A stretch of 64,000 bases of DNA from an uncultured Parachlamydiaceae bacterium (GTDB lineage: Bacteria > Chlamydiota > Chlamydiia > Chlamydiales > Parachlamydiaceae), in assembly GCA_963742415.1 (NCBI GenBank), contig CAVULX010000004.1, positions 832,001 to 896,000 on the forward strand, in the 5' to 3' direction. A model generated the notes under the pieces. That model did not search any database. It was given only the letters and a program-made list of their open reading frames with translations, and had not been told where the DNA came from. This document shows positions 1 through 64,000 of the stretch, piece by piece (the first letter of the stretch is position 1; each line of letters begins with the position of its first letter). The position numbers and the translations under genes are program-made.

Positions 1-1194
1 ATTGTCAACTCTGTAAAGACCCGTCTAACCCCACACAAACCTATGGGTTGTTTTATTTCCGGCGGGTTGGGTTCGGCTTGCATTGCCCACTATGTGAATG
101 AACTCAAAGAAAATCGCCCTCTCTACGGGTATACCGCAGGCTATGAAGGGCAAAATGAAGCGGATGTTTTAGCGGCTAAAGCTGTCGCCAAAACTCTAGG
201 CATTCCCCACTCGATTGAAATGATCACCCCTGACAACTTTCTGGATAACCTCGTCGAAATCGCTTGGTATCTGGACGAACCTCTGGCAGATCCTAATGTC
301 ATTTCTTTGTGGCGAATGGCTGAAAAAGCCACCGAAAAAACAAATAAAGTTTTTTCCGGAATGGGAAGCGATGAATTGTTTGCAGGGCACAGCCGCTATT
401 CACTCGAGGAGATCAAATTCAGCTGGTCTTCGCAAATGCAAAAAAAATTGATCCAAGCATTTGGGAAGGTGGCAATTCCTCCATTAAACTACATTCATCC
501 CGCGTGGGCCTATCTGTTGCTGAAGAAGTCTCGGACAAATGCTTGGCAATTTGATTATTTGCGGCAAAATGCAATATTTAACGAAAAAAATTTACAACGA
601 GCCTCCCCTAAACTTGGAAAGCTTTTTGATCCGGAAGTTTTTTTGCATAAATTCCACAACTTATCGCGGATCCAATCCACCGTTTCCTCGTTTCTTTATT
701 TCGATGTTAAAACTCGTTTGGCCGATTGCTTCATTCTACAACTGGAGAGGTTGACAGCTGCGCAGAAATTGGATTGGTCCCCTCCGTTCTTAGACCGGCA
801 CATTTTAGAATATCTGGCCGGATTGCCTGAGCCTGATCAACTTAGCGAAAAAGATACAGCACTCTATCTCAAAGCTTTGTTGCAAGATGTTTTTCCGCCT
901 AGCATCGTCGATCGTCCCAAGCGCACAAGAAGGGATTTTTTGAAAACATGGGTGCATCACCCCAAACTGGCGTCGCTTCTTACTATGTTAACAAAAGGGA
1001 CGTTAGTGGAAACAGGTTTGATTTCCGAATCTTGGCTTTTAGTTCAATTAGAAACGCCCCAAACCCGGGAAGCTCACTTTAAAGAATTGTGGGCCTTGCT
1101 TATGTTGGAAATTTGGTTCAAGCTTTACATTAACCGCCCGATCCAGGCTCCTCCCGTTTCTCTGGAGGTAAAGGAATTATTATTAGAAACTTAG
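1..1194 (+). CDS. Asparagine synthetase (glutamine-hydrolysing)-family protein, C-terminal synthetase domain; 5'-truncated by the window edge
   Basis: Frame is open from base 1. Motifs ISGGLGS (variant of SGGLDS), LDEPLAD, SGMGSDELFAGH, PFLD, and C-terminal LWALLMLEIW. Confidence 0.8.
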   Translation: MVNSVKTRLTPHKPMGCFISGGLGSACIAHYVNELKENRPLYGYTAGYEGQNEADVLAAKAVAKTLGIPHSIEMITPDNFLDNLVEIAWYLDEPLADPNVISLWRMAEKATEKTNKVFSGMGSDELFAGHSRYSLEEIKFSWSSQMQKKLIQAFGKVAIPPLNYIHPAWAYLLLKKSRTNAWQFDYLRQNAIFNEKNLQRASPKLGKLFDPEVFLHKFHNLSRIQSTVSSFLYFDVKTRLADCFILQLERLTAAQKLDWSPPFLDRHILEYLAGLPEPDQLSEKDTALYLKALLQDVFPPSIVDRPKRTRRDFLKTWVHHPKLASLLTMLTKGTLVETGLISESWLLVQLETPQTREAHFKELWALLMLEIWFKLYINRPIQAPPVSLEVKELLLET

Positions 1195-1203
1195 GAATCC
1201 GTT

Positions 1204-2196
1204 ATGGAAAAAAGCCGTTTAAATGTAGTCCAAGTAAATCAAATGGCGCAACAAAGTGAAAAGAAATCTTCTTATGCCGGCGGAAAAAAAAGGAGGCTTG
1301 AAGTTCAAGCCTATTTTGACCGTTTGTGGCTGGTAGATTCCCATCAGTTTGATCCTCTGCGAAACTGCATGGAAAGGGAGAGGCTGGATCGAACAATGGA
1401 ATTGATCACCCGCGAAGGGGATTTGAAAGGAAAAAAAATCGTCGATTTAGGGTGTGGTGCGGGAGTGCTCAGCAAAAGGTTAAGAGATGCAGGAGCTTTT
1501 GTTGATGCGGTCGATATCTCTGAAAATGCATTAAAAAAATTAAACGTGGGTGACATAAGCCAAATTCACCCCATTCAAGATTATGTTCCGGTGACAACAC
1601 TGAAAGATGATGCCTACGATTTTGTGGTTTGCACAGAACTGATTGGCTATCTGCAGCCGGATGAATACCGCTTATTTTTTTCTGAATTAGCCAGGTTGGT
1701 TAAGCCGAATGGATATGTTGTTTGCTCCACATCCATAGATATCAACTCTGAAGATGCTCTGCAAAAGTTTGCTGACTTCGCCGAAACGGACATTGAAATT
1801 TCACAATGGGTCTTGAGCTACCACCGCTGCTATATCCGCTTAAAAGACTTATTTGAGATCCCATCCAAGTACAGCAGAGCCCATCGCGATCCAGAATTTC
1901 AAATGAAAGAAATGAAAAATCGTTCAGCTTTTGGAAAATGGTGGTTTAAGATCAACAGTGCGATCCCCCTTGTTTTTGTCTGGCGCGGCCTGAGCTTTGT
2001 TTTCAGCCCCCTCGTTTCGATGCTCAAAAACAACCGATCGTTTTTGCTTTTCTTAGAAAGAATTTGCCATTCGATTTGGCACGAAAGCGGGGTGAGTCAA
2101 GCCATTTTTATCGGAAAGCGGCGCAAGATATTTCAGCCCCTTCCTAAAGATCAAATTCCTCGGGAAACCAAACATAAGAAGCAGGTCTGGGAATAA
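1204..2196 (+). CDS. Class I SAM-dependent methyltransferase (UbiG-like fold)
   Basis: Motif I IVDLGCGAG, AVDIS, YDFVVCTELIGY, LVKPNG. Confidence 0.8.
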   Translation: MEKSRLNVVQVNQMAQQSEKKSSYAGGKKRRLEVQAYFDRLWLVDSHQFDPLRNCMERERLDRTMELITREGDLKGKKIVDLGCGAGVLSKRLRDAGAFVDAVDISENALKKLNVGDISQIHPIQDYVPVTTLKDDAYDFVVCTELIGYLQPDEYRLFFSELARLVKPNGYVVCSTSIDINSEDALQKFADFAETDIEISQWVLSYHRCYIRLKDLFEIPSKYSRAHRDPEFQMKEMKNRSAFGKWWFKINSAIPLVFVWRGLSFVFSPLVSMLKNNRSFLLFLERICHSIWHESGVSQAIFIGKRRKIFQPLPKDQIPRETKHKKQVWE

Positions 2197-2200
2197 AAAA

Positions 2201-2299
2201 GCCGAAGATTGTCCCAAGGCATAAGGTGGGATTCTTAAGGCTGCTACATTCCTGTCCTGACCTAGTTCGAATTACCCTATTCCATGGGGTCCCCGGCCG
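2201..2299 (-). ncRNA. ffs: Signal recognition particle RNA (4.5S)
   Basis: Minus strand reads GCCGGGGA...GGUCAGGACAGGAAUGUAGCAGCC...UCUUCGGC. This contains the conserved SRP helix-8 CAGG/GGAA/AGCAG pattern, the ends pair, length is ~100 nt, and a T-run follows. Confidence 0.9.
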
Positions 2300-2364
2300 A
2301 TAAAAATTATATTGTATAGAAGATTTAAACTAAAGAAATAAATGGTTTTAAAGCCAGATGCATT

Positions 2365-2641
2365 TAGTCGATGCTGAATTAGTAATTTCCCGTAAAAATG
2401 ATGGTATGAATACATTTTTGATAGGGCTTTTAGCATCAAAAGCCTGCAAATTTTTACCCGAAATTGTCCTCTATGAAAAAAAGGATTTTATGCCGTCCTT
2501 TCAGGACTCTGTTTTTTTTTTGCATTTTACCCAGGTCGAAGCGAAGCGAAGGCCTGGGTAAAATGCAAAAAAAAACAGAGTCCTGAAAGGACGGCATAAA
2601 ATCCTTATTTGTTGATATAGATGTTAAACCAGCATCGACTA
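2365..2641. mobile_element. Putative MITE: TA-GTCGATGCTG...CAGCATCGAC-TA ends enclosing a long palindrome
   Basis: Perfect 12-bp terminal inverted repeat including TA at both ends (2365-2376 / 2630-2641); no transposase inside. Confidence 0.45.
2481..2606. repeat. Long near-perfect palindrome (55/54-bp arms, 17-nt loop containing CGAAG x3), REP-like
   Basis: Arm 2481-2535 is the reverse complement of 2553-2606 except T10 vs A9. Confidence 0.95.
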
Positions 2642-2766
2642 TTTAGAACTTAATTTTACGGCAAAACCTTTTCATCGATTTATCCCCAATGCTTTTTTCA
2701 TCGGAAAACTTGGATTGCACACACCCATTGATGGTTTTTGAATTTTTTTTGTATATAAATATTTTT

Positions 2767-3378
2767 TCATCGTGAGACCTGATTCATTAATGAATCGTAA
2801 AAGTCTTCCCGTTTCCCGGGCCACGTGGCTGTATCCCGTTCGACCTCTTCAAATTCAGGAACAGAATCAAAAAAGTTATCCTGGATATAAAAACGGCATC
2901 TCACGCAGGGTTCATAACTTATTTCACTTTTATCGTTCCAGTAGTCATCGTCATCCCCATTATAATCTTCTTCATTATCATCATCATCAAGTCCTTCCAT
3001 TTTGACCGGATTGATTTCCCCTTTGCTATCTTGCTTTTCCAAAGGATCGCAATCACCTAACAAACAGCGGCGGTCATTCTTTTTTTTAAGAGATTGACGT
3101 TTTTCAATGCTTCTCCGTTCATCCAATTTTCGTGCAGCTTGATTCGGGAGAACATCTTCATCATTTTGGATGGCTGGGAATCGTTCGCTATTGAGAGTTT
3201 CGGGAGATTCTTTTTCAGATTCCTGTTCTGGTTGCTGATCCTCTTGATTTGTGTCAAGGGATTGGGCAAAAGTGACTGAGATAGTTAATGAACTTGTCAG
3301 TATCGCGAAAGCAAGTAATAATCTCATAATCCTCCATTTCTTCAACGCATTTGAACTTGATCTCTTTTTGCATGTCAA
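2767..3378 (-). CDS. Hypothetical exported acidic protein (true start probably at MRLLLAF)
   Basis: Signal-peptide-like segment RLLLAFAILTSSLTISVTFAQ, Asp/Glu-rich tract, CxxC. Confidence 0.6.
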   Translation of the reverse strand: MTCKKRSSSNALKKWRIMRLLLAFAILTSSLTISVTFAQSLDTNQEDQQPEQESEKESPETLNSERFPAIQNDEDVLPNQAARKLDERRSIEKRQSLKKKNDRRCLLGDCDPLEKQDSKGEINPVKMEGLDDDDNEEDYNGDDDDYWNDKSEISYEPCVRCRFYIQDNFFDSVPEFEEVERDTATWPGKREDFYDSLMNQVSR

Positions 3379-3436
3379 ACATTAATTTTTCAATCTTTTT
3401 GACTTCCTAAGGGCAGCTTGCTAATATCTTGAGCTT

Positions 3437-5623
3437 ATGGATCAAATTTGCGGCTACATTGAAAGAGTTACCTATCAAAATCCTGAAAACGGGTACACGG
3501 TTGCTCAATTGCAAGAAGGATCTCGAGCCGAATTGGTTTGCATTGTAGGCATTATGCCTGCCCTCCAACCCGGAGAAACCATCCGCTGCCAGGGGGCTTG
3601 GAAAAGGCATCTCATCCACGGCAAACAGTTTTCCGTTGCAGAATATAAACAAGAGGTCCCTGCAGATGTTGTGGGGATTGAAAAATATCTTGGATCGGGG
3701 CTCATCAAAGGGATTGGGCCTTCCTATGCCAAAAAAATTGTCACACATTTTGGTAGAGAGACTTTGGATATCATTGATAGGTTTCCTGACCGCCTTGAAG
3801 AAATCCCAGGGATCGGCCCGAAGCGTGCTGCATTGATAAAATCTTGCTGGCAAGATCAAAAGTCGATCCGCGATGTGATGGTTTTTCTTCAAAGCTACAA
3901 TGTCACGCCAGGCTTTGCGCAAAAAATCTACAAAGTTTATGGAAAAAAGAGCATCGAAATTGTTAAAGAAAATCCTTATGCGCTAGCCCGGGATATCAGA
4001 GGCATCGGCTTCAAAACCGCCGACCATCTCGCCTCCAACTTGGGAATTTTAAAAGAAGCCCCGCAAAGGATCGATGCAGGCGTTGAATATGTCCTCGGTA
4101 ACCTTGCTGAGGATGGGCATGTTTGTGTTCCGGTCGATGAATTTCTACGTATTGCTCAAGAGATTCTAGAAGTTCCACAAGACCTGATTAATTCTCGCCT
4201 TGCCGCTCTAAATGAAGAGTCGAGAATTGTCGTTGCCAATCAAGTTTATGAAGGGGAGCTTCAGTCTTTTATTTGGTTGAAATCCCTGCACACAGCAGAG
4301 TCGGGAATCGTGCGGGAACTTTTACGTCTCAAAAAAAGCCCCTGCTTTCTTCGTCAAGTCGAGGCTGATAAGGCTCTGCTATGGGTCCAAGAAAACCTCA
4401 ACATCCGTCTAGCAGAAAAACAGGCTCAAGCCGTCCATACTGCTGTTTCAGAAAAGATGCAAGTCATCACGGGTGGACCCGGAACTGGAAAAAGCACCAT
4501 TACCAAAGCCATTTTGGCGATTACAAAAAAGCTGACCTCACGCATCCTCTTATGCGCCCCTACAGGACGTGCTGCCAAGCGGATGGGGGAAATCACCCAG
4601 CATAAAGCTGTTACCATTCATAGTTTGCTTGAATATGATTTTAAAGCCGGGGCATTTAAACGGAATCGATCTAATCCTCTAGAATGTGACTTATTAATCG
4701 TTGATGAAGCGAGCATGATCGATACCGTCCTCATGCACAGCTTATTAAAAGCGATTCCCAATGAAGCCCGGGTGATTTTTGTCGGTGATATTTATCAACT
4801 GCCAAGTGTGGGCCCGGGAAATGTTTTAAAAGACGTGATTGCTTCTAAATTTATTCCCGTTACACTTTTGAATGAGATCTTCAGACAAGCAGCCGGCTCG
4901 CGGATTATTACCAATGCCCACAAGATAAATAGCGGCTTGATGCCCGATTGCCAGAATTCCTCCGATAGTGATTTCTTTTTCCTTGAAGTTGAAAATCCAG
5001 AGGATATTCTTAAAAACATCATTGGATTGGTCTCTCAGCGCCTCCCTCAAAAATATGGTTTTAACCCTTTTCACCAAATTCAAGTTTTGGCTCCGATGAA
5101 AAGAGGGATTATCGGAACAGAGAATTTGAATGTTAAATTACAAGAGATCTTGAATCCCAAAAGTGACTTTTTGATGCGTGGAGGGAACCGTTTTTTAATA
5201 GGCGATAAGATTATGCAGACACGCAACGACTACAAAAAAGGGGTGTTTAATGGAGACATCGGAATGATCAAAAATATTGATTCCATTGAGCAGGAGGTAG
5301 TAGTGCAAATCGAGGAAAAGGATGTGATTTATGAATTCCATGAACTGGATGACCTTGTTTTGGCCTATGCGGTCTCTATACACAAATACCAAGGAAGTGA
5401 ATGCCCTTGCATCGTAATGCCTATTCATACGGCACATTTTAAACTTTTGCATAGGAATCTCGTTTATACTGGAGTCACCCGTGGCAAACAATTAGTCGTC
5501 ATCGTTGGAACAAAAAAAGCTTTAGGCATCGCTGTGAGAAATGACGAAGTCAAGCGCCGCTATACCGGCTTATTCGCAAACCTTATTGACAGCCAAACCG
5601 TCCCTTTAAGAGCACTGCAATGA
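3437..5623 (+). CDS. recD2: ATP-dependent RecD-like DNA helicase RecD2
   Basis: N-terminal HhH motifs (IKGIGP, IPGIGP), Walker A GGPGTGKS, VDEASM, GDIYQLPSVG, AYAVSIHKYQGSE, YTGVTR. Confidence 0.95.
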   Translation: MDQICGYIERVTYQNPENGYTVAQLQEGSRAELVCIVGIMPALQPGETIRCQGAWKRHLIHGKQFSVAEYKQEVPADVVGIEKYLGSGLIKGIGPSYAKKIVTHFGRETLDIIDRFPDRLEEIPGIGPKRAALIKSCWQDQKSIRDVMVFLQSYNVTPGFAQKIYKVYGKKSIEIVKENPYALARDIRGIGFKTADHLASNLGILKEAPQRIDAGVEYVLGNLAEDGHVCVPVDEFLRIAQEILEVPQDLINSRLAALNEESRIVVANQVYEGELQSFIWLKSLHTAESGIVRELLRLKKSPCFLRQVEADKALLWVQENLNIRLAEKQAQAVHTAVSEKMQVITGGPGTGKSTITKAILAITKKLTSRILLCAPTGRAAKRMGEITQHKAVTIHSLLEYDFKAGAFKRNRSNPLECDLLIVDEASMIDTVLMHSLLKAIPNEARVIFVGDIYQLPSVGPGNVLKDVIASKFIPVTLLNEIFRQAAGSRIITNAHKINSGLMPDCQNSSDSDFFFLEVENPEDILKNIIGLVSQRLPQKYGFNPFHQIQVLAPMKRGIIGTENLNVKLQEILNPKSDFLMRGGNRFLIGDKIMQTRNDYKKGVFNGDIGMIKNIDSIEQEVVVQIEEKDVIYEFHELDDLVLAYAVSIHKYQGSECPCIVMPIHTAHFKLLHRNLVYTGVTRGKQLVVIVGTKKALGIAVRNDEVKRRYTGLFANLIDSQTVPLRALQ

Positions 5624-6690
5624 AAAAAAAACCGAGACTATCAAAGCAAACCCAAAAGTCCCTTCGCACTTTTCGGAAAGTTTTCTTGACGCTTGCTTTT
5701 CTTCTCATCACCCTATCTTCCTATTGGGCTTCGGAGCATTTCGTTCGAGTTGAGCTTCCCTCTTCTGATCATCCCCCGGCATTGTATGCCAACCAAGCCC
5801 ATCAAGACCTGCGGCAAACTTTTGTTCAAGGGATTAAACAAGCTAAAGAGTCAGTCAATCTCGTTATCTACACCTTGACAGACCATGCCATCATCCAAGC
5901 TTTGCGGGATAAAGCAGATGAAGGGATCCAAGTCAAAGTCCTTGTCGACGGAAAAGCCACCCCATTCATAGACCGGAAACTGGGACCAAAAGTCGAAGTT
6001 GTAAAACGGTATGCAGATGGGATCATGCACATGAAAATTTTAATGATCGATCACGCGTTGACTTTCGTCGGCTCTGCCAATATGACAGGTGAATCTCTGC
6101 AAATGCATGGCAATTTAGTGACAGCCTTAAATAGTCCTGCATTTGCAGCATATGTGAAAAAAAAGATTGATACCTTGCCTGAAGAAGGGCCCGCTCCTCC
6201 CTTTTCAGAATCCAAGTTCGTGTTTGCCAATCAACCTCTTGAAATGTGGTTCCTTCCTGATAAGCGGGACGCCTCCACACGTATCAAACAATTGATAGGC
6301 TCGGCCAACAAGACAATTCGTATCGCCATGTTTACATGGACACGTATGGATTTCGCCGAAGCTATAGTGGCAAAAGCCAAGGAGGGGGTCAAAGTGGAAG
6401 TTGCTATGGATCATTATTCAGGAAAAGGGACTAGCGCCAAAGTTGTCGATTATTTAAAAAAGAGTGGGATTCCAGTCCGCCTTAGCACTGGAACAGCCCT
6501 GCTGCATTATAAATTTCTTTATATTGATGATCAGGTGCTTGTCAACGGGTCGGCTAATTGGACAAAAGCTGCTTTCACCCAAAACGACGACTGTTTCTTT
6601 GTTCTAACTAATTTGACAGAGGAACAAAAAAAGCACATGAATTTTTTGTGGACCCAGATCATTGCAGAAACTAACCTTGCTGCTCTTTGA
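5620..6690 (+). CDS. Phospholipase D superfamily protein (two HKD motifs, N-terminal membrane anchor)
   Basis: HMKILMID...GSANMT and HYKFLYID...GSANWT; start overlaps the recD2 stop (ATGA). Confidence 0.9.
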   Translation: MKKKPRLSKQTQKSLRTFRKVFLTLAFLLITLSSYWASEHFVRVELPSSDHPPALYANQAHQDLRQTFVQGIKQAKESVNLVIYTLTDHAIIQALRDKADEGIQVKVLVDGKATPFIDRKLGPKVEVVKRYADGIMHMKILMIDHALTFVGSANMTGESLQMHGNLVTALNSPAFAAYVKKKIDTLPEEGPAPPFSESKFVFANQPLEMWFLPDKRDASTRIKQLIGSANKTIRIAMFTWTRMDFAEAIVAKAKEGVKVEVAMDHYSGKGTSAKVVDYLKKSGIPVRLSTGTALLHYKFLYIDDQVLVNGSANWTKAAFTQNDDCFFVLTNLTEEQKKHMNFLWTQIIAETNLAAL

Positions 6691-6712
6691 CTCTGTGTAC
6701 GTGTGGTGAAAA
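6691..6712. repeat. Degenerate half-copy of the 9-nt-periodic repeat family
   Basis: CTCTGTGTACGTGTGGTGAAAA directly after the PLD stop; resembles the right arm at 18871-18884. Confidence 0.45.
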
Positions 6713-6729
6713 TTGCGCAGTATGATTTG

Positions 6730-7569
6730 CTAATTAACGTAAATGATGCCCTGGATTTTAGGGTTACCTAGTTCAGACCCAGCAACAATCACCCGCAAAC
6801 GGGGAAAAACTTCTAAATCGGCCCACTCATGAGAATGACCACAAAGCACCAAGACCTGGTGCTCAGGATGGGCTTTGATGACTCTTTCTAAGGCATCCCC
6901 AACAGCTTGACAGACAAAGTGGGGAGCCCAGTTGTCATTGCACTCTTTCCCATTGTAGAAGCAGGCTTGCCTATAGGGCGGGACGTGTGTTAAAACTATT
7001 ACTTTTTGATAACTTTTGAAGGCAGTTGTTAAGGTTTTTTCCAAATAATCTGCAGCTTCACTTCCTAACTTATTGAGCACCCGCTCCCTTTCAGTGGGAT
7101 GCATGTTTTTTAATTCATCAATCAGAAAATAATCATTTAATAAAACATCAGATTGCAAAAAATGACCTGCTCTTGCATCTGCCCAGCCATCATGTCCAAT
7201 TAACGCTGTGGAGGGTGTTAATTGGATGACTCCCTTCTCTGTCAAATAACAAATATTAGTTTCATGTTCAGATAGCTTTTTAGTCATTTTCCGAATCGTA
7301 TAAATGGACCCATAGTAATAATCATGATTGCCCAACACAAAATAAAAGGGTTTCTTAACCGTATTTGAAATAGATTTCAGAAAAAGCAACGAATTGACCC
7401 CATTGCTAATGTCGCCTCCTATCAAAACTGCATCGGGGTTCTCACGAATGACTGTATTGCAAAAATCGATGTGTCGATCCACCTCAGCAGTATCAAAATG
7501 GAGGTCCGTCGTCCATATCAACTTTACCTTTTTTTCTTCATTGGGCGAGCCAAAAAAAATCTCTTTCAT
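6730..7569 (-). CDS. Calcineurin-like metallophosphoesterase (Icc/CpdA-like)
   Basis: TDLH, GGD, GNHD, HVPP and GHSH metal-binding motifs. Confidence 0.9.
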   Translation of the reverse strand: MKEIFFGSPNEEKKVKLIWTTDLHFDTAEVDRHIDFCNTVIRENPDAVLIGGDISNGVNSLLFLKSISNTVKKPFYFVLGNHDYYYGSIYTIRKMTKKLSEHETNICYLTEKGVIQLTPSTALIGHDGWADARAGHFLQSDVLLNDYFLIDELKNMHPTERERVLNKLGSEAADYLEKTLTTAFKSYQKVIVLTHVPPYRQACFYNGKECNDNWAPHFVCQAVGDALERVIKAHPEHQVLVLCGHSHEWADLEVFPRLRVIVAGSELGNPKIQGIIYVN

Positions 7570-7583
7570 TTTTAAACCAAAAC

Positions 7584-8912
7584 TCAGGATGTAAGGATCA
7601 TGTCGGCGAGTTCATTTGGATCGGCAGGTTGTATATCGGAAGTTAAACGGAAGTCTCGAGACAAATAGCCGATGGGGAAATTAGTTTCAAAGCAGAGGTT
7701 GATGATGCTCCCCCAAGAATGGCTCTCATCCAATTTAGTGAAAATAAGAGCTTCAGGATTCATTTTCCTATATGCCCTAATAACTTCAAGTCCATCTTCG
7801 GTCTTGGTATTGGCGCTGATAACAACAAATGTTTTTAGGTCTTCAACTAAATCAAAAGTATTTGAAATTTGATTTAAAGCTGTGCTTTGGTTGGCGGCAA
7901 ATCCTAGGCTGGGAGTGTCGATTAAAATTAAGTCAAATTCTTGATACTTATGAATAGCTTGTTGCAATTCTGGACTATCGGACGCAACACCTAAGGGGAT
8001 CCCCTGCTGATCGCAAAATGCCCTAAGTTGTTCCCCATTTCCCGGTTTATTCGTATTACAGACAACGATCGCTACCTTCCTCCGCAGGGTATGTTGATAT
8101 TGCAAGGCGAGCTTCATCACTGTTGTTGTTTTCCCACTGCCCGAAAGCCCTATAAAAGATGCAAGAGTGGGTGTTCCTTTCGCAATGCATATGGGACCGT
8201 AAGGGGTGATCAAAGCTGCAAGTTCTTTTTTTAACAAATCGTTTAAGAATCCTTCTTTTTGGGTCAATTCAGCAAAATTGATTTTCTCGATTAGCTTTTT
8301 TCGTAAACTGTTTAGAATCGCTTTCGATACCGAGGGAGCTAGCCCTTTTTTTGTCAGTTGAAAAAGAATTTTATGTTCAAGATCCCTTGCGCGCGCTTCA
8401 CCACTTTTTTGAATCCCTTCGATTATGTTGGCAGTAGGCGCAGACTTTGCATCGGCCCACTGCTCTTTGAATTCCGGTGTGTCATATTGATTCTGTAAAT
8501 TTTTCGTCAAACGTTTCAAGTTATCGATCAATGAAGGGATCGACGTTGCAACCATCGGCCTTTCAAGATTGTTTTTTTCCTGAGAACGGACGCTTTTCTC
8601 CTCGAGCCTTCGCCCAAATCGTGGATCTTGATAAGTTGTTTGGGAGTTTGATAAACTTTTGCCGTCTTTGCTCAGATTTTCGTCAGCTGGAACGATAGCT
8701 TTGGATCCACTTTTAGATTCCACAGCAGTTTCAGGAACCAGAAAATCATCGACTGCAGCCACCACTTCCACTTTATTTGAAAAGAATAAAGATTTTAGCC
8801 CTGTGAACTTAATTTGCCGTGAAGTTAAAATCACAGCATTTGGGCCTAATTCTTTTTTCACTAAATTTTCAATTTCATCAAAATTGCTTGCTAAATATCG
8901 TTTAACGATCAC
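7584..8912 (-). CDS. flhF: Flagellar biosynthesis SRP-type GTPase FlhF (divergent)
   Basis: FlhF-type N-terminus (MIVKRY...VKKELGPNAVILTSR...VEVVAA), P-loop GLSGSGKTTT, TKLDE; lies directly downstream of flhA. Confidence 0.85.
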   Translation of the reverse strand: MIVKRYLASNFDEIENLVKKELGPNAVILTSRQIKFTGLKSLFFSNKVEVVAAVDDFLVPETAVESKSGSKAIVPADENLSKDGKSLSNSQTTYQDPRFGRRLEEKSVRSQEKNNLERPMVATSIPSLIDNLKRLTKNLQNQYDTPEFKEQWADAKSAPTANIIEGIQKSGEARARDLEHKILFQLTKKGLAPSVSKAILNSLRKKLIEKINFAELTQKEGFLNDLLKKELAALITPYGPICIAKGTPTLASFIGLSGSGKTTTVMKLALQYQHTLRRKVAIVVCNTNKPGNGEQLRAFCDQQGIPLGVASDSPELQQAIHKYQEFDLILIDTPSLGFAANQSTALNQISNTFDLVEDLKTFVVISANTKTEDGLEVIRAYRKMNPEALIFTKLDESHSWGSIINLCFETNFPIGYLSRDFRLTSDIQPADPNELADMILTS

Positions 8913-8930
8913 GTTCCACCTTTAGGAAGT

Positions 8931-11003
8931 CTAGATTGTAAGGACGTCCGCATTCACAATTCCAACCGTATTGACAGGAATATCGGAAGCAATTTCATAC
9001 ACAGACAAAACAGGCAATCTCGGCAAACTTCTTTCTATAAGCCTCTTAAAATAAGGCCTTAATGTTGGAGCTGTCAAAAAAATGGGCTGTTTTCCCTTTT
9101 GCATAGCAGATTGCAGCAGACCTTTCGTCTGATCAATTATTTTATTTACAGTGATGGGATTAGCAACAATGGTTTTGCCTAGCTCATTTTTTTGAATACT
9201 TTCTAAAAGGAGCTGCTCCACTTTAGGATCCATCATAATAACGTGAATCGATTCATCTTTGCCTACGTATTGCTTTGAGATCGACCTTGCTAGTCCCTGA
9301 CGAACATATTCCGTCAGCACGTCGGGATCTGTAGACCCTGAACTTTGATCGGCAAGGATTTCAAGGATGGAAACAATGTCGCGGATAGAGACTCTCTCCC
9401 GCAACAAATTTTGCAATACCCGCAAAATGTGTCCAAAGCTCAGTTTTCCAGGAATAAGTTCTGAAATAACAGCAGGAGCGCGAATTTTTGCATTGTCAAT
9501 AAGCTTGGCTACTTCCTGACGGTTCAATAATTCATTCGCGTGTAATCGAATTACTTCCATCAAATGTGTCGCAAATACTGTCAAGGGATCCGCAACAATA
9601 TAGCCATTGTTCAAGGCTGACTCTTTTTGTGAATTTTTAATCCATAAGGCGGACAAACCAAACGCCGGATCTTTCGTAGCGATCCCGTTAATCAATTGTC
9701 TGACAGTTCCAGGATTCATCGCTAGGCAGCTATCAAGGTAAAGATCTCCACGGGCCACTTCGTCCCCTTTAATTTTGACGAGATAGGAATGGGGGTTTAA
9801 ATTTAAATTATCGTGAATTCGAATAGATGGTACAACGACACCTAGTTCCGAAGCGATTTGCTGTCGGATCACCCCGATCCTTTTCAATAAATTCCCCCCC
9901 CTTTCGCTTTTGACAAGAGGCGTCAAGGCGTGTCCAAGTTCGATCTCCATAGGATCTATAAACAAAATTTTATCCATCTCTTCCATCTTTTTTCCTTGAG
10001 TATCAGCTTTGTTATTTTCTTGCAAAGCAGAAGCTTCTGCTTCATGGCGAAGGGAGTAGGCGTAAAGGAATAAGGTAGCTGCAATAGGAAAAATGACCAA
10101 AAAGGGCATTCCAGGTACAAGTCCTAAAAGGATTAATGTTGCGGCCGTGATGTTTAAGACCTTGGGATTATTAAAAAGTTGCTTCCGAAAAGACTCTGCC
10201 AGATTTTCTTTTGTTGAGGAACGTGTGACAATGATTCCGGCAGCGACAGAAACCAGCAATGCGGGAATTTGGGTGACAAGGCCATCCCCGACTGTTAAGG
10301 TGATGTATACATTCACGACTTGGTCCCAGCTCATCCCTTTCATGATCATACCGACAATGAATCCACCAAAAGTGTTGACGAGGATAATGACAATACCTGC
10401 AATGGCATCTCCGCGGACAAATTTGGATGCTCCATCCATGGCTCCATAAAAATCAGCTTCTGTCATAATTTTGTCGCGTCTAGCTTTGGCTTCATCCTCA
10501 TCGATCAACCCAGCATTGACGTCGGCGTCGATAGCTAATTGTTTTCCGGGTAAAGAATCAAGAGTGAACCGCGCAGCAACTTCAGCGACACGGCCGGATC
10601 CTTTGGTAATGACGATAAAGTTAATTCCCGTCAAAAGCATAAAGATGACAAAACCTACAAAAGCATTTCCCCCTGTGACAACATCTCCAAAGGTTTTAAT
10701 GATATAACCTGCATGGGCTTCGGTTAAAATCATGCGGGTCGTTGCAATATTTAATCCAAGTCGAAACAATGTCAAAAATAACAGAAAAGAAGGGAACGAA
10801 TTAAAGGAGAGGGCATCTTCACTATACAATGTCACCAGAAGGGCCAAGACAGAAATGAGGATGCTGGTCGTGATTAAGGAATCGAGGGCGAAATCATTCA
10901 GCGGAATAATTAAAAGGAGTAAAATGAAAATGACCGCACAAGCGAGAATAAGATCGCTATACCGCTTTGCCAAACCGATTTTTTGCGCTATAGTTGCCAG
11001 CAT
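8931..11003 (-). CDS. flhA: Flagellar export gate protein FlhA (FHIPEP family)
   Basis: RVAEVAARFTLDSLPGKQLAIDAD, FYGAMDGASKFVRGD, GDGLVTQIPALL, VLQNLLRERVSIRD. Adjacency to flhF favours flagellar FlhA over injectisome SctV. Confidence 0.9.
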   Translation of the reverse strand: MLATIAQKIGLAKRYSDLILACAVIFILLLLIIPLNDFALDSLITTSILISVLALLVTLYSEDALSFNSFPSFLLFLTLFRLGLNIATTRMILTEAHAGYIIKTFGDVVTGGNAFVGFVIFMLLTGINFIVITKGSGRVAEVAARFTLDSLPGKQLAIDADVNAGLIDEDEAKARRDKIMTEADFYGAMDGASKFVRGDAIAGIVIILVNTFGGFIVGMIMKGMSWDQVVNVYITLTVGDGLVTQIPALLVSVAAGIIVTRSSTKENLAESFRKQLFNNPKVLNITAATLILLGLVPGMPFLVIFPIAATLFLYAYSLRHEAEASALQENNKADTQGKKMEEMDKILFIDPMEIELGHALTPLVKSERGGNLLKRIGVIRQQIASELGVVVPSIRIHDNLNLNPHSYLVKIKGDEVARGDLYLDSCLAMNPGTVRQLINGIATKDPAFGLSALWIKNSQKESALNNGYIVADPLTVFATHLMEVIRLHANELLNRQEVAKLIDNAKIRAPAVISELIPGKLSFGHILRVLQNLLRERVSIRDIVSILEILADQSSGSTDPDVLTEYVRQGLARSISKQYVGKDESIHVIMMDPKVEQLLLESIQKNELGKTIVANPITVNKIIDQTKGLLQSAMQKGKQPIFLTAPTLRPYFKRLIERSLPRLPVLSVYEIASDIPVNTVGIVNADVLTI

Positions 11004-11169
11004 TGTTTCACAAAAGTGATTTGAAAATGTTTAATCTCGAATATTAGAATTATAGTAAAAAATTTAAATTCTCAATATAAATTTGCTGCTAGAGGAGGTA
11101 AAGAATTGTGTTATAAATAATTTTCCCTTTTTTCTTGAATGTGATATGGAAAAAGTAAAAACCTGAACT

Positions 11170-11586
11170 TTGGTTCAGGTTAAAAGGGTGAAAAGTTTTA
11201 TATTTATGCAAAATTTCGTTAAAAAATTTGAACTGGTTGTGGATGCGCTGGAAAAGTTTGGTCCGGTCCCCTTTTTTGGCCTTTTTGAAAGAGTGGATTC
11301 TACTGAAAAATGGGATGTCATTATCGGAGCTCCATGGTTAGATCCAGATGCCAGTCCATCGTTCAAATTGATTAATCTGGTGATCCAAAGATTTGTAAAA
11401 ACGGGGAGCCCAGAGACATTAACCCGTGTTGTGATCCTAAGAGAAGATAATCCTTTAGAAAAGTTGCTTCAAAATACATGGACAGGGAAAGGGTTGTTCC
11501 AACTTAAAGATACGAAAATTTTGGCAGAAATCTTCCCTTTCAAAATTAAATCGGCCTATCTCCTTAGATGCACAAAAAAGGATTAA
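11170..11586 (+). CDS. Hypothetical protein inserted antisense between flhB and flhA (likely ATG start at 11206)
   Basis: Globular-looking ORF filling the gap, with AT-rich upstream region 11004-11170. Confidence 0.65.
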   Translation: MVQVKRVKSFIFMQNFVKKFELVVDALEKFGPVPFFGLFERVDSTEKWDVIIGAPWLDPDASPSFKLINLVIQRFVKTGSPETLTRVVILREDNPLEKLLQNTWTGKGLFQLKDTKILAEIFPFKIKSAYLLRCTKKD

Positions 11587-11600
11587 AGAGCTTCAAACCT

Positions 11601-12665
11601 TTATTCTGAAGGTTTGAGCCCCATTAGGATATTTGCAACGGCGTGGTAGTGGTCTGGAGAGATATAATTTCCGTTGTCAATCGCCAAAAATATCGATTGC
11701 GCAAGTGCTGAATTTTTAACAACGGGGATCCCATACTTCCGTGCGGCTTCAAGAATAGCCGCCCCTCGGCGGCGGCTTCCTTTGCAAATGCAGATTGGAG
11801 CCCGCATGATTTTGGGATCATAAGCAATCGCAACCGCAAATTTCATCTCGTCGGCAATAACAACATCAGCTTGAGGCATATCTGCAATGCGGCTGACCTC
11901 AGCATAATTTCTCATCATTGTTCGAATTTTTATTTTGAGGTTTTGATCCCCCTCTAGTTGCTTCAACTCATCTTTGACTTCTCTGCGGGTCATTTTCATC
12001 TCACGCATAAAGCGCCATTTTTGAAAAAAATAATCGAGGATTCCAACACCTAGATAAGCAATGGAACATGCTATCCCTTGTATCAACCCTTTTTGGTAAA
12101 TGAGGGCGGAAATTTCTTTTGGGGTGGCCTTTCCGTAACTAAATACAACAAGACCATCGATTGCAATGACAAACCAAGATATGATCACCACTGCTTGTAA
12201 ACGAGTCAATCCAAATACCATCCGCATCATGGCAGGCAGTCCAAAATTTTTTTCATAGTTTGAAGGGTCAAAGAAATTTAATTTTTTTAACTTAGGCTTA
12301 AGTGGATAGAGAGTGAATAGCAGCCCGGTTTGCACGACATTGAATAAAATTGCCATGAAGACGGTACCGAAAAGGAGCGGCAATAAGATTTTTATTAGTT
12401 CGTATAACCCGTGATTGATATACCATGAGATCAAACTTATTTCCGCGAACTGCAGATCCATATTGATTAAGATCTGGACAAACATAAGTTTAAGATTGTC
12501 CATCATATAAGGGCCGAAAAAGAAAAAAATTGCCACCCCTCCTAAAAGCATTAAAGCCATGATCAATTCGTTTGACTTGGCAACAAACCCTTTTTTGCGC
12601 GCATCAGCTAACTTTTTAGGGGTTGGCTCTTCGGTTTTGCTGTGAAAATCTTCTGCCATAATCAC
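11601..12665 (-). CDS. flhB: FlhB/SctU-family export switch protein lacking NPTH
   Basis: KTEEPTPKKLADARKKG N-terminus, four TM segments, MKMTRREVKDELKQLEGD, ADVVI..FAVAIAYD...AP...KG. Confidence 0.88.
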   Translation of the reverse strand: MIMAEDFHSKTEEPTPKKLADARKKGFVAKSNELIMALMLLGGVAIFFFFGPYMMDNLKLMFVQILINMDLQFAEISLISWYINHGLYELIKILLPLLFGTVFMAILFNVVQTGLLFTLYPLKPKLKKLNFFDPSNYEKNFGLPAMMRMVFGLTRLQAVVIISWFVIAIDGLVVFSYGKATPKEISALIYQKGLIQGIACSIAYLGVGILDYFFQKWRFMREMKMTRREVKDELKQLEGDQNLKIKIRTMMRNYAEVSRIADMPQADVVIADEMKFAVAIAYDPKIMRAPICICKGSRRRGAAILEAARKYGIPVVKNSALAQSIFLAIDNGNYISPDHYHAVANILMGLKPSE

Positions 12666-12758
12666 CTTGTGCTTGCCAGATTTTACCTCATAACATTAAA
12701 CTTATGCATAAGTGAACCCAAAAATTATTGCTTAAATTTATTTTAGGACAAAATTTAA

Positions 12759-13244
12759 ATGGTAACGCCAACTACAAAAGAACCTGAAAAAAAAATATGG
12801 TTGTTAACAGATAATGCTATTGTTGTTGCCGTTTGGAACGGCAGTAAAATTTCCCTCTATGAAAATGCAGCCCCAATTACTGTATTTGTTGTTGTTGGGG
12901 TTGCTGCCAAAGTTTTTTTCTTTTCTTGGATGACTTTTCCCTTCTTCACTTTGGCAGCTTCTGTCTTTGCTGCTCGTTTTATCATAGAAATAGGAAAAAA
13001 AATCGGAGAAGAACTTCTCAATGAAATTCTGCAACCCGTCGAAAAAATAGATTTAACGTATCCCTATCTGTACAAAATTGGGGTGGTTTTTTCCGTCTCT
13101 ATGGGATTCTTGTTTCCCCTTTGTAGTTTTGTTTTATCCGTGTTCACAGGCAGCTATATCGCCATCCGAACTAATGCAAGAGGAATGATTAGCGATAATC
13201 TAAGCTCGAATAAAGATAATAGAGAAAATTTGAAAAACTTGTAA
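12759..13244 (+). CDS. Hypothetical membrane protein with two hydrophobic hairpins
   Basis: Two long bilobed hydrophobic segments. Confidence 0.6.
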   Translation: MVTPTTKEPEKKIWLLTDNAIVVAVWNGSKISLYENAAPITVFVVVGVAAKVFFFSWMTFPFFTLAASVFAARFIIEIGKKIGEELLNEILQPVEKIDLTYPYLYKIGVVFSVSMGFLFPLCSFVLSVFTGSYIAIRTNARGMISDNLSSNKDNRENLKNL

Positions 13245-13264
13245 TCAAGTACTTTTTCATTAAT

Positions 13265-13879
13265 ATGGGATCTATCTTTCCGATCGCCTTGACTTTCTTT
13301 TTGGTGACAAATCCCATCGGAAATTCACCTACAATCCTAGCTCTGCTGAAAGATTTCGATTTCCCTGCACAGAAGCGGATTATGCTTAGGGAAGGGTTTA
13401 TTGCTTTGCTGATTGCCCTTTTTTTCCAGTATTTAGGAGAACACTTCCTCTCCCTTCTAAGCATCAAAAATTTTGCCGTGACTTTATGTGGAGCTATTCT
13501 TTTGTTTATCGTGGCGCTTCATATGATTTTTTCTCTTTCAGAACCGCCTGAAACTGCTTCTTTAAAGCAAGAACCTTTCATCGTTCCCATTGCCACACCG
13601 TTGTTGTCAGGCCCAGGGCTGTTGACGATTATTATGCTAAAATCCCACCTCGAACAAAGTAACCTTCATATTACTTTGTCGATCCTCCTCGCCTGGGTAG
13701 GCGTCATTGGTATCATGGCAGTCGCACCCTACTTGCAAAAGTTGTTCGGCAAACGGGGCATGCTGGCTTTGGAACAATTAATGGGATTAGTTCTTATCAT
13801 GATCGCTATTGAAATGTTTGTAGCAGGGGCAAATTTATTTTTAGATCAATTGAACACCCCTTTTAACGGAGGAAGTTAA
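13265..13879 (+). CDS. MarC-family integral membrane protein
   Basis: FFLVTNPIGN, IVPIATPLLSGPG, EQLMGLVL. Confidence 0.9.
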   Translation: MGSIFPIALTFFLVTNPIGNSPTILALLKDFDFPAQKRIMLREGFIALLIALFFQYLGEHFLSLLSIKNFAVTLCGAILLFIVALHMIFSLSEPPETASLKQEPFIVPIATPLLSGPGLLTIIMLKSHLEQSNLHITLSILLAWVGVIGIMAVAPYLQKLFGKRGMLALEQLMGLVLIMIAIEMFVAGANLFLDQLNTPFNGGS

Positions 13880-13883
13880 AAGA

Positions 13884-14480
13884 ATGAGTGAACCTACACT
13901 GCTTAATGTCATTCTTACTCTCTTTTTAATTATGGATCCCGTTGGGCATACGTCTGCCTTTTTATCCCTCACGAAAGGGATTAAAGCTAAAAGAGTTAAA
14001 ACGATTGTTCTCCGAGAAATGGGGATCGCTTTAGTTTTAATGCTCATTTTTAATTATTTAGGGGAATATATTTTTACCTTCTTAGAGTTGAATCAAGAAG
14101 CGGTCCATTTTGCAGCAGGCATTGTTTTATTTTTAACGGCCATCAAGGTTCTATTTCCGGGACCTTCCAATCAGATCCACTTGCCTGAGGGGGAACCGTT
14201 CCTCGTTCCCATTGCGATCCCCTGGATCGCGGGTCCCTCCTTGTTGGCCACAATTATGCTTTATGCTCACATGGAAACATGCCAGCCGCTGATGCTGACA
14301 GCAATCCTTATTGCTTGGATAGCCGCTTCTACCTTTCTCATCTTAGCCCCGTGGACGCATCGCTTGTTAGGAAAAAATGGATTGTCAGCCTGTGAAAGGC
14401 TATTTGCTATGGTCCTCGTCATGATCGCCATCCAAAGATTCATGGAAGGCCTTATCCTCTTTATTCAAGCAAGACCTTAA
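13884..14480 (+). CDS. MarC-family integral membrane protein (tandem paralogue)
   Basis: LFLIMDPVG, LVPIAIPWIAGPS, ERLFAMVL. Confidence 0.9.
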   Translation: MSEPTLLNVILTLFLIMDPVGHTSAFLSLTKGIKAKRVKTIVLREMGIALVLMLIFNYLGEYIFTFLELNQEAVHFAAGIVLFLTAIKVLFPGPSNQIHLPEGEPFLVPIAIPWIAGPSLLATIMLYAHMETCQPLMLTAILIAWIAASTFLILAPWTHRLLGKNGLSACERLFAMVLVMIAIQRFMEGLILFIQARP

Positions 14481-14488
14481 AGCTTCCG

Positions 14489-15247
14489 ATGCAAAACATT
14501 AAAATGACCTTAGCCTATGATGGCAGAGCCTACTTGGGTTGGCAAAAAACTAAAGAAGGTGCAAGCATCGAAGAGACCCTGCAAAAGGTGTTGGAAACAA
14601 TCCTGCAGGAACAGATAGCCCTTCAGGCAGCCAGTCGAACCGATTCCGGCGTCCATGCTAATGGGCAAGTGGTCAATTTTATGATTTCCAAGCAAAGCTT
14701 AGATTTCAGGAGGCTGGCCATTAGTCTAAACAACCTCCTGCCCCCCGATATTGCGATCATAAAAATAGAGCTTGCACATCCCCATTTCCACCCCACCCTC
14801 GATTGCACCTCGAAAGAATACCATTATTGGGTTTGCTTTAGCTCCTATCAACTCCCCTTTCATCGTCAGTATTCCTGGCATATTCATCACTCTTTGGATT
14901 TTGACCAGATGAACCATGCAGCTGCCCGATTAATTGGCGAACACGACTTTTCTGCTTTTAGCAATGCCAAAAAGAATGAATGTTATGCCAGCACTGTCCG
15001 CACAATAAATGAAATCAAAATAGGGGAACATCCGGAACAAAGAGCCCAATTTATCATCAGGGGTCCCCAATTTCTCTACAAAATGGCCCGAAATATCGTT
15101 GGCACATTGATAGAGGTAGGGAAAGGCAAAATCCCCGCAGAAAAAATTATTTCCATTTTAAAAGGGGGCGATAGAACATCTGCTGGAGTAACGGCTCCGG
15201 CACATGGATTAACTTTACACCAAGTTTTTTTTGATCAGCAATCTTAG
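14489..15247 (+). CDS. truA: tRNA pseudouridine(38-40) synthase TruA
   Basis: YDGRAYLGWQ, ASRTDSGVHANGQV, FLYKMARNIVG, TAPAHGL. Confidence 0.95.
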   Translation: MQNIKMTLAYDGRAYLGWQKTKEGASIEETLQKVLETILQEQIALQAASRTDSGVHANGQVVNFMISKQSLDFRRLAISLNNLLPPDIAIIKIELAHPHFHPTLDCTSKEYHYWVCFSSYQLPFHRQYSWHIHHSLDFDQMNHAAARLIGEHDFSAFSNAKKNECYASTVRTINEIKIGEHPEQRAQFIIRGPQFLYKMARNIVGTLIEVGKGKIPAEKIISILKGGDRTSAGVTAPAHGLTLHQVFFDQQS

Positions 15248-15255
15248 AGGGTGCA

Positions 15256-15663
15256 CTAAATAACCTCAAAAAAGCGGGCTAAAAACCAAGCTGAAGCCAG
15301 AATCATCACAAAAACGCCTAGCCATAAAGCATTTGGCAGCCATTTAATCCCAGCACCTGGATTTCCACGGATCTCCAAAGTCCCGATCCCGTAAGAAAAT
15401 TCTTGTGTTCCGGGACGGGAAAAAATATCTGGATGTTCTTTAACGATTTTTTCTCCGTCAATCCCTAAAAAAGAAGCATATTGAGTCACGAAGCCTTGGG
15501 CATAAATAGGGGAAATCAGTTTCTTCATTTCCCCGTCTTCGATGGCCTGAAGATAGGCAATGCGGATAGATGTTCCGTTTTCTACCTCTTTCAAAGAGAG
15601 ATTTAATTCCTTGCGACGGATTTTAAAAATATCCCCCACACCTTTTGCATCGATTTTGCCCAT
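15256..15663 (-). CDS. Short RodZ-like HTH protein with C-terminal TM
   Basis: HTH signature LSLKEVE..TSIRIAYLQAIEDG...YAQGFV..YASFLG, then one TM helix; divergent from rnhC as in Chlamydia. Confidence 0.8.
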   Translation of the reverse strand: MGKIDAKGVGDIFKIRRKELNLSLKEVENGTSIRIAYLQAIEDGEMKKLISPIYAQGFVTQYASFLGIDGEKIVKEHPDIFSRPGTQEFSYGIGTLEIRGNPGAGIKWLPNALWLGVFVMILASAWFLARFFEVI

Positions 15664-15805
15664 AAGAGCTCCTGTAATACCGCGATCTATTTGTTGATGA
15701 GATTATAGCTCAATTCTTTTCAAGCTGCAAGCCTTAAGGTTTTATGAAGAGTAGGGCAACTTAGATGTTGCGATTTACTTTTCCCCTTTTTATGATCTTA
15801 ATCCT

Positions 15806-16723
15806 ATGAGCAATAAACCTTCATCTTTTGTTACAACAGTGGATGTATCCGTGGGAAGCAAGCTTCGTTCCGATTTGGAACAGCAAGGATTTGAAATTTC
15901 CAATCCTCCACATACTCTGTTTTCAGCTAAATCCAAAGGAGTATCATGCACCCTCTATCAATCGGGAAAGCTTGTGGTGCAAGGAAAAAATATGGATTCT
16001 TTCATTGAATTTTACCTTGAACCTGAAATCCTTCAGGCTTTTACGTATGGTTATGAAATGGAGATGACCGATCAAACGCCCCACATAGGCATCGATGAGT
16101 CGGGAAAAGGGGATTTTTTTGGTCCGCTGTGCATTGCGGGAGTTTATGCCGAGGGGAATCAGTTTGCCAAATTGAAGGAGATTGGCGTTAAAGATTCTAA
16201 GGCAATGACTGATGCAACGATTTTTAAAGTTGCAGATAAAATCAAAGGTATCTGCGCTTATCACATTGTCAAGATCAATCCGGAAAAATACAACGAACTC
16301 TATGCGCAATTTAAAAATCTGAATCGCTTACTTGCTTGGGGACACGCCACCACTATCGAACATCTTGTCAAAAAAACTCAATGCCTTACGGTCATCATTG
16401 ACCAATTTGCCAATGAGCATGTTGTCCTAACAGCTCTAAAACGAAAAAATTTAGAGGTTGCCCTCACACAACGACATCGCGCAGAAGAAGATTTAGTTGT
16501 TGCCGCAGCTTCCATCCTCGCCAGAGAAACATTCCTTCATGGACTCAACCAACTCAGTGATAAATATGGCATCAAATTGCCCAAAGGGGCCTCCTCTGCC
16601 GTAATAAAAGCTGGAAAAGAGATAGTCCGCAAACATGGCCAAGGAGTTCTGAATCTAACGGCAAAGCTCCATTTTAAAACCCTTGACGCAATTATTGAGA
16701 AATCAGAAAATTTGCACGATTGA
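15806..16723 (+). CDS. rnhC: Ribonuclease HIII
   Basis: N-terminal TBP-like domain (TLYQSGKLVVQG), IGIDESGKGDFFGP, VKDSK, VAAASILAR, KLHFKT. Confidence 0.95.
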   Translation: MSNKPSSFVTTVDVSVGSKLRSDLEQQGFEISNPPHTLFSAKSKGVSCTLYQSGKLVVQGKNMDSFIEFYLEPEILQAFTYGYEMEMTDQTPHIGIDESGKGDFFGPLCIAGVYAEGNQFAKLKEIGVKDSKAMTDATIFKVADKIKGICAYHIVKINPEKYNELYAQFKNLNRLLAWGHATTIEHLVKKTQCLTVIIDQFANEHVVLTALKRKNLEVALTQRHRAEEDLVVAAASILARETFLHGLNQLSDKYGIKLPKGASSAVIKAGKEIVRKHGQGVLNLTAKLHFKTLDAIIEKSENLHD

Positions 16724-16731
16724 TCTAAAAC

Positions 16732-17199
16732 TTGTGCAAAGGAGAGGTAAGGGGTGTGAATAATCGGTTATTACTTAACTTAACTTTAGTTGTCGTAGGA
16801 TGCATGGCGATCATTTTGATCATGAACCTATCCCGAATTTTCGTCGAACCTTTAAGAGAAAAATATCTGCGATACAATGATGTGCGAGGGAGCGCAATAG
16901 AACACAAATCTCTTTTGTACACATTCAATTTCGAACAGCAAAATGAACTAATTAAGAATCTTAATCACGCTTTGCCTATAACGAAAAATAGCTTAAACCC
17001 CTCCTCCCCTGCTTCACTAGACTTTTCAAAACTTATCATTTACCGCTTTAAAGCTCCCGATTTAATCCTCACCCCCATCGCATATGACGAGCATGAGAAT
17101 CTCATTTTTTCTCTGCCCGAATGGAATCCTGACGATTACCTCCAAGAGATCAGCCAAGGGGCCATGAAAGAATTAATCTCCACAACCTACGACAAATAA
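16732..17199 (+). CDS. Hypothetical protein with N-terminal membrane anchor
   Basis: Single hydrophobic helix; abuts the recN start. Confidence 0.65.
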   Translation: MCKGEVRGVNNRLLLNLTLVVVGCMAIILIMNLSRIFVEPLREKYLRYNDVRGSAIEHKSLLYTFNFEQQNELIKNLNHALPITKNSLNPSSPASLDFSKLIIYRFKAPDLILTPIAYDEHENLIFSLPEWNPDDYLQEISQGAMKELISTTYDK

Positions 17200-18810
17200 A
17201 TGTTAAAACAACTGAGCATCAAAAACATTATTTTGATCGAAGAAGCAGTGATAGAATTCCACCCCGGTATGAATGTTTTGTCAGGTGAAACAGGCGCTGG
17301 CAAATCAGCCATCATAGGAGCCCTAAGTCTTATTGCCGGAGAGCGGAGCCAAATCGATATGATCCGTAAAGGGTACGATAAAGGGGTCGTCGAGGCTATT
17401 TTTGAGCTTGATCATCAAAGCGGCCTTACGGAGCTTCTGCAGAAAGCAGGAATCGAACAAGATGAAACTTGCGAACTCATCATCCGGCGTGAAATCTCCA
17501 TTGCTGGTAAAAATCGGATCTATATAAACCATCAATTGGCCCAATTAACCCTTCTGAAGCAGGCCGGTGAATTCCTATTTGAACTTGTAGGGCAGCATGC
17601 GAATCAACAGTTGTTTTCTATCGAAAACCATCGAAAAATCGTCGATGCCTTTGGCGACCTCACAGACGACGTAAATAATTTTTCCAAACAGTATAAAACC
17701 CTTGCCGCCCTAAAAGAGGAGCTTGAATTACTTCTTAATGGGGAAGGGCAGCGCCTCAGGGAAATTGAAAGATCCCGAATGGAGTTGGAACAATTTCAAG
17801 AAATCAATTTCCAAGAAGGAGAAGAGGAACAACTATTTTCCGAATACAAAATATTAGCCCACGCGGATGAATTAAACCAAAGAGTTAGCGAAATAAAATC
17901 AGCGTTGAATGGGGAAAAAGCGGGAGCCCTCCCCCTCCTCCAAAAAGTCAGGTTCAGCTGGGAAAATCTGATCAAGATCGACCCTGCCTTGACAGAAATG
18001 TCCACTTCTTTTCAGAATGCTCTAATTGAACTGCAAGAAATCTCTTATAGTCTAGACAGATATCAAGACCATATCGACTCCGATCCGGCAAGAATGTCGG
18101 AAATAGACCAACGCTTAGGTTCTATAAACAAGTTCAAAAGAAAATATGGGACAACTCTCACAGAAATCACAACCTATTTTAAGAATGTCGAACAAAAGTT
18201 GATTCAATTAGAAAGCGCGGACGAACGGATCGAACAACTTCGGGCATCTGTTGCAGAATTAGAAGAAAAAAATAAAGCTCTAGCAAATCAACTGACAACT
18301 CGCCGCAAAAAAATAGCCAAGTCTCTGGAGAAGGCCGTCACCAACCATTTGCATGACCTCAATATGCCCAAGGCAGAATTTTTTATTGAGATCTCCCCTC
18401 AAGCATGTTCCAGCACAGGAGAAGACAAAGTCGAATTTCACCTTCTTCCGAATGTAGGAGAAAAGCACATTCCCCTCAAAAGCTGTGCCAGTGGAGGGGA
18501 ATTGTCCCGCATCTTACTCGCCTTGAAGGTCTTGCTATCCAGCAAAGCGCTTATCCCGACTCTGGTGTTTGATGAAATTGATGCCAATATTGGAGGCGCC
18601 ACCGCCCATGTGATCGGGGAAAAATTAAAAGAAATCGGCCAGGAGCATCAGGTTTTATGCGTTACCCATTTTCCACAAGTCGCAAAGCACGCCGATCATC
18701 ATCTTCAAATTTCCAAAATGGAAACGCAAGGACGTACCTTGACAACCATTACAACCTTAAATGAAGAAACCAGAGATTTGGAATTAGCCCGTATGCAGGG
18801 GATTGTATAA
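17200..18810 (+). CDS. recN: DNA repair protein RecN
   Basis: GETGAGKS, coiled coil, ASGGELSR, FDEIDANIGG, VTHFPQVA. Confidence 0.95.
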   Translation: MLKQLSIKNIILIEEAVIEFHPGMNVLSGETGAGKSAIIGALSLIAGERSQIDMIRKGYDKGVVEAIFELDHQSGLTELLQKAGIEQDETCELIIRREISIAGKNRIYINHQLAQLTLLKQAGEFLFELVGQHANQQLFSIENHRKIVDAFGDLTDDVNNFSKQYKTLAALKEELELLLNGEGQRLREIERSRMELEQFQEINFQEGEEEQLFSEYKILAHADELNQRVSEIKSALNGEKAGALPLLQKVRFSWENLIKIDPALTEMSTSFQNALIELQEISYSLDRYQDHIDSDPARMSEIDQRLGSINKFKRKYGTTLTEITTYFKNVEQKLIQLESADERIEQLRASVAELEEKNKALANQLTTRRKKIAKSLEKAVTNHLHDLNMPKAEFFIEISPQACSSTGEDKVEFHLLPNVGEKHIPLKSCASGGELSRILLALKVLLSSKALIPTLVFDEIDANIGGATAHVIGEKLKEIGQEHQVLCVTHFPQVAKHADHHLQISKMETQGRTLTTITTLNEETRDLELARMQGIV

Positions 18811-18840
18811 AACTTGCCTCTACCTATGCACTTGCCCGAC

Positions 18841-18884
18841 TTTTCACCACAGAGACACTGAGATCACTGGCTCTGTAGTGAAAA
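18841..18884. repeat. Short hairpin copy of the 9-nt-periodic repeat family
   Basis: TTTTCACCACAGAGACACTGAGATCACTGGCTCTGTAGTGAAAA, 30 bp after the recN stop. Confidence 0.8.
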
Positions 18885-18980
18885 TTTGAAAAATTTATAT
18901 CCCTATTGACGACAATCTCCGGTTCCGCTAAAACTTTGTGAAGTATTAAACATTATTTTTTAACGCATGGAGAGGATACT

Positions 18981-19901
18981 GTGAAAAAACGGATTGCAAT
19001 AATGGCAGCAGGCTTACTATTGTCCTGCACTGCGCTGAAAGCTGATTACGATTTGGATGATGCTAGCTCGCTTAACATCGAAAATGCGACGTCACAACAA
19101 CAAAATCAATTTACTTTAAAAGGATCCGGAGACTACATATGCAAAGCTAAATTTAAGGAAGATACCCCAGGTCATATTATTTTCGCCCATGCTGAAGGTG
19201 AGTTTGACGCAGTCGTTTGGTATAATGAGCAATGCCAAGAGGGTGTCAAAGTTTCGTTAGCCTATGAATACTCCAGACTCGATTGGGATGACAATTTTTT
19301 CTTTGAGCGAAAAAATTATAATACAGCAGCGATCTCAGCAACATATTTCACACACCGCCTCACCCATTGGCGCTGGATCGCTTCTGCCGATATTAATCTA
19401 GACGCAGATAAGTGGGATTTCAATGACTACACAACCTATGATATGTTGCTATGGGGCCGTTATCAATATTGTTGCAATTGGGGTTTCCACTTTGGGATTT
19501 ATGCAGAAACAGGCATGAAGCTCGATCTCGTCTTGCCCGTCCTCGGATTCGATTGGCAAATCTGCGATGGACTCCTCCTTTCAGCAGTATTTCCCGTTAA
19601 CATGTCTCTTTTGTACACAATTGATGAGAACTGGTCAGTAGCGATAGCAGGGAGGGTTTTTAGCGACCGGCACCGTGCCGGGAAAGAGGGATTATATGAA
19701 AAAGCCCTCTGGCGTTATTCTAATGGAGGAATCGAGGGTGATATCAATTATAATATCTGTGATTGGTTAACAGCTAATGTTCACGCAGGTTATGCTTTTG
19801 GAGGCAAATTAAGAATTTCAAGCCGCCACAACCATCACGTCCATCATGAACGGTTCAAAGGCGCACCCTATGCCGGCGGAGCCATAGCCTTTAACTTCTA
19901 A
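18981..19901 (+). CDS. Probable outer-membrane beta-barrel protein
   Basis: Signal peptide, aromatic-rich alternating beta strands, C-terminal Phe (YAGGAIAFNF); GGAGAGG RBS. Confidence 0.7.
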   Translation: MKKRIAIMAAGLLLSCTALKADYDLDDASSLNIENATSQQQNQFTLKGSGDYICKAKFKEDTPGHIIFAHAEGEFDAVVWYNEQCQEGVKVSLAYEYSRLDWDDNFFFERKNYNTAAISATYFTHRLTHWRWIASADINLDADKWDFNDYTTYDMLLWGRYQYCCNWGFHFGIYAETGMKLDLVLPVLGFDWQICDGLLLSAVFPVNMSLLYTIDENWSVAIAGRVFSDRHRAGKEGLYEKALWRYSNGGIEGDINYNICDWLTANVHAGYAFGGKLRISSRHNHHVHHERFKGAPYAGGAIAFNF

Positions 19902-19904
19902 TCA

Positions 19905-19950
19905 CAAAAAAATGGAAGCCAAGCTTTAAAGAGCTTAGGCTTCCACTATT
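19905..19950. terminator. Likely intrinsic terminator between convergent genes
   Basis: TGGAAGCC-AAGCT...AGCTT-A-GGCTTCCA stem preceded by an A-run (a U-tract on the minus strand). Confidence 0.65.
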
Positions 19951-19961
19951 CAATTTGCTGT

Positions 19962-20471
19962 TCAATAGCTAACGATTGGATCTATTACGACGTGAACACG
20001 TGACCCCTTAAATTTATTCAAAATAGAGGTGAGTGTACCCTTCTCATTTGCTGGCATTACTACACCACGGTGAAGAGTTATGTTAAAATCATTTGCTTTA
20101 GCTAGATCCAATTCGATTTTACCCCATTTAGCCCACCCAGCAACTTCCGGTATTGTAATTAAGGTAAGCATCACTTTGCCATGATTTAGTGTGGCAGGTA
20201 ATACCAGAGTCACCGGCTTTGTTTCCAAGAACCTTACAGTTGTTTGATTATTTTCGATCCCTTTGAATTCTTCTTTATCTGCGCCTGGCACTAGAGCTAT
20301 ACTAACATCGGAAAATGCATCATCATTGATAAAATTCAGTTGAACTTCAATTTTAGGCTGCTCTGCTCCAGTAGAATGAGCAGCCTCCTGTCTAGCCTCT
20401 TGACTATGCACAACAGTAAAGCACAGCACAGCAAAAGCAATTACAAAAAAAGACAAACATAATTTTAGCAT
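19962..20471 (-). CDS. Hypothetical exported protein
   Basis: Signal peptide; GGAGG RBS upstream. Confidence 0.7.
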   Translation of the reverse strand: MLKLCLSFFVIAFAVLCFTVVHSQEARQEAAHSTGAEQPKIEVQLNFINDDAFSDVSIALVPGADKEEFKGIENNQTTVRFLETKPVTLVLPATLNHGKVMLTLITIPEVAGWAKWGKIELDLAKANDFNITLHRGVVMPANEKGTLTSILNKFKGSRVHVVIDPIVSY

Positions 20472-20606
20472 ACAGCGCCTCCTTGTTACTTAATGCTAAC
20501 AAAAAAAATAATTGTGAATTATTAGAGTCCTCTTACAAAAATTATAACTAAAAAAATTAATTACCTGCAAATAACCTCTTTAAAATTTAGAGTAAAAAAA
20601 CGTAAG

Positions 20607-21512
20607 CTATTGATTCTGAATAAGGTATCTTTTAAGAGCCTCTTGAAGGAGAGGTGTTTCAAACTGGTAGCCCGATTGAGTGAGTTTGGCAGGGGCAACC
20701 CGTGCGCTGGCTAATACAACCTCATCGGCCATTTCACCAAACGCCAGCTTAGCCAAAAAAGCGGGCATAGAAACAAAGGTGGGACGATGCAATATTGCGC
20801 CCAAAACTTTGGTAAACTCTAAATTAGTCACCGGATTGGGCGACACCACGTTAAGAGGCCCGTGTAATTCTGAATGCTCCAAAATATAAGAAACAATTTT
20901 TTCCACCTCGTACAATGCCACCCAGCTCATATACTGTTTTCCTGAACCTATTTCTCCCCCCAAACCAAGCTTAAAAGGCAAAAGCATCTGTTTTAAGGCT
21001 CCTCCTTTGGATGAAAGAACCGCTCCAAACCGCAAGCAAACCACCCTGATCCCCATTTGTTCTGCTCGTAAGGCTTCTTTTTCCCATTCACAACATACGT
21101 TAGCAAGGAAATTGTCTCCAGCCGGGCTTTCTTCCGTCAGCCACTCGTCTCCCCTATCTCCATAATAACCTATGGCCGACGCATTCAAAAAAACTTTGGG
21201 GGGACGGCTCATCTTACCCATCGCTTCAACAAGCAGACGAGTAATTTGTATTCGGCTTTGAAGGATCTTTTGTTTAACCTTCATGTTCCACCGATGAGCA
21301 AAAATATTTTCTCCACTTAAATTAATCACAGCATCGGCTCCGGTTAACACCGCAGGATCAAGCTGCCCTTGAAAGGGATCCCAAAAGGCGCACTCTTCCC
21401 CTGCAAAGGGGAGCCTTCGCACAAGTTTTTTTACATTCCAAAGACGATCTTTGAAATTGGCCTCTAAGGCTTGTCCAATGAGCCCTGATCCGCCGGACAA
21501 AACGATTTGCAT
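20607..21512 (-). CDS. TIGR01777-type NAD-dependent epimerase/oxidoreductase
   Basis: SGGSGLIG, INLSGENI, ASAIGYYG, WE, LRFGAVL, GSGKQYMSW. Confidence 0.9.
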   Translation of the reverse strand: MQIVLSGGSGLIGQALEANFKDRLWNVKKLVRRLPFAGEECAFWDPFQGQLDPAVLTGADAVINLSGENIFAHRWNMKVKQKILQSRIQITRLLVEAMGKMSRPPKVFLNASAIGYYGDRGDEWLTEESPAGDNFLANVCCEWEKEALRAEQMGIRVVCLRFGAVLSSKGGALKQMLLPFKLGLGGEIGSGKQYMSWVALYEVEKIVSYILEHSELHGPLNVVSPNPVTNLEFTKVLGAILHRPTFVSMPAFLAKLAFGEMADEVVLASARVAPAKLTQSGYQFETPLLQEALKRYLIQNQ

Positions 21513-21631
21513 GCTACTCCATCAAAATTAAATATGATGCTTTGCGAAATATCAAATAAAGGGTTAAGATATAACCATTGTTAGTGCTACGTTAACATTA
21601 AAACAAATAATTATTTTAAAACAGGGAAACA

Positions 21632-21931
21632 ATGCCTTCTCTCGATAAAAAAACCATTGCAAACTTGACGCAACTTAGCCGGATCGAATGCTCAGCGGAA
21701 GAGCAGGAAAAATTATTAAAAGATTTCCAAAGCATTTTGGCTTATATCGAACTCCTCCAAGAAGTGGATACCTCCCAAACTCATCCATGTGATCACCTCT
21801 TGGAAGGAATTGTCAATGTCATGCGCGAGGATAATATTGGAACCATCCTCCCTCGGGATGTTTTTTTATCCAATGTTCCTCAACATTCAGGAGGCTATGT
21901 AAAAATTCCCCCAGTCTTAAAACAAGCATAA
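21632..21931 (+). CDS. gatC: Asp/Glu-tRNA amidotransferase subunit C
   Basis: LSRI..., MRED, VKIPPVL; first gene of gatCAB. Confidence 0.9.
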   Translation: MPSLDKKTIANLTQLSRIECSAEEQEKLLKDFQSILAYIELLQEVDTSQTHPCDHLLEGIVNVMREDNIGTILPRDVFLSNVPQHSGGYVKIPPVLKQA

Positions 21932-21953
21932 TTTACAACTTCACAGGATTCAA

Positions 21954-23408
21954 ATGCATAAACTAACAGCTCTGGAGCTTCGAAATAAATTCCATCGAGG
22001 GGAAGTCTCAGCAGTTACCATCGCGAAGTATTTTCTTGATCGAATCGACAAGCTGGATCCCCAAATTGGCGCCTTTTTGCATGTTTTACATAACCGCGCC
22101 TTGCAAAAAGCAGAAGCGCTGGATGAGAAAAAAAAACGGGGTGAATCCCTCGGCAAATTAGCCGGCATCCCCGTGGCCATTAAAGACAATATCCACATCA
22201 AGGGGGAAATCTCCACTTGCGGATCAAAATTTCTTACCAATTTCAGAGCCCCTTTCGAAGCGACCGTCGTTCACTGGCTTGAAAAGGAAGATGCCCTTAT
22301 TTTCGGTAAAACAAACATGGATGAGTTTGCCATGGGATCCTCTACGGAAAATTCAGCTTTCAAAAAAACACGCAATCCGTGGAATTTAAAATGTACACCT
22401 GGAGGCTCTTCAGGAGGATCCGCTGCTGCGGTTGCGGCCCGTCTTTGCCTTTTGGCTTTAGGCAGTGATACAGGAGGGTCGATCCGCCACCCCGCAGCAT
22501 TTTGCGGCATTTCTGGCTTTAAACCCACTTATGGAAGAGTTTCCCGTTTTGGCTTAGTGGCTTATGGCTCTTCCCTGGATCAAATTGGACCCTTTGCCAC
22601 CAACACAGCCGATGCGGCTCTTGCGATGGAGGTCATCGGACGCCATTGTGAGAAAGATTCCACGAGTTTGAACGAGCCCGCTGAAGATTATTTAATCCAT
22701 CTACAACAGCCTATGAAAGACTTAAAAATCGGGGTGCCTTGGCAGTTTTTAGAGCAGCTAGCTCCTCAATCGAAACAGATTTTTAATGAAGCTTTAGAAG
22801 TTTATAAAAAGCAAGGAGCGGAAATCCTCGATGTCGACTTAAGCATTTTGAAATATTCCATTGCTGTCTATTACATCCTTGCTACCGCCGAAGCTTCGAC
22901 CAATTTAGCTCGTTTTGATGGGATCCGTTACGGAGTTCGTTCACCGCGCGCAAAAACTTTGGATGAGGTCTATGACATGTCTAAGGAGGAGGGATTTGGC
23001 CCGGAAGTAAAACGGAGGATCCTTTTAGGCACTTATGTGCTTTCCGCAGGATATCAAGATGCCTACTATAAAAAGGCCCAAAAAGTCCGCACACTAATCA
23101 TCCAAGCCTTTAAAAACTCTTTTCAAAAATGCCATCTTGTCGCGATGCCGGTGGCTCCTTTTCCAGCATTTGAAATAGGCGCCATCCAAGATCCTCTGCA
23201 AATGTATCTCATGGATATTTATACCATCGCCGCCAACTTAGCAGGATTGCCAGCAATAAGCATCCCTTGCGGCTTTTTTTCTGATGGCAAACCGATGGGA
23301 TTGCAACTGATTGGCCCCCAGAAGCACGACAGGCACGTTATCCATGCGGCGCATGCTTTCGAACAGGCAACGCACTATCACCAAGCCCTCCCGGAACTCG
23401 CGAAATAG
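21954..23408 (+). CDS. gatA: Asp/Glu-tRNA amidotransferase subunit A
   Basis: Amidase signature GKTNMDEFAMGSS, PGGSSGGSA, GSDTGGSIR, NLARFDGIRYG. Confidence 0.97.
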   Translation: MHKLTALELRNKFHRGEVSAVTIAKYFLDRIDKLDPQIGAFLHVLHNRALQKAEALDEKKKRGESLGKLAGIPVAIKDNIHIKGEISTCGSKFLTNFRAPFEATVVHWLEKEDALIFGKTNMDEFAMGSSTENSAFKKTRNPWNLKCTPGGSSGGSAAAVAARLCLLALGSDTGGSIRHPAAFCGISGFKPTYGRVSRFGLVAYGSSLDQIGPFATNTADAALAMEVIGRHCEKDSTSLNEPAEDYLIHLQQPMKDLKIGVPWQFLEQLAPQSKQIFNEALEVYKKQGAEILDVDLSILKYSIAVYYILATAEASTNLARFDGIRYGVRSPRAKTLDEVYDMSKEEGFGPEVKRRILLGTYVLSAGYQDAYYKKAQKVRTLIIQAFKNSFQKCHLVAMPVAPFPAFEIGAIQDPLQMYLMDIYTIAANLAGLPAISIPCGFFSDGKPMGLQLIGPQKHDRHVIHAAHAFEQATHYHQALPELAK

Positions 23409-23417
23409 GAGAAACGT

Positions 23418-24881
23418 ATGACACAACATCCAGCCTGGGAAACCATTATTGGTTTAGAAATTCATGCGGAGCTCAACACCAAATCGAAACTATTTAGTGC
23501 AGCCCCCAACCATTTTGGCGATGAACCAAATACAAATATTACAGAAGTATGCACAGGGAAGCCTGGCGCCCTCCCCGTGCTCAATAAGGAAGCGGTAAAA
23601 AAGGCTGTGCAACTCGGTTGCGCCTTGAATGCAAAAATTGCCAAATTCAGCAAGTTTGACAGGAAGTCATATTTTTATCCTGACAGCCCCCGCAATTTTC
23701 AGATCACCCAGTATGATCAACCGATTGTTATTGGAGGATCTGTCATTGCCGAGGTTGATGGGATCGAAAAAACATTTCACATCAACCGGATCCATCTAGA
23801 AGATGATGCGGGAATGTTGAAACACTATCCCCAATTTGCCGCTGTCGACTATAACCGTGCAGGAGTTCCCCTCGTTGAGATTGTATCAGAGCCCTGCATC
23901 CACAGTCCAAGGGAAGCTGTCTCGTATGCAATGGCTGTCAAAGCCATCCTTCAGTATATCGATGCAAGCGACTGCAACATGGAAGAAGGATCACTGCGAG
24001 TCGATGCCAATATCTCCGTCCGGTTGGCCGGAGAAAAAGGACTTCGCAATAAGATTGAAATCAAGAACATGAATTCTTTCAGCAACATGGAGATGGCGCT
24101 AGAAGCGGAAATCAAACGACAAATCCGAGAATATACGAGACATTCGGACAAACCTCCCCATGAAGTCGTTTCCCAAGCTACCTACCGCTGGGATCCAGAA
24201 AAGAAAGAAACCGTGCTTATGAGACGGAAAGAATATGCGGATGATTACCGCTATTTTCCAGAACCTGATCTCGTTCCCATTGTTCTTACAGATGCTTACA
24301 TTGAAGAAATTAAGGCTCACCTCCCTGAATTGCCTTTAGAGCGGGAACGCCGTTATATCAAAGAATTAGGACTCCCCTCCGACAGCGCCTTTTTCATAGT
24401 CAGCGACAAATCCCTCGCCGATTATTTTGAAAAGGGGTTAGAGCAATGTTCAAATGCCCGTAGCTTGTGTAATTGGATTATTGTCGAATTTGCAGGGCGC
24501 TATAAGGATACAGGAGAGAGTCTGGTAACTTCAGGGATTTCTCCTGAAAATGTAGGCAAATTAGTTAATCTCATCGATAGTGGAAAAATCACGGGCAAAA
24601 TTGCCAAAGCCGTAGCCGATGAAATGGTGGCAAGTCCTAGTAAAGATTGTGAGCAGATTGTCGCTGAAAATCCCGATTTTCAGCCTGTGCATGACAAAGA
24701 GGAAATCGAGAAGCTAGTCGACCAAGTTTTAAGTGCTAACCCCCAGTCGATCATCGACTATAAAGCGGGGCGTGACAAGGCTTTTGCTTTCCTTGTAGGA
24801 CAAGTGATGAAAATGTCACGAGGAAAAGCTTCTCCACAATTAGTGAATGATTTATTAAAGGAAAAAATAAAAAACAATTAA
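23418..24881 (+). CDS. gatB: Asp/Glu-tRNA amidotransferase subunit B
   Basis: IGLEIH, FDRKSYFYPD, HLEDDAG, DYRYFPEPD. Confidence 0.97.
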   Translation: MTQHPAWETIIGLEIHAELNTKSKLFSAAPNHFGDEPNTNITEVCTGKPGALPVLNKEAVKKAVQLGCALNAKIAKFSKFDRKSYFYPDSPRNFQITQYDQPIVIGGSVIAEVDGIEKTFHINRIHLEDDAGMLKHYPQFAAVDYNRAGVPLVEIVSEPCIHSPREAVSYAMAVKAILQYIDASDCNMEEGSLRVDANISVRLAGEKGLRNKIEIKNMNSFSNMEMALEAEIKRQIREYTRHSDKPPHEVVSQATYRWDPEKKETVLMRRKEYADDYRYFPEPDLVPIVLTDAYIEEIKAHLPELPLERERRYIKELGLPSDSAFFIVSDKSLADYFEKGLEQCSNARSLCNWIIVEFAGRYKDTGESLVTSGISPENVGKLVNLIDSGKITGKIAKAVADEMVASPSKDCEQIVAENPDFQPVHDKEEIEKLVDQVLSANPQSIIDYKAGRDKAFAFLVGQVMKMSRGKASPQLVNDLLKEKIKNN

Positions 24882-24926
24882 AATAAATAATAAATAACGT
24901 AAGTTGCAAATAATTAAATTTATTGT

Positions 24927-24987
24927 CTCTCTGTGAACTCTGTGGTTGAATTTTAATAAACCACAGAGATAACAGAGAACACAGAGG
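24927..24987. repeat. Inverted pair of the 9-nt-periodic repeat (CTCTGTG arm first)
   Basis: CTCTCTGTGAACTCTGTGGTT...AACCACAGAGATAACAGAGAACACAGAG after gatB. Confidence 0.8.
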
Positions 24988-25074
24988 TTTTTTAAACTTG
25001 ATTACACTCAGTAATTTTCAACTTATATTAAATAGGGTGTAAATAAATAATATATACCACGACATGGCGATTTT

Positions 25075-25563
25075 ATGAACGGTACCCCTCCTGGCTCCCC
25101 TACTTTGGGTGAATTTATTTCCACATCTTTTAATGTCTTTTCCGCAAGTGTAAATTTATTGCAAGCAGCTAAAAAAACGGCTTTGGAAGCTAAAGCTTTT
25201 ATCAAAATCCAATACGATTACGTTAAAGCCAATGATGAAAAACTGCATCGGATCTGGCTGGCCGCAGTTTCCCTTCTTTTGCTCTATCTAGGTGGCTTTT
25301 GGGGGGTTATAAGTTTCTCGGTATCCACAGCGGGAGCCGTTTTTTTAAAAGACCATATCCGTATTACCATTCCGAAAATTCAATTAATGTGGCAAGAGTC
25401 CAAGCTTTCACGCGCGGCGGTTTTTACTGGCTGTTTTCTGTTTGCTTTTCGCTATCCATGGGTTACAGCTTGCACCCTCTTTGGAATCTATGTTGCTGAT
25501 ATGATTGTTCAACCTCAAAGAAGCTTGCAAGAAAGGGATCATGCTCATCCTGATTCCACTTGA
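25075..25563 (+). CDS. Hypothetical membrane protein, Inc-like candidate
   Basis: P/S/T-rich N-terminus and two bilobed hydrophobic segments. Confidence 0.55.
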   Translation: MNGTPPGSPTLGEFISTSFNVFSASVNLLQAAKKTALEAKAFIKIQYDYVKANDEKLHRIWLAAVSLLLLYLGGFWGVISFSVSTAGAVFLKDHIRITIPKIQLMWQESKLSRAAVFTGCFLFAFRYPWVTACTLFGIYVADMIVQPQRSLQERDHAHPDST

Positions 25564-26057
25564 CGAAGCAAAGATTCCCGAGCCATTTGAGCTTGCTGTT
25601 TCAATTCGGCATATTCGTCTTTATCTTGTGCGTATTCCAGAGCTAAATCCAGTGCATGAAGCGCATTTTCCCTTTCATGAATAGCATATAAACATTTTGC
25701 AAGATAAAAATAAGAAACGGGATTATCTAATTCGCAAATGGCTGCCATTTCATAGGCATCGATGGCTATTTCAAAGTTTTTGCACAATTGAGTTGCCATA
25801 CCTAAGCCCAACCAAAAATCATGGTTGAAAGGATTCAAAGTCGTAAGAAATAAAAAAGCATTGGCCGCATCCGCAAAGCGTTTATCCTCAAAGAGATGAT
25901 AAGCAGCCCTATAAAATCTAGCCATGGTCTCATTGGAAAAACCTAGAATTTCTTGTGCAGTTTTGCCTTCAGATAGATCTTTCTTTAAAGCTTTTTTTCG
26001 CCTTAATTTATTTTGGAATTCTTTAAACCCTTTAAATTCATCGAGCTTATTTTTCAT
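25545..26057 (-). CDS. SycD/LcrH-family type III secretion TPR chaperone
   Basis: QEILGFS.ETM..FY..AY.L, A..AF.FL..LNP....FWLGLG, A..AY..A TPR pattern. Confidence 0.85.
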   Translation of the reverse strand: MKNKLDEFKGFKEFQNKLRRKKALKKDLSEGKTAQEILGFSNETMARFYRAAYHLFEDKRFADAANAFLFLTTLNPFNHDFWLGLGMATQLCKNFEIAIDAYEMAAICELDNPVSYFYLAKCLYAIHERENALHALDLALEYAQDKDEYAELKQQAQMARESLLRQVESG

Positions 26058-26242
26058 ATTTTACCTTTTAATAAGGTATATACTTTTATTTTATAATAAT
26101 TTCTAATTAATGTAATTAACAAGCAACTAACTGAGGCTTCAAATCTGGCTGATAAGATCAAATGATGATAGCTTTTCGGAGTGCGACTGCTTGCAACCAC
26201 AGGGATTGCAAGCAATCGTTTTTTAGCATGAGGTTATTACTT

Positions 26243-28057
26243 TTACATCGTTTTCTCAAGGTTAGCATAGGACGGTGGTGTTGTAACCGGTGGATTAGAA
26301 AGATCCACAACCGGATTAAATACAGTTGGGTTAGTAGGAGAAGAATAATTGTTTGTAAAGTTAAGACCATTACCCACGGCCATGTTCCGAACAAACACAT
26401 TTCGTCCGGTTGGCAAATAACAAGCTCCCCCTGAGAAGAGAAAACCTGCACTATAGGCACCAATAAAACCGTTTCTTCCGGTTCCATTTGCAATAGCTTG
26501 ACAATCTTCAACTACAGTATCGGTGCCAAAGAGAATTGCAATACCTGCATTCACACAATTTTCGGCAATGCAATTTACTAATTTTAACCTTGAAGCGAAT
26601 GTAATAAATCCGATTCCCTGTTGAAAGATGGGTGGTGTGGGTTGTTGAATGATATTCCTTCCTGTGCAATCTTGTAAGATAACATCCGTTGCAAGGAACA
26701 CAACAAAAGCGAATGCTTGTTGTGTATCAAAATGGAGCACGGGTGTCGGACCATTATTGTCTGAGCCATCACAACGTCTGAAATCGCAATAGGTTCCATA
26801 AGCAAAATCAAATCCATTATCTGTCCAATATTTGGTGATGCAATCCCAAACGGTGACGCGGTTGGTTCCTTCAAAATTGAAAGGAATTTGAGAGCCAAAT
26901 CCAACACAATTTTTAACCACAATATTGTTTGAGAAGATAGCGGAAACCACAGCGGAAGTTTCAGCCCAATCTGCGGCTGTCTCGATCACACTTGATGCCA
27001 TCACACAGCCTTCAATTTCCGCATCGTTAACATTGACTAGGTACACTCCAAATTGTCCCACAGATGTATATGCCGCACAATTTTTCACGCGGATGTTATT
27101 AGACGAATTTTCTTGAAATGTTGAGAAGGCAGCGAATCCACCACGGTGAGTGCCTTCAACTCCTCCCACCTTGTCCAATGGATATTGGTTTCCACATTCA
27201 AAACCTACACAATTATTCACCAATACATCTTGAATAGGTTGAGGGGCTCCGATACCAATAAAGACTTGATTAAAAATCACGTTTTTTATGATGACCCCTT
27301 GAGTACCAGATTGTAGCCCAATCCCAACACCTGAAAACGGATTATTGGTTCCAAATGGATTTTGATATTGAGTAGTCAAAATAGCTTGTGCTTGTGTCAC
27401 AGCTTCATCCATATTTTGCGGAGGATTTGCAGGGCAGTGTATTGTATTACCACCCAGGCAAAAATCATAATTGCCACCTGCTGGACAAAATGGCGTTGTG
27501 CAGGGATTTTGACAGCAAGTTATACCTGAAATGGCGGGTTGACATAATAACCCGCTAAAAGCCAATCCCCCGGTAGGTACCGTGGGTTGTATGTGAGAAG
27601 GAGCACCGCTGTTTTTAATGGTCATATCAGCAATGACAACATTGGTCGCATTTTGAAGTAAAATACCCGTTCCTGCTTGGCCTCCCAAATCAAGACGATA
27701 ACCTTGTCCATCGATAATGACTCCTGAAGCTGCAACAGTGATGGCTGCACCAGATCCAGTATAATTTAAATCTTTACAGAATTTATAATTGCCCGGGCTC
27801 GAGATGACGTAAGGAACCTTATTAATACAAGTTGCATTTGGTGCATCCATCGTTGGATCTGGATCAATTTCAGCAACTCTTTCAGCAACTCTCGCCCTTT
27901 TTTTGACTTCTTTCTTGACAGAATGCAGACTATCTTTCAAACCCAAAATCTTCTTTTCTGCAATAGCCTGGCGCATATACGAAGAAAATTTTTCATCTCC
28001 ATGCACCTTCATGAAGCATAAAAGAAAAAAAGAGACCACCAGTAACTTTTTTAACAT
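26243..28057 (-). CDS. Secreted right-handed parallel beta-helix repeat protein with Cys-rich insert
   Basis: ATG 28057 with GGAGG RBS and signal peptide; PYVISSPGNY...AAITV...VIIDGQGY start motif; repeated V.v.nC beta-helix rungs. Confidence 0.75.
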   Translation of the reverse strand: MLKKLLVVSFFLLCFMKVHGDEKFSSYMRQAIAEKKILGLKDSLHSVKKEVKKRARVAERVAEIDPDPTMDAPNATCINKVPYVISSPGNYKFCKDLNYTGSGAAITVAASGVIIDGQGYRLDLGGQAGTGILLQNATNVVIADMTIKNSGAPSHIQPTVPTGGLAFSGLLCQPAISGITCCQNPCTTPFCPAGGNYDFCLGGNTIHCPANPPQNMDEAVTQAQAILTTQYQNPFGTNNPFSGVGIGLQSGTQGVIIKNVIFNQVFIGIGAPQPIQDVLVNNCVGFECGNQYPLDKVGGVEGTHRGGFAAFSTFQENSSNNIRVKNCAAYTSVGQFGVYLVNVNDAEIEGCVMASSVIETAADWAETSAVVSAIFSNNIVVKNCVGFGSQIPFNFEGTNRVTVWDCITKYWTDNGFDFAYGTYCDFRRCDGSDNNGPTPVLHFDTQQAFAFVVFLATDVILQDCTGRNIIQQPTPPIFQQGIGFITFASRLKLVNCIAENCVNAGIAILFGTDTVVEDCQAIANGTGRNGFIGAYSAGFLFSGGACYLPTGRNVFVRNMAVGNGLNFTNNYSSPTNPTVFNPVVDLSNPPVTTPPSYANLEKTM

Positions 28058-28276
28058 GATCGACCCTCCAATGTTTGGATGTTTAATGAAATATGCCAAT
28101 AAAAAAAAGTGTATAAAGGAAAAAAATAATTTACGAAAATATTTTTATCGCAGAAGGGTTTTTATACCTGTATAGTTGCAGCCGCCTTGAATTTTATAAT
28201 TTTTAGTTATACCCAAACAACTTGTCTCAGTTTCTAGGGTTTCCTGCGGCGCTCCGTGTGACATTCATGTTGCAGC

Positions 28277-28714
28277 ATGAGGGGAAATTTAATATATTGT
28301 AATAAAAAAATATGTAGGATTCATATGCATGTGAATTCAAGCACAAACACGCAACCAATTACTTATAATCCGGTTCCTCGCACAAAAGTTGAAATCTTGC
28401 AGTATCTGGTCTCCCGAATCGCCCTTGCTGCTCTTAACATATATGCAATTTGGCTCGCTTCAGGTCCTTGGAGCATCGGTTTTTTTGTAGGTTTTTTGTT
28501 TCATGAAGAAATAAAAAACCGTGTAACTGACTTATTTTCAATTCTTAACTGGAAAATTATGATCCCAACTGCAGGTTTTCTCTATTGGCTTTCCCTCCCT
28601 TATATAGTTACCATGCAGATAGCTTTGGCTGGTGCTGACATGGGAAGCAGACTAGCACTGACAGCCAAAAACCATAAAGGGAGCTTGATGAATTTAATCT
28701 GGTTTAAAGGATAG
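28277..28714 (+). CDS. Hypothetical membrane protein, Inc-like candidate (likely start MHVNSS at 28325)
   Basis: S/T/N/P-rich N-terminus plus two hydrophobic hairpins. Confidence 0.55.
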   Translation: MRGNLIYCNKKICRIHMHVNSSTNTQPITYNPVPRTKVEILQYLVSRIALAALNIYAIWLASGPWSIGFFVGFLFHEEIKNRVTDLFSILNWKIMIPTAGFLYWLSLPYIVTMQIALAGADMGSRLALTAKNHKGSLMNLIWFKG

Positions 28715-28719
28715 GTTAT

Positions 28720-29601
28720 TTAAAGCCGGGGATGGAAGCTGTTAAACGCTTCGTGCAGATGGGTGCGGCTAACATGTGTATATCGATCGGTACTGCCGAT
28801 ATTCGAATGTCCTAGCATCTCTTGAATCACTCGTAAATCTGCGCCATTATCTAACAAATGGGTCGCAAATGAATGGCGCAACGTATGAGGGGAAATATTT
28901 TTTTTTATCCCCGCGGCTTTGGCATAACTTTTGATCAGTTTCCAAACCGCAATGCGCGAGAGGGGTTTTCCCTTTTTTGTCACAAATAAAGCTTGTTCGC
29001 TGCAATCCAAATTCCGATCTCGAAAGTTCACAAGATAATGATCCACAGCGGCAATCGCTTTTTGCCCTATAGGAACTAACCGTTCCTTGTTTCCTTTGCC
29101 CATAATCCTGACAAAGGAGTCGTTAACCGAATTTATCTCCAATTGACATAGTTCTGAAACACGCAACCCACTGGCATATAAAACCTCGAGTATTGCTTGA
29201 TCGCGGGCGCCTAATTCGGTCTTTGGATCAGGTTGTGAAATAAGCGATTTAACTTCTTCGTATGTAAGTACTTCAGGGATCATTTGCCAGAGCTTAGGAG
29301 TTTCCAAATAGAGGGCGATGTTGGTGTCGACAACACCCTCCCTTTTTAAAAACCGAAATAATACTTTGAGGGCGATCAAATGACGGGTCATACTTGCAGT
29401 GGCATACTGTTGCGTCTTTAATTGAGCAAGAAAGTCTACAATATGGGTTTCAGCCGCCTGAGCAAAACTTATCACACCATGGAATTGAAGAAATTTGCAG
29501 AAAGACTCGATATCCCGCCGATAAGCTTCGATGGAATTCAAAGCCAATCCTTTTTCTGAAGCGATGTAGCTGATAAAGTCTCGTAATTCAGTTTCTAGCA
29601 T
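28720..29601 (-). CDS. xerD: Site-specific tyrosine recombinase XerD
   Basis: LYASGLRVSEL, GKGNKERLVP, HTLRHSFATHLL..GADLRVIQEMLGH....T..YTHV. Confidence 0.9.
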   Translation of the reverse strand: MLETELRDFISYIASEKGLALNSIEAYRRDIESFCKFLQFHGVISFAQAAETHIVDFLAQLKTQQYATASMTRHLIALKVLFRFLKREGVVDTNIALYLETPKLWQMIPEVLTYEEVKSLISQPDPKTELGARDQAILEVLYASGLRVSELCQLEINSVNDSFVRIMGKGNKERLVPIGQKAIAAVDHYLVNFRDRNLDCSEQALFVTKKGKPLSRIAVWKLIKSYAKAAGIKKNISPHTLRHSFATHLLDNGADLRVIQEMLGHSNIGSTDRYTHVSRTHLHEAFNSFHPRL

Positions 29602-30359
29602 GGGTTCTGTTTTATATATTTTTCAAAATATGGCAATAAAAAAGGCTTGCGCGCCCCTTTAAAATGGAGAATTTTTTTATCCGGATAGTAATCCTCCATT
29701 TGGTCGTCTTCTGTAGAAAAGTTATAAAGCGAACACGGAAGGAGCAAAATGTGAGTTTGGCCAATTGTCAAAGTATCACTCTTCCGCTTAAAAAAAGCAT
29801 CAATACCTATAGCCCGCAACAAAGCCCGCTGGTTGCCATACCAAGCATAATAGCGGGGTTTTTCCAAAGAGATCTTGAGAACCTTTTCCATAAAGGCTAA
29901 ACCTCTATCAAAGCCATTTTCATGGATGATAATCACCCCCCCGTTTATTGGGGTTATATGGGCCCGGTAGGTCAAGGCCACATCAAAAGGTTGGTTAAAA
30001 AGAGGATTGAGATCCCCTTGCACTAACATGTCATAATCGAGGAAAATAACTGAACCGGGATTCTCCCTTTGTTTTAGAAAAGCAACTTGGGCCTTTGTCC
30101 TGCTTAAACCAATAAAATTAGTATCGAGATCGTATCGAAATAGGTCGCTTTCAGGCGAAATTGGAAATTCTGTCTTGAGATCTGTCAAGATGGCTGTCCG
30201 GCAATGAGGATGAAATCGTCGTATAGACGCAAAAAGAACCTCGATCAATTGCTGTGCTGGGAAATCGACAAAGCAGGGTTCGACTTTTAAAATATTGCTC
30301 TTCGCCTCAGCCGTTAACTCTGCATGAAAAACAGCAAAAGTTAACGGCTTTATTTGCAT
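29595..30359 (-). CDS. GT-A fold nucleotide-diphospho-sugar transferase-like protein
   Basis: FLDYDML (DxD), INGGV, GNQRAL, YNF, ILHFKGARK. Confidence 0.7.
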   Translation of the reverse strand: MQIKPLTFAVFHAELTAEAKSNILKVEPCFVDFPAQQLIEVLFASIRRFHPHCRTAILTDLKTEFPISPESDLFRYDLDTNFIGLSRTKAQVAFLKQRENPGSVIFLDYDMLVQGDLNPLFNQPFDVALTYRAHITPINGGVIIIHENGFDRGLAFMEKVLKISLEKPRYYAWYGNQRALLRAIGIDAFFKRKSDTLTIGQTHILLLPCSLYNFSTEDDQMEDYYPDKKILHFKGARKPFLLPYFEKYIKQNPC

Positions 30360-30376
30360 AGCTGAACCTCTCTTGC

Positions 30377-32953
30377 CTATTTCACGACAAGATTTAACAG
30401 TTTATTTGGAACAAAAACGACTTTTTCCAAAGTCACACCATCTAAATATTTAGCAATGGCAGGGTTCTTTTTGGCGGCATCTAAAACAATCTCTTGGGTT
30501 TGATCTTTGGGCAGCTCAAACCGTCCCCTCAATTTTCCATTGACCTGCACCACATAGGTGATGATTGCATCTTCAAGGTACTTAGGATCGATTTCTGGAT
30601 AGGGATGATAGCTGAGAGATTCTTTACAGCCCAACAATGACCAAACTTCTTCGGCTAAGTGGGGTGCAAAAGGCATTAAAGCTTGCGTGACCATTTTGAC
30701 AATACTCCGCGGATAAGCAGGCAGCTTCGTGAATTCATTCATGAACTCCATCATTTTTGCTATGGCCGTGTTGAATTGCAGAGCCTCGATATCTTTTGCG
30801 ACTCCATGCACAACGCGATGTCCTAATTTGCACGCTTCCAAAGTTTCTTCCTCCGCTATTTTATTAGAAACCCCCATTTCATAAAAACGGGCCAAAAAAC
30901 GGCGGCAGCCATTGACAGCGTCTGTGTTCCAAATTTTTTCTTTTTCAAGAGGCCCCATAAACATTTCGTAGAGGCGGAGGGAATCAGCGCCAAATTCTTC
31001 AATAATGTCATCTGGGACAATTCCGTTTAGTTTTGATTTAGACATTTTATCGATCTGAGATCGGAGGGCCTCTCCCGTCTTGCTGTGAATAAATTTCCCC
31101 TCTTTCTCCTGCACATCCTCAGGTGAAACGTAGGCACCCAACTTATTTTGAAACGATCGGGCTAGAATCATCCCCTGGTTGCGCAAAGTTTGGAACGGTT
31201 CCAAGGTGGATACTAATCCACAATCATATAATACCTTATGCCAAAAGCGGGAATATAATAGGTGCAAGACCGCATGTTCTGCCCCGCCGACATACATATC
31301 GACAGGCATCCAATATTTTTCTGCTTCGCGGCTGAAGGCCTGTTTATCATTTGCAGGATCGCAAAAGCGCAAATAATACCAACAGGAGCCAGCCCATTGA
31401 GGCATCGTATTTGTTTCCCTTAATGCTTTTTTTCCCGATTTTACATCCACAATTTCTACCCAAGATTTTTCTTGAGCCAAGGGACTTAATCCATCAGCGG
31501 TCGGAGTATATTTTGTGACCTGAGGAGGACATAAGGGCAACTCATCCAAATCTAAGACACGCTTTGTGCCATCCTCAAAATGGAGGATCGGAAATGGCTC
31601 TCCCCAATATCTTTGGCGAGAAAAAAGCCAATCGCGCAGTTTATATTGAACACTCCCCTTTCCATACCCTTTCTTTTCCAGCCACCGCGTAATAGCCGGC
31701 TTTGCTTTTGCTGCATCTAGCCCATTGATAGAAAAATCTCCGCTCGACCCGTTGACACATGTTCCTTCTCCTGTCCAACACATTTGCCCAGCTAACACTT
31801 TTTTTCTCACTTCTTGAGGATCCATCCCATCCGCCAACTCGGGATGAGCCTCGACATTGGGATCATACACAGGAATCACAGGCAAGTTGTATTTCTGAGC
31901 AAAGGCAAAATCACGTTCGTCATGAGAGGGAACAGCCATAATCGCACCGGTTCCATATCCCATCAGGACATAATCTGAAATCCAGATAGGGATTTCACGG
32001 TTATTGACAGGGTTGATCGCATAAGCGCCGGTAAAAACCCCTGTCTTATCTTTGTTTAGATCGGTCCGGTCCAGATCATTTTTAGTCGCAGTTAATTGCT
32101 GGTATTGGGTCACAGCCTCCCTTTGTGATGGAGTTGTCATTTTATTGACTAGGGGATGCTCTGGAGCTAGAACCATGAAAGTCACCCCAAATAAGGTATC
32201 CGGGCATGTAGTAAACACAGTGAATTTTTCTTCTGCTCCTTTGACGGGAAATTCTACTTGCGCCCCTTCGCTTCTTCCAATCCAATTGATTTGCAGTTTT
32301 TTGAGGCTCTCGGGCCAATCCAAGAGGTCTAAATCCTCGAGAAGCCGATCGGCATAGGCAGTAATTTTCAATACCCATTGACGCAAAGGACGACGTTCAA
32401 CAGGATGCCCCCCCTCTTTTGACATCCCATTTTCCACTTCTTCATTGGCCAAAACAGTTCCAAGGGCAGGACAAAAGTTGACATACATTTCGGCTTCATA
32501 AGCCAACCCTTTTTCATAGAGCTTTGTAAAAATCCACTGTGTCCATTTGTAGTAACGAGGATCGCTTGTGGCAAACTCCCGATCCCAGTCATAGCTAAAT
32601 CCCAAGGCGTGTAACTGCTTGCGAAAGTTGTCGATATTGTGTTGAGTCGTGATGGCAGGATGTGTGCCGGTACGAATAGCATATTGTTCTGCCGGAAGGC
32701 CAAAGCTATCCCACCCCATGGGATGCAATACATTAAATCCCCGCTGCCTTTTATAACGGGCTAGAATATCTGTCGCTGTATACCCTTCCACATGGCCCAC
32801 GTGAAGGCCTGATCCGGAAGGATAAGGAAACATGTCGAGAACATAATACTTGGGCTTCGACGATTCTACCTCAGCTTTGAAGGTTTTATTTTTCAGCCAG
32901 TATTCTTGCCATTTAGCTTCTATTCTTTTGTGATCATACTTCATGGGAGTCAT
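30377..32953 (-). CDS. leuS: Leucine--tRNA ligase
   Basis: [34 protein letters not shown]. Confidence 0.98.
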
Positions 32954-33073
32954 TTCATTCCTCGCAGTAAAAATTATATATAATTGAATTTAAAATCATT
33001 TGGGAATAATTATATCAAATGGGTTCGATAGATTCTATGGGATTTAATCAAGATTCTGTGCTAAACTATCACC

Positions 33074-35347
33074 ATGGTAAAAAAAACAAAACATTCAAAA
33101 AAAAACTCCCCTCCCCCTGAATCACCTAAAGAGGAAAAATTATTTCAAAATCTTCTTCGCAGTACACAACAGTACATGTCTGGAAAAGGATATAAACCTC
33201 TAAATGCACAACAACTCATGGCGCGCCTCAATTTACCGGAACAACATGCGCCCCTGTTTCATTCTATTTTGAATTCCTTGCAAGAACAAGGTCTTGTGGA
33301 AGTGGTTCGAGGAGCTTACATTTGGAAACAATCCCAAGCAAACATTGCAACTGGGGTCTTGAGCGTGCACGCCCGCGGATTCGGCTTTTTGCGGCCCGAT
33401 GATCCGATTCAATTCCCTGACGATATTTTTATCCCTAAGCATCTGACCCTTAACGCTATAGATGGTGATCTCGTCGAAGTCCTAGTGAACACCGAAATTG
33501 TATCGGAAAAAGGGCCAGAAGGCCGCGTGGTCACAATTTTATCCCGGGGAAGAACTCATGTTGCAGGGATTATCACGGAAGCCACCCCTTATGGGGAAAT
33601 TTCAGCCTATGCTCCCCTTCTTGGCATGCAGCAGCGTGTCCTTGTGAAACCCTCCCCTGAATACAAATTAAAAGAGGGGGATCGTGTCGTAATGGAAGTG
33701 ATGGATTGGGGATCCAAAGGATCTGAAACCCTCTGTCGCATGTCACATTATATCGGCCATATTTCCGATCCCTCTTGTGATGTGGCAGCCGCTATTGAAG
33801 AATTCGAACTGCATTCCGAATTTTCACAACATACGCTCAGCGAAGCGCGCCGATTTGGTTCCAAAGTCACTTCAAAGGAGATCTCCGAACGTGAAGATCT
33901 GCGTCAATTAGAGTGCTTCACCATCGATCCTGACACAGCCAAAGACTTTGATGATGCCATCAGCTTAACACTAGACTCCAAGGGGATCTACCACCTCGGG
34001 GTCCATATCGCTGATGTCTCCCATTATGTGAAACCGGGAAGCGCGCTCGACAAAGAAGCAGGAATGCGGTGCAATTCCACCTATTTTCCTGGTGCTTGCA
34101 TTCCCATGCTTCCATCTGAACTATCTAATCATCTATGCAGTCTAAAACCTAATGTCAACCGTCTAACGGCTTCTGTTTTAATGCAATTTGATGGCGAAGG
34201 AAACATGATCGACTATCGGATTACCCGTTCGGTGATCAAAAGTGCTAAACGATTTACCTACCGGGAAGCCAAAAGTGTTCTCGATGGCAAAAAGAAAAGC
34301 CGGCATCAAGAGGTTCTCAGCTTGATGGTGCAGTTATGCCTTTTGCTTAAAAAGAAGCGGTATGAAAGGGGAAGCATTGAGTTTGCTATTCCCGAATTGG
34401 TTGTCATCGTTGATGAAGCAGGAGTTCCCCGCCGATTTGATTATGTCGAATACGATATCACCCATCAACTCGTCGAAGAATTTATGTTGAAAGCCAACGA
34501 AACCGTAGCTACCCATCTAAACCGCATGGGTAAAGAGTTGACTTATAGGGTTCACGAAGAGCCTGCTGAAGAAAATCTAAAAGATTTCTCCATGTTAGCC
34601 CGTGCGTTTGGATTTGATCTCCCCGAAAAACCATCCTCTTTTGATCTTCAAAAAATGTTTGACGAAGCATTAAAAACTCCTTATGGACAATACCTTGCCT
34701 CAGGCTATATCCGTCGGATGCGTCTAGCCATTTATTCGCCTGAAAATATTGGTCATTATGGATTAGGTCTTACCCATTATTGCCATTTTACAAGTCCAAT
34801 TCGACGTTATATCGACCTCGTCATCCATCGGATTCTTTTTGGGGATGAAATGTCATCAGAAAGTTTAGAAGCAATTGCTTTGGAATGTTCTGAACAAGAG
34901 AGGATGAGCGCTAAAGCTGAACAAACTGTATTGCTGCTAAAAAAATTACGCCTTCTCAAAAACATCCATGAGTTAGAGCCTCGTAAACAATTTGAAGCCA
35001 TTATAACTAAAGTGAAGCCATTTGGGATCTATTTCGAGGTATTAGTAGCGATGTTAGAAGGCTTTCTCCATATCTCAGATTTAAGGAATGATTATTTCTT
35101 GTTCCAAGAAGATAAAGGAAGGCTCTATGGAACTCATAAGGGGTATACCTACGCAAATGGGGACAAAATTACTGTAATGCTAAAGGAAGTAGACCTCATC
35201 AGGCAAGAGTCCTCCTGGTTTTTAGTCATGGAATCCACCCCCCCTAGCAGAAAAGGGAAAGCACCCTCTTCTAAAGAGAAGGTCAAAAACCAAAGGAAAA
35301 TAAAGTTCAGCTCCAAGAAAAAACACCGCAAAACTCCAAAAAAATAA
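33074..35347 (+). CDS. rnr: Ribonuclease R
   Basis: Cold-shock domain HARGFGF, TIDPDTAKDFDDAI, HFTSPIRRY, S1 domain, basic tail. Confidence 0.95.
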   Translation: MVKKTKHSKKNSPPPESPKEEKLFQNLLRSTQQYMSGKGYKPLNAQQLMARLNLPEQHAPLFHSILNSLQEQGLVEVVRGAYIWKQSQANIATGVLSVHARGFGFLRPDDPIQFPDDIFIPKHLTLNAIDGDLVEVLVNTEIVSEKGPEGRVVTILSRGRTHVAGIITEATPYGEISAYAPLLGMQQRVLVKPSPEYKLKEGDRVVMEVMDWGSKGSETLCRMSHYIGHISDPSCDVAAAIEEFELHSEFSQHTLSEARRFGSKVTSKEISEREDLRQLECFTIDPDTAKDFDDAISLTLDSKGIYHLGVHIADVSHYVKPGSALDKEAGMRCNSTYFPGACIPMLPSELSNHLCSLKPNVNRLTASVLMQFDGEGNMIDYRITRSVIKSAKRFTYREAKSVLDGKKKSRHQEVLSLMVQLCLLLKKKRYERGSIEFAIPELVVIVDEAGVPRRFDYVEYDITHQLVEEFMLKANETVATHLNRMGKELTYRVHEEPAEENLKDFSMLARAFGFDLPEKPSSFDLQKMFDEALKTPYGQYLASGYIRRMRLAIYSPENIGHYGLGLTHYCHFTSPIRRYIDLVIHRILFGDEMSSESLEAIALECSEQERMSAKAEQTVLLLKKLRLLKNIHELEPRKQFEAIITKVKPFGIYFEVLVAMLEGFLHISDLRNDYFLFQEDKGRLYGTHKGYTYANGDKITVMLKEVDLIRQESSWFLVMESTPPSRKGKAPSSKEKVKNQRKIKFSSKKKHRKTPKK

Positions 35348-35405
35348 AATGGAAACCTTCGATACCTCCATTTTGTTGTTTTAAATTTGACAGCTAAAAT
35401 CTACA

Positions 35406-36746
35406 ATGCCGTTTATGAAGGCTATCAAGGATTATAGGATTGTCAATAACCTCGATGTAGATTCCGAGCAAGGGGCAGCCCTCGCAGCTTGGGGGCAAGC
35501 TGAAATCTCGTTAGCTGAAAGCGAAATGCCTGGCTTGATGAGTGTACGTCAGGAATTTCTGTCTCAAAAGCCTCTGCAAGGCGCTCGGATCGCCGGCTGC
35601 CTCCATATGACTGCTCAAACTGGGGTCTTGATAGAAACTTTAATCGACTTAGGCGCAAAAGTCCGATGGTCTTCCTGTAATATTTTTTCCACCCAAGATC
35701 AAGCTGCTGCAGCCATAGCCGCAAAAGGAATACCAGTCTTCGCGTGGAAAGGGATGTCTTTAGAAGACTATGAATGGTGCATTAAGCAGACTCTGCATTT
35801 CGACGAAGGCCCCCTTAATATGATCATCGATGACGGCGGAGATCTAACCAACTATGTTCATGACCGCCAACCTGAACTTTTAAAGGGGATTCGAGGAATT
35901 TCAGAAGAAACAACAACGGGCGTTCGGAATCTCTACAAAAGGCTGCACCAAAAAACTCTCGGTGTTCCGGCTATCAACGTCAACGATTCAGTGACCAAAT
36001 CTAAGTTTGATAATTTGTATGGATGCCGGGAATCCTTTATCGATGGGCTCAAGCGGGCTACCGACATAATGATTGCGGGAAAAACCATTGTCATTGCAGG
36101 GTTTGGAGATGTCGGCAAAGGATGTGCGCAAGCCGCCGCCGCCTATGGAGCACATGTTCTCATCTGTGAAATCGATCCTATATGTGCCTATCAAGCAGCG
36201 ATGGAAGGGTTTCAGGTTATGACAATGGAGGAAGCCGCTCCACTTGGCGACATTTTTGTAACGGCAACCGGCTGCATCCAAGTGATCCGCTCAGAACATA
36301 TGGAAAAAATGAAGGATCAAGCCATACTGTGTAACATCGGCCATTTTGACACTGAGATCGACATGGCATGGCTGTACAAGAATCCGCAAATTCGAATAGA
36401 GCAGCTTAAACCGCAAGTCGATCGGTTTATCTGGAAAGATAAAAACAAGAGTTTAATCATCTTGGCCCAAGGGCGCTTGGTTAATTTGGGATGTGGCAAA
36501 GGACACCCCTCTTTTGTGATGTCCAACTCCTTTACGAATCAAATCCTTGCTCAAATCGAACTTTGGACCCATCCTGAAAATTATCCCATCAACGTTTATC
36601 GCCTCCCAAAGATATTAGATGAAAAAGTCGCAAGGCTTCATTTGGATAAGCTCGGCGTCCATCTCACCCTCCTGACAAAGGAACAAGCCGCCTATTTGGA
36701 TGTTCCCATCGAAGGCCCTTACAAACCCGATACTTATTTGTATTAG
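35406..36746 (+). CDS. ahcY: Adenosylhomocysteinase
   Basis: [63 protein letters not shown]. Confidence 0.97.
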
Positions 36747-36749
36747 TTG

Positions 36750-37101
36750 GAAGACTCAAAAAAAAAACCTGGCTGGAAGACCCAAAAAAAACCACTGAGC
36801 CAGTGAGATCACTGAGGAAGTGTGAGATCAGTGAGGAAGTTGTAGAGAAAGAAAAAACAGGATAAGCATGATCGTAAACGGCAGGATAAGCATGATATTG
36901 AATAAAAAGGTTCAGGATGCGGGAATATAATTAAGTTTAAACTATTTTAAAAAAAATATTTTTTTTGTTTTATCCTGCTTATCCTGACGTTTACGATCAT
37001 GCTTATCCTGTTTTTTCCTTCTCTACAACTTCCTTACCGATCTCACACTTCCTCACTGATCTCACTGGCTCAGTGGTTTTTTTATGATTTTATGAGTCTT
37101 C
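36750..37101. repeat. Long composite palindrome, copy A (~113-bp arms 36785-36897 / 36971-37083)
   Basis: Arms are reverse complements with about 6 mismatches; an outer GAAGACTCA/TGAGTCTTC pair lies at 36750/37093. Confidence 0.95.
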
Positions 37102-37159
37102 AGTAGTTTTTTATTGGAATTTTTTTTTCCATTTGCTATGCTTCAACCTGTTCATAAGA

Positions 37160-37234
37160 CGGAGCATAGCGCAGCTTGGCTAGCGCGGCTGCTTTGGGAG
37201 CAGTAGGTCGGGGGTTCAAATCCCTCTGCTCCGA
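37160..37234 (+). tRNA. tRNA-Pro(UGG)
   Basis: CGGAGCA acceptor stem pairs with TGCTCCG, anticodon loop TTTGGGA, T-loop GGTTCAAATCC; CCA not encoded. Confidence 0.97.
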
Positions 37235-37244
37235 ATCTTACTGC

Positions 37245-37282
37245 AAGCTCCTATCTTTCGTTTAGAAAGTTAGGAGCTTTTT
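37245..37282 (+). terminator. Intrinsic terminator after tRNA-Pro
   Basis: AAGCTCCTA..CTTTC...GAAAG..TAGGAGCTT stem followed by Ts. Confidence 0.7.
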
Positions 37283-37297
37283 GTTTAGATAAGAGGA

Positions 37298-38458
37298 GTG
37301 TTTGTGTCCATTCAAATTTGCTTAGGGTGGCTTCATTGGAACCCTTCACGTGAACTATTTTCAATCCCCTATTTTGATCACCCCGTTGCCATCTACGGGG
37401 TCTTGTTTGCTACAGGATTCATTTTAGCCTATTTCATCTTGTGGTGGATGTTCACACAAAAACTTTCTCAGTCGAATACTCTTTACGAACATGACATAGC
37501 GAGTTGGCCTGCTTTGGTCAGGACGGTGGCTCAAGCAAACGAACACCCGGACCATCCTTTATATCCCCTCTATCAGAGGCTAGACCGCAAACTTAAGCAA
37601 GAGATCGGAACGCTTCAACCAGGCCAAGAGCTCCACGCTAACCAGAAAAAAGCTCTTCTGCAAGCCCTTAATGCAGCTCTTCATGATCCCCATTTACACC
37701 TTTCAAAAAAGAAATTGGAATCGTTAGATCCTAAAGCCTTCGCTCTCTCCAAAAACACCGCTTTAATGCTCACCGATAAGTTGACATGGTTTATCGTCTT
37801 AGGCACCCTCATCGGTGCGAGATTGGGGCACGTCTTCTTTTATGAATGGCCTGTTTATCAAAACGATTTAGGCCGGATTTTTAAAGTTTGGGAAGGAGGG
37901 CTTGCCAGCCACGGAGGAGTCTTGGGAATTTTAATCGCCATCTACCTTTACTCCCGCTGGGTCTTAAAAAAATTCCCCGAATTTTCTTTGATCTCCCTTT
38001 TAGATTGCATAGTTGTCCCCTCAGGACTTGTCGCTTGCTTCATCCGAATAGGCAATTTTTTCAATCAAGAAATTATGGGCCCCCCCACCACGATGCCTTG
38101 GGGAATTATTTTCGAAGATCCTTGGGATGGAGGGCCCATCGTGCCACGCCACCCCACCCAACTTTATGAAGCCATCGTCTATCTATCGATCTTTTGCCTC
38201 CTCCTTTTCCTATGGCAAAGAAAAAAGGGGGTGTTGCGCCCCGGCTATTTAAGCGGCTTGCTTTTTGTTCTCCTTTTCACCAGCCGGTTTTTCATCGAAT
38301 TTATCAAGCTCCCCCAAAGCATGATGATTGATGAATCCATCATCCAAATGGGACAATACCTCAGCCTTCCGTTTATTTTATTGGGATGCCTTCTCCTTTA
38401 CTATGGCTCTTCGATCGACAGGCAGATCCGCTTTAGAGCCAAGACAACTCAATCATAA
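37298..38458 (+). CDS. lgt: Prolipoprotein diacylglyceryl transferase with ~100-aa soluble insertion
   Basis: IGARLGHVFFY, VWEGGLASHGG, RIGNFFNQEI.G, RHPTQLYE, RFFIEF. Confidence 0.93.
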   Translation: MFVSIQICLGWLHWNPSRELFSIPYFDHPVAIYGVLFATGFILAYFILWWMFTQKLSQSNTLYEHDIASWPALVRTVAQANEHPDHPLYPLYQRLDRKLKQEIGTLQPGQELHANQKKALLQALNAALHDPHLHLSKKKLESLDPKAFALSKNTALMLTDKLTWFIVLGTLIGARLGHVFFYEWPVYQNDLGRIFKVWEGGLASHGGVLGILIAIYLYSRWVLKKFPEFSLISLLDCIVVPSGLVACFIRIGNFFNQEIMGPPTTMPWGIIFEDPWDGGPIVPRHPTQLYEAIVYLSIFCLLLFLWQRKKGVLRPGYLSGLLFVLLFTSRFFIEFIKLPQSMMIDESIIQMGQYLSLPFILLGCLLLYYGSSIDRQIRFRAKTTQS

Positions 38459-38612
38459 TAATTTTTATTGAGGTCATGTTGTGCATAAATGAATTCAATT
38501 AATTATTGACTTTTTTACACAATTCCTTCATGATTCTTTTAAGAAAAAGCAAATCTATCATTTAAACAAATATTTGTTTGCAATTATAGTTTTTTTATAG
38601 GAGTTTATTTTC

Positions 38613-38879
38613 ATGGCCAAATTAATTTTTGACCACAATGAGGAAGAAATTGAATTAGATGATGGGAACCCTATCGCAGAAGCTTGTGAAGAAGCAGGTG
38701 TTCCCTTTGCCTGCACTGAAGGGGTCTGCGGGACATGTGTGATTGAGATCAAAGAGGGGAAAGATAATTTGACTTCACCGACTCAAGAGGAACTCGATTT
38801 TCTCGGGGACGGCACATGCGGCGAACGCCTTGCCTGCCAATGCAAAATCAAGCAAGGTACAGTAAAAATTTCGTTTTAA
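38613..38879 (+). CDS. 2Fe-2S ferredoxin
   Basis: CTEGVCGTC...RLACQC. Confidence 0.93.
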   Translation: MAKLIFDHNEEEIELDDGNPIAEACEEAGVPFACTEGVCGTCVIEIKEGKDNLTSPTQEELDFLGDGTCGERLACQCKIKQGTVKISF

Positions 38880-38896
38880 TCTAAAAAGGTATATCT

Positions 38897-39490
38897 ATGT
38901 CAAGTACAGAAGAGCAAAAATCCTCAAAACAAACCATCCATCGTCACATGACGATCGATCAAATTCTTGGAATGTTCCCCTACAAAGCTCAAAAACTTTC
39001 ACAAGAAATTACCAAAGCCGGCTTGCATTGCATAGGGTGCCACGCGGCTACATGGGAAACACTTGAAGCAGGAATGTTAGGCCATGGGATGGATGAAGAG
39101 GCTATCAATCGACTTGTAGACCGTTTAAACCGTTTATTGAGCGAGCCCGATCCAGAGCCTGATACCATCACCTTAACAAAAAAAGCAGCCGAGAAGTTTA
39201 TGACAATTCTGAAAGAGGAAGGAAAACAGGGATGGGGATTGCGTTTTGGCGACCGTTTGGGAGGCTGCAGCGGGTTTGAATATATTTTGGACTACTCTGA
39301 AAAAGCCGAACCCGATGACAAAATTTATGAGTCTTACGGAGTGCAAATCCACGTCCAGAAAGATTCGGCAAAACGCCTTGAAGGATCTGAAATCGATTTC
39401 ATGGAGAGCTTGCAAGAATCGGGTTTTGTGGTCTCGAATCGAAAAGCCAAATCATCATGCGGATGTGGTTCCTCCCATAATTACGAATAA
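38897..39490 (+). CDS. HesB/IscA Fe-S carrier with an N-terminal CxxC (DUF1858-like) domain
   Basis: GLHCIGC....ETLE N-domain; GGCSG and CGCGSS C-domain. Confidence 0.88.
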   Translation: MSSTEEQKSSKQTIHRHMTIDQILGMFPYKAQKLSQEITKAGLHCIGCHAATWETLEAGMLGHGMDEEAINRLVDRLNRLLSEPDPEPDTITLTKKAAEKFMTILKEEGKQGWGLRFGDRLGGCSGFEYILDYSEKAEPDDKIYESYGVQIHVQKDSAKRLEGSEIDFMESLQESGFVVSNRKAKSSCGCGSSHNYE

Positions 39491-39554
39491 TTCTTTAGAC
39501 AGTACTTTGTGGACTCAGTGAATAAAAACCACGGAACTAATACGGTCAGTGTGT

Positions 39555-39808
39555 AAAAAAAACCACTGAGCCGGTGAGATCACAGAGGAAGTGCGAGATC
39601 AGTGAGGAAGTTGTAGAGAAGAAAAAAACAGGATAAGCATGATCGTAAACGGCAGGATGAGCAGGATATTGATAAAAAGGTTCAGGATATAATTAAGTAT
39701 AAACGATTTAATTTTTTTTGTTTTATCGTGCTTATCCTGCCATTTACGATCATGCTTATCCTGTTTTTTCCTTCTCTACAACTTCCTCACTGATCTCACA
39801 CTTTCTCT
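39555..39808. repeat. Long composite palindrome, copy B (right arm truncated)
   Basis: Near-identical to 36785-37083, including the spacer AAAAAGGTTCAGGAT in the same orientation. Confidence 0.95.
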
Positions 39809-39950
39809 ATTTCTGCAATAATTTGAAAGCCCTCATCTTTACACAATCTTTATTAAATTTTATTTAAAAATTAACATTTCAATTGTTGAAAACATTGAAA
39901 AAAAATGTTAAAATAATCTCCAAATAAATAATTTAATATTGATAATATTC

Positions 39951-42900
39951 ATGTTTGTTAACCCCCCAACACCTTATTCTCCTTCCGATCCTTCTCCCGA
40001 TTCCCCCCCTGATACGATGACTGAAAGCATCGGCATGCCGGTTTTTGGATCGCACAAGTTTTCTTTCGACCCTTCTATTAAAAATGAAAAGGCCAAACAA
40101 CTTTGGCAACTCATTCAAAATCACCGTAAATCAGATTCGCTCTTTTACACAGAAAGAGGGGTTATTGCTTACGCAATCGATAAGTTCTCCCGCTTTTTAA
40201 AATGGATCTTAAGAACTTCCCATATCGATGCCCTCGTGGAAAAACGGATCCAATTTGGCATGAATCTCTTTAGGAATTATGAATTTAATCTCTTCGGGCC
40301 AGGTTCTGAAAATTCGGCAGTCCCTGCTGGACATGATCTCCCTTTTTCAGTTGCACTTGAAGCTTATTGCCACTGCCTTGAAAAATATCCCATCAAAGAT
40401 TTTGGCTCGATTCAACCTTTGAAAGAGTGCCTTGAGTATGCTAAGAAAATTGAAAAGGCCAAAACTTTATCCGCTTCTTCCCGTGAAAGCTTATTAAAAG
40501 ATTTGGCTCAGCAACTTAAAGACAAAATAGCTCAACTTTCAAAAGATGAGACTCTATACATTCCCGGAGGCTTAATCGAATATGAGGGATTGAATGGTCT
40601 CTCAGAAAACATACAAGCCCTCACCTTTCGAAACAAAAAACTCAGAACAACCCATTTTTTCTTCGAGATCCGAAAACATCCTGATGAGGGCAAATTAATT
40701 TTTAGAATTTTCAATTATTCTAATCAGATCAACAAATTGGCCGGAAACAACGGAGCTCTGTTTCAAATTTTTGAAAATTTAGAAAACATCAGCGATCTCT
40801 TAGACCAAGCAAAGAAGGTTTTTCCTTTCATTGATGAGCTTGTGGAGCAGGCAAAAAAAACTCTTTCTAATGACTCCCAACTTTTAGAATATCATCTTGA
40901 TGAAAATGAATTGAGCTCTAATCTTTTTACCTTGTTACAGGTGCAAGCGACCCCTCACATCTCCCACAATATGGGATGGTGGAGTTCGTTTCAGTATCAT
41001 CGCGCTTTAGCTTCCCGTGTGATTAATTGGTTACATAAGGTTCAACCCTCTCCCCCCCAGCTCCAGCCAGCGCAAGAAAACACTTCTGTACAAGAACCTG
41101 AAGAGGGGTCATCATCATCGCACGAGCCTCAACAGGCCGCTTCTTTACAGTCTCAAGAAGGAACCTCTTCGGGCAAAATCGTGGGAAAAAGAGTGGAAGT
41201 TCAAGACATCGTAGGCCCGTTGGTGGAAGATCTGTCTATCACACAACTATCTACTTTTTTCGATCGGATTCGTCCCTATCAGTCTGCCAGTTCCACTCCT
41301 CCTGCCGCCTCCCCTTCTTCCAATGCCAAATGCAACAGCAAAACCGATCCTGTGAAATTATTAGAAATTTTCACGAAAGCAGTGCATCAAGAGGATCTTA
41401 CAGAGATAAAAATGCAAAAACTGATGTCTAAAACAGCTTTGTTTCTAGAATTATACGCTGAAGCTGAGACTAAGTTGGCATCTGATAGCAAAATGAGGAA
41501 GTGGATCAAAGATAATGCGATTAATTTACTTAAGGCGTATCTCCGCTATTTTGGATCTGATGCTGAAAAGAGTTCGGAGGACTTTAAACAGATTATCGGG
41601 TATTTCGAATCTATTGTTCACAAAATCGAAGAGGCTTCCCATCACGGTTTTATACTACCTGCAGAGCCGAACCATCAAAAACCCTTATCTACCGATTTTG
41701 ACAACTTGTTAGTTTTTGAAGGGATCCCTACACCTTTGGATGAATTTCAAACCCTAAGAAAGCCAACCTTATCCCTCCAAAAGCCATTGTGCGGGGGTAG
41801 ATTTTCATTAAATACTTTTAAATCATGGATAGAAACTTGCAATTCCCTATCGTCGCAAAAAAAGTTACACGATTTATACCTCATATTAGAAGATGTTTTC
41901 CATGCTCTTGAAAATGCTGATGCTCAAAAATTTTGGGACGACATTGCTTTGGAAGATCTAGAAGCTTGGAGTTCCGGGCTTGAAAAACTTTGTTTCTTTT
42001 CAGTGCAAGTTCACTTTGGCACATCTAAACCAGGCCCCTTGCCCAGATCTATTCTCAATCTAATTAAACTGCTTTGGCGCACTCAGTATTTAGCGCAACG
42101 GAACAATAAAGAAACCTGTTTTGGGAATTTTTCTTTGGATACGGATCAATTTAGAGACATTTTCCTCGATTCTTACTTGGATTTAGAAGCGGAGGGGCCT
42201 GAAATCAAAGAGGTTCTCAGCTATATTGAAGGCAGGGAGAACAAAACTACTGTCAACTTAACCGATTCTTCCTCCTTTAAAAATCAAGAAGAGAACGATA
42301 AGGCCTTCTTTGCTCTCTATCGAAAAGCACATCATATCCCTGAAGACTGTAAATACACTCCGCCAGAAGAAGATTTCGGCTCTCAATCGGGTCAGTTAGC
42401 TCCACAGACTATCCATTTGCGACGGATGAAAATAATGACGACAGCCTTGATGGCGAAACATCGCTGTTTGGGAAATCATAAAATTTTTAATCGGGCAAAA
42501 CAGTTCATCCAGTCGGCTATTTCTTTTTTAAGGCGACAGATTACTACCGATTTCGATACTGATTTAGATCGCGATTTAGCCCAAAGAGCCTTCGATCAAG
42601 TAGATTCTTTTCTAAAAAGGGGGGAACTAGCATGCACTTTTACAAAAAATACCTTTGCTCTTCATCGAAAACCTACTGTTAAAATCGAGGAATTAGGAGT
42701 AGACTTTTTTGATTACGTCGATACCGCCTACGTTGTGCGAGGCGCCACGCCCATTTCTCAATATAAAAAAACCGCTCAAGAAGTTCCTGCAAGTGTTGAA
42801 AAGCAAGTAGTCGAAGCTGTTGTCAGTAATGATTGTGATATACAAGATACATTCGTTGATGAAGAAGGAAAGGTGTTTTCCCAAACCGAACAGAATGGGA

Positions 42901-45900
42901 AAAAGCGGCGTTATAGCCCTCCCGGAGAACATCATACAGAAGGCACAATCGGGAACGACCACTTGGCTGAAATGGATTTGCCCCAAGATCATTATGCGGA
43001 ACTCAGATTGACGAAAACTTCTCCTTTGGGAACGAGGATCCCAAATACGCTTCAATTTCTCTACTGCCATCCCCAATACTTTAATTATTCAAAGCAAGGA
43101 TTAGCCCTTCAACGAATTATTAGCTTAAATCTTTTTCGCAATAATAATTTGCAAGAATTTTTACTGGCAGCACCTAACTATGCAACAACTTTGGTTAAAT
43201 TGCTACGGCTAGTTGGGAGGGTCATGCAATCGGCAAACAATCTGCAAGGCGTGCTTTTTTTAATGAAAGTTATACGGAATGTTTCCCAGATTGTAGATAC
43301 AATTCCCTCCATTGACAACGACGTCTTCGCTCAAATTGAGAAAGATCACTTTTGCATCCTTACCGATTGGCAACAGAATTGCGATGAAAAAAAAGAGCTA
43401 AAGCCCCATCGAAAATCGATTTATCAAACGTATTTGTTAACTCATGCCGAGCGCTTTCAAAGAAAATTTAAAGATCCCGCGTACGATCCCTCTAGCCACC
43501 AATCATTGCGTGCGGATACAGATACTTTATTAAATGTTTTGCACAGCCATTATTGTGCTCAAAGAATTCCTAAACCGATGCATGAAAGGAATCGCGCCCA
43601 TGAAGACAAAATTTCCTATATGATGCACCGCCTCTTTCCCGCTTGTGCTAAATTGTTGGCCGATCCGATCCTCCGAGATCCCTTTCTCAATAACTTAATC
43701 CCTTCAGAAAAAGGGCATTGGACCTCATGTGGAAATAACGACCTCTGTTTTATTAATGAAAACGATGTCTCTGTCGACCTCGTCAATGGGCTTTTATATA
43801 AGGAGGGCGTTGCCGAAAGTTATCTTCCCGATACGATTACACACGAATTATCTGCTGTGGTCCATTTTCATTTAGAGGAGATTCACGAAATCCCTTGCAA
43901 ACAACGGCCAGTCTTAAGAGATGGAAAAAAAGGGCAAATGTATGAGTTCGTTTACAGAAAACAGACTTACCGCATTGTTCTAATGCCTGGGCAAGAACAT
44001 CACATTTATAAATATATCGATCAACCGGGCAATCCTGCAAACTGGTATGAACTAAAAAGGACAATTTCCCTACCTGAAAAAGATCCTCTTTCATTCCTTG
44101 AAAATATGGTTGATTCCCGTTCAAAAGCGTTAAAAGAACTAGCTCAACAGGAAGAAACTAAAACCTTGCCAGATGAAATCCTTGCCAACAATTTTTGGAT
44201 CTCCCCCGATGGAAACCACTTTATCATCGAAAATGCTCAAGGGAACTATCTTTATCGTGGTGAATTTATCCCTTCAGATATCAGTAATTCAAGCCAACAA
44301 ACAAAATTCAATATTCAACACGCGACGAGAATTACAAGTTGTGCAGAGGAGTCTCAAACGTTGCTCAACCCTTGGCATCGGCCCGAATTCCTACGTTTTT
44401 TAGCCTTGGCAAATCCATCGCAAATCATGGTGTTAGGCCAAAAATATAAAGCTGAACAGATCAAATATTTGAATCAAGACTTAGAATATGCTTGGAACAA
44501 TGCTGAAAGTCGTTGGGATTGCAAAACGCTTCCAGGTTATTGGCTCTCTTTAGCCTCATTTGACGATATTATGAATCGTAACAAAGCTGAAAATGAGCAC
44601 CTCCATTTGTTTGACAATAGCTTTACAGATTATCAAATATTGGAACACAAGAGCAAACCTCCCCGCCTCTTGCTGATGGGAACTCAACTTAACCGCTCGA
44701 CTTCATCGAACCGAGATGAATACATCACGAAGTACAATCGAAAAAAAATTGCGGCCAACCATAGCGAAACAGCTTCCATTCAATATCAATATGAAATCGA
44801 CCCCCTTTCCGGTCTTAAAGCCTCTTCTCAAGAGGAATATTTATACTTAGTTTACACCTTCCTAGTTCAATCCAGATTTGATGTGGCTTTATTCTATCTG
44901 GACAAAGCCCAAAATATTAAGCCAGGCAAATCGTCTGAATGTGACAGAATCCTCCAATTAATTGAGAATTGGGTAGAGCGTTCTAAGTCTCCTTCCGCAC
45001 GTGCAGTTTTTTTACAAATACAAATTCTAGTTTTAAGCCAAGTCAAAAGATTTGGTGCCCATCAGTATGAACAAATGCATAAAATTCTCGAAAATCTGGA
45101 CAAATATGCTGATCTCGTTAGCACATGTCAAATAGACCCTCGTCTCCAACTCTCCAGTAAACAACAGGCTCAACTTGATTTGTATAAAGCAAAAATAACA
45201 TCTGAAAACAATCGAGAGCAATATCAATCTCTTGCCAATAGCCTGGGGGAGGTTGATTTAGAAAAAATCACGAACGCATTGGCTGTTATTAACAGTGCAA
45301 GCAAAAAAAACAAAGCGAAAATAGACAAAGAAACAATCAAACTTAAGAAAGAGATCGAGGATCTAAAAAAAGAGATATCCTCGGCCTCAGATGCAATTCA
45401 ACGACAACCTTCTAAGAATTTACCAAAACCTGATCATTTATTTCCTGATTTTGAAAAATATTTGACTTGTGGAACTCAGTTGCATTTGGTTAGAGGGGAA
45501 ACGACAACAACGGAAAATGTGCAATTCAATAAAAACAATATGGACTTTTTAGAAGCCATTGATAAACTGAAACAGCAGAAGACCGTCGATCCATTTGAAA
45601 AAGAATTGTTAGAAGAACTTGTCAACGATATTAATATCGCCGCCTCCAACCAAAATGAAGATAAAAATGTCTTAAATGATTCTGTAAACCTAGACGAAAT
45701 AAAAGAATCGCTCACCGATTATGCAAACGCGCTTGAAGAGGCAGCAATAATAGCAAGACAGAACATTCTCACTAAACTAAGTTTTGGAATTCCTCCTGAT
45801 TCTAAACTTGAAAGTGTACTAAAAAAGTTACAAGAATATCCGGCGACTCAAGAACGAAACTTTAGGCGCATTTTAATGAGCTGCGCCAATGGGGACTGGA

Positions 45901-48900
45901 AGGATCTCGAAAAGGAAAAAATCGTTTTAAACCAAGATATCGAAGAAATTAAAACAATTGCAAGCGATTATTTAGTTCGCAAAACAAAGCTCAATCAATA
46001 TAAAAAAGCGATCGCACACATCGATGATTTCGAAAAAACTAAATTGCATATACACCTTGCAAGATTAGGGGAAATTTTAGCCATTAAACGTCACTATGAC
46101 CCCTACAAAGATCCTAACCGCTTTTCCCTTCTGTTACTTGAAGATCACCAGCAAGTCATTATCAAGAAAGATCAACTCGATCACTACATCATCAATCAAC
46201 ACTGGCCGAACCTCTTTTCCCATGAGCCGCTGGCAAGTGGAAAAACTTCGATTTTGCGCCATTTAGATGCCGACATCCATGCAGATGGCTCTCATATAGC
46301 CGGAATTACAACAGATGATGCTTTGATTGGACAACATCATCCGTTATTAGAAAGCACAACACTTGAGGCGTACAATAAACTAGCCGACCGGTTTGAATTT
46401 AGCAGAGAAAGCGATAGCTCGGCCTTAGCTTTACGCATTTTGTATCGCAATTTATTAAAAATCATTCCCGAACGGGGACGTCTAGATTTCACAAAGCGGG
46501 ATTTCTTAAGTCTCCACCATCTCAGTTTTCAAAAACTTCGGGAGCTCGAACTTAAGTTGCGCCCGGAAGATGAAATCCATGAGGAACTGGATATCCTTGC
46601 CGACATCTACGAACTAATTAAAGAAAAGTTGCGCGTAGGAACAGATGAGATGGACCAAGTAACAAACCCCACCATTGAACACAATTGGGGCATTGGAACA
46701 ACCCCTTTAAAGCTTGACGAAAAAAAATGTGAAATCGCCCTCCTTCTCATGGAATGGACATTAGAAAACGAAACTTATAAGGATTTATTCACCAAAGGAA
46801 ATCAATTTAAGCTGGCCTCCGACCCAAAAAAATATCTAGAGTATTTGGCGAACCGCGCCTGCGGTCATTTTAAATTGGACACAAGACTAACAGATACGGT
46901 CATCGATTATTTTACTTCCCACTTTGATCAGAAACAAAACATGAAATATGTAATCGATTTTTATGAGGATCATATTAAAACTCACCAAGAAAAAGAAAAA
47001 CTTGTTTACCTTTACAAATTCCTGCAATCGGTCGTCCCCCATTCACTTTCTAAAAGAAACGGAGCTCGTTTTATGCGCTCCACAAAAGATCATATGACCG
47101 TCAAGCCCACCTTGAAAAATGCCTCTTACAATGAGCTTTCGGAACATTGTTCCGAGGAAGAACTAGCCTGGTATACCTGTGTGAATTATATGCATTCCGA
47201 AAAACAAAAGCAGGGTCAGGGAGGTGTGACCACAGACCAAATTGCACACCTTGTCCTCAACGCAAAAAATCAAGCTTCGATAGAGTTGATGAACTCTATT
47301 AACATAGATGAAAACCCTATTGATTTTAGAGATACAAAAGAGGCCAAAGCTTTTTACAAGGATTTCAAGTTGCACCTTGACAAGGTCATGGAAGATGATT
47401 ATGCCAAAATTGCAGATGAAATTAACCAATCCCCCCAAAAGCTCTCTGCATTTATTGAGAGTCGTGTTTTCCCCCTCATTGAACTCAGAGCCGAAAAATT
47501 CACCGGTAACACGCAGCATTTCGTCAATATGTTCAACCAATTTTATGGGTCATCCGGAACGTCCAACAGCTATCGAGCTCTCCCTGACAAAGTAGTTAAA
47601 ATTAAAGGTGACAACAAAGATCCAGAAGATTTCTCCCCAGCAAAAAAGAGGGGTGTCGATGGAGCAGTCCTATTAGCATTATTGAAAGATTTCAAAGATG
47701 AAGATCTGTTGTGTTACGATGATAACAAAGAAATTTTACCTCAAATTAGCGAGCGCTTGACACCAGGATCGATGTTCATCGACCTAGCCCCTGTATTTCC
47801 TGGGTTAAATGCAAAAGAGATCGCCCATGACCTTGCAGCCCATTTGCCAAAGGCTAAGTTCCGCTACCTCAATGAATTAGACCAAGCCGTCATTTTAGAT
47901 TCAAATACCGGTGAAGAAAGACCGGCCCATCAAAACGACGACCTTGAAACAGTGATGACAATCCTCTCAAAAGACCAAGAACGGGGAACCCACCTTGAGA
48001 TGGCTCCCGAAGCTATTGGATTTCCTACCGTCAACAGCAACACGACTTTGACAGAGTTTCAACAGGCCATCATGCGCATGCGCAGGCTAGGACGAGGGCA
48101 AAAGGTAAAAATTTTGATTGCAGAGGATACATTTAAATGCTTAGAAGAGCCAAAGGTAGCACAACTGATCCTTTTATTAGTTAAAAACGAAATCAAAAGC
48201 CTTAAGCAGCACCACACCAAGGCTGAAAGGGAGAAAATCTTGGCACTGGCTCAGTGCAATATCTCTGATGTTTTGTGCACATTGAAAGATCGGCAGTTGC
48301 GCTTGCCGATTTGGATTGAATCTAAAGGTTATTTTGCCCACAAAACTCAAGAGCGAATTGAAACAGACGAAGATCTGGATTATATGGGTAAACCTCGACC
48401 CGAGATCTCAGGTTATGACGACCTCATGGAACTCATCTCATTGGAAAAAGGGAAAATCAAGAAATTTGAGAAAAAGATTTCCAATCTTAAAAACAAAAAT
48501 TTAAAAAAGCTTCATCATAATCTAGCTGAAGCCAAAGCAAAACTCAAAGAAAAAGCTAACAACGAGGTCACAGCAGCCAAATATCTTCTTTCTTCCGTAG
48601 ACAGTCGTCATCACAATCTGGGGATGCAAAGCCAAATGCAACATGAGCATGAAGCTGTGAAAGAACAAGACCAAGAACAAGAACAATTTCAAGAACAGTT
48701 TGAAACTCTTGTAAGAAATGCTGAAAGATACCTAGGAAAGCCCTGGGAGGATCTCGGAATTAAAAGCATTGATGATATAATTAAAATGACAAAAGGAAAA
48801 AACTCAAATGCATTGAGCCAATTAAACGATCAAGTTTCCGAGAGTGAACTAAATGATCAAATTAAAGACTCTTCTAAAAGAATTTCATATTCTTTTTATG

Positions 48901-49427
48901 ATGACAATATTTTTGTAACAAAAAATATCTGCCCTTTGGAAAGAATGTATCTTTATAGAACCGTCATTGTTGTAGATAAAACGAAAAATGGAAAAGACGC
49001 CGTCACTTGTGTGGCCGGTAGTTTAAAAGACTTCGATAATGTCTTTAATGGAATCAATCCTAAAAATGACCGGTACGATTATTACATTTTTAATTTGTGG
49101 TACGATCAACTGGAAAGGCATCAAACAAAATGGAAAAAGTATGAAAAAACTACTGAGAAAGCCATAGTCCGCGCCATTGTCCAAATGAAACACCTTGCAG
49201 GTGCAATCGTTCTGACCGAATTCAATAACAAAGATGCTCCCCCAATTTTCCGCCAAAAATCAGTCCTCATCAAATGGCTTCACGAATTAAAAGTCATACG
49301 TCAGCTTAACCTCAAAAACTTAGAAGACCTCCAAAAAAAGTACTTAACCACTATGCGCCCCACCAATTTTGCTTCCTATCAAACAAGCTCTATGCGGGAA
49401 GCCTATCGGCTAGCTTCTAAGGTCTAA
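39951..49427 (+). CDS. Giant (~3158 aa) protein with degenerate SF2-helicase-like C-terminal region (DUF3638-like); putative effector
   Basis: Uninterrupted 9.5-kb ORF; P/S-rich N-terminus; ASGKTS, TDEMD, SGT, RGTHL, QAIMRMRRLG, then a Q/E-rich tract. Confidence 0.7.
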   Translation: MFVNPPTPYSPSDPSPDSPPDTMTESIGMPVFGSHKFSFDPSIKNEKAKQLWQLIQNHRKSDSLFYTERGVIAYAIDKFSRFLKWILRTSHIDALVEKRIQFGMNLFRNYEFNLFGPGSENSAVPAGHDLPFSVALEAYCHCLEKYPIKDFGSIQPLKECLEYAKKIEKAKTLSASSRESLLKDLAQQLKDKIAQLSKDETLYIPGGLIEYEGLNGLSENIQALTFRNKKLRTTHFFFEIRKHPDEGKLIFRIFNYSNQINKLAGNNGALFQIFENLENISDLLDQAKKVFPFIDELVEQAKKTLSNDSQLLEYHLDENELSSNLFTLLQVQATPHISHNMGWWSSFQYHRALASRVINWLHKVQPSPPQLQPAQENTSVQEPEEGSSSSHEPQQAASLQSQEGTSSGKIVGKRVEVQDIVGPLVEDLSITQLSTFFDRIRPYQSASSTPPAASPSSNAKCNSKTDPVKLLEIFTKAVHQEDLTEIKMQKLMSKTALFLELYAEAETKLASDSKMRKWIKDNAINLLKAYLRYFGSDAEKSSEDFKQIIGYFESIVHKIEEASHHGFILPAEPNHQKPLSTDFDNLLVFEGIPTPLDEFQTLRKPTLSLQKPLCGGRFSLNTFKSWIETCNSLSSQKKLHDLYLILEDVFHALENADAQKFWDDIALEDLEAWSSGLEKLCFFSVQVHFGTSKPGPLPRSILNLIKLLWRTQYLAQRNNKETCFGNFSLDTDQFRDIFLDSYLDLEAEGPEIKEVLSYIEGRENKTTVNLTDSSSFKNQEENDKAFFALYRKAHHIPEDCKYTPPEEDFGSQSGQLAPQTIHLRRMKIMTTALMAKHRCLGNHKIFNRAKQFIQSAISFLRRQITTDFDTDLDRDLAQRAFDQVDSFLKRGELACTFTKNTFALHRKPTVKIEELGVDFFDYVDTAYVVRGATPISQYKKTAQEVPASVEKQVVEAVVSNDCDIQDTFVDEEGKVFSQTEQNGKKRRYSPPGEHHTEGTIGNDHLAEMDLPQDHYAELRLTKTSPLGTRIPNTLQFLYCHPQYFNYSKQGLALQRIISLNLFRNNNLQEFLLAAPNYATTLVKLLRLVGRVMQSANNLQGVLFLMKVIRNVSQIVDTIPSIDNDVFAQIEKDHFCILTDWQQNCDEKKELKPHRKSIYQTYLLTHAERFQRKFKDPAYDPSSHQSLRADTDTLLNVLHSHYCAQRIPKPMHERNRAHEDKISYMMHRLFPACAKLLADPILRDPFLNNLIPSEKGHWTSCGNNDLCFINENDVSVDLVNGLLYKEGVAESYLPDTITHELSAVVHFHLEEIHEIPCKQRPVLRDGKKGQMYEFVYRKQTYRIVLMPGQEHHIYKYIDQPGNPANWYELKRTISLPEKDPLSFLENMVDSRSKALKELAQQEETKTLPDEILANNFWISPDGNHFIIENAQGNYLYRGEFIPSDISNSSQQTKFNIQHATRITSCAEESQTLLNPWHRPEFLRFLALANPSQIMVLGQKYKAEQIKYLNQDLEYAWNNAESRWDCKTLPGYWLSLASFDDIMNRNKAENEHLHLFDNSFTDYQILEHKSKPPRLLLMGTQLNRSTSSNRDEYITKYNRKKIAANHSETASIQYQYEIDPLSGLKASSQEEYLYLVYTFLVQSRFDVALFYLDKAQNIKPGKSSECDRILQLIENWVERSKSPSARAVFLQIQILVLSQVKRFGAHQYEQMHKILENLDKYADLVSTCQIDPRLQLSSKQQAQLDLYKAKITSENNREQYQSLANSLGEVDLEKITNALAVINSASKKNKAKIDKETIKLKKEIEDLKKEISSASDAIQRQPSKNLPKPDHLFPDFEKYLTCGTQLHLVRGETTTTENVQFNKNNMDFLEAIDKLKQQKTVDPFEKELLEELVNDINIAASNQNEDKNVLNDSVNLDEIKESLTDYANALEEAAIIARQNILTKLSFGIPPDSKLESVLKKLQEYPATQERNFRRILMSCANGDWKDLEKEKIVLNQDIEEIKTIASDYLVRKTKLNQYKKAIAHIDDFEKTKLHIHLARLGEILAIKRHYDPYKDPNRFSLLLLEDHQQVIIKKDQLDHYIINQHWPNLFSHEPLASGKTSILRHLDADIHADGSHIAGITTDDALIGQHHPLLESTTLEAYNKLADRFEFSRESDSSALALRILYRNLLKIIPERGRLDFTKRDFLSLHHLSFQKLRELELKLRPEDEIHEELDILADIYELIKEKLRVGTDEMDQVTNPTIEHNWGIGTTPLKLDEKKCEIALLLMEWTLENETYKDLFTKGNQFKLASDPKKYLEYLANRACGHFKLDTRLTDTVIDYFTSHFDQKQNMKYVIDFYEDHIKTHQEKEKLVYLYKFLQSVVPHSLSKRNGARFMRSTKDHMTVKPTLKNASYNELSEHCSEEELAWYTCVNYMHSEKQKQGQGGVTTDQIAHLVLNAKNQASIELMNSINIDENPIDFRDTKEAKAFYKDFKLHLDKVMEDDYAKIADEINQSPQKLSAFIESRVFPLIELRAEKFTGNTQHFVNMFNQFYGSSGTSNSYRALPDKVVKIKGDNKDPEDFSPAKKRGVDGAVLLALLKDFKDEDLLCYDDNKEILPQISERLTPGSMFIDLAPVFPGLNAKEIAHDLAAHLPKAKFRYLNELDQAVILDSNTGEERPAHQNDDLETVMTILSKDQERGTHLEMAPEAIGFPTVNSNTTLTEFQQAIMRMRRLGRGQKVKILIAEDTFKCLEEPKVAQLILLLVKNEIKSLKQHHTKAEREKILALAQCNISDVLCTLKDRQLRLPIWIESKGYFAHKTQERIETDEDLDYMGKPRPEISGYDDLMELISLEKGKIKKFEKKISNLKNKNLKKLHHNLAEAKAKLKEKANNEVTAAKYLLSSVDSRHHNLGMQSQMQHEHEAVKEQDQEQEQFQEQFETLVRNAERYLGKPWEDLGIKSIDDIIKMTKGKNSNALSQLNDQVSESELNDQIKDSSKRISYSFYDDNIFVTKNICPLERMYLYRTVIVVDKTKNGKDAVTCVAGSLKDFDNVFNGINPKNDRYDYYIFNLWYDQLERHQTKWKKYEKTTEKAIVRAIVQMKHLAGAIVLTEFNNKDAPPIFRQKSVLIKWLHELKVIRQLNLKNLEDLQKKYLTTMRPTNFASYQTSSMREAYRLASKV

Positions 49428-49448
49428 GAACCTTTTCTTAGATGAAAT

Positions 49449-49527
49449 AAACTACCACAGAGCCCACAGAGAACACAGAGAGGGTGTTATACACTCTCTG
49501 TGTTCTCTGTGGGCTCTGTGGTAGTTT
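49449..49527. repeat. Perfect 34-bp-arm palindrome of the 9-nt-periodic family
   Basis: AAACTACCACAGAGCCCACAGAGAACACAGAGAG / exact reverse complement, with an 11-nt spacer. Confidence 0.95.
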
Positions 49528-49700
49528 TTACGGCTGAAGTTTGTCGAGACTAAAGTTTTTTAGGCAAAGCAAATTTCGAGAGATTGTCTATTTAAAAGAT
49601 GTTGAACAGCTTCTTAAAAGAGGGGTGCTCACAAACTTCTAAAAGCTTTCATCAATATCTGCTATTTTGTTAGAATACTGTTTTTCAACCTGAGATTGAA

Positions 49701-50723
49701 ATGGAAACATCTGAAAACGCTTCTGACCTTAAACCACAGTTATGGTTTTTGATAGGCCCTTTAAGCCTCCTCCTCACAGGCTTACTGCAATTAATGAAGC
49801 CCGCTGCCAACCATTTATACCTCCCTTACTTCGCAATATTCGGCCTGTTTTTTTGCTGGCAATGGAAATTAAAAGGTTTAACGCTTGTCTTAGCAACATT
49901 ATCCCTTCTGATTATTTACCAATTTAATCATATTCCCGAAACAGAGCGACTGTGGGAGCTCGGAATGGCCGTTGCAACGGCATTAGGACTTTTCATCACA
50001 GCGCTTTCTTGTGAAGAAGCCTATGAGCCTTTTCATGCTATCTTCCAGCAATCAAATGATCTCCAGCAAGAAAATGAAAACCTCCAAAATAAAATTCAAA
50101 CCCTTGAGATTGAATCGAATCACTCTATGGCCCTCTTGCGATCCAATTTAGCTGGCATGGAGGAGCAATCTCAACAATCGAAAAAAGAATTCCAACACAA
50201 AATCATTTTTTTGGAACATGACGCCGAAAAGCTGAAAAATGAAAACCGATCTTTAAAATCTTCTTTAACTGAACTTGATCTCTCTTACCGAAATTTATGC
50301 TTGACAGATGCGGCAAAAGAGGAAGAGATCGAAACACTAAAAAAACAATTATCCGATACCCAAAAGCTATGGGAAGAATCACAAAAAGTGGTAAAAGAAA
50401 AAGAGAATACCTGTGATTCAAATGAGATAAAGCGTTATAAAGGATTGTATTTACAATTAAAGGAACAATTTGAAGAAAAGTCGGCGCAACTTGATAAAAT
50501 ACGCTACGAGCTATTCCACGCCCATGAAGAACTTGAGCATCAACGCCGTTCGAAAGAAGAACAAGATGCCTATAATCGAAGTTCTTTTGAAAAGGAATTG
50601 GAAGATTATATTGCCATGGTTGAGAAGCAATATCAAAATCAAACCCTCCTTTACCAACAAGAAATTCAACAACAGGAAGACCTTATCACTTTATTGTTAA
50701 CAAATGAAAAACCACAAACTTAA
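49701..50723 (+). CDS. Membrane-anchored coiled-coil protein
   Basis: Four N-terminal TM segments followed by ~230 aa of E/Q/K-rich heptads. Confidence 0.75.
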
Positions 50724-50740
50724 AACAAGAGGAGTTTAAT

Positions 50741-51355
50741 ATGCTATGCAAGGCAATCATGGTGCTATTCATTGCAATGTGCGCTTGGCTCACGCAAGGC
50801 TTTTCTGAAATAGAGGAGAAAAAAAAAGTGTCTACTGAAAAACAACAAAAAAACCCTGTCGTTATCTTAAAAACAAACAAAGGGTTTATTAAAATTGAAC
50901 TATACCCCGATAAGGCGCCCCTTGCAGTGGCAAACTTCTTGAAATATGTAAACGATGGTCAATATAACAACACCATCTTCCACCGTATTATCAATGGTTT
51001 TATGATCCAAGGGGGTGGCTTTACTGTAGATTTTAAACAAAAGCCAACCAGAGCTCCCATCAAAATCGAAGCCAACAATGGATTGCTCAACGAAAGGGGA
51101 TCCGTCGCCATGGCCCGTACAAGCGATCCAAATAGTGCATCTTCCCAATTTTTTATTAATTTAACTGACAACGACTTTTTAAATTTTAAAACTGAAACCT
51201 CTTCAGGATGGGGCTATACAGTTTTTGGAAAAGTCATTGATGGTATGGATGTAGTTGACCAAATCAAAGATGTCAAAACAGGCAACTTTGGAGGTCATTC
51301 CGACGTTCCCATTGAACCTGTTGTGATCGAAAGCGCTGTCGAAGTCAAAGACTAG
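50741..51355 (+). CDS. Cyclophilin-type peptidyl-prolyl isomerase with signal peptide
   Basis: [39 protein letters not shown]. Confidence 0.95.
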
Positions 51356-51357
51356 TT

Positions 51358-51391
51358 GTTTTACCACCGAGCCACTGAGATCACAGAGGGT
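51358..51391. repeat. Solo arm of the 9-nt-periodic repeat family
   Basis: TTTTACCACCGAGCCACTGAGATCACAGAGGG right after the cyclophilin stop; matches the start of copies A/B. Confidence 0.75.
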
Positions 51392-51496
51392 TTTTGAGAA
51401 CAATGAGAGAACGAAAGGATACAATTAGGTTTATTGATCCATTCGGGATACTAGATAGACAATGCGAATTAGTAGCTGGAGTTTGCAATAAAAATG

Positions 51497-51631
51497 AATT
51501 CCCGAAGGGAATTGCAGACTGGTAGCCCAGAGTAAGCTGTGAGGGCGAAGCCCGAAACGGCGCAACTCTGGGAATTTAAGAATTAGAATTGTACCCCCGA
51601 AGCGGGGTACGAGAAATTCCATCGAATGGAA
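51497..51631. repeat. Cluster of GAA-loop hairpins (REP-like or structured RNA)
   Basis: AATTCCC-GAA-GGGAATT; CCCAGAGT...ACTCTGGG enclosing GGGC-GAA-GCCC; GTACCCC-CGAAGC-GGGGTAC; TTCCAT-CGA-ATGGAA. Confidence 0.75.
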
Positions 51632-51667
51632 GATGTTATGGATTTTGTTAGAATTTGTATAGCACCG

Positions 51668-52219
51668 CTACTGCTTTTCAATCCTGCCGCAGGCTATGCG
51701 AGCTCCAGCATTGCCGGTCGGTTGCGTAGTAAAGTCATCAGCGTCAGCATGCACAATGACCGACCTTCCAACAATTGCATTGGGTCCATTGAGCTCAAGC
51801 ATCCGATCTACACGCTCATAATGCGCATGTCCGCTGCTATCGGCAACCACATTTCCTAAATCACCAACATGCCTATGGGGATCATCGGGACCGGCATGTT
51901 TGCCCTTTGTGGGATTATAATGCCCCCCTGCAGATGAACCATCAGGCGCACTGCAATCACCAAATTCATGGATGTGGAAGCCGTGTTTGCCCGGCTTTAA
52001 CCCATCAATATCTGCCACTACTTTAATGCCGCTATTTGTTAGGGTAAACGTCACAATTCCGTGGGCCTGATTCCCTTTTGTCGGATTAAGTACTGCCTTG
52101 GCTTGTTTGACTATCTGGAGGGCAGCGGTTTCTTCAGCAGCTAAAGGGACCACCCCTATCGCCAAAAAAAATCCACATAAAGCAATTCGAGAGATTCCTT
52201 GAAAAAAAGGACAAGTCAT
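51668..52219 (-). CDS. sodC: Periplasmic Cu/Zn superoxide dismutase
   Basis: Signal peptide; HGFHIHEFGDC, AGGHYNP, HVGDLGN, GNAGARIACG. Confidence 0.96.
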   Translation of the reverse strand: MTCPFFQGISRIALCGFFLAIGVVPLAAEETAALQIVKQAKAVLNPTKGNQAHGIVTFTLTNSGIKVVADIDGLKPGKHGFHIHEFGDCSAPDGSSAGGHYNPTKGKHAGPDDPHRHVGDLGNVVADSSGHAHYERVDRMLELNGPNAIVGRSVIVHADADDFTTQPTGNAGARIACGRIEKQ

Positions 52220-52280
52220 AGTTTACTCCTCTAAGAAGCGATTTTTAAAATTACCCTTTAAGTTAGCTTCTATGGGCTTT

Positions 52281-52433
52281 TTATTCTTCTGTAGAGCTGC
52301 CTTGCCCTCGATCTTCCCCTTTTGCCGGTTCCGATTTTTCAGTTTCGTACGAACTATCAGACTTTTGTTCATTCATACTGCATCCGGAAAGCAACACGTT
52401 CATACTTAGTAAGACCAAAGCGAATTTTTTCAT
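52281..52433 (-). CDS. Small 50-aa lipoprotein (not in the ORF track)
   Basis: MKKFALVLLSMNVLLSGCSMNEQKSDSSYETEKSEPAKGEDRGQGSSTEE*; lipobox LSGC; GGGGAG RBS just upstream of the ATG. Confidence 0.75.
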   Translation of the reverse strand: MKKFALVLLSMNVLLSGCSMNEQKSDSSYETEKSEPAKGEDRGQGSSTEE

Positions 52434-52514
52434 AGGACTCCCCCACTTTTTAGAAAAATCAAATAACCTTTTGTATTGGCTATTAATTACTTCATAGAAA
52501 ATTCAATTATTTTT

Positions 52515-54521
52515 TTACAACAGTTTTTCAAATTCAGTTTCCGATAAAAAGGGGATGCCTAAAGAGCGAGCTTTTTCCAATTTAGATCCAGGATCTTCTC
52601 CAACAATCACATAGTCTGTTTTTTTGCTTACAGTGTCGATGACCTTCCCCCCTCTTTCTTTAATTAAAGTAGCTGCAGCTGAACGGGTATATTTTTGTAA
52701 GGAACCCGTTAAAACGAATGTTTTATTGTTAAAGGGGTGTTTGATGAACGCCTTAACCTCAAGGGAACGGGGCTTAACACCTAGTTTAAATAATTTTTTA
52801 ATCTCGTCGATATTTTCGTGCTCGGAAAAATAGTCATGGATCGAATTGGCGACTTTTTCCCCTATTCCTTCGATGTTGAGGAGTTCCTCTTTGGTCATTT
52901 TCATAAGAGCCTCAATCGTCCCGGCTTTTTTTGCTAAATCTTCAGCCGTTCCCGCTCCGATATGTTTGATGCCAAGGGCCATGATAAACTTTTCTAACGG
53001 AACATCTCTCGACCGATCTATGCTTGTCAGCAGGTTATGGATAGATTTATCTTTGTAGCCTTCAAGCTGGCTGAGTTGTTCTTCGGTAAGGGTATATATA
53101 TCGGAAGGATGTTTGACGAACCCCATTTTGACAAGTTGCTCAACCACCTTTACCCCCATGTTATCGATATCCATCCCCGCCTTGCCTGCAAAATAGAAGA
53201 TCCTCCTTATGAGCTGCGTAACGCAACTTTCTTTATTAGGGCATCGCACAGCGACCTCTCCTTCGACCCTCACGACAGGGGTCCCGCAGATGGGGCAATG
53301 CTTCGGCATTTTCCAGGGGTGTGTATGGGGAGGCCTTTTTTCAGGAACAACTCTAACAACTTTGGGGATCACATCTCCCCCCTTTTCAATATAGACCCAA
53401 TCCCCCACCCTAATATCTTTTCGATGGACTTCCTCCTCATTATGAAGGGTCGCGCGGGAAATCTTGCTTCCGGCCAAGAAGACAGGATCTAATTCAGCAA
53501 CAGGAGTAAGCACACCAGTTCTACCCACTTGGACAGTGATCTCTTTGATTGAAGTTAAAGCTTGTTCCGGATTAAATTTATAAGCCACCGCCCAACGGGG
53601 ATTCTTGCCTGTCGCCCCTAATCGGGTTTGTTCGGCTAAATTGTCGAGTTTGATGACAATCCCATCGATGTCGAAAGGGAATGCAGGCCTTTTCTCTCTG
53701 ATCTCTTCAGCAAATTCCCAGATTTCCCGGTTACCTTTACATAAGGCCAAATGTTTGAGGATCGGCAACCCTAACCGCCGCAAAAAAGCATGGCTTTCAT
53801 ATTGACTCGTGATCGAGAAAGAAGAATCCTCGGCAATGCCATAGAAGACGATATCCAGCTTTCGCTTAGCAACCTCCCGGGGATCTAATAACTTTAGAGA
53901 ACCTGCAGCTGCATTTCGTGGGTTAGCCCACAGGGGTTCATCGGCTTCCGCGCGCAGAACATTAGCTACTTGAAAGACAGCATGGGGCATGAACACTTCC
54001 CCCCTAACTTCCAAAAAATCGGGAGCATCTTTTCCCGATAATTTTAATGGAAGGGCTTCGATCGTTTTCATATTCGATGTAATGTCATCCCCTTTTTTCC
54101 CATCCCCCCGCGTCACCCCCTGCTTAAATATCCCTTTTTCATAAGTGGCAGATATGGCAATCCCATCCATTTTTAACTCACAGCAAAATTGCAAATCCTT
54201 TTTTTCTGTCAGCCGATGCATCCGGTCGATAAAGTTGTCTATCTCTTCTTGGCTATAAGTATTTGCCAAGGAGAGCATAGGGATTTTGTGAGCAATGGTT
54301 TTAAAGCCGGATGTCAACGTTTCCCCTATCCGCTGAGTGGGGGAGATCGGGGAGATCCAATCGGGATGCAATTTTTCTATCTGTTCGAGCTTTTTGAAAA
54401 GATGATCGTATTCTGTATCGCTTATTTTGGGGTTATGATCCACATAGTAAAGTTTGTCGTGATACCGGATTTCTTCGCAAAGCGCCTCATATTCAGCATG
54501 TGTGGGGGGGTGTTCTTTCAT
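52515..54521 (-). CDS. ligA: NAD-dependent DNA ligase
   Basis: ELKMDG, TRGDG, EVRGE, ANPRNAAAGS, DGIVIK, zinc finger, HhH, BRCT. Confidence 0.98.
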   Translation of the reverse strand: MKEHPPTHAEYEALCEEIRYHDKLYYVDHNPKISDTEYDHLFKKLEQIEKLHPDWISPISPTQRIGETLTSGFKTIAHKIPMLSLANTYSQEEIDNFIDRMHRLTEKKDLQFCCELKMDGIAISATYEKGIFKQGVTRGDGKKGDDITSNMKTIEALPLKLSGKDAPDFLEVRGEVFMPHAVFQVANVLRAEADEPLWANPRNAAAGSLKLLDPREVAKRKLDIVFYGIAEDSSFSITSQYESHAFLRRLGLPILKHLALCKGNREIWEFAEEIREKRPAFPFDIDGIVIKLDNLAEQTRLGATGKNPRWAVAYKFNPEQALTSIKEITVQVGRTGVLTPVAELDPVFLAGSKISRATLHNEEEVHRKDIRVGDWVYIEKGGDVIPKVVRVVPEKRPPHTHPWKMPKHCPICGTPVVRVEGEVAVRCPNKESCVTQLIRRIFYFAGKAGMDIDNMGVKVVEQLVKMGFVKHPSDIYTLTEEQLSQLEGYKDKSIHNLLTSIDRSRDVPLEKFIMALGIKHIGAGTAEDLAKKAGTIEALMKMTKEELLNIEGIGEKVANSIHDYFSEHENIDEIKKLFKLGVKPRSLEVKAFIKHPFNNKTFVLTGSLQKYTRSAAATLIKERGGKVIDTVSKKTDYVIVGEDPGSKLEKARSLGIPFLSETEFEKLL

Positions 54522-54523
54522 CT

Positions 54524-56682
54524 TTATACCTGAAAAATCATGGTTGATAGCGGAGCTAATTGAATTTTAATGGCATAGGCGCGCCCTTCCCAATCCCTTA
54601 CGATTTCTGGATGAGTATTGATTTTACCCGAACCTCCATATCTTTCTTCATCGCTGTTAAAGATCTCCTTAATGGAGGACACACCGGGAAGATAAATAAG
54701 ATATTCGCCATGATATTGGGGTGTGAAGTTATGCACGCATAGTACACGATCCCAAGAGCCTTTGCGGAGGTAGCTGATGACGCTATTCTGCCGATCAGAA
54801 AAATCAACCCATTCAAAGCCAGTATAATCGAAGTCACGCTCCCACAGACAGCCATGGTTTAAATAGAGATGGTTGATCTCTTTGACCATCCTTTTGACTC
54901 CATCATGCATTGGGAATGACAAGAGATACCATTCGATTTCTGCTTTACAATACCATTCATTCCACTGGGCAATTTCTCCTCCCATGAACAGCAATTTTTT
55001 TCCTGGCTGGCAGATCATGTAGCTCAACAAGAGACGAAGATTGGCAAATTTTTGCCATATATCGCCAGGCATTTTGCTAATTAAACTCTGTTTGCCATGC
55101 ACCACTTCATCATGGGAAAGGACCAAGGCAAATCGTTCAGAAAAAGCATAGAGCAAACCAAAGGTCAGGTCGTTGTGGTGATAGTGGCGAAAGAACATAT
55201 CTTTCGAAAAATAGCGGAGCGTATCATTCATCCAGCCCATATTCCATTTCAGATCGAAACCAAGCCCTTGATACCTACAGGATGCGTCACACCCGTGAAC
55301 GAGGTCGATTCCTCAGCGATCATCAAAATTCCAGGAAATCGTTGATGGACAATGGAATTGAGGTGCTTGAAAAATTCGATGGCCTCGAGATTTTCTTTGC
55401 CTCCATATTTATTGGGAATCCACTCTCCCTTTTCTCTTCCATAGTCAAGATAGAGCATGGAAGCCACAGCATCGACGCGCAACCCGTCGACATGCATCCC
55501 CCGAACCAATAAAGGGCGTTGGCAATGAGAAAGTTAGAAACTTCATGACGGCCAAAATTAAAAATATAGGTGTTCCAGTGGGGATGGTAGCCCTTGCCTA
55601 GGATCGGCATGTTCATAGAAGGCTGTGCCATCAAAACGGCCCAATGAAAAATCATCTGTGGGAAAATGTCCCGGAACCCAATCGAGGATGACTCCAATAT
55701 GATTTTGGTGCAGATGATTGACAAACCATTGAAAATCTTCCGGCGTGCCAAATCGGCTTGTGACGGAATAAAATCCGGACACTTGATACCCCCACGATTC
55801 ATCTAAAGGATGCTCTTGAATAGGCATGAGCTCGACATGCGTATATCCCATCTCTTTACAATAAGCGGCCAATTCGACAGCGATTTCACGGTAATTTTTG
55901 AAATAGTAGCCGTTTTTACTCCAAGAGCCCAAATGGACCTCATAAATATTGATCGGATGGGGCTTGTCTTTTTCGTTGCCCCGCTTTTCAAGCCAATCCT
56001 GATCCTCCCAAGCAAATCTGTTGACATCAAAAACGATAGAAGCTGTAGCGGGTCTCATTTCGCTAAAATACGCGTAGGGATCCGCTTTCAATATAATCTG
56101 ATTGATCTGCGTCTTAATTTCAAACTTGTATTTTTCCCCTTCAATTAAACCTGGAACAAATAACTCCCAGATGCCGCAATTTCCCATGTTGCGCATCGGA
56201 TTGACCCGTCCATCGAAATGATTGAAGTCCCCGATTAAAGAAACTCTCTTAGCGGCAGGAGCCCAAACGGCAAACCGGACCCCTTCAATTCCCTGATGGG
56301 AGATCAAATGGGCCCCAAGAATCTTGAAAATTTCGTAGTGGACCCCTTTGCTGAAAAGGTATTGGTCAACCTCTCCTATCGTAGGAATAAAAGCGTAGGG
56401 GTCATGAGCAAGCAACCCATTGAGGTGGTAAACGCGATAGTCTTTTGGAGTGGTATTTCTTGGAACAATGTAGGCAAATAAGCCTGCTACATCCAACCTT
56501 TCTGCGGTGACGATTTTTCCAAAGACTTCCAGATGGATCGTCTGCGCCCCGGGACGCCAAAGACGGATAATTTTTTTCTGGTCGATATGATCATGCAAGC
56601 CTAATATCGCATGAGGATCATAATGATCCCCCTGCTGAATGAGCATGAGGTGTTTCGCAAATTGTGGATCAAGGTCAAGCAT
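54524..56682 (-). pseudogene. glgB: 1,4-alpha-glucan branching enzyme with three frameshifts (pseudogene or assembly error)
   Basis: GlgB motifs ([56 protein letters not shown]) are spread over four reading segments; shifts near 55591, 55500 and 55275. Confidence 0.85.
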
Positions 56683-56867
56683 GTAAAAAACCGCTTATTG
56701 ATTATTATATCATTACACAAAAAGCCTATTTTATAACCCAACAAGAAAAAATCACCAAGAGGTATTTTAGAGGTCGATGAATAGAAGAAAGGAATAAAAA
56801 ATAGATCTCTTACGCTATTAAAATTTTTGAGTCACGTTCGGTATACAATAAATGAGATCTAATGATT

Positions 56868-56952
56868 AACGCAGAGCCGGGGAGCCGGGGAGACGCAGAG
56901 GGATATTTTCTCGATTACCTCTTCGCCCCACCGACTCTCCGCCTCAGCGTTT
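56868..56952. repeat. GC-richer palindromic variant of the 9-nt-periodic family
   Basis: AACGCAGAGCCGGGGAGCCGGGGAGACGCAGAGG...CCTCT...CTCCGCCTCAGCGTT, just downstream of the minus-strand stop at 56962. Confidence 0.65.
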
Positions 56953-56961
56953 CATGGCTTT

Positions 56962-58041
56962 TTAATGTTCAAAGTTATCAAGATAGAATGGGCTAACTGC
57001 ATCTAAGACAAATATTGAACCAGTTTTAATACGACTGCCTTTATCCCGGCTGCTTCTACGCAAGCGATAACTTTTGATAGAATGGTGAAATTGAAAATTC
57101 AGCTCGGCAGGCCCATTTCCTTGCAAAATCAATCGTCGAATTCTTTTTTTGCTCCACTCAAGATCGATCGTCCCATATTTGAATTTTAAACCCAGATAAC
57201 GGCCGCAATGAAATTCAGGCGGAAGCTTAGGCAAAATAAAAAGGTCATTTTGCTTCTCTTGAAAAAATAACCGCCGGATCAACAAAGCTCCTTCTGTCAA
57301 TAGAGGAAGAGCAGACCCACCAAAATTATCAGGAATTGCAGACAACCCAAACCCTTGATGTTGCGTATCTTGCAATCTAGGAACTCCCATTCCTTCAAGG
57401 CCTGCTAAGAATATTTTTTTGAATGGAGCCAAAACTTTTTCTCGAGAAAAACTTTCCATCGCTTGCCGGCACTCATTTAACAAAGCTAGCGTCCCTTTTG
57501 CTTCGGAAAATGGAACCTCAGGAGTGATTTGCCCTAACCTCAACCATAAGGGAAAGATTTCTTCCATGGCGCATCTTTTGCGGATCATCTCCCAATCTTG
57601 AGCTTTATGATTTCCTAAAGAAAGCCTTTCGCTAATAGGCTCTAAAGGGGCCTCTTTGGAATCAGAGAAAACGAGGGGCCCTTTCGTCAAAGATGTTAAG
57701 TTAGACGGAAAAAGTCCATCCGTTAAGTCCTTTTCAACTTGAATAGCTACCCTGTTCTGCTCTTTTTGGTAAAAACAGTGATACCGATAAAAACCTCGGA
57801 TCGAATGCCCCCACACAAAAATAATCCCTTTTTCTAAATCTTGCACAACAGTGAAATCTTTGACAGGCCCTTCAACATTGAGGGGAAATTCTGCTAAAAC
57901 CGCTGTTTCAGACTGCGCAAGATCTTTTAATCGCAGCAATGCCGGATACAAGCGCAAGCAAAACGTTGAGCCCGGCACAAGACACAAGGTTCCAGGAATA
58001 TGGGAAAAGGGGCGCAGACGCTCTGCTATCGCAATCCGCAT
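56962..58041 (-). CDS. Conserved hypothetical protein; C-terminus resembles glycoside-hydrolase C-terminal beta domains
   Basis: ILPKLPPEFHCGR...IDLEWSK pattern; upstream of glgB, overlaps the mtaB end. Confidence 0.6.
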   Translation of the reverse strand: MRIAIAERLRPFSHIPGTLCLVPGSTFCLRLYPALLRLKDLAQSETAVLAEFPLNVEGPVKDFTVVQDLEKGIIFVWGHSIRGFYRYHCFYQKEQNRVAIQVEKDLTDGLFPSNLTSLTKGPLVFSDSKEAPLEPISERLSLGNHKAQDWEMIRKRCAMEEIFPLWLRLGQITPEVPFSEAKGTLALLNECRQAMESFSREKVLAPFKKIFLAGLEGMGVPRLQDTQHQGFGLSAIPDNFGGSALPLLTEGALLIRRLFFQEKQNDLFILPKLPPEFHCGRYLGLKFKYGTIDLEWSKKRIRRLILQGNGPAELNFQFHHSIKSYRLRRSSRDKGSRIKTGSIFVLDAVSPFYLDNFEH

Positions 58042-59342
58042 GATGCTCTCCCACTGTTCGAGAGAGGATAACCGATCAACCCCTCAGGCGTATTTTCTAA
58101 TAATTCCACTTCTACTAACTCATTCTGAGCCATTTGAGATCCCGGTATTTTAACCAACAAAAAATTGTCTGTATGGCCAAGGGCTCCATGTGATCCATTT
58201 TCTTGCCCCCCTTGCTCTGTCAGGACCACCATTCGGCGGGAAAGGAACTTTTGCCTAAGCTTAAAAGCGATCTGCTCCGACACTCGCAAAACCTCTTGCT
58301 TCCGCTGTTTCATCACTTCGGGGGTCACTTTGTTGGGATATGTCGCGGCCTTTGTTCGGGGGCGCTCACTGTATGGGAACATATGGACCTTTGCAAATTG
58401 CACTTCCTGCATGACTGCAAGGGTTTCTTCGAAATCGGCCTCGGTCTCTCCCGGAAATCCGACAATGACATCGGTTGTAAAAGTGAAATCGGGCTCAGCC
58501 TGACGCAGACGGTCGATGGTTTCCATAAAAATCTGCCGAGTATATTTTCTGTTCATCCGTTTGAGGATGACATTGGATCCCGATTGGAGCACAATATGCA
58601 TCGAAGGGCATGTCTTGGAACCATTGATAATGGCGTCCATGAGGTCGTCATTGACTTCATCGGGATCGATGGAGGAAACGCGCAACCGCTCAAGTCCGGG
58701 AACTTTATCGACAGCACGGACTAAATCCGCTAGAGTATCTGGCTTTTCCCCTTCAGCGGGATTTCCATCAAAATCACCCACATTGATGCCGGTGATCACA
58801 ACCTCTTTGTAGCCGTTGCTGATGAGCCCCTCAACTTCCCGTACCACTTCAGGAATGGTGCGCGACCTGGAGCGGCCGCGGACATAAGGAATGATGCAAT
58901 AAGTGCAAAAAGAGTTGCACCCATCTTGGACTTTTACAAAAGCCCTTGTGTGGGCATCAAAGTGCTTGATGGAAAATTCAGGGACATCTTCTTCAGGAAA
59001 AAGGGAGGCAACGAGCGATTCTTTCTCTTTGTTGGGAACGACGAGGGACACCCCTTCGATCATTTTTACAGCCTCGGGCTGCCGCTCGGCAAAACATCCG
59101 GTGACGACGAGCTTGGTGCCTGGGTTTTCCCGGGCAAGTTTTCTGATTTCATGGCGGCTATGGCTATCGGCTGACTCTGTCACTGTGCAGGTATTGACAA
59201 CGCAGATATCGGCAGACTCCCCTTCTTGGGCTTGCGTATAACCAAGACCCAAAAGTTGATCTTGATAGGCCTGCGATTCATATTGATTAGTTCGGCAGCC
59301 CAGTGTGGCTATTTTGAATTTTTTTTTGACGTCTTCCTTCAT
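58026..59342 (-). CDS. mtaB: tRNA t6A37 methylthiotransferase MtaB
   Basis: TLGCRTNQYES, NTCTVT, radical-SAM CNSFCTYC in KVQDGC context, VGFPGET, TRAM-like end. Confidence 0.9.
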   Translation of the reverse strand: MKEDVKKKFKIATLGCRTNQYESQAYQDQLLGLGYTQAQEGESADICVVNTCTVTESADSHSRHEIRKLARENPGTKLVVTGCFAERQPEAVKMIEGVSLVVPNKEKESLVASLFPEEDVPEFSIKHFDAHTRAFVKVQDGCNSFCTYCIIPYVRGRSRSRTIPEVVREVEGLISNGYKEVVITGINVGDFDGNPAEGEKPDTLADLVRAVDKVPGLERLRVSSIDPDEVNDDLMDAIINGSKTCPSMHIVLQSGSNVILKRMNRKYTRQIFMETIDRLRQAEPDFTFTTDVIVGFPGETEADFEETLAVMQEVQFAKVHMFPYSERPRTKAATYPNKVTPEVMKQRKQEVLRVSEQIAFKLRQKFLSRRMVVLTEQGGQENGSHGALGHTDNFLLVKIPGSQMAQNELVEVELLENTPEGLIGYPLSNSGRASCGLR

Positions 59343-59410
59343 GGGGAGCAGTTTACCACATCAAAATGTCCAAAGCAAGTAGAGAATAGGGGTTAAAGAG
59401 GCTAGTTTTT

Positions 59411-59482
59411 TGGAGTGCAACGGCTTGCCGCCGCCAGAAGTTTGGACGTTTCTCAATCAACATAAATTCCCGAAGGGAATTT
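59411..59482. repeat. REP-like remnants including a second AAATTCCCGAAGGGAATTT hairpin
   Basis: TGGAGTGCAACGGCTTGCCGCCGC, plus a 17-bp exact match (59465-59481) to 51497-51513. Confidence 0.6.
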
Positions 59483-59493
59483 AAATTTGGACT

Positions 59494-62400
59494 TTAAGCT
59501 GTTTCTACAGCGGAAGCCGAGGACCTTGCTTCAGGGGCTGGATAGTGCCTCACGAGCGCATCAAGCCCGTTATAGACGAAGTTAGCGTTGATCGGAGTAT
59601 TGATTTCATCTCTAACCCTCTGAGCATTCTGTCCTACACTGCTCTCTACCTTGCCAAAAATCCATCCGATTAACGGCCTTAGCAACCAGCCAAATAGAGT
59701 TCCTATGATGCTATGCTCTAACCAAGCCAAAACTTTGGTTTTAGCTTTTACTGGGATTTCTTTGGCTTCGGTCGTAACCTTTGCGTTGTTCACTTGGTCA
59801 TTCGTTGCTGTGTTGTTCTTGTCATCCAGGATTTCAGCTTGCGTTACTGGGGCTTTTTTATCTAGATCTGGTTCTAAGGCTGCAGCTCCCTTAAAAATTC
59901 CAAAAGCCACAATCTTAGAAAGGGGCCAATCTTTCAACGCATCCTTTATAACAGGTTCCAAGTTTTTCGCAGGCAATGATCCCACTTTAGGTAAATGGGT
60001 CAACTTAGGAAGTAAATTTGTAGCCATCGTCGGCGGCAATACCCCACATAACACATTGATCAGCCGTGTCAGTCTTTGCTGATTTTGTAATTGCTTTTGT
60101 AATGCAGCATCCGTCAATGGTTGCGCAGGCCCCGCAGGGGGTACAGTGGGATTGTTAGCAGCTGCTGACAAACTAGTGTTGATATTTTCCAATATCCCTG
60201 CAACCAGAATTTTATCGATCATTTCCGGAGTACCCAACATTCCAAGAACTGAAGATAATGCATCGGGTATTGCTGTTTCTGTAATGAGCTTCCAAACCTC
60301 TTTTTCTAATTCATAAGGCACTTTTAAGTCTTGAGGACCATTTTTTCCGGCAACTTTCAATAACCACATTCCCAAATCTTTGTAAAAGGCTTTTTTGGCC
60401 TCTTCATTGTACATTGCGAAATGTAAAGCTGCAGCATCTCTGAAACCATTTTTCATTATGCCAGCCTCCACTTGATTCATCAATTGGTGGGGTGGATTAA
60501 GATCTCTTACTTTTTCAAGATGTCGAGCGAGCAATTCAACTAATTCAAGAGTCAAATCGAACATTTTTTCAGGATTTTGCTCTTCCATCGTTTTAAGATT
60601 GCCTGTAAGATTATCTAAAATCTCTAATAGTTGCCCATAGATCTCTTTTTGCAGGATCGGGAACAGAAATTCTCCTGATTTTGGAACAACTTTTCCAATT
60701 TCACCCATATGGTTGTTGCCAGGTATGCGTTCTAAATGATGACCCTGGAAATCGAGTCCTTGCTCAATTAGATCGGCAATTTCTACGCTGTTAACAACCA
60801 AAAAGTTGTCTAATTTTTTCACGGCAAAGGCTGCCAAATCCTTCACGGCTTTCGACAGGGTCTTATCCGGCTTTTGTGGGTCTAGGTTCGGGAATCGAAG
60901 GTTTAAACTTCCCTTATGCTTTATTCTAGAGCGATAGGCCTTGCTCGTCTCAATGTATGACTCCAAGATAAGCCCAGTCACCTCATCGTCAAGAAGAGCT
61001 TTTAAAGGTGCTGGGAAAGCTTCAGGGTCATATCCCATCCCTTTTAATACCGCTGTTACCAAAGGCTTAAATTGTCCTTTTAATTGTTGATATTCTTCTA
61101 TTATGACTTTTTTACCCTCTATTTTTTTCCGTTTTTCAGATAGTTGTATTTGATCCTGTGTCAATTCTTTAATCGTTTCTTCTACTTGTTTTTTCTCATT
61201 TTCTTTAGTTAGCTTCTCATCTCCCTCAGGAAGACGTTCTAATTCTTGAGTTAGACGGCCTAAATCTTGAGTTAATTTTGATATGTGTGCGCTATTAGCT
61301 TGTGAAAATGCATCGTTTTCATTCAGTTTATCAATATAACGTTGAAGTGAAATCTTGCTTTCAATAACTTTCATCTCTTCGATAAGTTTTTCATCTTCAG
61401 TAGCTTTCACTTTTAACTGATTTTCTACTCGTACCTTCTGTTCACCTTCAGAGAGACTCTCTTTTGTTTTATAGAGGTTCAACATCTCTTTTCGATTTCT
61501 GTTTATTTCCGCTTTTTTATCATTTAATTGTTTAATATATTTGCCGTTGTTGTCTAAATACTTAGTTATTTTATTCAACATCGCTTTATTTTTATTGTCG
61601 ATCGTTTGCTCGGAAATAATTTTGCGGATTTGCAATAAAGCGTTAGCTAAAGCATCTCCCTTTTCAGGTCCTGCTGCAGCTAGATGTAATAATCCATTTT
61701 TAATGATGATGCTGATCAAGCCTTTTGCTCCACCCAAAAACTGGTCGCAATTTCCGGCTTTCAGGGCTTCAAATAATTGGTTTAAATTGTCTGCTAAAAA
61801 AGCTTCTTCGAGACCGGTCAGCGTTCCCCCTACAGCCTTTTGATTAATTAGCATAGCCAAAACTGGGGCTTTCCCTTGGACAGCTTCCAACCCTTTCGGC
61901 AACCCCATTTCTATAGCTTGGTCGACGATTCGTGAAATATCTTTATCTGAAAGCTTCGCGATTACTCGGTTTTCTTCACTTGTGAACTTAAGGGGAACTA
62001 GGGGCATCACATAATCACATACAACGTTAAAAATTACATTGGGCAGAATAGAACTTTGCAAATCATCTTTCAGGCTGGCTTTCAAGTTTTCAGGCAAGGT
62101 GATCTGATCAAAATCTACTTGGGCGAGCAGCGCTCTCATAGTAGGTTCAAAAATCTTCAGCAACTCAACCTTTTTGACTTCTTTTGCCCGCTTTTCTTCT
62201 TCTGTGGTCTCAGCCATAGCCTTCCATTCGGCAATTTGTTCAAGCAATCGAGGTTCAGTTACATTTGCGCCCACGATTTGAAGAAGATGTTGAATTCCAT
62301 CTTCTAAAAGTTTAGCTTTTTGGCCTGCAGGTCTTCCTGGTTTGTTAACAGCTAAGTTGGCAAGAAGATGAAGGATATTGTATTGAATTAAAGGGAGAAC

Positions 62401-64000
62401 CTGTTTTTCCAATAATTCGTCAAAAACAGGGGAATCGCAAAGTTCTTGAATGGGCTGCTCGATCAAATTTTGACCAGCGGGAGCTTCTTGTAAAAGAAGT
62501 ATTTTCTGCAACTTTTCTATTGCAGATTGACCGATGTCATTTTTGAGTTCTTTGATTTTTTTCTTAACAAATGGACATTGCTCCATTAAAATTTTGTCGA
62601 TCATAACGGCTGATTCGTTAAAATCAGCAATTTGATCTTTTAATTTGCACTCGTGAGTTCGAGGCTCATATATGTCTTTGTAATACTGAATAAAGAGTTC
62701 GTTCAAGGATTTTTTAATGTACTCTGCTAGCTCCGCAGCACCTATAGGAATAATTTTTTCGAGGCCTTCAGTATCAATCCCTGCTTTCTTCACAAATGGA
62801 TCTGCAAAGTTGGCAAATATTTTTTTAAGTGGTTCAAAAGCTTGATCTAATTCTTTTTGCTTATCAGCCTCATTTCCTTCAACACCGTACTTGTTGTTGA
62901 TTGCATCAACCTTACCTTGGTATTCCTTGTAAGCTTTGTCCAGATCATTGAAAGATTGGATCAAATCCTTGAGGAGATTTTCAAGAATTCCAGTTAAGAT
63001 ATGGCGTTGATCGCCCTCTGTTCTCCCTTGAGCCAGGTTTGCAAAAACATGCAATAAGATCGGTTCGCAATAACCGCCTAATGTATCAAGAACTTTCTCT
63101 AATTGCACACCTCTCTTAATTCCTAAAGTTTGGGCTAGCTCAGTAATTATTTTTTTTAGACCTCGAGCATCTTGGCTTTTTTGAGATTTAAGTTCATTTA
63201 AGACCACTTCTTTAAATTGTTTGGTCAAAACAGCAATTAAACCGACAAGATCGTTTGCCCCGGGAAGATTTTGGATCTGCTTTAAATTTTCTTCTCTTGT
63301 AGCGGAAGACTTTCTCATTTTTGTCACAAGATCAAGCAGAAAAGGGGCTAAATTTTTCTTTATTTGCGAAAGAGCAAACCCAGGAAGGTTGAATCCAGGA
63401 ATAGGATTAGGCAAAGTGAGGTCTTCGTCACCATTCGGAAGAGCCTTAGCTAATATTGCTTCTATAATTTCATTAAGGATCTTCTGTTTTTCTTGGTTTA
63501 ATAGTGCAATATCTTGCTTTACTGCATCTGTACTGACTCCTCTTGAGCCTTCCCATTGTTTCATGATTGCTTCGTCTTTAGCGATTTCTGCATCAATAGA
63601 GTTTAAATTAACAGTAATTACATCGATGTTGCTATTTGTAAGAGATGCGACATAATTGACGACGTCAGCGAGGATATTAGGAGAGGAAGAGCCTACCCCT
63701 CGAGATGAACCTTCTCCGTTTCTAAAAGCTTCCTCTTTTGATGCTTTTGCGGCTTGAGCTAAATTGGCAAAAATTGTCAATAAATTCGCTTCCACCCACT
63801 TGCTTATCTCGCCTTGATGCTTCTTTAACAAAAAGGTGATGCCAGCATGACTACCGGGTACCCACTTAGAATAAGCCAAATCTGGCACTTTGGTGATAAT
63901 CGCATCCATGAGTTGAGGAGTGATAGTATTATGAATTGTATCGACAATTTCATGGGCTCCTAGCTCGTTCAATTCCTTTATTTTTGATTCAATAACCTTA
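59494..64000 (-). CDS. Very large alpha-helical repeat protein, 5'-truncated by the window edge
   Basis: Frame stays open to the window end; recurring LLxxxANLA module; no catalytic motifs recognised. Confidence 0.8.
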   Translation of the reverse strand, partial: KVIESKIKELNELGAHEIVDTIHNTITPQLMDAIITKVPDLAYSKWVPGSHAGITFLLKKHQGEISKWVEANLLTIFANLAQAAKASKEEAFRNGEGSSRGVGSSSPNILADVVNYVASLTNSNIDVITVNLNSIDAEIAKDEAIMKQWEGSRGVSTDAVKQDIALLNQEKQKILNEIIEAILAKALPNGDEDLTLPNPIPGFNLPGFALSQIKKNLAPFLLDLVTKMRKSSATREENLKQIQNLPGANDLVGLIAVLTKQFKEVVLNELKSQKSQDARGLKKIITELAQTLGIKRGVQLEKVLDTLGGYCEPILLHVFANLAQGRTEGDQRHILTGILENLLKDLIQSFNDLDKAYKEYQGKVDAINNKYGVEGNEADKQKELDQAFEPLKKIFANFADPFVKKAGIDTEGLEKIIPIGAAELAEYIKKSLNELFIQYYKDIYEPRTHECKLKDQIADFNESAVMIDKILMEQCPFVKKKIKELKNDIGQSAIEKLQKILLLQEAPAGQNLIEQPIQELCDSPVFDELLEKQVLPLIQYNILHLLANLAVNKPGRPAGQKAKLLEDGIQHLLQIVGANVTEPRLLEQIAEWKAMAETTEEEKRAKEVKKVELLKIFEPTMRALLAQVDFDQITLPENLKASLKDDLQSSILPNVIFNVVCDYVMPLVPLKFTSEENRVIAKLSDKDISRIVDQAIEMGLPKGLEAVQGKAPVLAMLINQKAVGGTLTGLEEAFLADNLNQLFEALKAGNCDQFLGGAKGLISIIIKNGLLHLAAAGPEKGDALANALLQIRKIISEQTIDNKNKAMLNKITKYLDNNGKYIKQLNDKKAEINRNRKEMLNLYKTKESLSEGEQKVRVENQLKVKATEDEKLIEEMKVIESKISLQRYIDKLNENDAFSQANSAHISKLTQDLGRLTQELERLPEGDEKLTKENEKKQVEETIKELTQDQIQLSEKRKKIEGKKVIIEEYQQLKGQFKPLVTAVLKGMGYDPEAFPAPLKALLDDEVTGLILESYIETSKAYRSRIKHKGSLNLRFPNLDPQKPDKTLSKAVKDLAAFAVKKLDNFLVVNSVEIADLIEQGLDFQGHHLERIPGNNHMGEIGKVVPKSGEFLFPILQKEIYGQLLEILDNLTGNLKTMEEQNPEKMFDLTLELVELLARHLEKVRDLNPPHQLMNQVEAGIMKNGFRDAAALHFAMYNEEAKKAFYKDLGMWLLKVAGKNGPQDLKVPYELEKEVWKLITETAIPDALSSVLGMLGTPEMIDKILVAGILENINTSLSAAANNPTVPPAGPAQPLTDAALQKQLQNQQRLTRLINVLCGVLPPTMATNLLPKLTHLPKVGSLPAKNLEPVIKDALKDWPLSKIVAFGIFKGAAALEPDLDKKAPVTQAEILDDKNNTATNDQVNNAKVTTEAKEIPVKAKTKVLAWLEHSIIGTLFGWLLRPLIGWIFGKVESSVGQNAQRVRDEINTPINANFVYNGLDALVRHYPAPEARSSASAVETA

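Follow-up and report, generated by a model that had tools for sequence, protein, structure and literature searches.

An FlhB orthologue lacking the NPTH autocleavage site, and its reduced flagellar-type export gene set, in an environmental chlamydia

The window analysed here, a 64,000-nucleotide stretch of a chlamydial genome (G000), contains an flhB-type gene followed on the same strand by flhA and an flhF-like gene (Table 1). The flhB reading frame is open from a GTG codon; the true start is probably the ATG at 12659, the third codon, which corresponds to the start in relatives and would give a protein of 352 residues. Pfam family PF01312 (Bac_export_2) matches the product near end to end (E=4e-87, 293 bits against a gathering cut-off of 24.4), residues 9-348 covering positions 2-333 of the 335 in the profile. 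Among NCBIfam models, FlhB scores best (260.1 bits) and SctU second (230 bits), both below their cut-offs, that of the FlhB equivalog TIGR00328 being 349.25. The closest solved relatives are FlhB chains (130-141 bits, against 72 bits for SpaS). The grouping in phylogenetic trees, the scores against solved structures and the neighbouring flhA and flhF genes all identify the protein as a flagellar FlhB as opposed to an injectisome SctU. An SctU (CdsU) encoded in the same genome belongs to the same Pfam family and has the same fold, but it carries a canonical NPTH, lies beside sctV and ychF, and scores 107 bits against the window FlhB.

Table 1 Features of the flhB locus (window positions).
Feature	Position	Strand	Description
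flhB-type gene	11601..12665	minus	354 aa from GTG start; flagellar-type type III export gate subunit without NPTH autocleavage site
Codons for D272-E273-M274-K275	11841..11852	minus	Loop normally holding N-P-T-H in FlhB/SctU
AT-rich spacer between flhB and flhA	11004..11600	.	597 bp, 34% G+C against 41.8% in the window
Small ORF in the flhB/flhA spacer	11170-11586	plus	Opposite strand; 4 relatives, 3 at 57% identity
flhA	8931..11003	minus	690 aa, downstream of flhB; Pfam FHIPEP, E=4e-253
flhF-like SRP-type GTPase gene	7584..8912	minus	442 aa, downstream of flhA; Pfam SRP54 GTPase

The AF2 model of the protein has a mean pLDDT of 76.7, with values of 85-89 in the C-domain, and predicts an N-terminal helical membrane domain. 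Foldseek searches with the model returned EscU, YscU, CT091 and FlhB C-domains at target TM values of 0.69-0.93, the best matches being uncleaved EscU, YscU and CT091 mutants (0.83-0.93), and the membrane part matched the FlhB structure 6s3l. The predicted structure retains the FlhB fold, a helical membrane domain joined to an alpha/beta C-domain.

The flhA product exceeds the cut-off of the NCBIfam FlhA model TIGR01398 (821 bits against 772) and shares 75% identity with the flagellar-type FlhA of G215 and 61% with that of G347; these two and G404 are the other chlamydial genomes with an FlhB that lacks Asn-Pro (NP-less). The flhF-like product remains under the cut-off of the FlhF model TIGR03499 (132 bits against 174), and flhF likewise follows flhA in G347, G404 and G215. 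The small open reading frame between flhB and flhA matched no Pfam or NCBIfam family, and flhB abuts flhA with no spacer in G347 and G404. The idea that this spacer and the one between fliH and fliI (L009 7022-7695) represent a single mobile element was rejected, as no significant resemblance was found between the two or with sequences elsewhere in the genome. A marC-marC-truA segment adjoins flhB-flhA-flhF in G000, in G404 and in G347, which belongs to another family, and the clusters fliOPQR-csrA-ybjN and fliF-fliH-fliI-fliJ are syntenic across G000, G215 and G347. The retained flagellar-type genes make up three conserved clusters, encoding FlhB-FlhA-FlhF, FliOPQR, and FliF(-FliG N/M)-FliH-FliI-FliJ. 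FliF is fused to an FliG N/M-like segment only.

The reverse complement of 11841-11852 reads GAC GAG ATG AAA, that is, D-E-M-K. HMMER alignments with the solved FlhB chains 8z5s, 6s3l and 36hu place this tetrapeptide opposite N-P-E/T-H with zero gaps, and both flanks are kept, with ADV(V/I)(I/V) before the loop and (F/Y)(A/S)VA(L/I).Y after it. The original prediction that DEMK stands at the NPTH site is confirmed by the direct reading and these gap-free alignments, and its further statement that all four motif residues are changed between preserved flanks is borne out by the solved chains and the homologues alike. In the AF2 model the DEMK loop lies between strands beta1 (268-272) and beta2 (276-281). 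The same prediction had called the motif near-invariant, which is accurate for Asn-Pro: of the 150 cluster representatives listed, one is truncated, and 131 of the 149 whose loop can be read keep the pair. It is less accurate for the His position: the sequence is exactly NPTH in 82 of the 131, and NPTE, NPTF, NPTQ and NPTR all occur among the listed representatives. In FlhB autocleavage the Asn side chain cyclises and the Asn-Pro bond breaks. The Asn that this known chemistry requires is missing at position 272, as had been predicted; because Asn-Pro is missing, the C-domain would not be cleaved into CN and CC, and FlhB-C would persist as one chain.

To our knowledge, NPTH autocleavage is regarded as a hallmark of all FlhB and SctU proteins, and its role has been studied solely through engineered mutants. 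No account of an NPTH-less FlhB was found in the literature searched on chlamydial flagella and motility, FlhB autocleavage, and Buchnera and endosymbionts, or in the searched passages and supplement parts of the chlamydial pangenome papers. FlhB is cut between Asn269 and Pro270 and the N269A variant is deficient in late-substrate export (PMC7911332); FliK docks adjacent to the cleavage site, and mutation of the site leaves only rod and hook subunits exported (PMC4183434). The window protein resembles Salmonella FlhB(N269A), EscU N262A/P263A, YscU N263A and the inactive CT091 mutant in lacking Asn-Pro and in its modelled C-domain fold, and like them would remain a single chain. With such engineered mutants, early substrates are exported and late ones are not (PMC7911332; PMC4183434). 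Unlike these mutants, the window FlhB is natural, old and clade-wide, has an upstream R-M-M segment replaced together with the four loop residues, and belongs to a system without FliK or late substrates, in which nothing is left to switch.

Asn-Pro is missing in 23 of the 26 closest full-length homologues, and 16 of the 18 representatives without it among the 149 readable ones fall in the window protein's own clade. In a tree of 46 rows computed with the motif columns removed, all 25 NP-less rows group together (SH-aLRT 100) on a stem of length 0.58, so that the motif loss counts as one change; a tree of 69 rows places 38 of the 40 NP-less rows in a single clade (SH-aLRT 93). The chlamydial flagellar FlhB proteins are the sister group in both trees. 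One sequence that reads NDIH at the motif (P0133) lies within the flagellated group. The search for other NPTH-less homologues that the original prediction had proposed thus yielded about 38 diverged relatives in one well-supported clade. A separate contig scan with generic back-translated patterns kept 80 loci, all from other phyla and at 28-36% identity, and retrieved no close relatives.

Within the clade, the loop columns have no consensus among 39 members (first position D in 17, E in 8, N in 4, Q in 3 and S in 3), and in several of them a loop Pro or His persists (QPGH, HPGK, DPFGH, SPTH, EGVH). Just upstream, R258, M259 and M260, held by 136, 134 and 106 of 152 NP-bearing FlhBs, are lost. 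The membrane domain, the linker and the docking pocket are conserved, most of the variation falling in the switch loop and the stretch that precedes it; 24 aligned members share 34 invariant columns at a mean column identity of 55%. The pocket residues A289, P290, A344 and L347, equivalent to A286, P287, A341 and L344 of Salmonella FlhB, are all present in the window protein and are kept in 26, 39, 39 and 30 of 39 clade members, respectively. A hydrophobic substrate-docking pocket on FlhB-CC is described in PMC4183434. The flhB frames are open and full-length in all four NP-less genomes and in all aligned metagenomic clade members. Purifying selection on the membrane domain, linker and docking pocket is the best explanation of this sequence pattern.

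Gene content was compared in 12 chlamydial genomes, the four with NP-less FlhB and eight with an FlhB of the form NP[VIT]H. Neither the rod/hook domain Flg_bbr_C nor a supra-threshold Flagellin_N was found in the Pfam searches of G000, G215, G347 and G404; both occur in 8/8 NP[VIT]H genomes. FliK and a Pfam FliE above cut-off are likewise present in 8/8 NP[VIT]H genomes and in 0/3 of the NP-less genomes tested (G000, G215 and G347). The Pfam search of G000, which is 84% complete, also found zero Flg_bb_rod and Flg_hook matches. FliG_C, the torque-generating domain, was matched in neither G000 nor G215; in G347 a separate FliG_C scores weakly, at 38.8 bits, where flagellated genomes reach 124-132 bits, and FliM of the reduced system scores 52-54 bits against 139-192 bits. 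The retained parts diverge fast, as FliM and a FliE below the Pfam cut-off illustrate, and strongly diverged axial proteins could escape Pfam searches. Clade-specific profiles for FliE, FlgB, FlgC, FlgG and two neighbouring genes were applied to G000. Those for FlgB, FlgC and FlgG gave best E values of 0.26-5.8 on its 28,256 six-frame ORFs, and leave-one-out controls scored 181-428 bits. Absences from G000 alone are weak evidence, and the weight rests on G215 and G347 (96% complete each) and G404 (98% complete, with 7% contamination). Loss of FliM and FliN from G000 was not accepted, because the adjacent essential gene ileS is also missing and the region evidently is unassembled. Since the NP-less sequences form one clade, the association of motif loss with axial-gene loss depends essentially on a single evolutionary event, and is a co-occurrence and not a replicated correlation. 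The loss of Asn-Pro is old and clade-wide, and it accompanies the loss of the whole axial structure.

The FliE profile detected an ORF next to ung in G000 (E=1.3e-15), where flagellated relatives have ung-flgB-flgC-fliE; it is kept in G215 at 67% identity. Judged by its sequence and position, this ORF is a divergent FliE at the site where flgB-flgC was deleted, and it is the sole recognisable early-class flagellar substrate remaining. A 131-aa ORF downstream of it was considered as a system-specific chaperone and dismissed, being widespread (277 relatives, two of them named chlamydial/Waddliaceae). The suggestion that the system may export only early-class substrates and never build a filament holds in its second half, a filament being unexpected because flagellin is undetectable in the genome; rod, hook and FliK are undetectable as well. 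A flagellum stalled at the hook stage does not fit these genomes, in which FlgB, FlgC, FlgG, other rod/hook C-terminal domains and FliK all escape detection.

By comparison, the flagellated, mostly marine chlamydiae (Collingro et al. 2017, PMC5604735) resemble the window genome in having a flagellar-type FlhB paralogue, sister in the tree, alongside the injectisome SctU. They differ from it in their NP[VIT]H FlhB and in genomes with rod, hook, FliK, FliE, FliG-C, FliM and flagellins. The cryptic Chlamydiaceae paralogues FliI, FlhA and FliF (Stone et al. 2010, PMC2830194) are likewise flagellar export parts with no axial structure in a non-motile chlamydia, but the remnant described there comprises three proteins and no FlhB; the window set is larger, with FlhB, FliOPQR, FliE, FliH, FliJ and FlhF. 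Buchnera aphidicola is another intracellular organism that has kept the flagellar export machine and basal body without motility, but it is described as keeping basal-body structural proteins (PMC8109811), and rod and hook genes are undetectable in the window genome. In one further family in our set, each of the 29 small genomes has just one match to the FlhB/SctU family, scoring at the level of SctU. We take this family to be the Chlamydiaceae.

Taken together, the window protein is likely an intact FlhB orthologue that serves an environmental chlamydia as a gate subunit that cannot be cleaved, in a flagellar-type exporter with a single mode and no axial structure, its switch having become obsolete when FliK and the late substrates disappeared. 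The Asn-Pro scissile pair would have been lost on the stem of this chlamydial FlhB clade, and the FliK ruler, the rod (FlgB/C/G), the hook and the flagellins would also have gone from the examined NP-less genomes. Without Asn the known autocleavage would be impossible, and FlhB-C would stay one chain, as in engineered N269A-type mutants that export only early (rod/hook-type) substrates. Because two substrate classes no longer have to be ordered, the switch loop and the neighbouring R-M-M segment would have drifted freely; obsolete is the better description of the switch than deliberately locked. The FlhB membrane domain wraps FliPQR. The remaining apparatus would consist of FliOPQR, FlhB, FlhA, FliH/I/J, FliF fused to FliG N/M, FlhF and the divergent FliE, with FliM and FliN in sister genomes, and would most likely export in a single mode, FliE being the one substrate that can be recognised. 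Sequence, phylogeny, gene content and synteny are observed, and we infer the absence of cleavage, the activity and the cargo.

It is unlikely that the NP-less FlhB, perhaps with other flagellar-type parts, instead plugs into the chlamydial injectisome and there provides, at some developmental stage, an alternative gate subunit that does not switch. G000 does have a full-looking injectisome gate, with the canonical SctU (VVTNPTHIAVAIGY) beside SctV and ychF, as well as SctJ, SctL and SctR paralogues; flagellar/T3S protein interactions are reported for Chlamydia pneumoniae (PMC2830194), and a plug-in model of the kind proposed for the Chlamydia FliI/FlhA/FliF paralogues is discussed by Collingro et al. 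(PMC5604735). However, a separately encoded, complete flagellar-type gate (FliOPQR, FlhA, FlhB), an ATPase complex, an MS-ring protein and FliE are co-retained and syntenic across families, which favours a self-contained assembly. Nor is it probable, to a still lower degree, that FlhB splits or switches in another way, by some other self-cleavage chemistry, by a protease or by a conformational switch that needs no cleavage, and so orders two putative substrate classes. In an injectisome homologue, cleavage has been argued to give a competent conformation and not to be the signal itself (PMC4620466), and the Pro or His persisting in some loops could be read in the same direction. Against this, four positions devoid of consensus in 39 members are unlike a conserved catalytic or recognition site, and FliK, the partner that triggers switching, was not detectable above the Pfam cut-off in 3/3 NP-less genomes tested.

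Simple decay, with relaxed selection over the whole gene heading to its loss, had been named at the outset as one of the outcomes that would overturn the prediction, and is very improbable. Loss of flagellar flhB is common: across the phylum, 11 of the 400 genomes scored carry the gene, and within the family of the window genome 3 of 73 do, and FlhB has diverged more between genomes (54/38% identity) than FlhA (75/61%), FliP (74/66%) and FliI (70/72%). The open frames, the invariant columns, the kept pocket, linker and membrane residues and the synteny of operon and flanks across families nevertheless speak against decay, as does the confinement of variability mainly to the switch loop and the segment before it. 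An assembly or sequencing artefact at the motif, judged from the assemblies alone, has a negligible chance of being the explanation: four consecutive in-frame codons differ, and the site is lost in independent assemblies and in metagenomes too, with other residues in its place, a clade-wide pattern that excludes sequencing error.

The preferred reading, that of a gate subunit with an obsolete switch, describes a clade that arose in nature, comprises at least 38 diverged sequences and has long been without the cleavage site and has kept the rest of the protein, including the docking pocket. Gate and switch function would here have been separated by evolution instead of mutagenesis, and the R-M-M segment next to the loop is pointed to as part of the switch module. 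A bolder and doubtful extension is that in a lineage of environmental chlamydiae the flagellar core (MS ring, FliPQR-FlhB-FlhA gate, FliE cap, FliHIJ ATPase and FlhF placement) has been turned into a second, non-flagellar, single-mode secretion device, in which case this FlhB would be the first member of the FlhB/SctU family to lack the switch naturally. If true, the device would independently parallel the step from which injectisomes arose, and nature would have shown that autocleavage serves substrate ordering only and that the gate can function without it. For the chlamydiae, the gene set would mark an intermediate step in the reduction of the flagellum, with the fully flagellated marine lineages on one side and the Chlamydiaceae remnant of three genes on the other, and it may offer a testable system for the role of cryptic flagellar export machines in intracellular bacteria.

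Relatives of the window FlhB start at the third codon of the open reading frame, and the database copy comprises 352 residues. Pfam Bac_export_2 (FlhB/HrpN/YscU/SpaS) spans the entire protein (E=4e-87). A direct read of the codons showed Asp272-Glu273-Met274-Lys275 (DEMK), and HMMER alignments placed these residues, gap-free, opposite the N-P-E/T-H of solved FlhB chains, with the flanks ADV(V/I)(I/V) and (F/Y)(A/S)VA..Y conserved. The original prediction was therefore correct in its coordinates and in reading DEMK in place of the NPTH autocleavage motif. It also proposed a structure prediction and a search for similar homologues and their gene neighbourhoods. The AF2 model exhibits a confident C-domain fold (pLDDT 85-89), in which DEMK is the predicted turn joining β1 and β2; its top PDB matches are uncleaved EscU, YscU and chlamydial CT091 mutants.

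The homologue search revealed that the scissile Asn-Pro is missing from 23 of the 26 nearest full-length homologues in the database (36-54% identity), with loops such as DADN, DCDK, QGER, DGSM, EKAR, SGDK, QPGH and DPFGH, and that NP[IV]H is kept in three; a 27th homologue, P0028, ends before the loop and was left out of the count. A profile of 24 such NP-less sequences was run against 1.84 billion cluster representatives. Among the best 150, which were inspected, the loop can be read in 149, of which 131 keep Asn-Pro (82 as exact NPTH) and 18 lack it. In a 69-row tree, 16 of the 18 sit inside the chlamydial group or at its base; the other two (SPRE, DSEH) stand far down the match list and are not among the tree rows placed. 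In a 46-row FlhB tree, calculated with the motif columns removed and without P0003 (identical to the FlhB of chlamydial genome G215) and the truncated P0028, all 25 NP-less rows fall into a single clade (SH-aLRT 100, stem length 0.58, one state change) that adjoins chlamydial FlhBs with NP[VIT]H. The 69-row tree, whose outgroup is not monophyletic and which has three rows with long branches, groups 38 of 40 NP-less rows (SH-aLRT 93) and requires at least two state changes; it does not resolve the placement of a row with loop EEDR at the base of the clade. The metagenomic FlhB P0133, in which Pro is replaced by Asp (NDIH), groups there with NP-bearing flagellated chlamydial sequences, and may represent a separate, recent loss of the cleavage site.

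Twelve chlamydial genomes encode a flagellar-type FlhB. The loop reads DEMK in the window's own genome (G000), DCDK in G215, EGVH in G347, DGVR in G404 and NP[VIT]H in the remaining eight. Whole-genome Pfam searches, covering G404 for Flg_bbr_C and Flagellin_N only, showed that the rod/hook C-terminal domain Flg_bbr_C has three to six matches in each of the eight NP-bearing genomes and none in the four NP-less ones. Above cut-off, Flagellin_N is present in 8/8 versus 0/4 genomes (one sub-threshold match of 17.9 bits in G000), and FliK (Flg_hook) and FliE each in 8/8 versus 0/3; G215 has a 20.5-bit Flg_hook match inside a 3,934-aa frame. FliG_C scores 124-132 bits in all eight NP-bearing genomes and 38.8 bits in G347, with no match in G000 or G215, whereas FliM scores 139-192 bits in the eight and 52-54 bits in G215 and G347, with none in G000. 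Loss of FliM/FliN from G000 was rejected in favor of an assembly gap, because fliM and fliN adjoin ileS in G215 and G347, and a tblastn search of the G000 assembly with G215 IleRS did not find IleRS (sole match, a 22% identical ValRS paralogue); the region of ileS, fliM and fliN probably sits in an unassembled part. The G000 valyl-tRNA synthetase itself seemingly occupies two overlapping reading frames; the gene could be genuinely split, or the break could stem from a frameshift or a sequencing error. Because these genomes are related and the NP-less sequences fall into a single clade, the 4-versus-8 split is essentially one evolutionary transition, not twelve independent observations.

Because Pfam may miss diverged proteins, clade-specific profiles of FliE, FlgB, FlgC, FlgG and two neighbouring genes were built from the eight flagellated chlamydial genomes and run against all 28,256 six-frame reading frames (at least 40 aa) of G000. 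The FlgB, FlgC and FlgG profiles found nothing among these (best E 0.26, 5.8 and 1.2; leave-one-out controls 181, 257 and 428 bits). The FliE profile has a single match, directly adjoining ung; since the order in flagellated chlamydial genomes is ung-flgB-flgC-fliE, G000 appears to have lost flgB and flgC by excision while keeping fliE. A gene in the same place in G215 encodes a 67% identical protein. Both proteins have the FliE C-terminal helix and score just under the 22.4-bit Pfam cut-off (17.1 bits in G000, 21.8 in G215), and, compared with chlamydial FliE, the FliE-like protein has an 8-residue deletion. In flagellar systems, FliE is a rod-type substrate and the first to be exported.

Three flagellar-type export clusters are found in G000: flhB-flhA-flhF, inside the window; fliO-fliP-fliQ-fliR, followed by csrA and a YbjN-family gene; and fliF-fliH-fliI-fliJ. 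G215 and G347 share the synteny of all three, including that of the flanking genes. The neighbourhood marC-marC-truA-HTH-rnhB stands beside the flhBAF operon in G000, G404 and G347, the last from a different family, and the G215 flhA-flhF pair has relocated beside recD2-PLD, the window's other flank. The conserved cluster and flank synteny argues for vertical descent over recent transfer. Identities of G000 proteins to those of G215 and G347, respectively, are 75% and 61% for FlhA, 74% and 66% for FliP, 70% and 72% for FliI, 47% and 43% for FliF, 54% and 38% for FlhB, and 33% and 25% for FlhF. The fusion of FliF to a FliG N/M-like segment is common to G000 and G215, whereas FliF and FliG each have their own gene in G347 and the eight flagellated genomes. 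The order fliR-csrA-ybjN is kept in G215 and G347 although flagellin, the usual CsrA target in other bacteria, was not detected there. The small reading frame within the flhB-flhA spacer has no family match and four relatives, three at 57% identity, and the fliH-fliI spacer has no similarity to the flhB-flhA spacer.

Coordinates of the flhB locus and of associated features
Feature	Location	Strand	Remarks
flhB-type ORF	window 11601-12665	minus	354 aa from GTG start
D272-E273-M274-K275 codons	window 11841-11852	minus	reverse complement GAC GAG ATG AAA
flhB-flhA spacer	window 11004-11600		34% G+C; genes abut in G347, G404
Small ORF in flhB-flhA spacer	window 11170-11586	plus	126-138 aa; opposite strand
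Unusually long ORF	window 39939-49427	plus	3,162 aa
Unusually long ORF	window 59494-63999	minus	>1,492 aa; runs off window
ORF directly after G215 flhB	L133:8770-17982		3,070 aa
FliE-like ORF, G000	C3:445382-445726 (L165:4379-4711)	minus	110 aa; E=1.3e-15
FliE-like gene, G215	L166:4241-4576	plus	
fliF-fliG N/M fusion, G000	C3:402397-404373 (L009:8394-10373)	minus	659 aa; YscJ_FliF, YscJ_FliF_C, FliG_M; no FliG C-terminal torque domain; also G215 (L128)
fliH-fliI spacer, G000	C3:401022-401695 (L009:7022-7695)		second AT-rich spacer; 674 bp, 32% G+C; 24 bp in G215
csrA and YbjN-family gene, G000	C4:197547-198325 (L008:7547-8325)	minus	directly after fliR
Valyl-tRNA synthetase, G000	C4:794713-797573 (L144:6713-8584, 8395-9573)	plus, plus	catalytic part; anticodon-binding/C-terminal arm

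The G000 assembly (2.69 Mb, four contigs) is rated 84% complete, and relatives of one neighbouring gene are labelled 'Chlamydiae bacterium' and 'Waddliaceae bacterium' in their sources. G000 has a second FlhB/SctU-family gene, with canonical VVTNPTHIAVAIGY, adjoining ychF and the SctV gene, and paired FliP/SctR and FliF/SctJ homologues. Of 400 genomes sampled and scored from the phylum, 387 carry an FlhB/SctU-family match and only 11 a flagellar-type FlhB (at least 224 bits), which occurs in 3 of 73 genomes of the window's family and 1 of 3 in that of G347. Several injectisome SctU proteins of family f3 chlamydial genomes (L115, L118, L123, L124, L126) read NP[HTVK]D, not NPTH, with the scissile Asn-Pro intact and His changed to Asp.

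Here Asn-Pro, FliK and all late substrates are absent together; what persists is the gate, ATPase, MS ring, FlhF, docking pocket and a single early substrate. According to PMC7911332 and PMC4183434, the switch to late substrates needs Asn269-Pro270 cleavage together with FliK, and cleavage-site mutants export rod/hook-type subunits only. The simplest account, and in our judgment a probable one, is a predicted single-mode, axial-less exporter: the FlhB switch would have become superfluous, and its loop may then have drifted. Cooperation of the NP-less FlhB with the injectisome is unlikely. An artefact of assembly or sequencing at the motif, set beside the NP-less clade, is extremely improbable.

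That the protein cleaves or switches by some other route is very unlikely, and plain decay of the NP-less flhB slightly more unlikely still. The 24 clade members share 34 invariant columns (mean column identity 55%), and the N-terminal KTE..T motif, the linker M.M.RRE.K.E.KQ.EGD, Y282, P290, A308 and A344 are conserved. Thirty-nine NP-less members were compared column by column with 152 NP-bearing FlhBs; as the motif itself defined the groups, comparison at the first two loop columns is circular for the NP-bearing group. The loop columns of the 39 lack a consensus (entropies 2.3-3.3 bits), with D 17, E 8, N 4, Q 3 and S 3 at position 1 and G 12, P 6 and A 5 at position 2. Also lost in this group are R258, M259 and M260 just upstream of the loop, present in 136, 134 and 106 of the 152; the A-K-G strand alanine (149/152) reads C/A/F. 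Kept are A289 (26/39), P290 (39/39), A344 (39/39) and L347 (30/39), which, in the numbering of the window FlhB, are the equivalents of the Salmonella substrate-docking pocket residues. PMC4183434 describes this pocket, and a FliK-binding basic patch that adjoins the cleavage site.

'Semicomplete to complete' flagellar gene sets are mentioned in a supplement of PMC8242063. A non-exhaustive literature search did not turn up any natural FlhB, chlamydial or other, described as lacking NPTH. In the NP-less FlhB clade, gate and switch would have been separated by nature, which is of interest for type III secretion and flagella, and the reduced exporter would be a defined intermediate in flagellar reduction.
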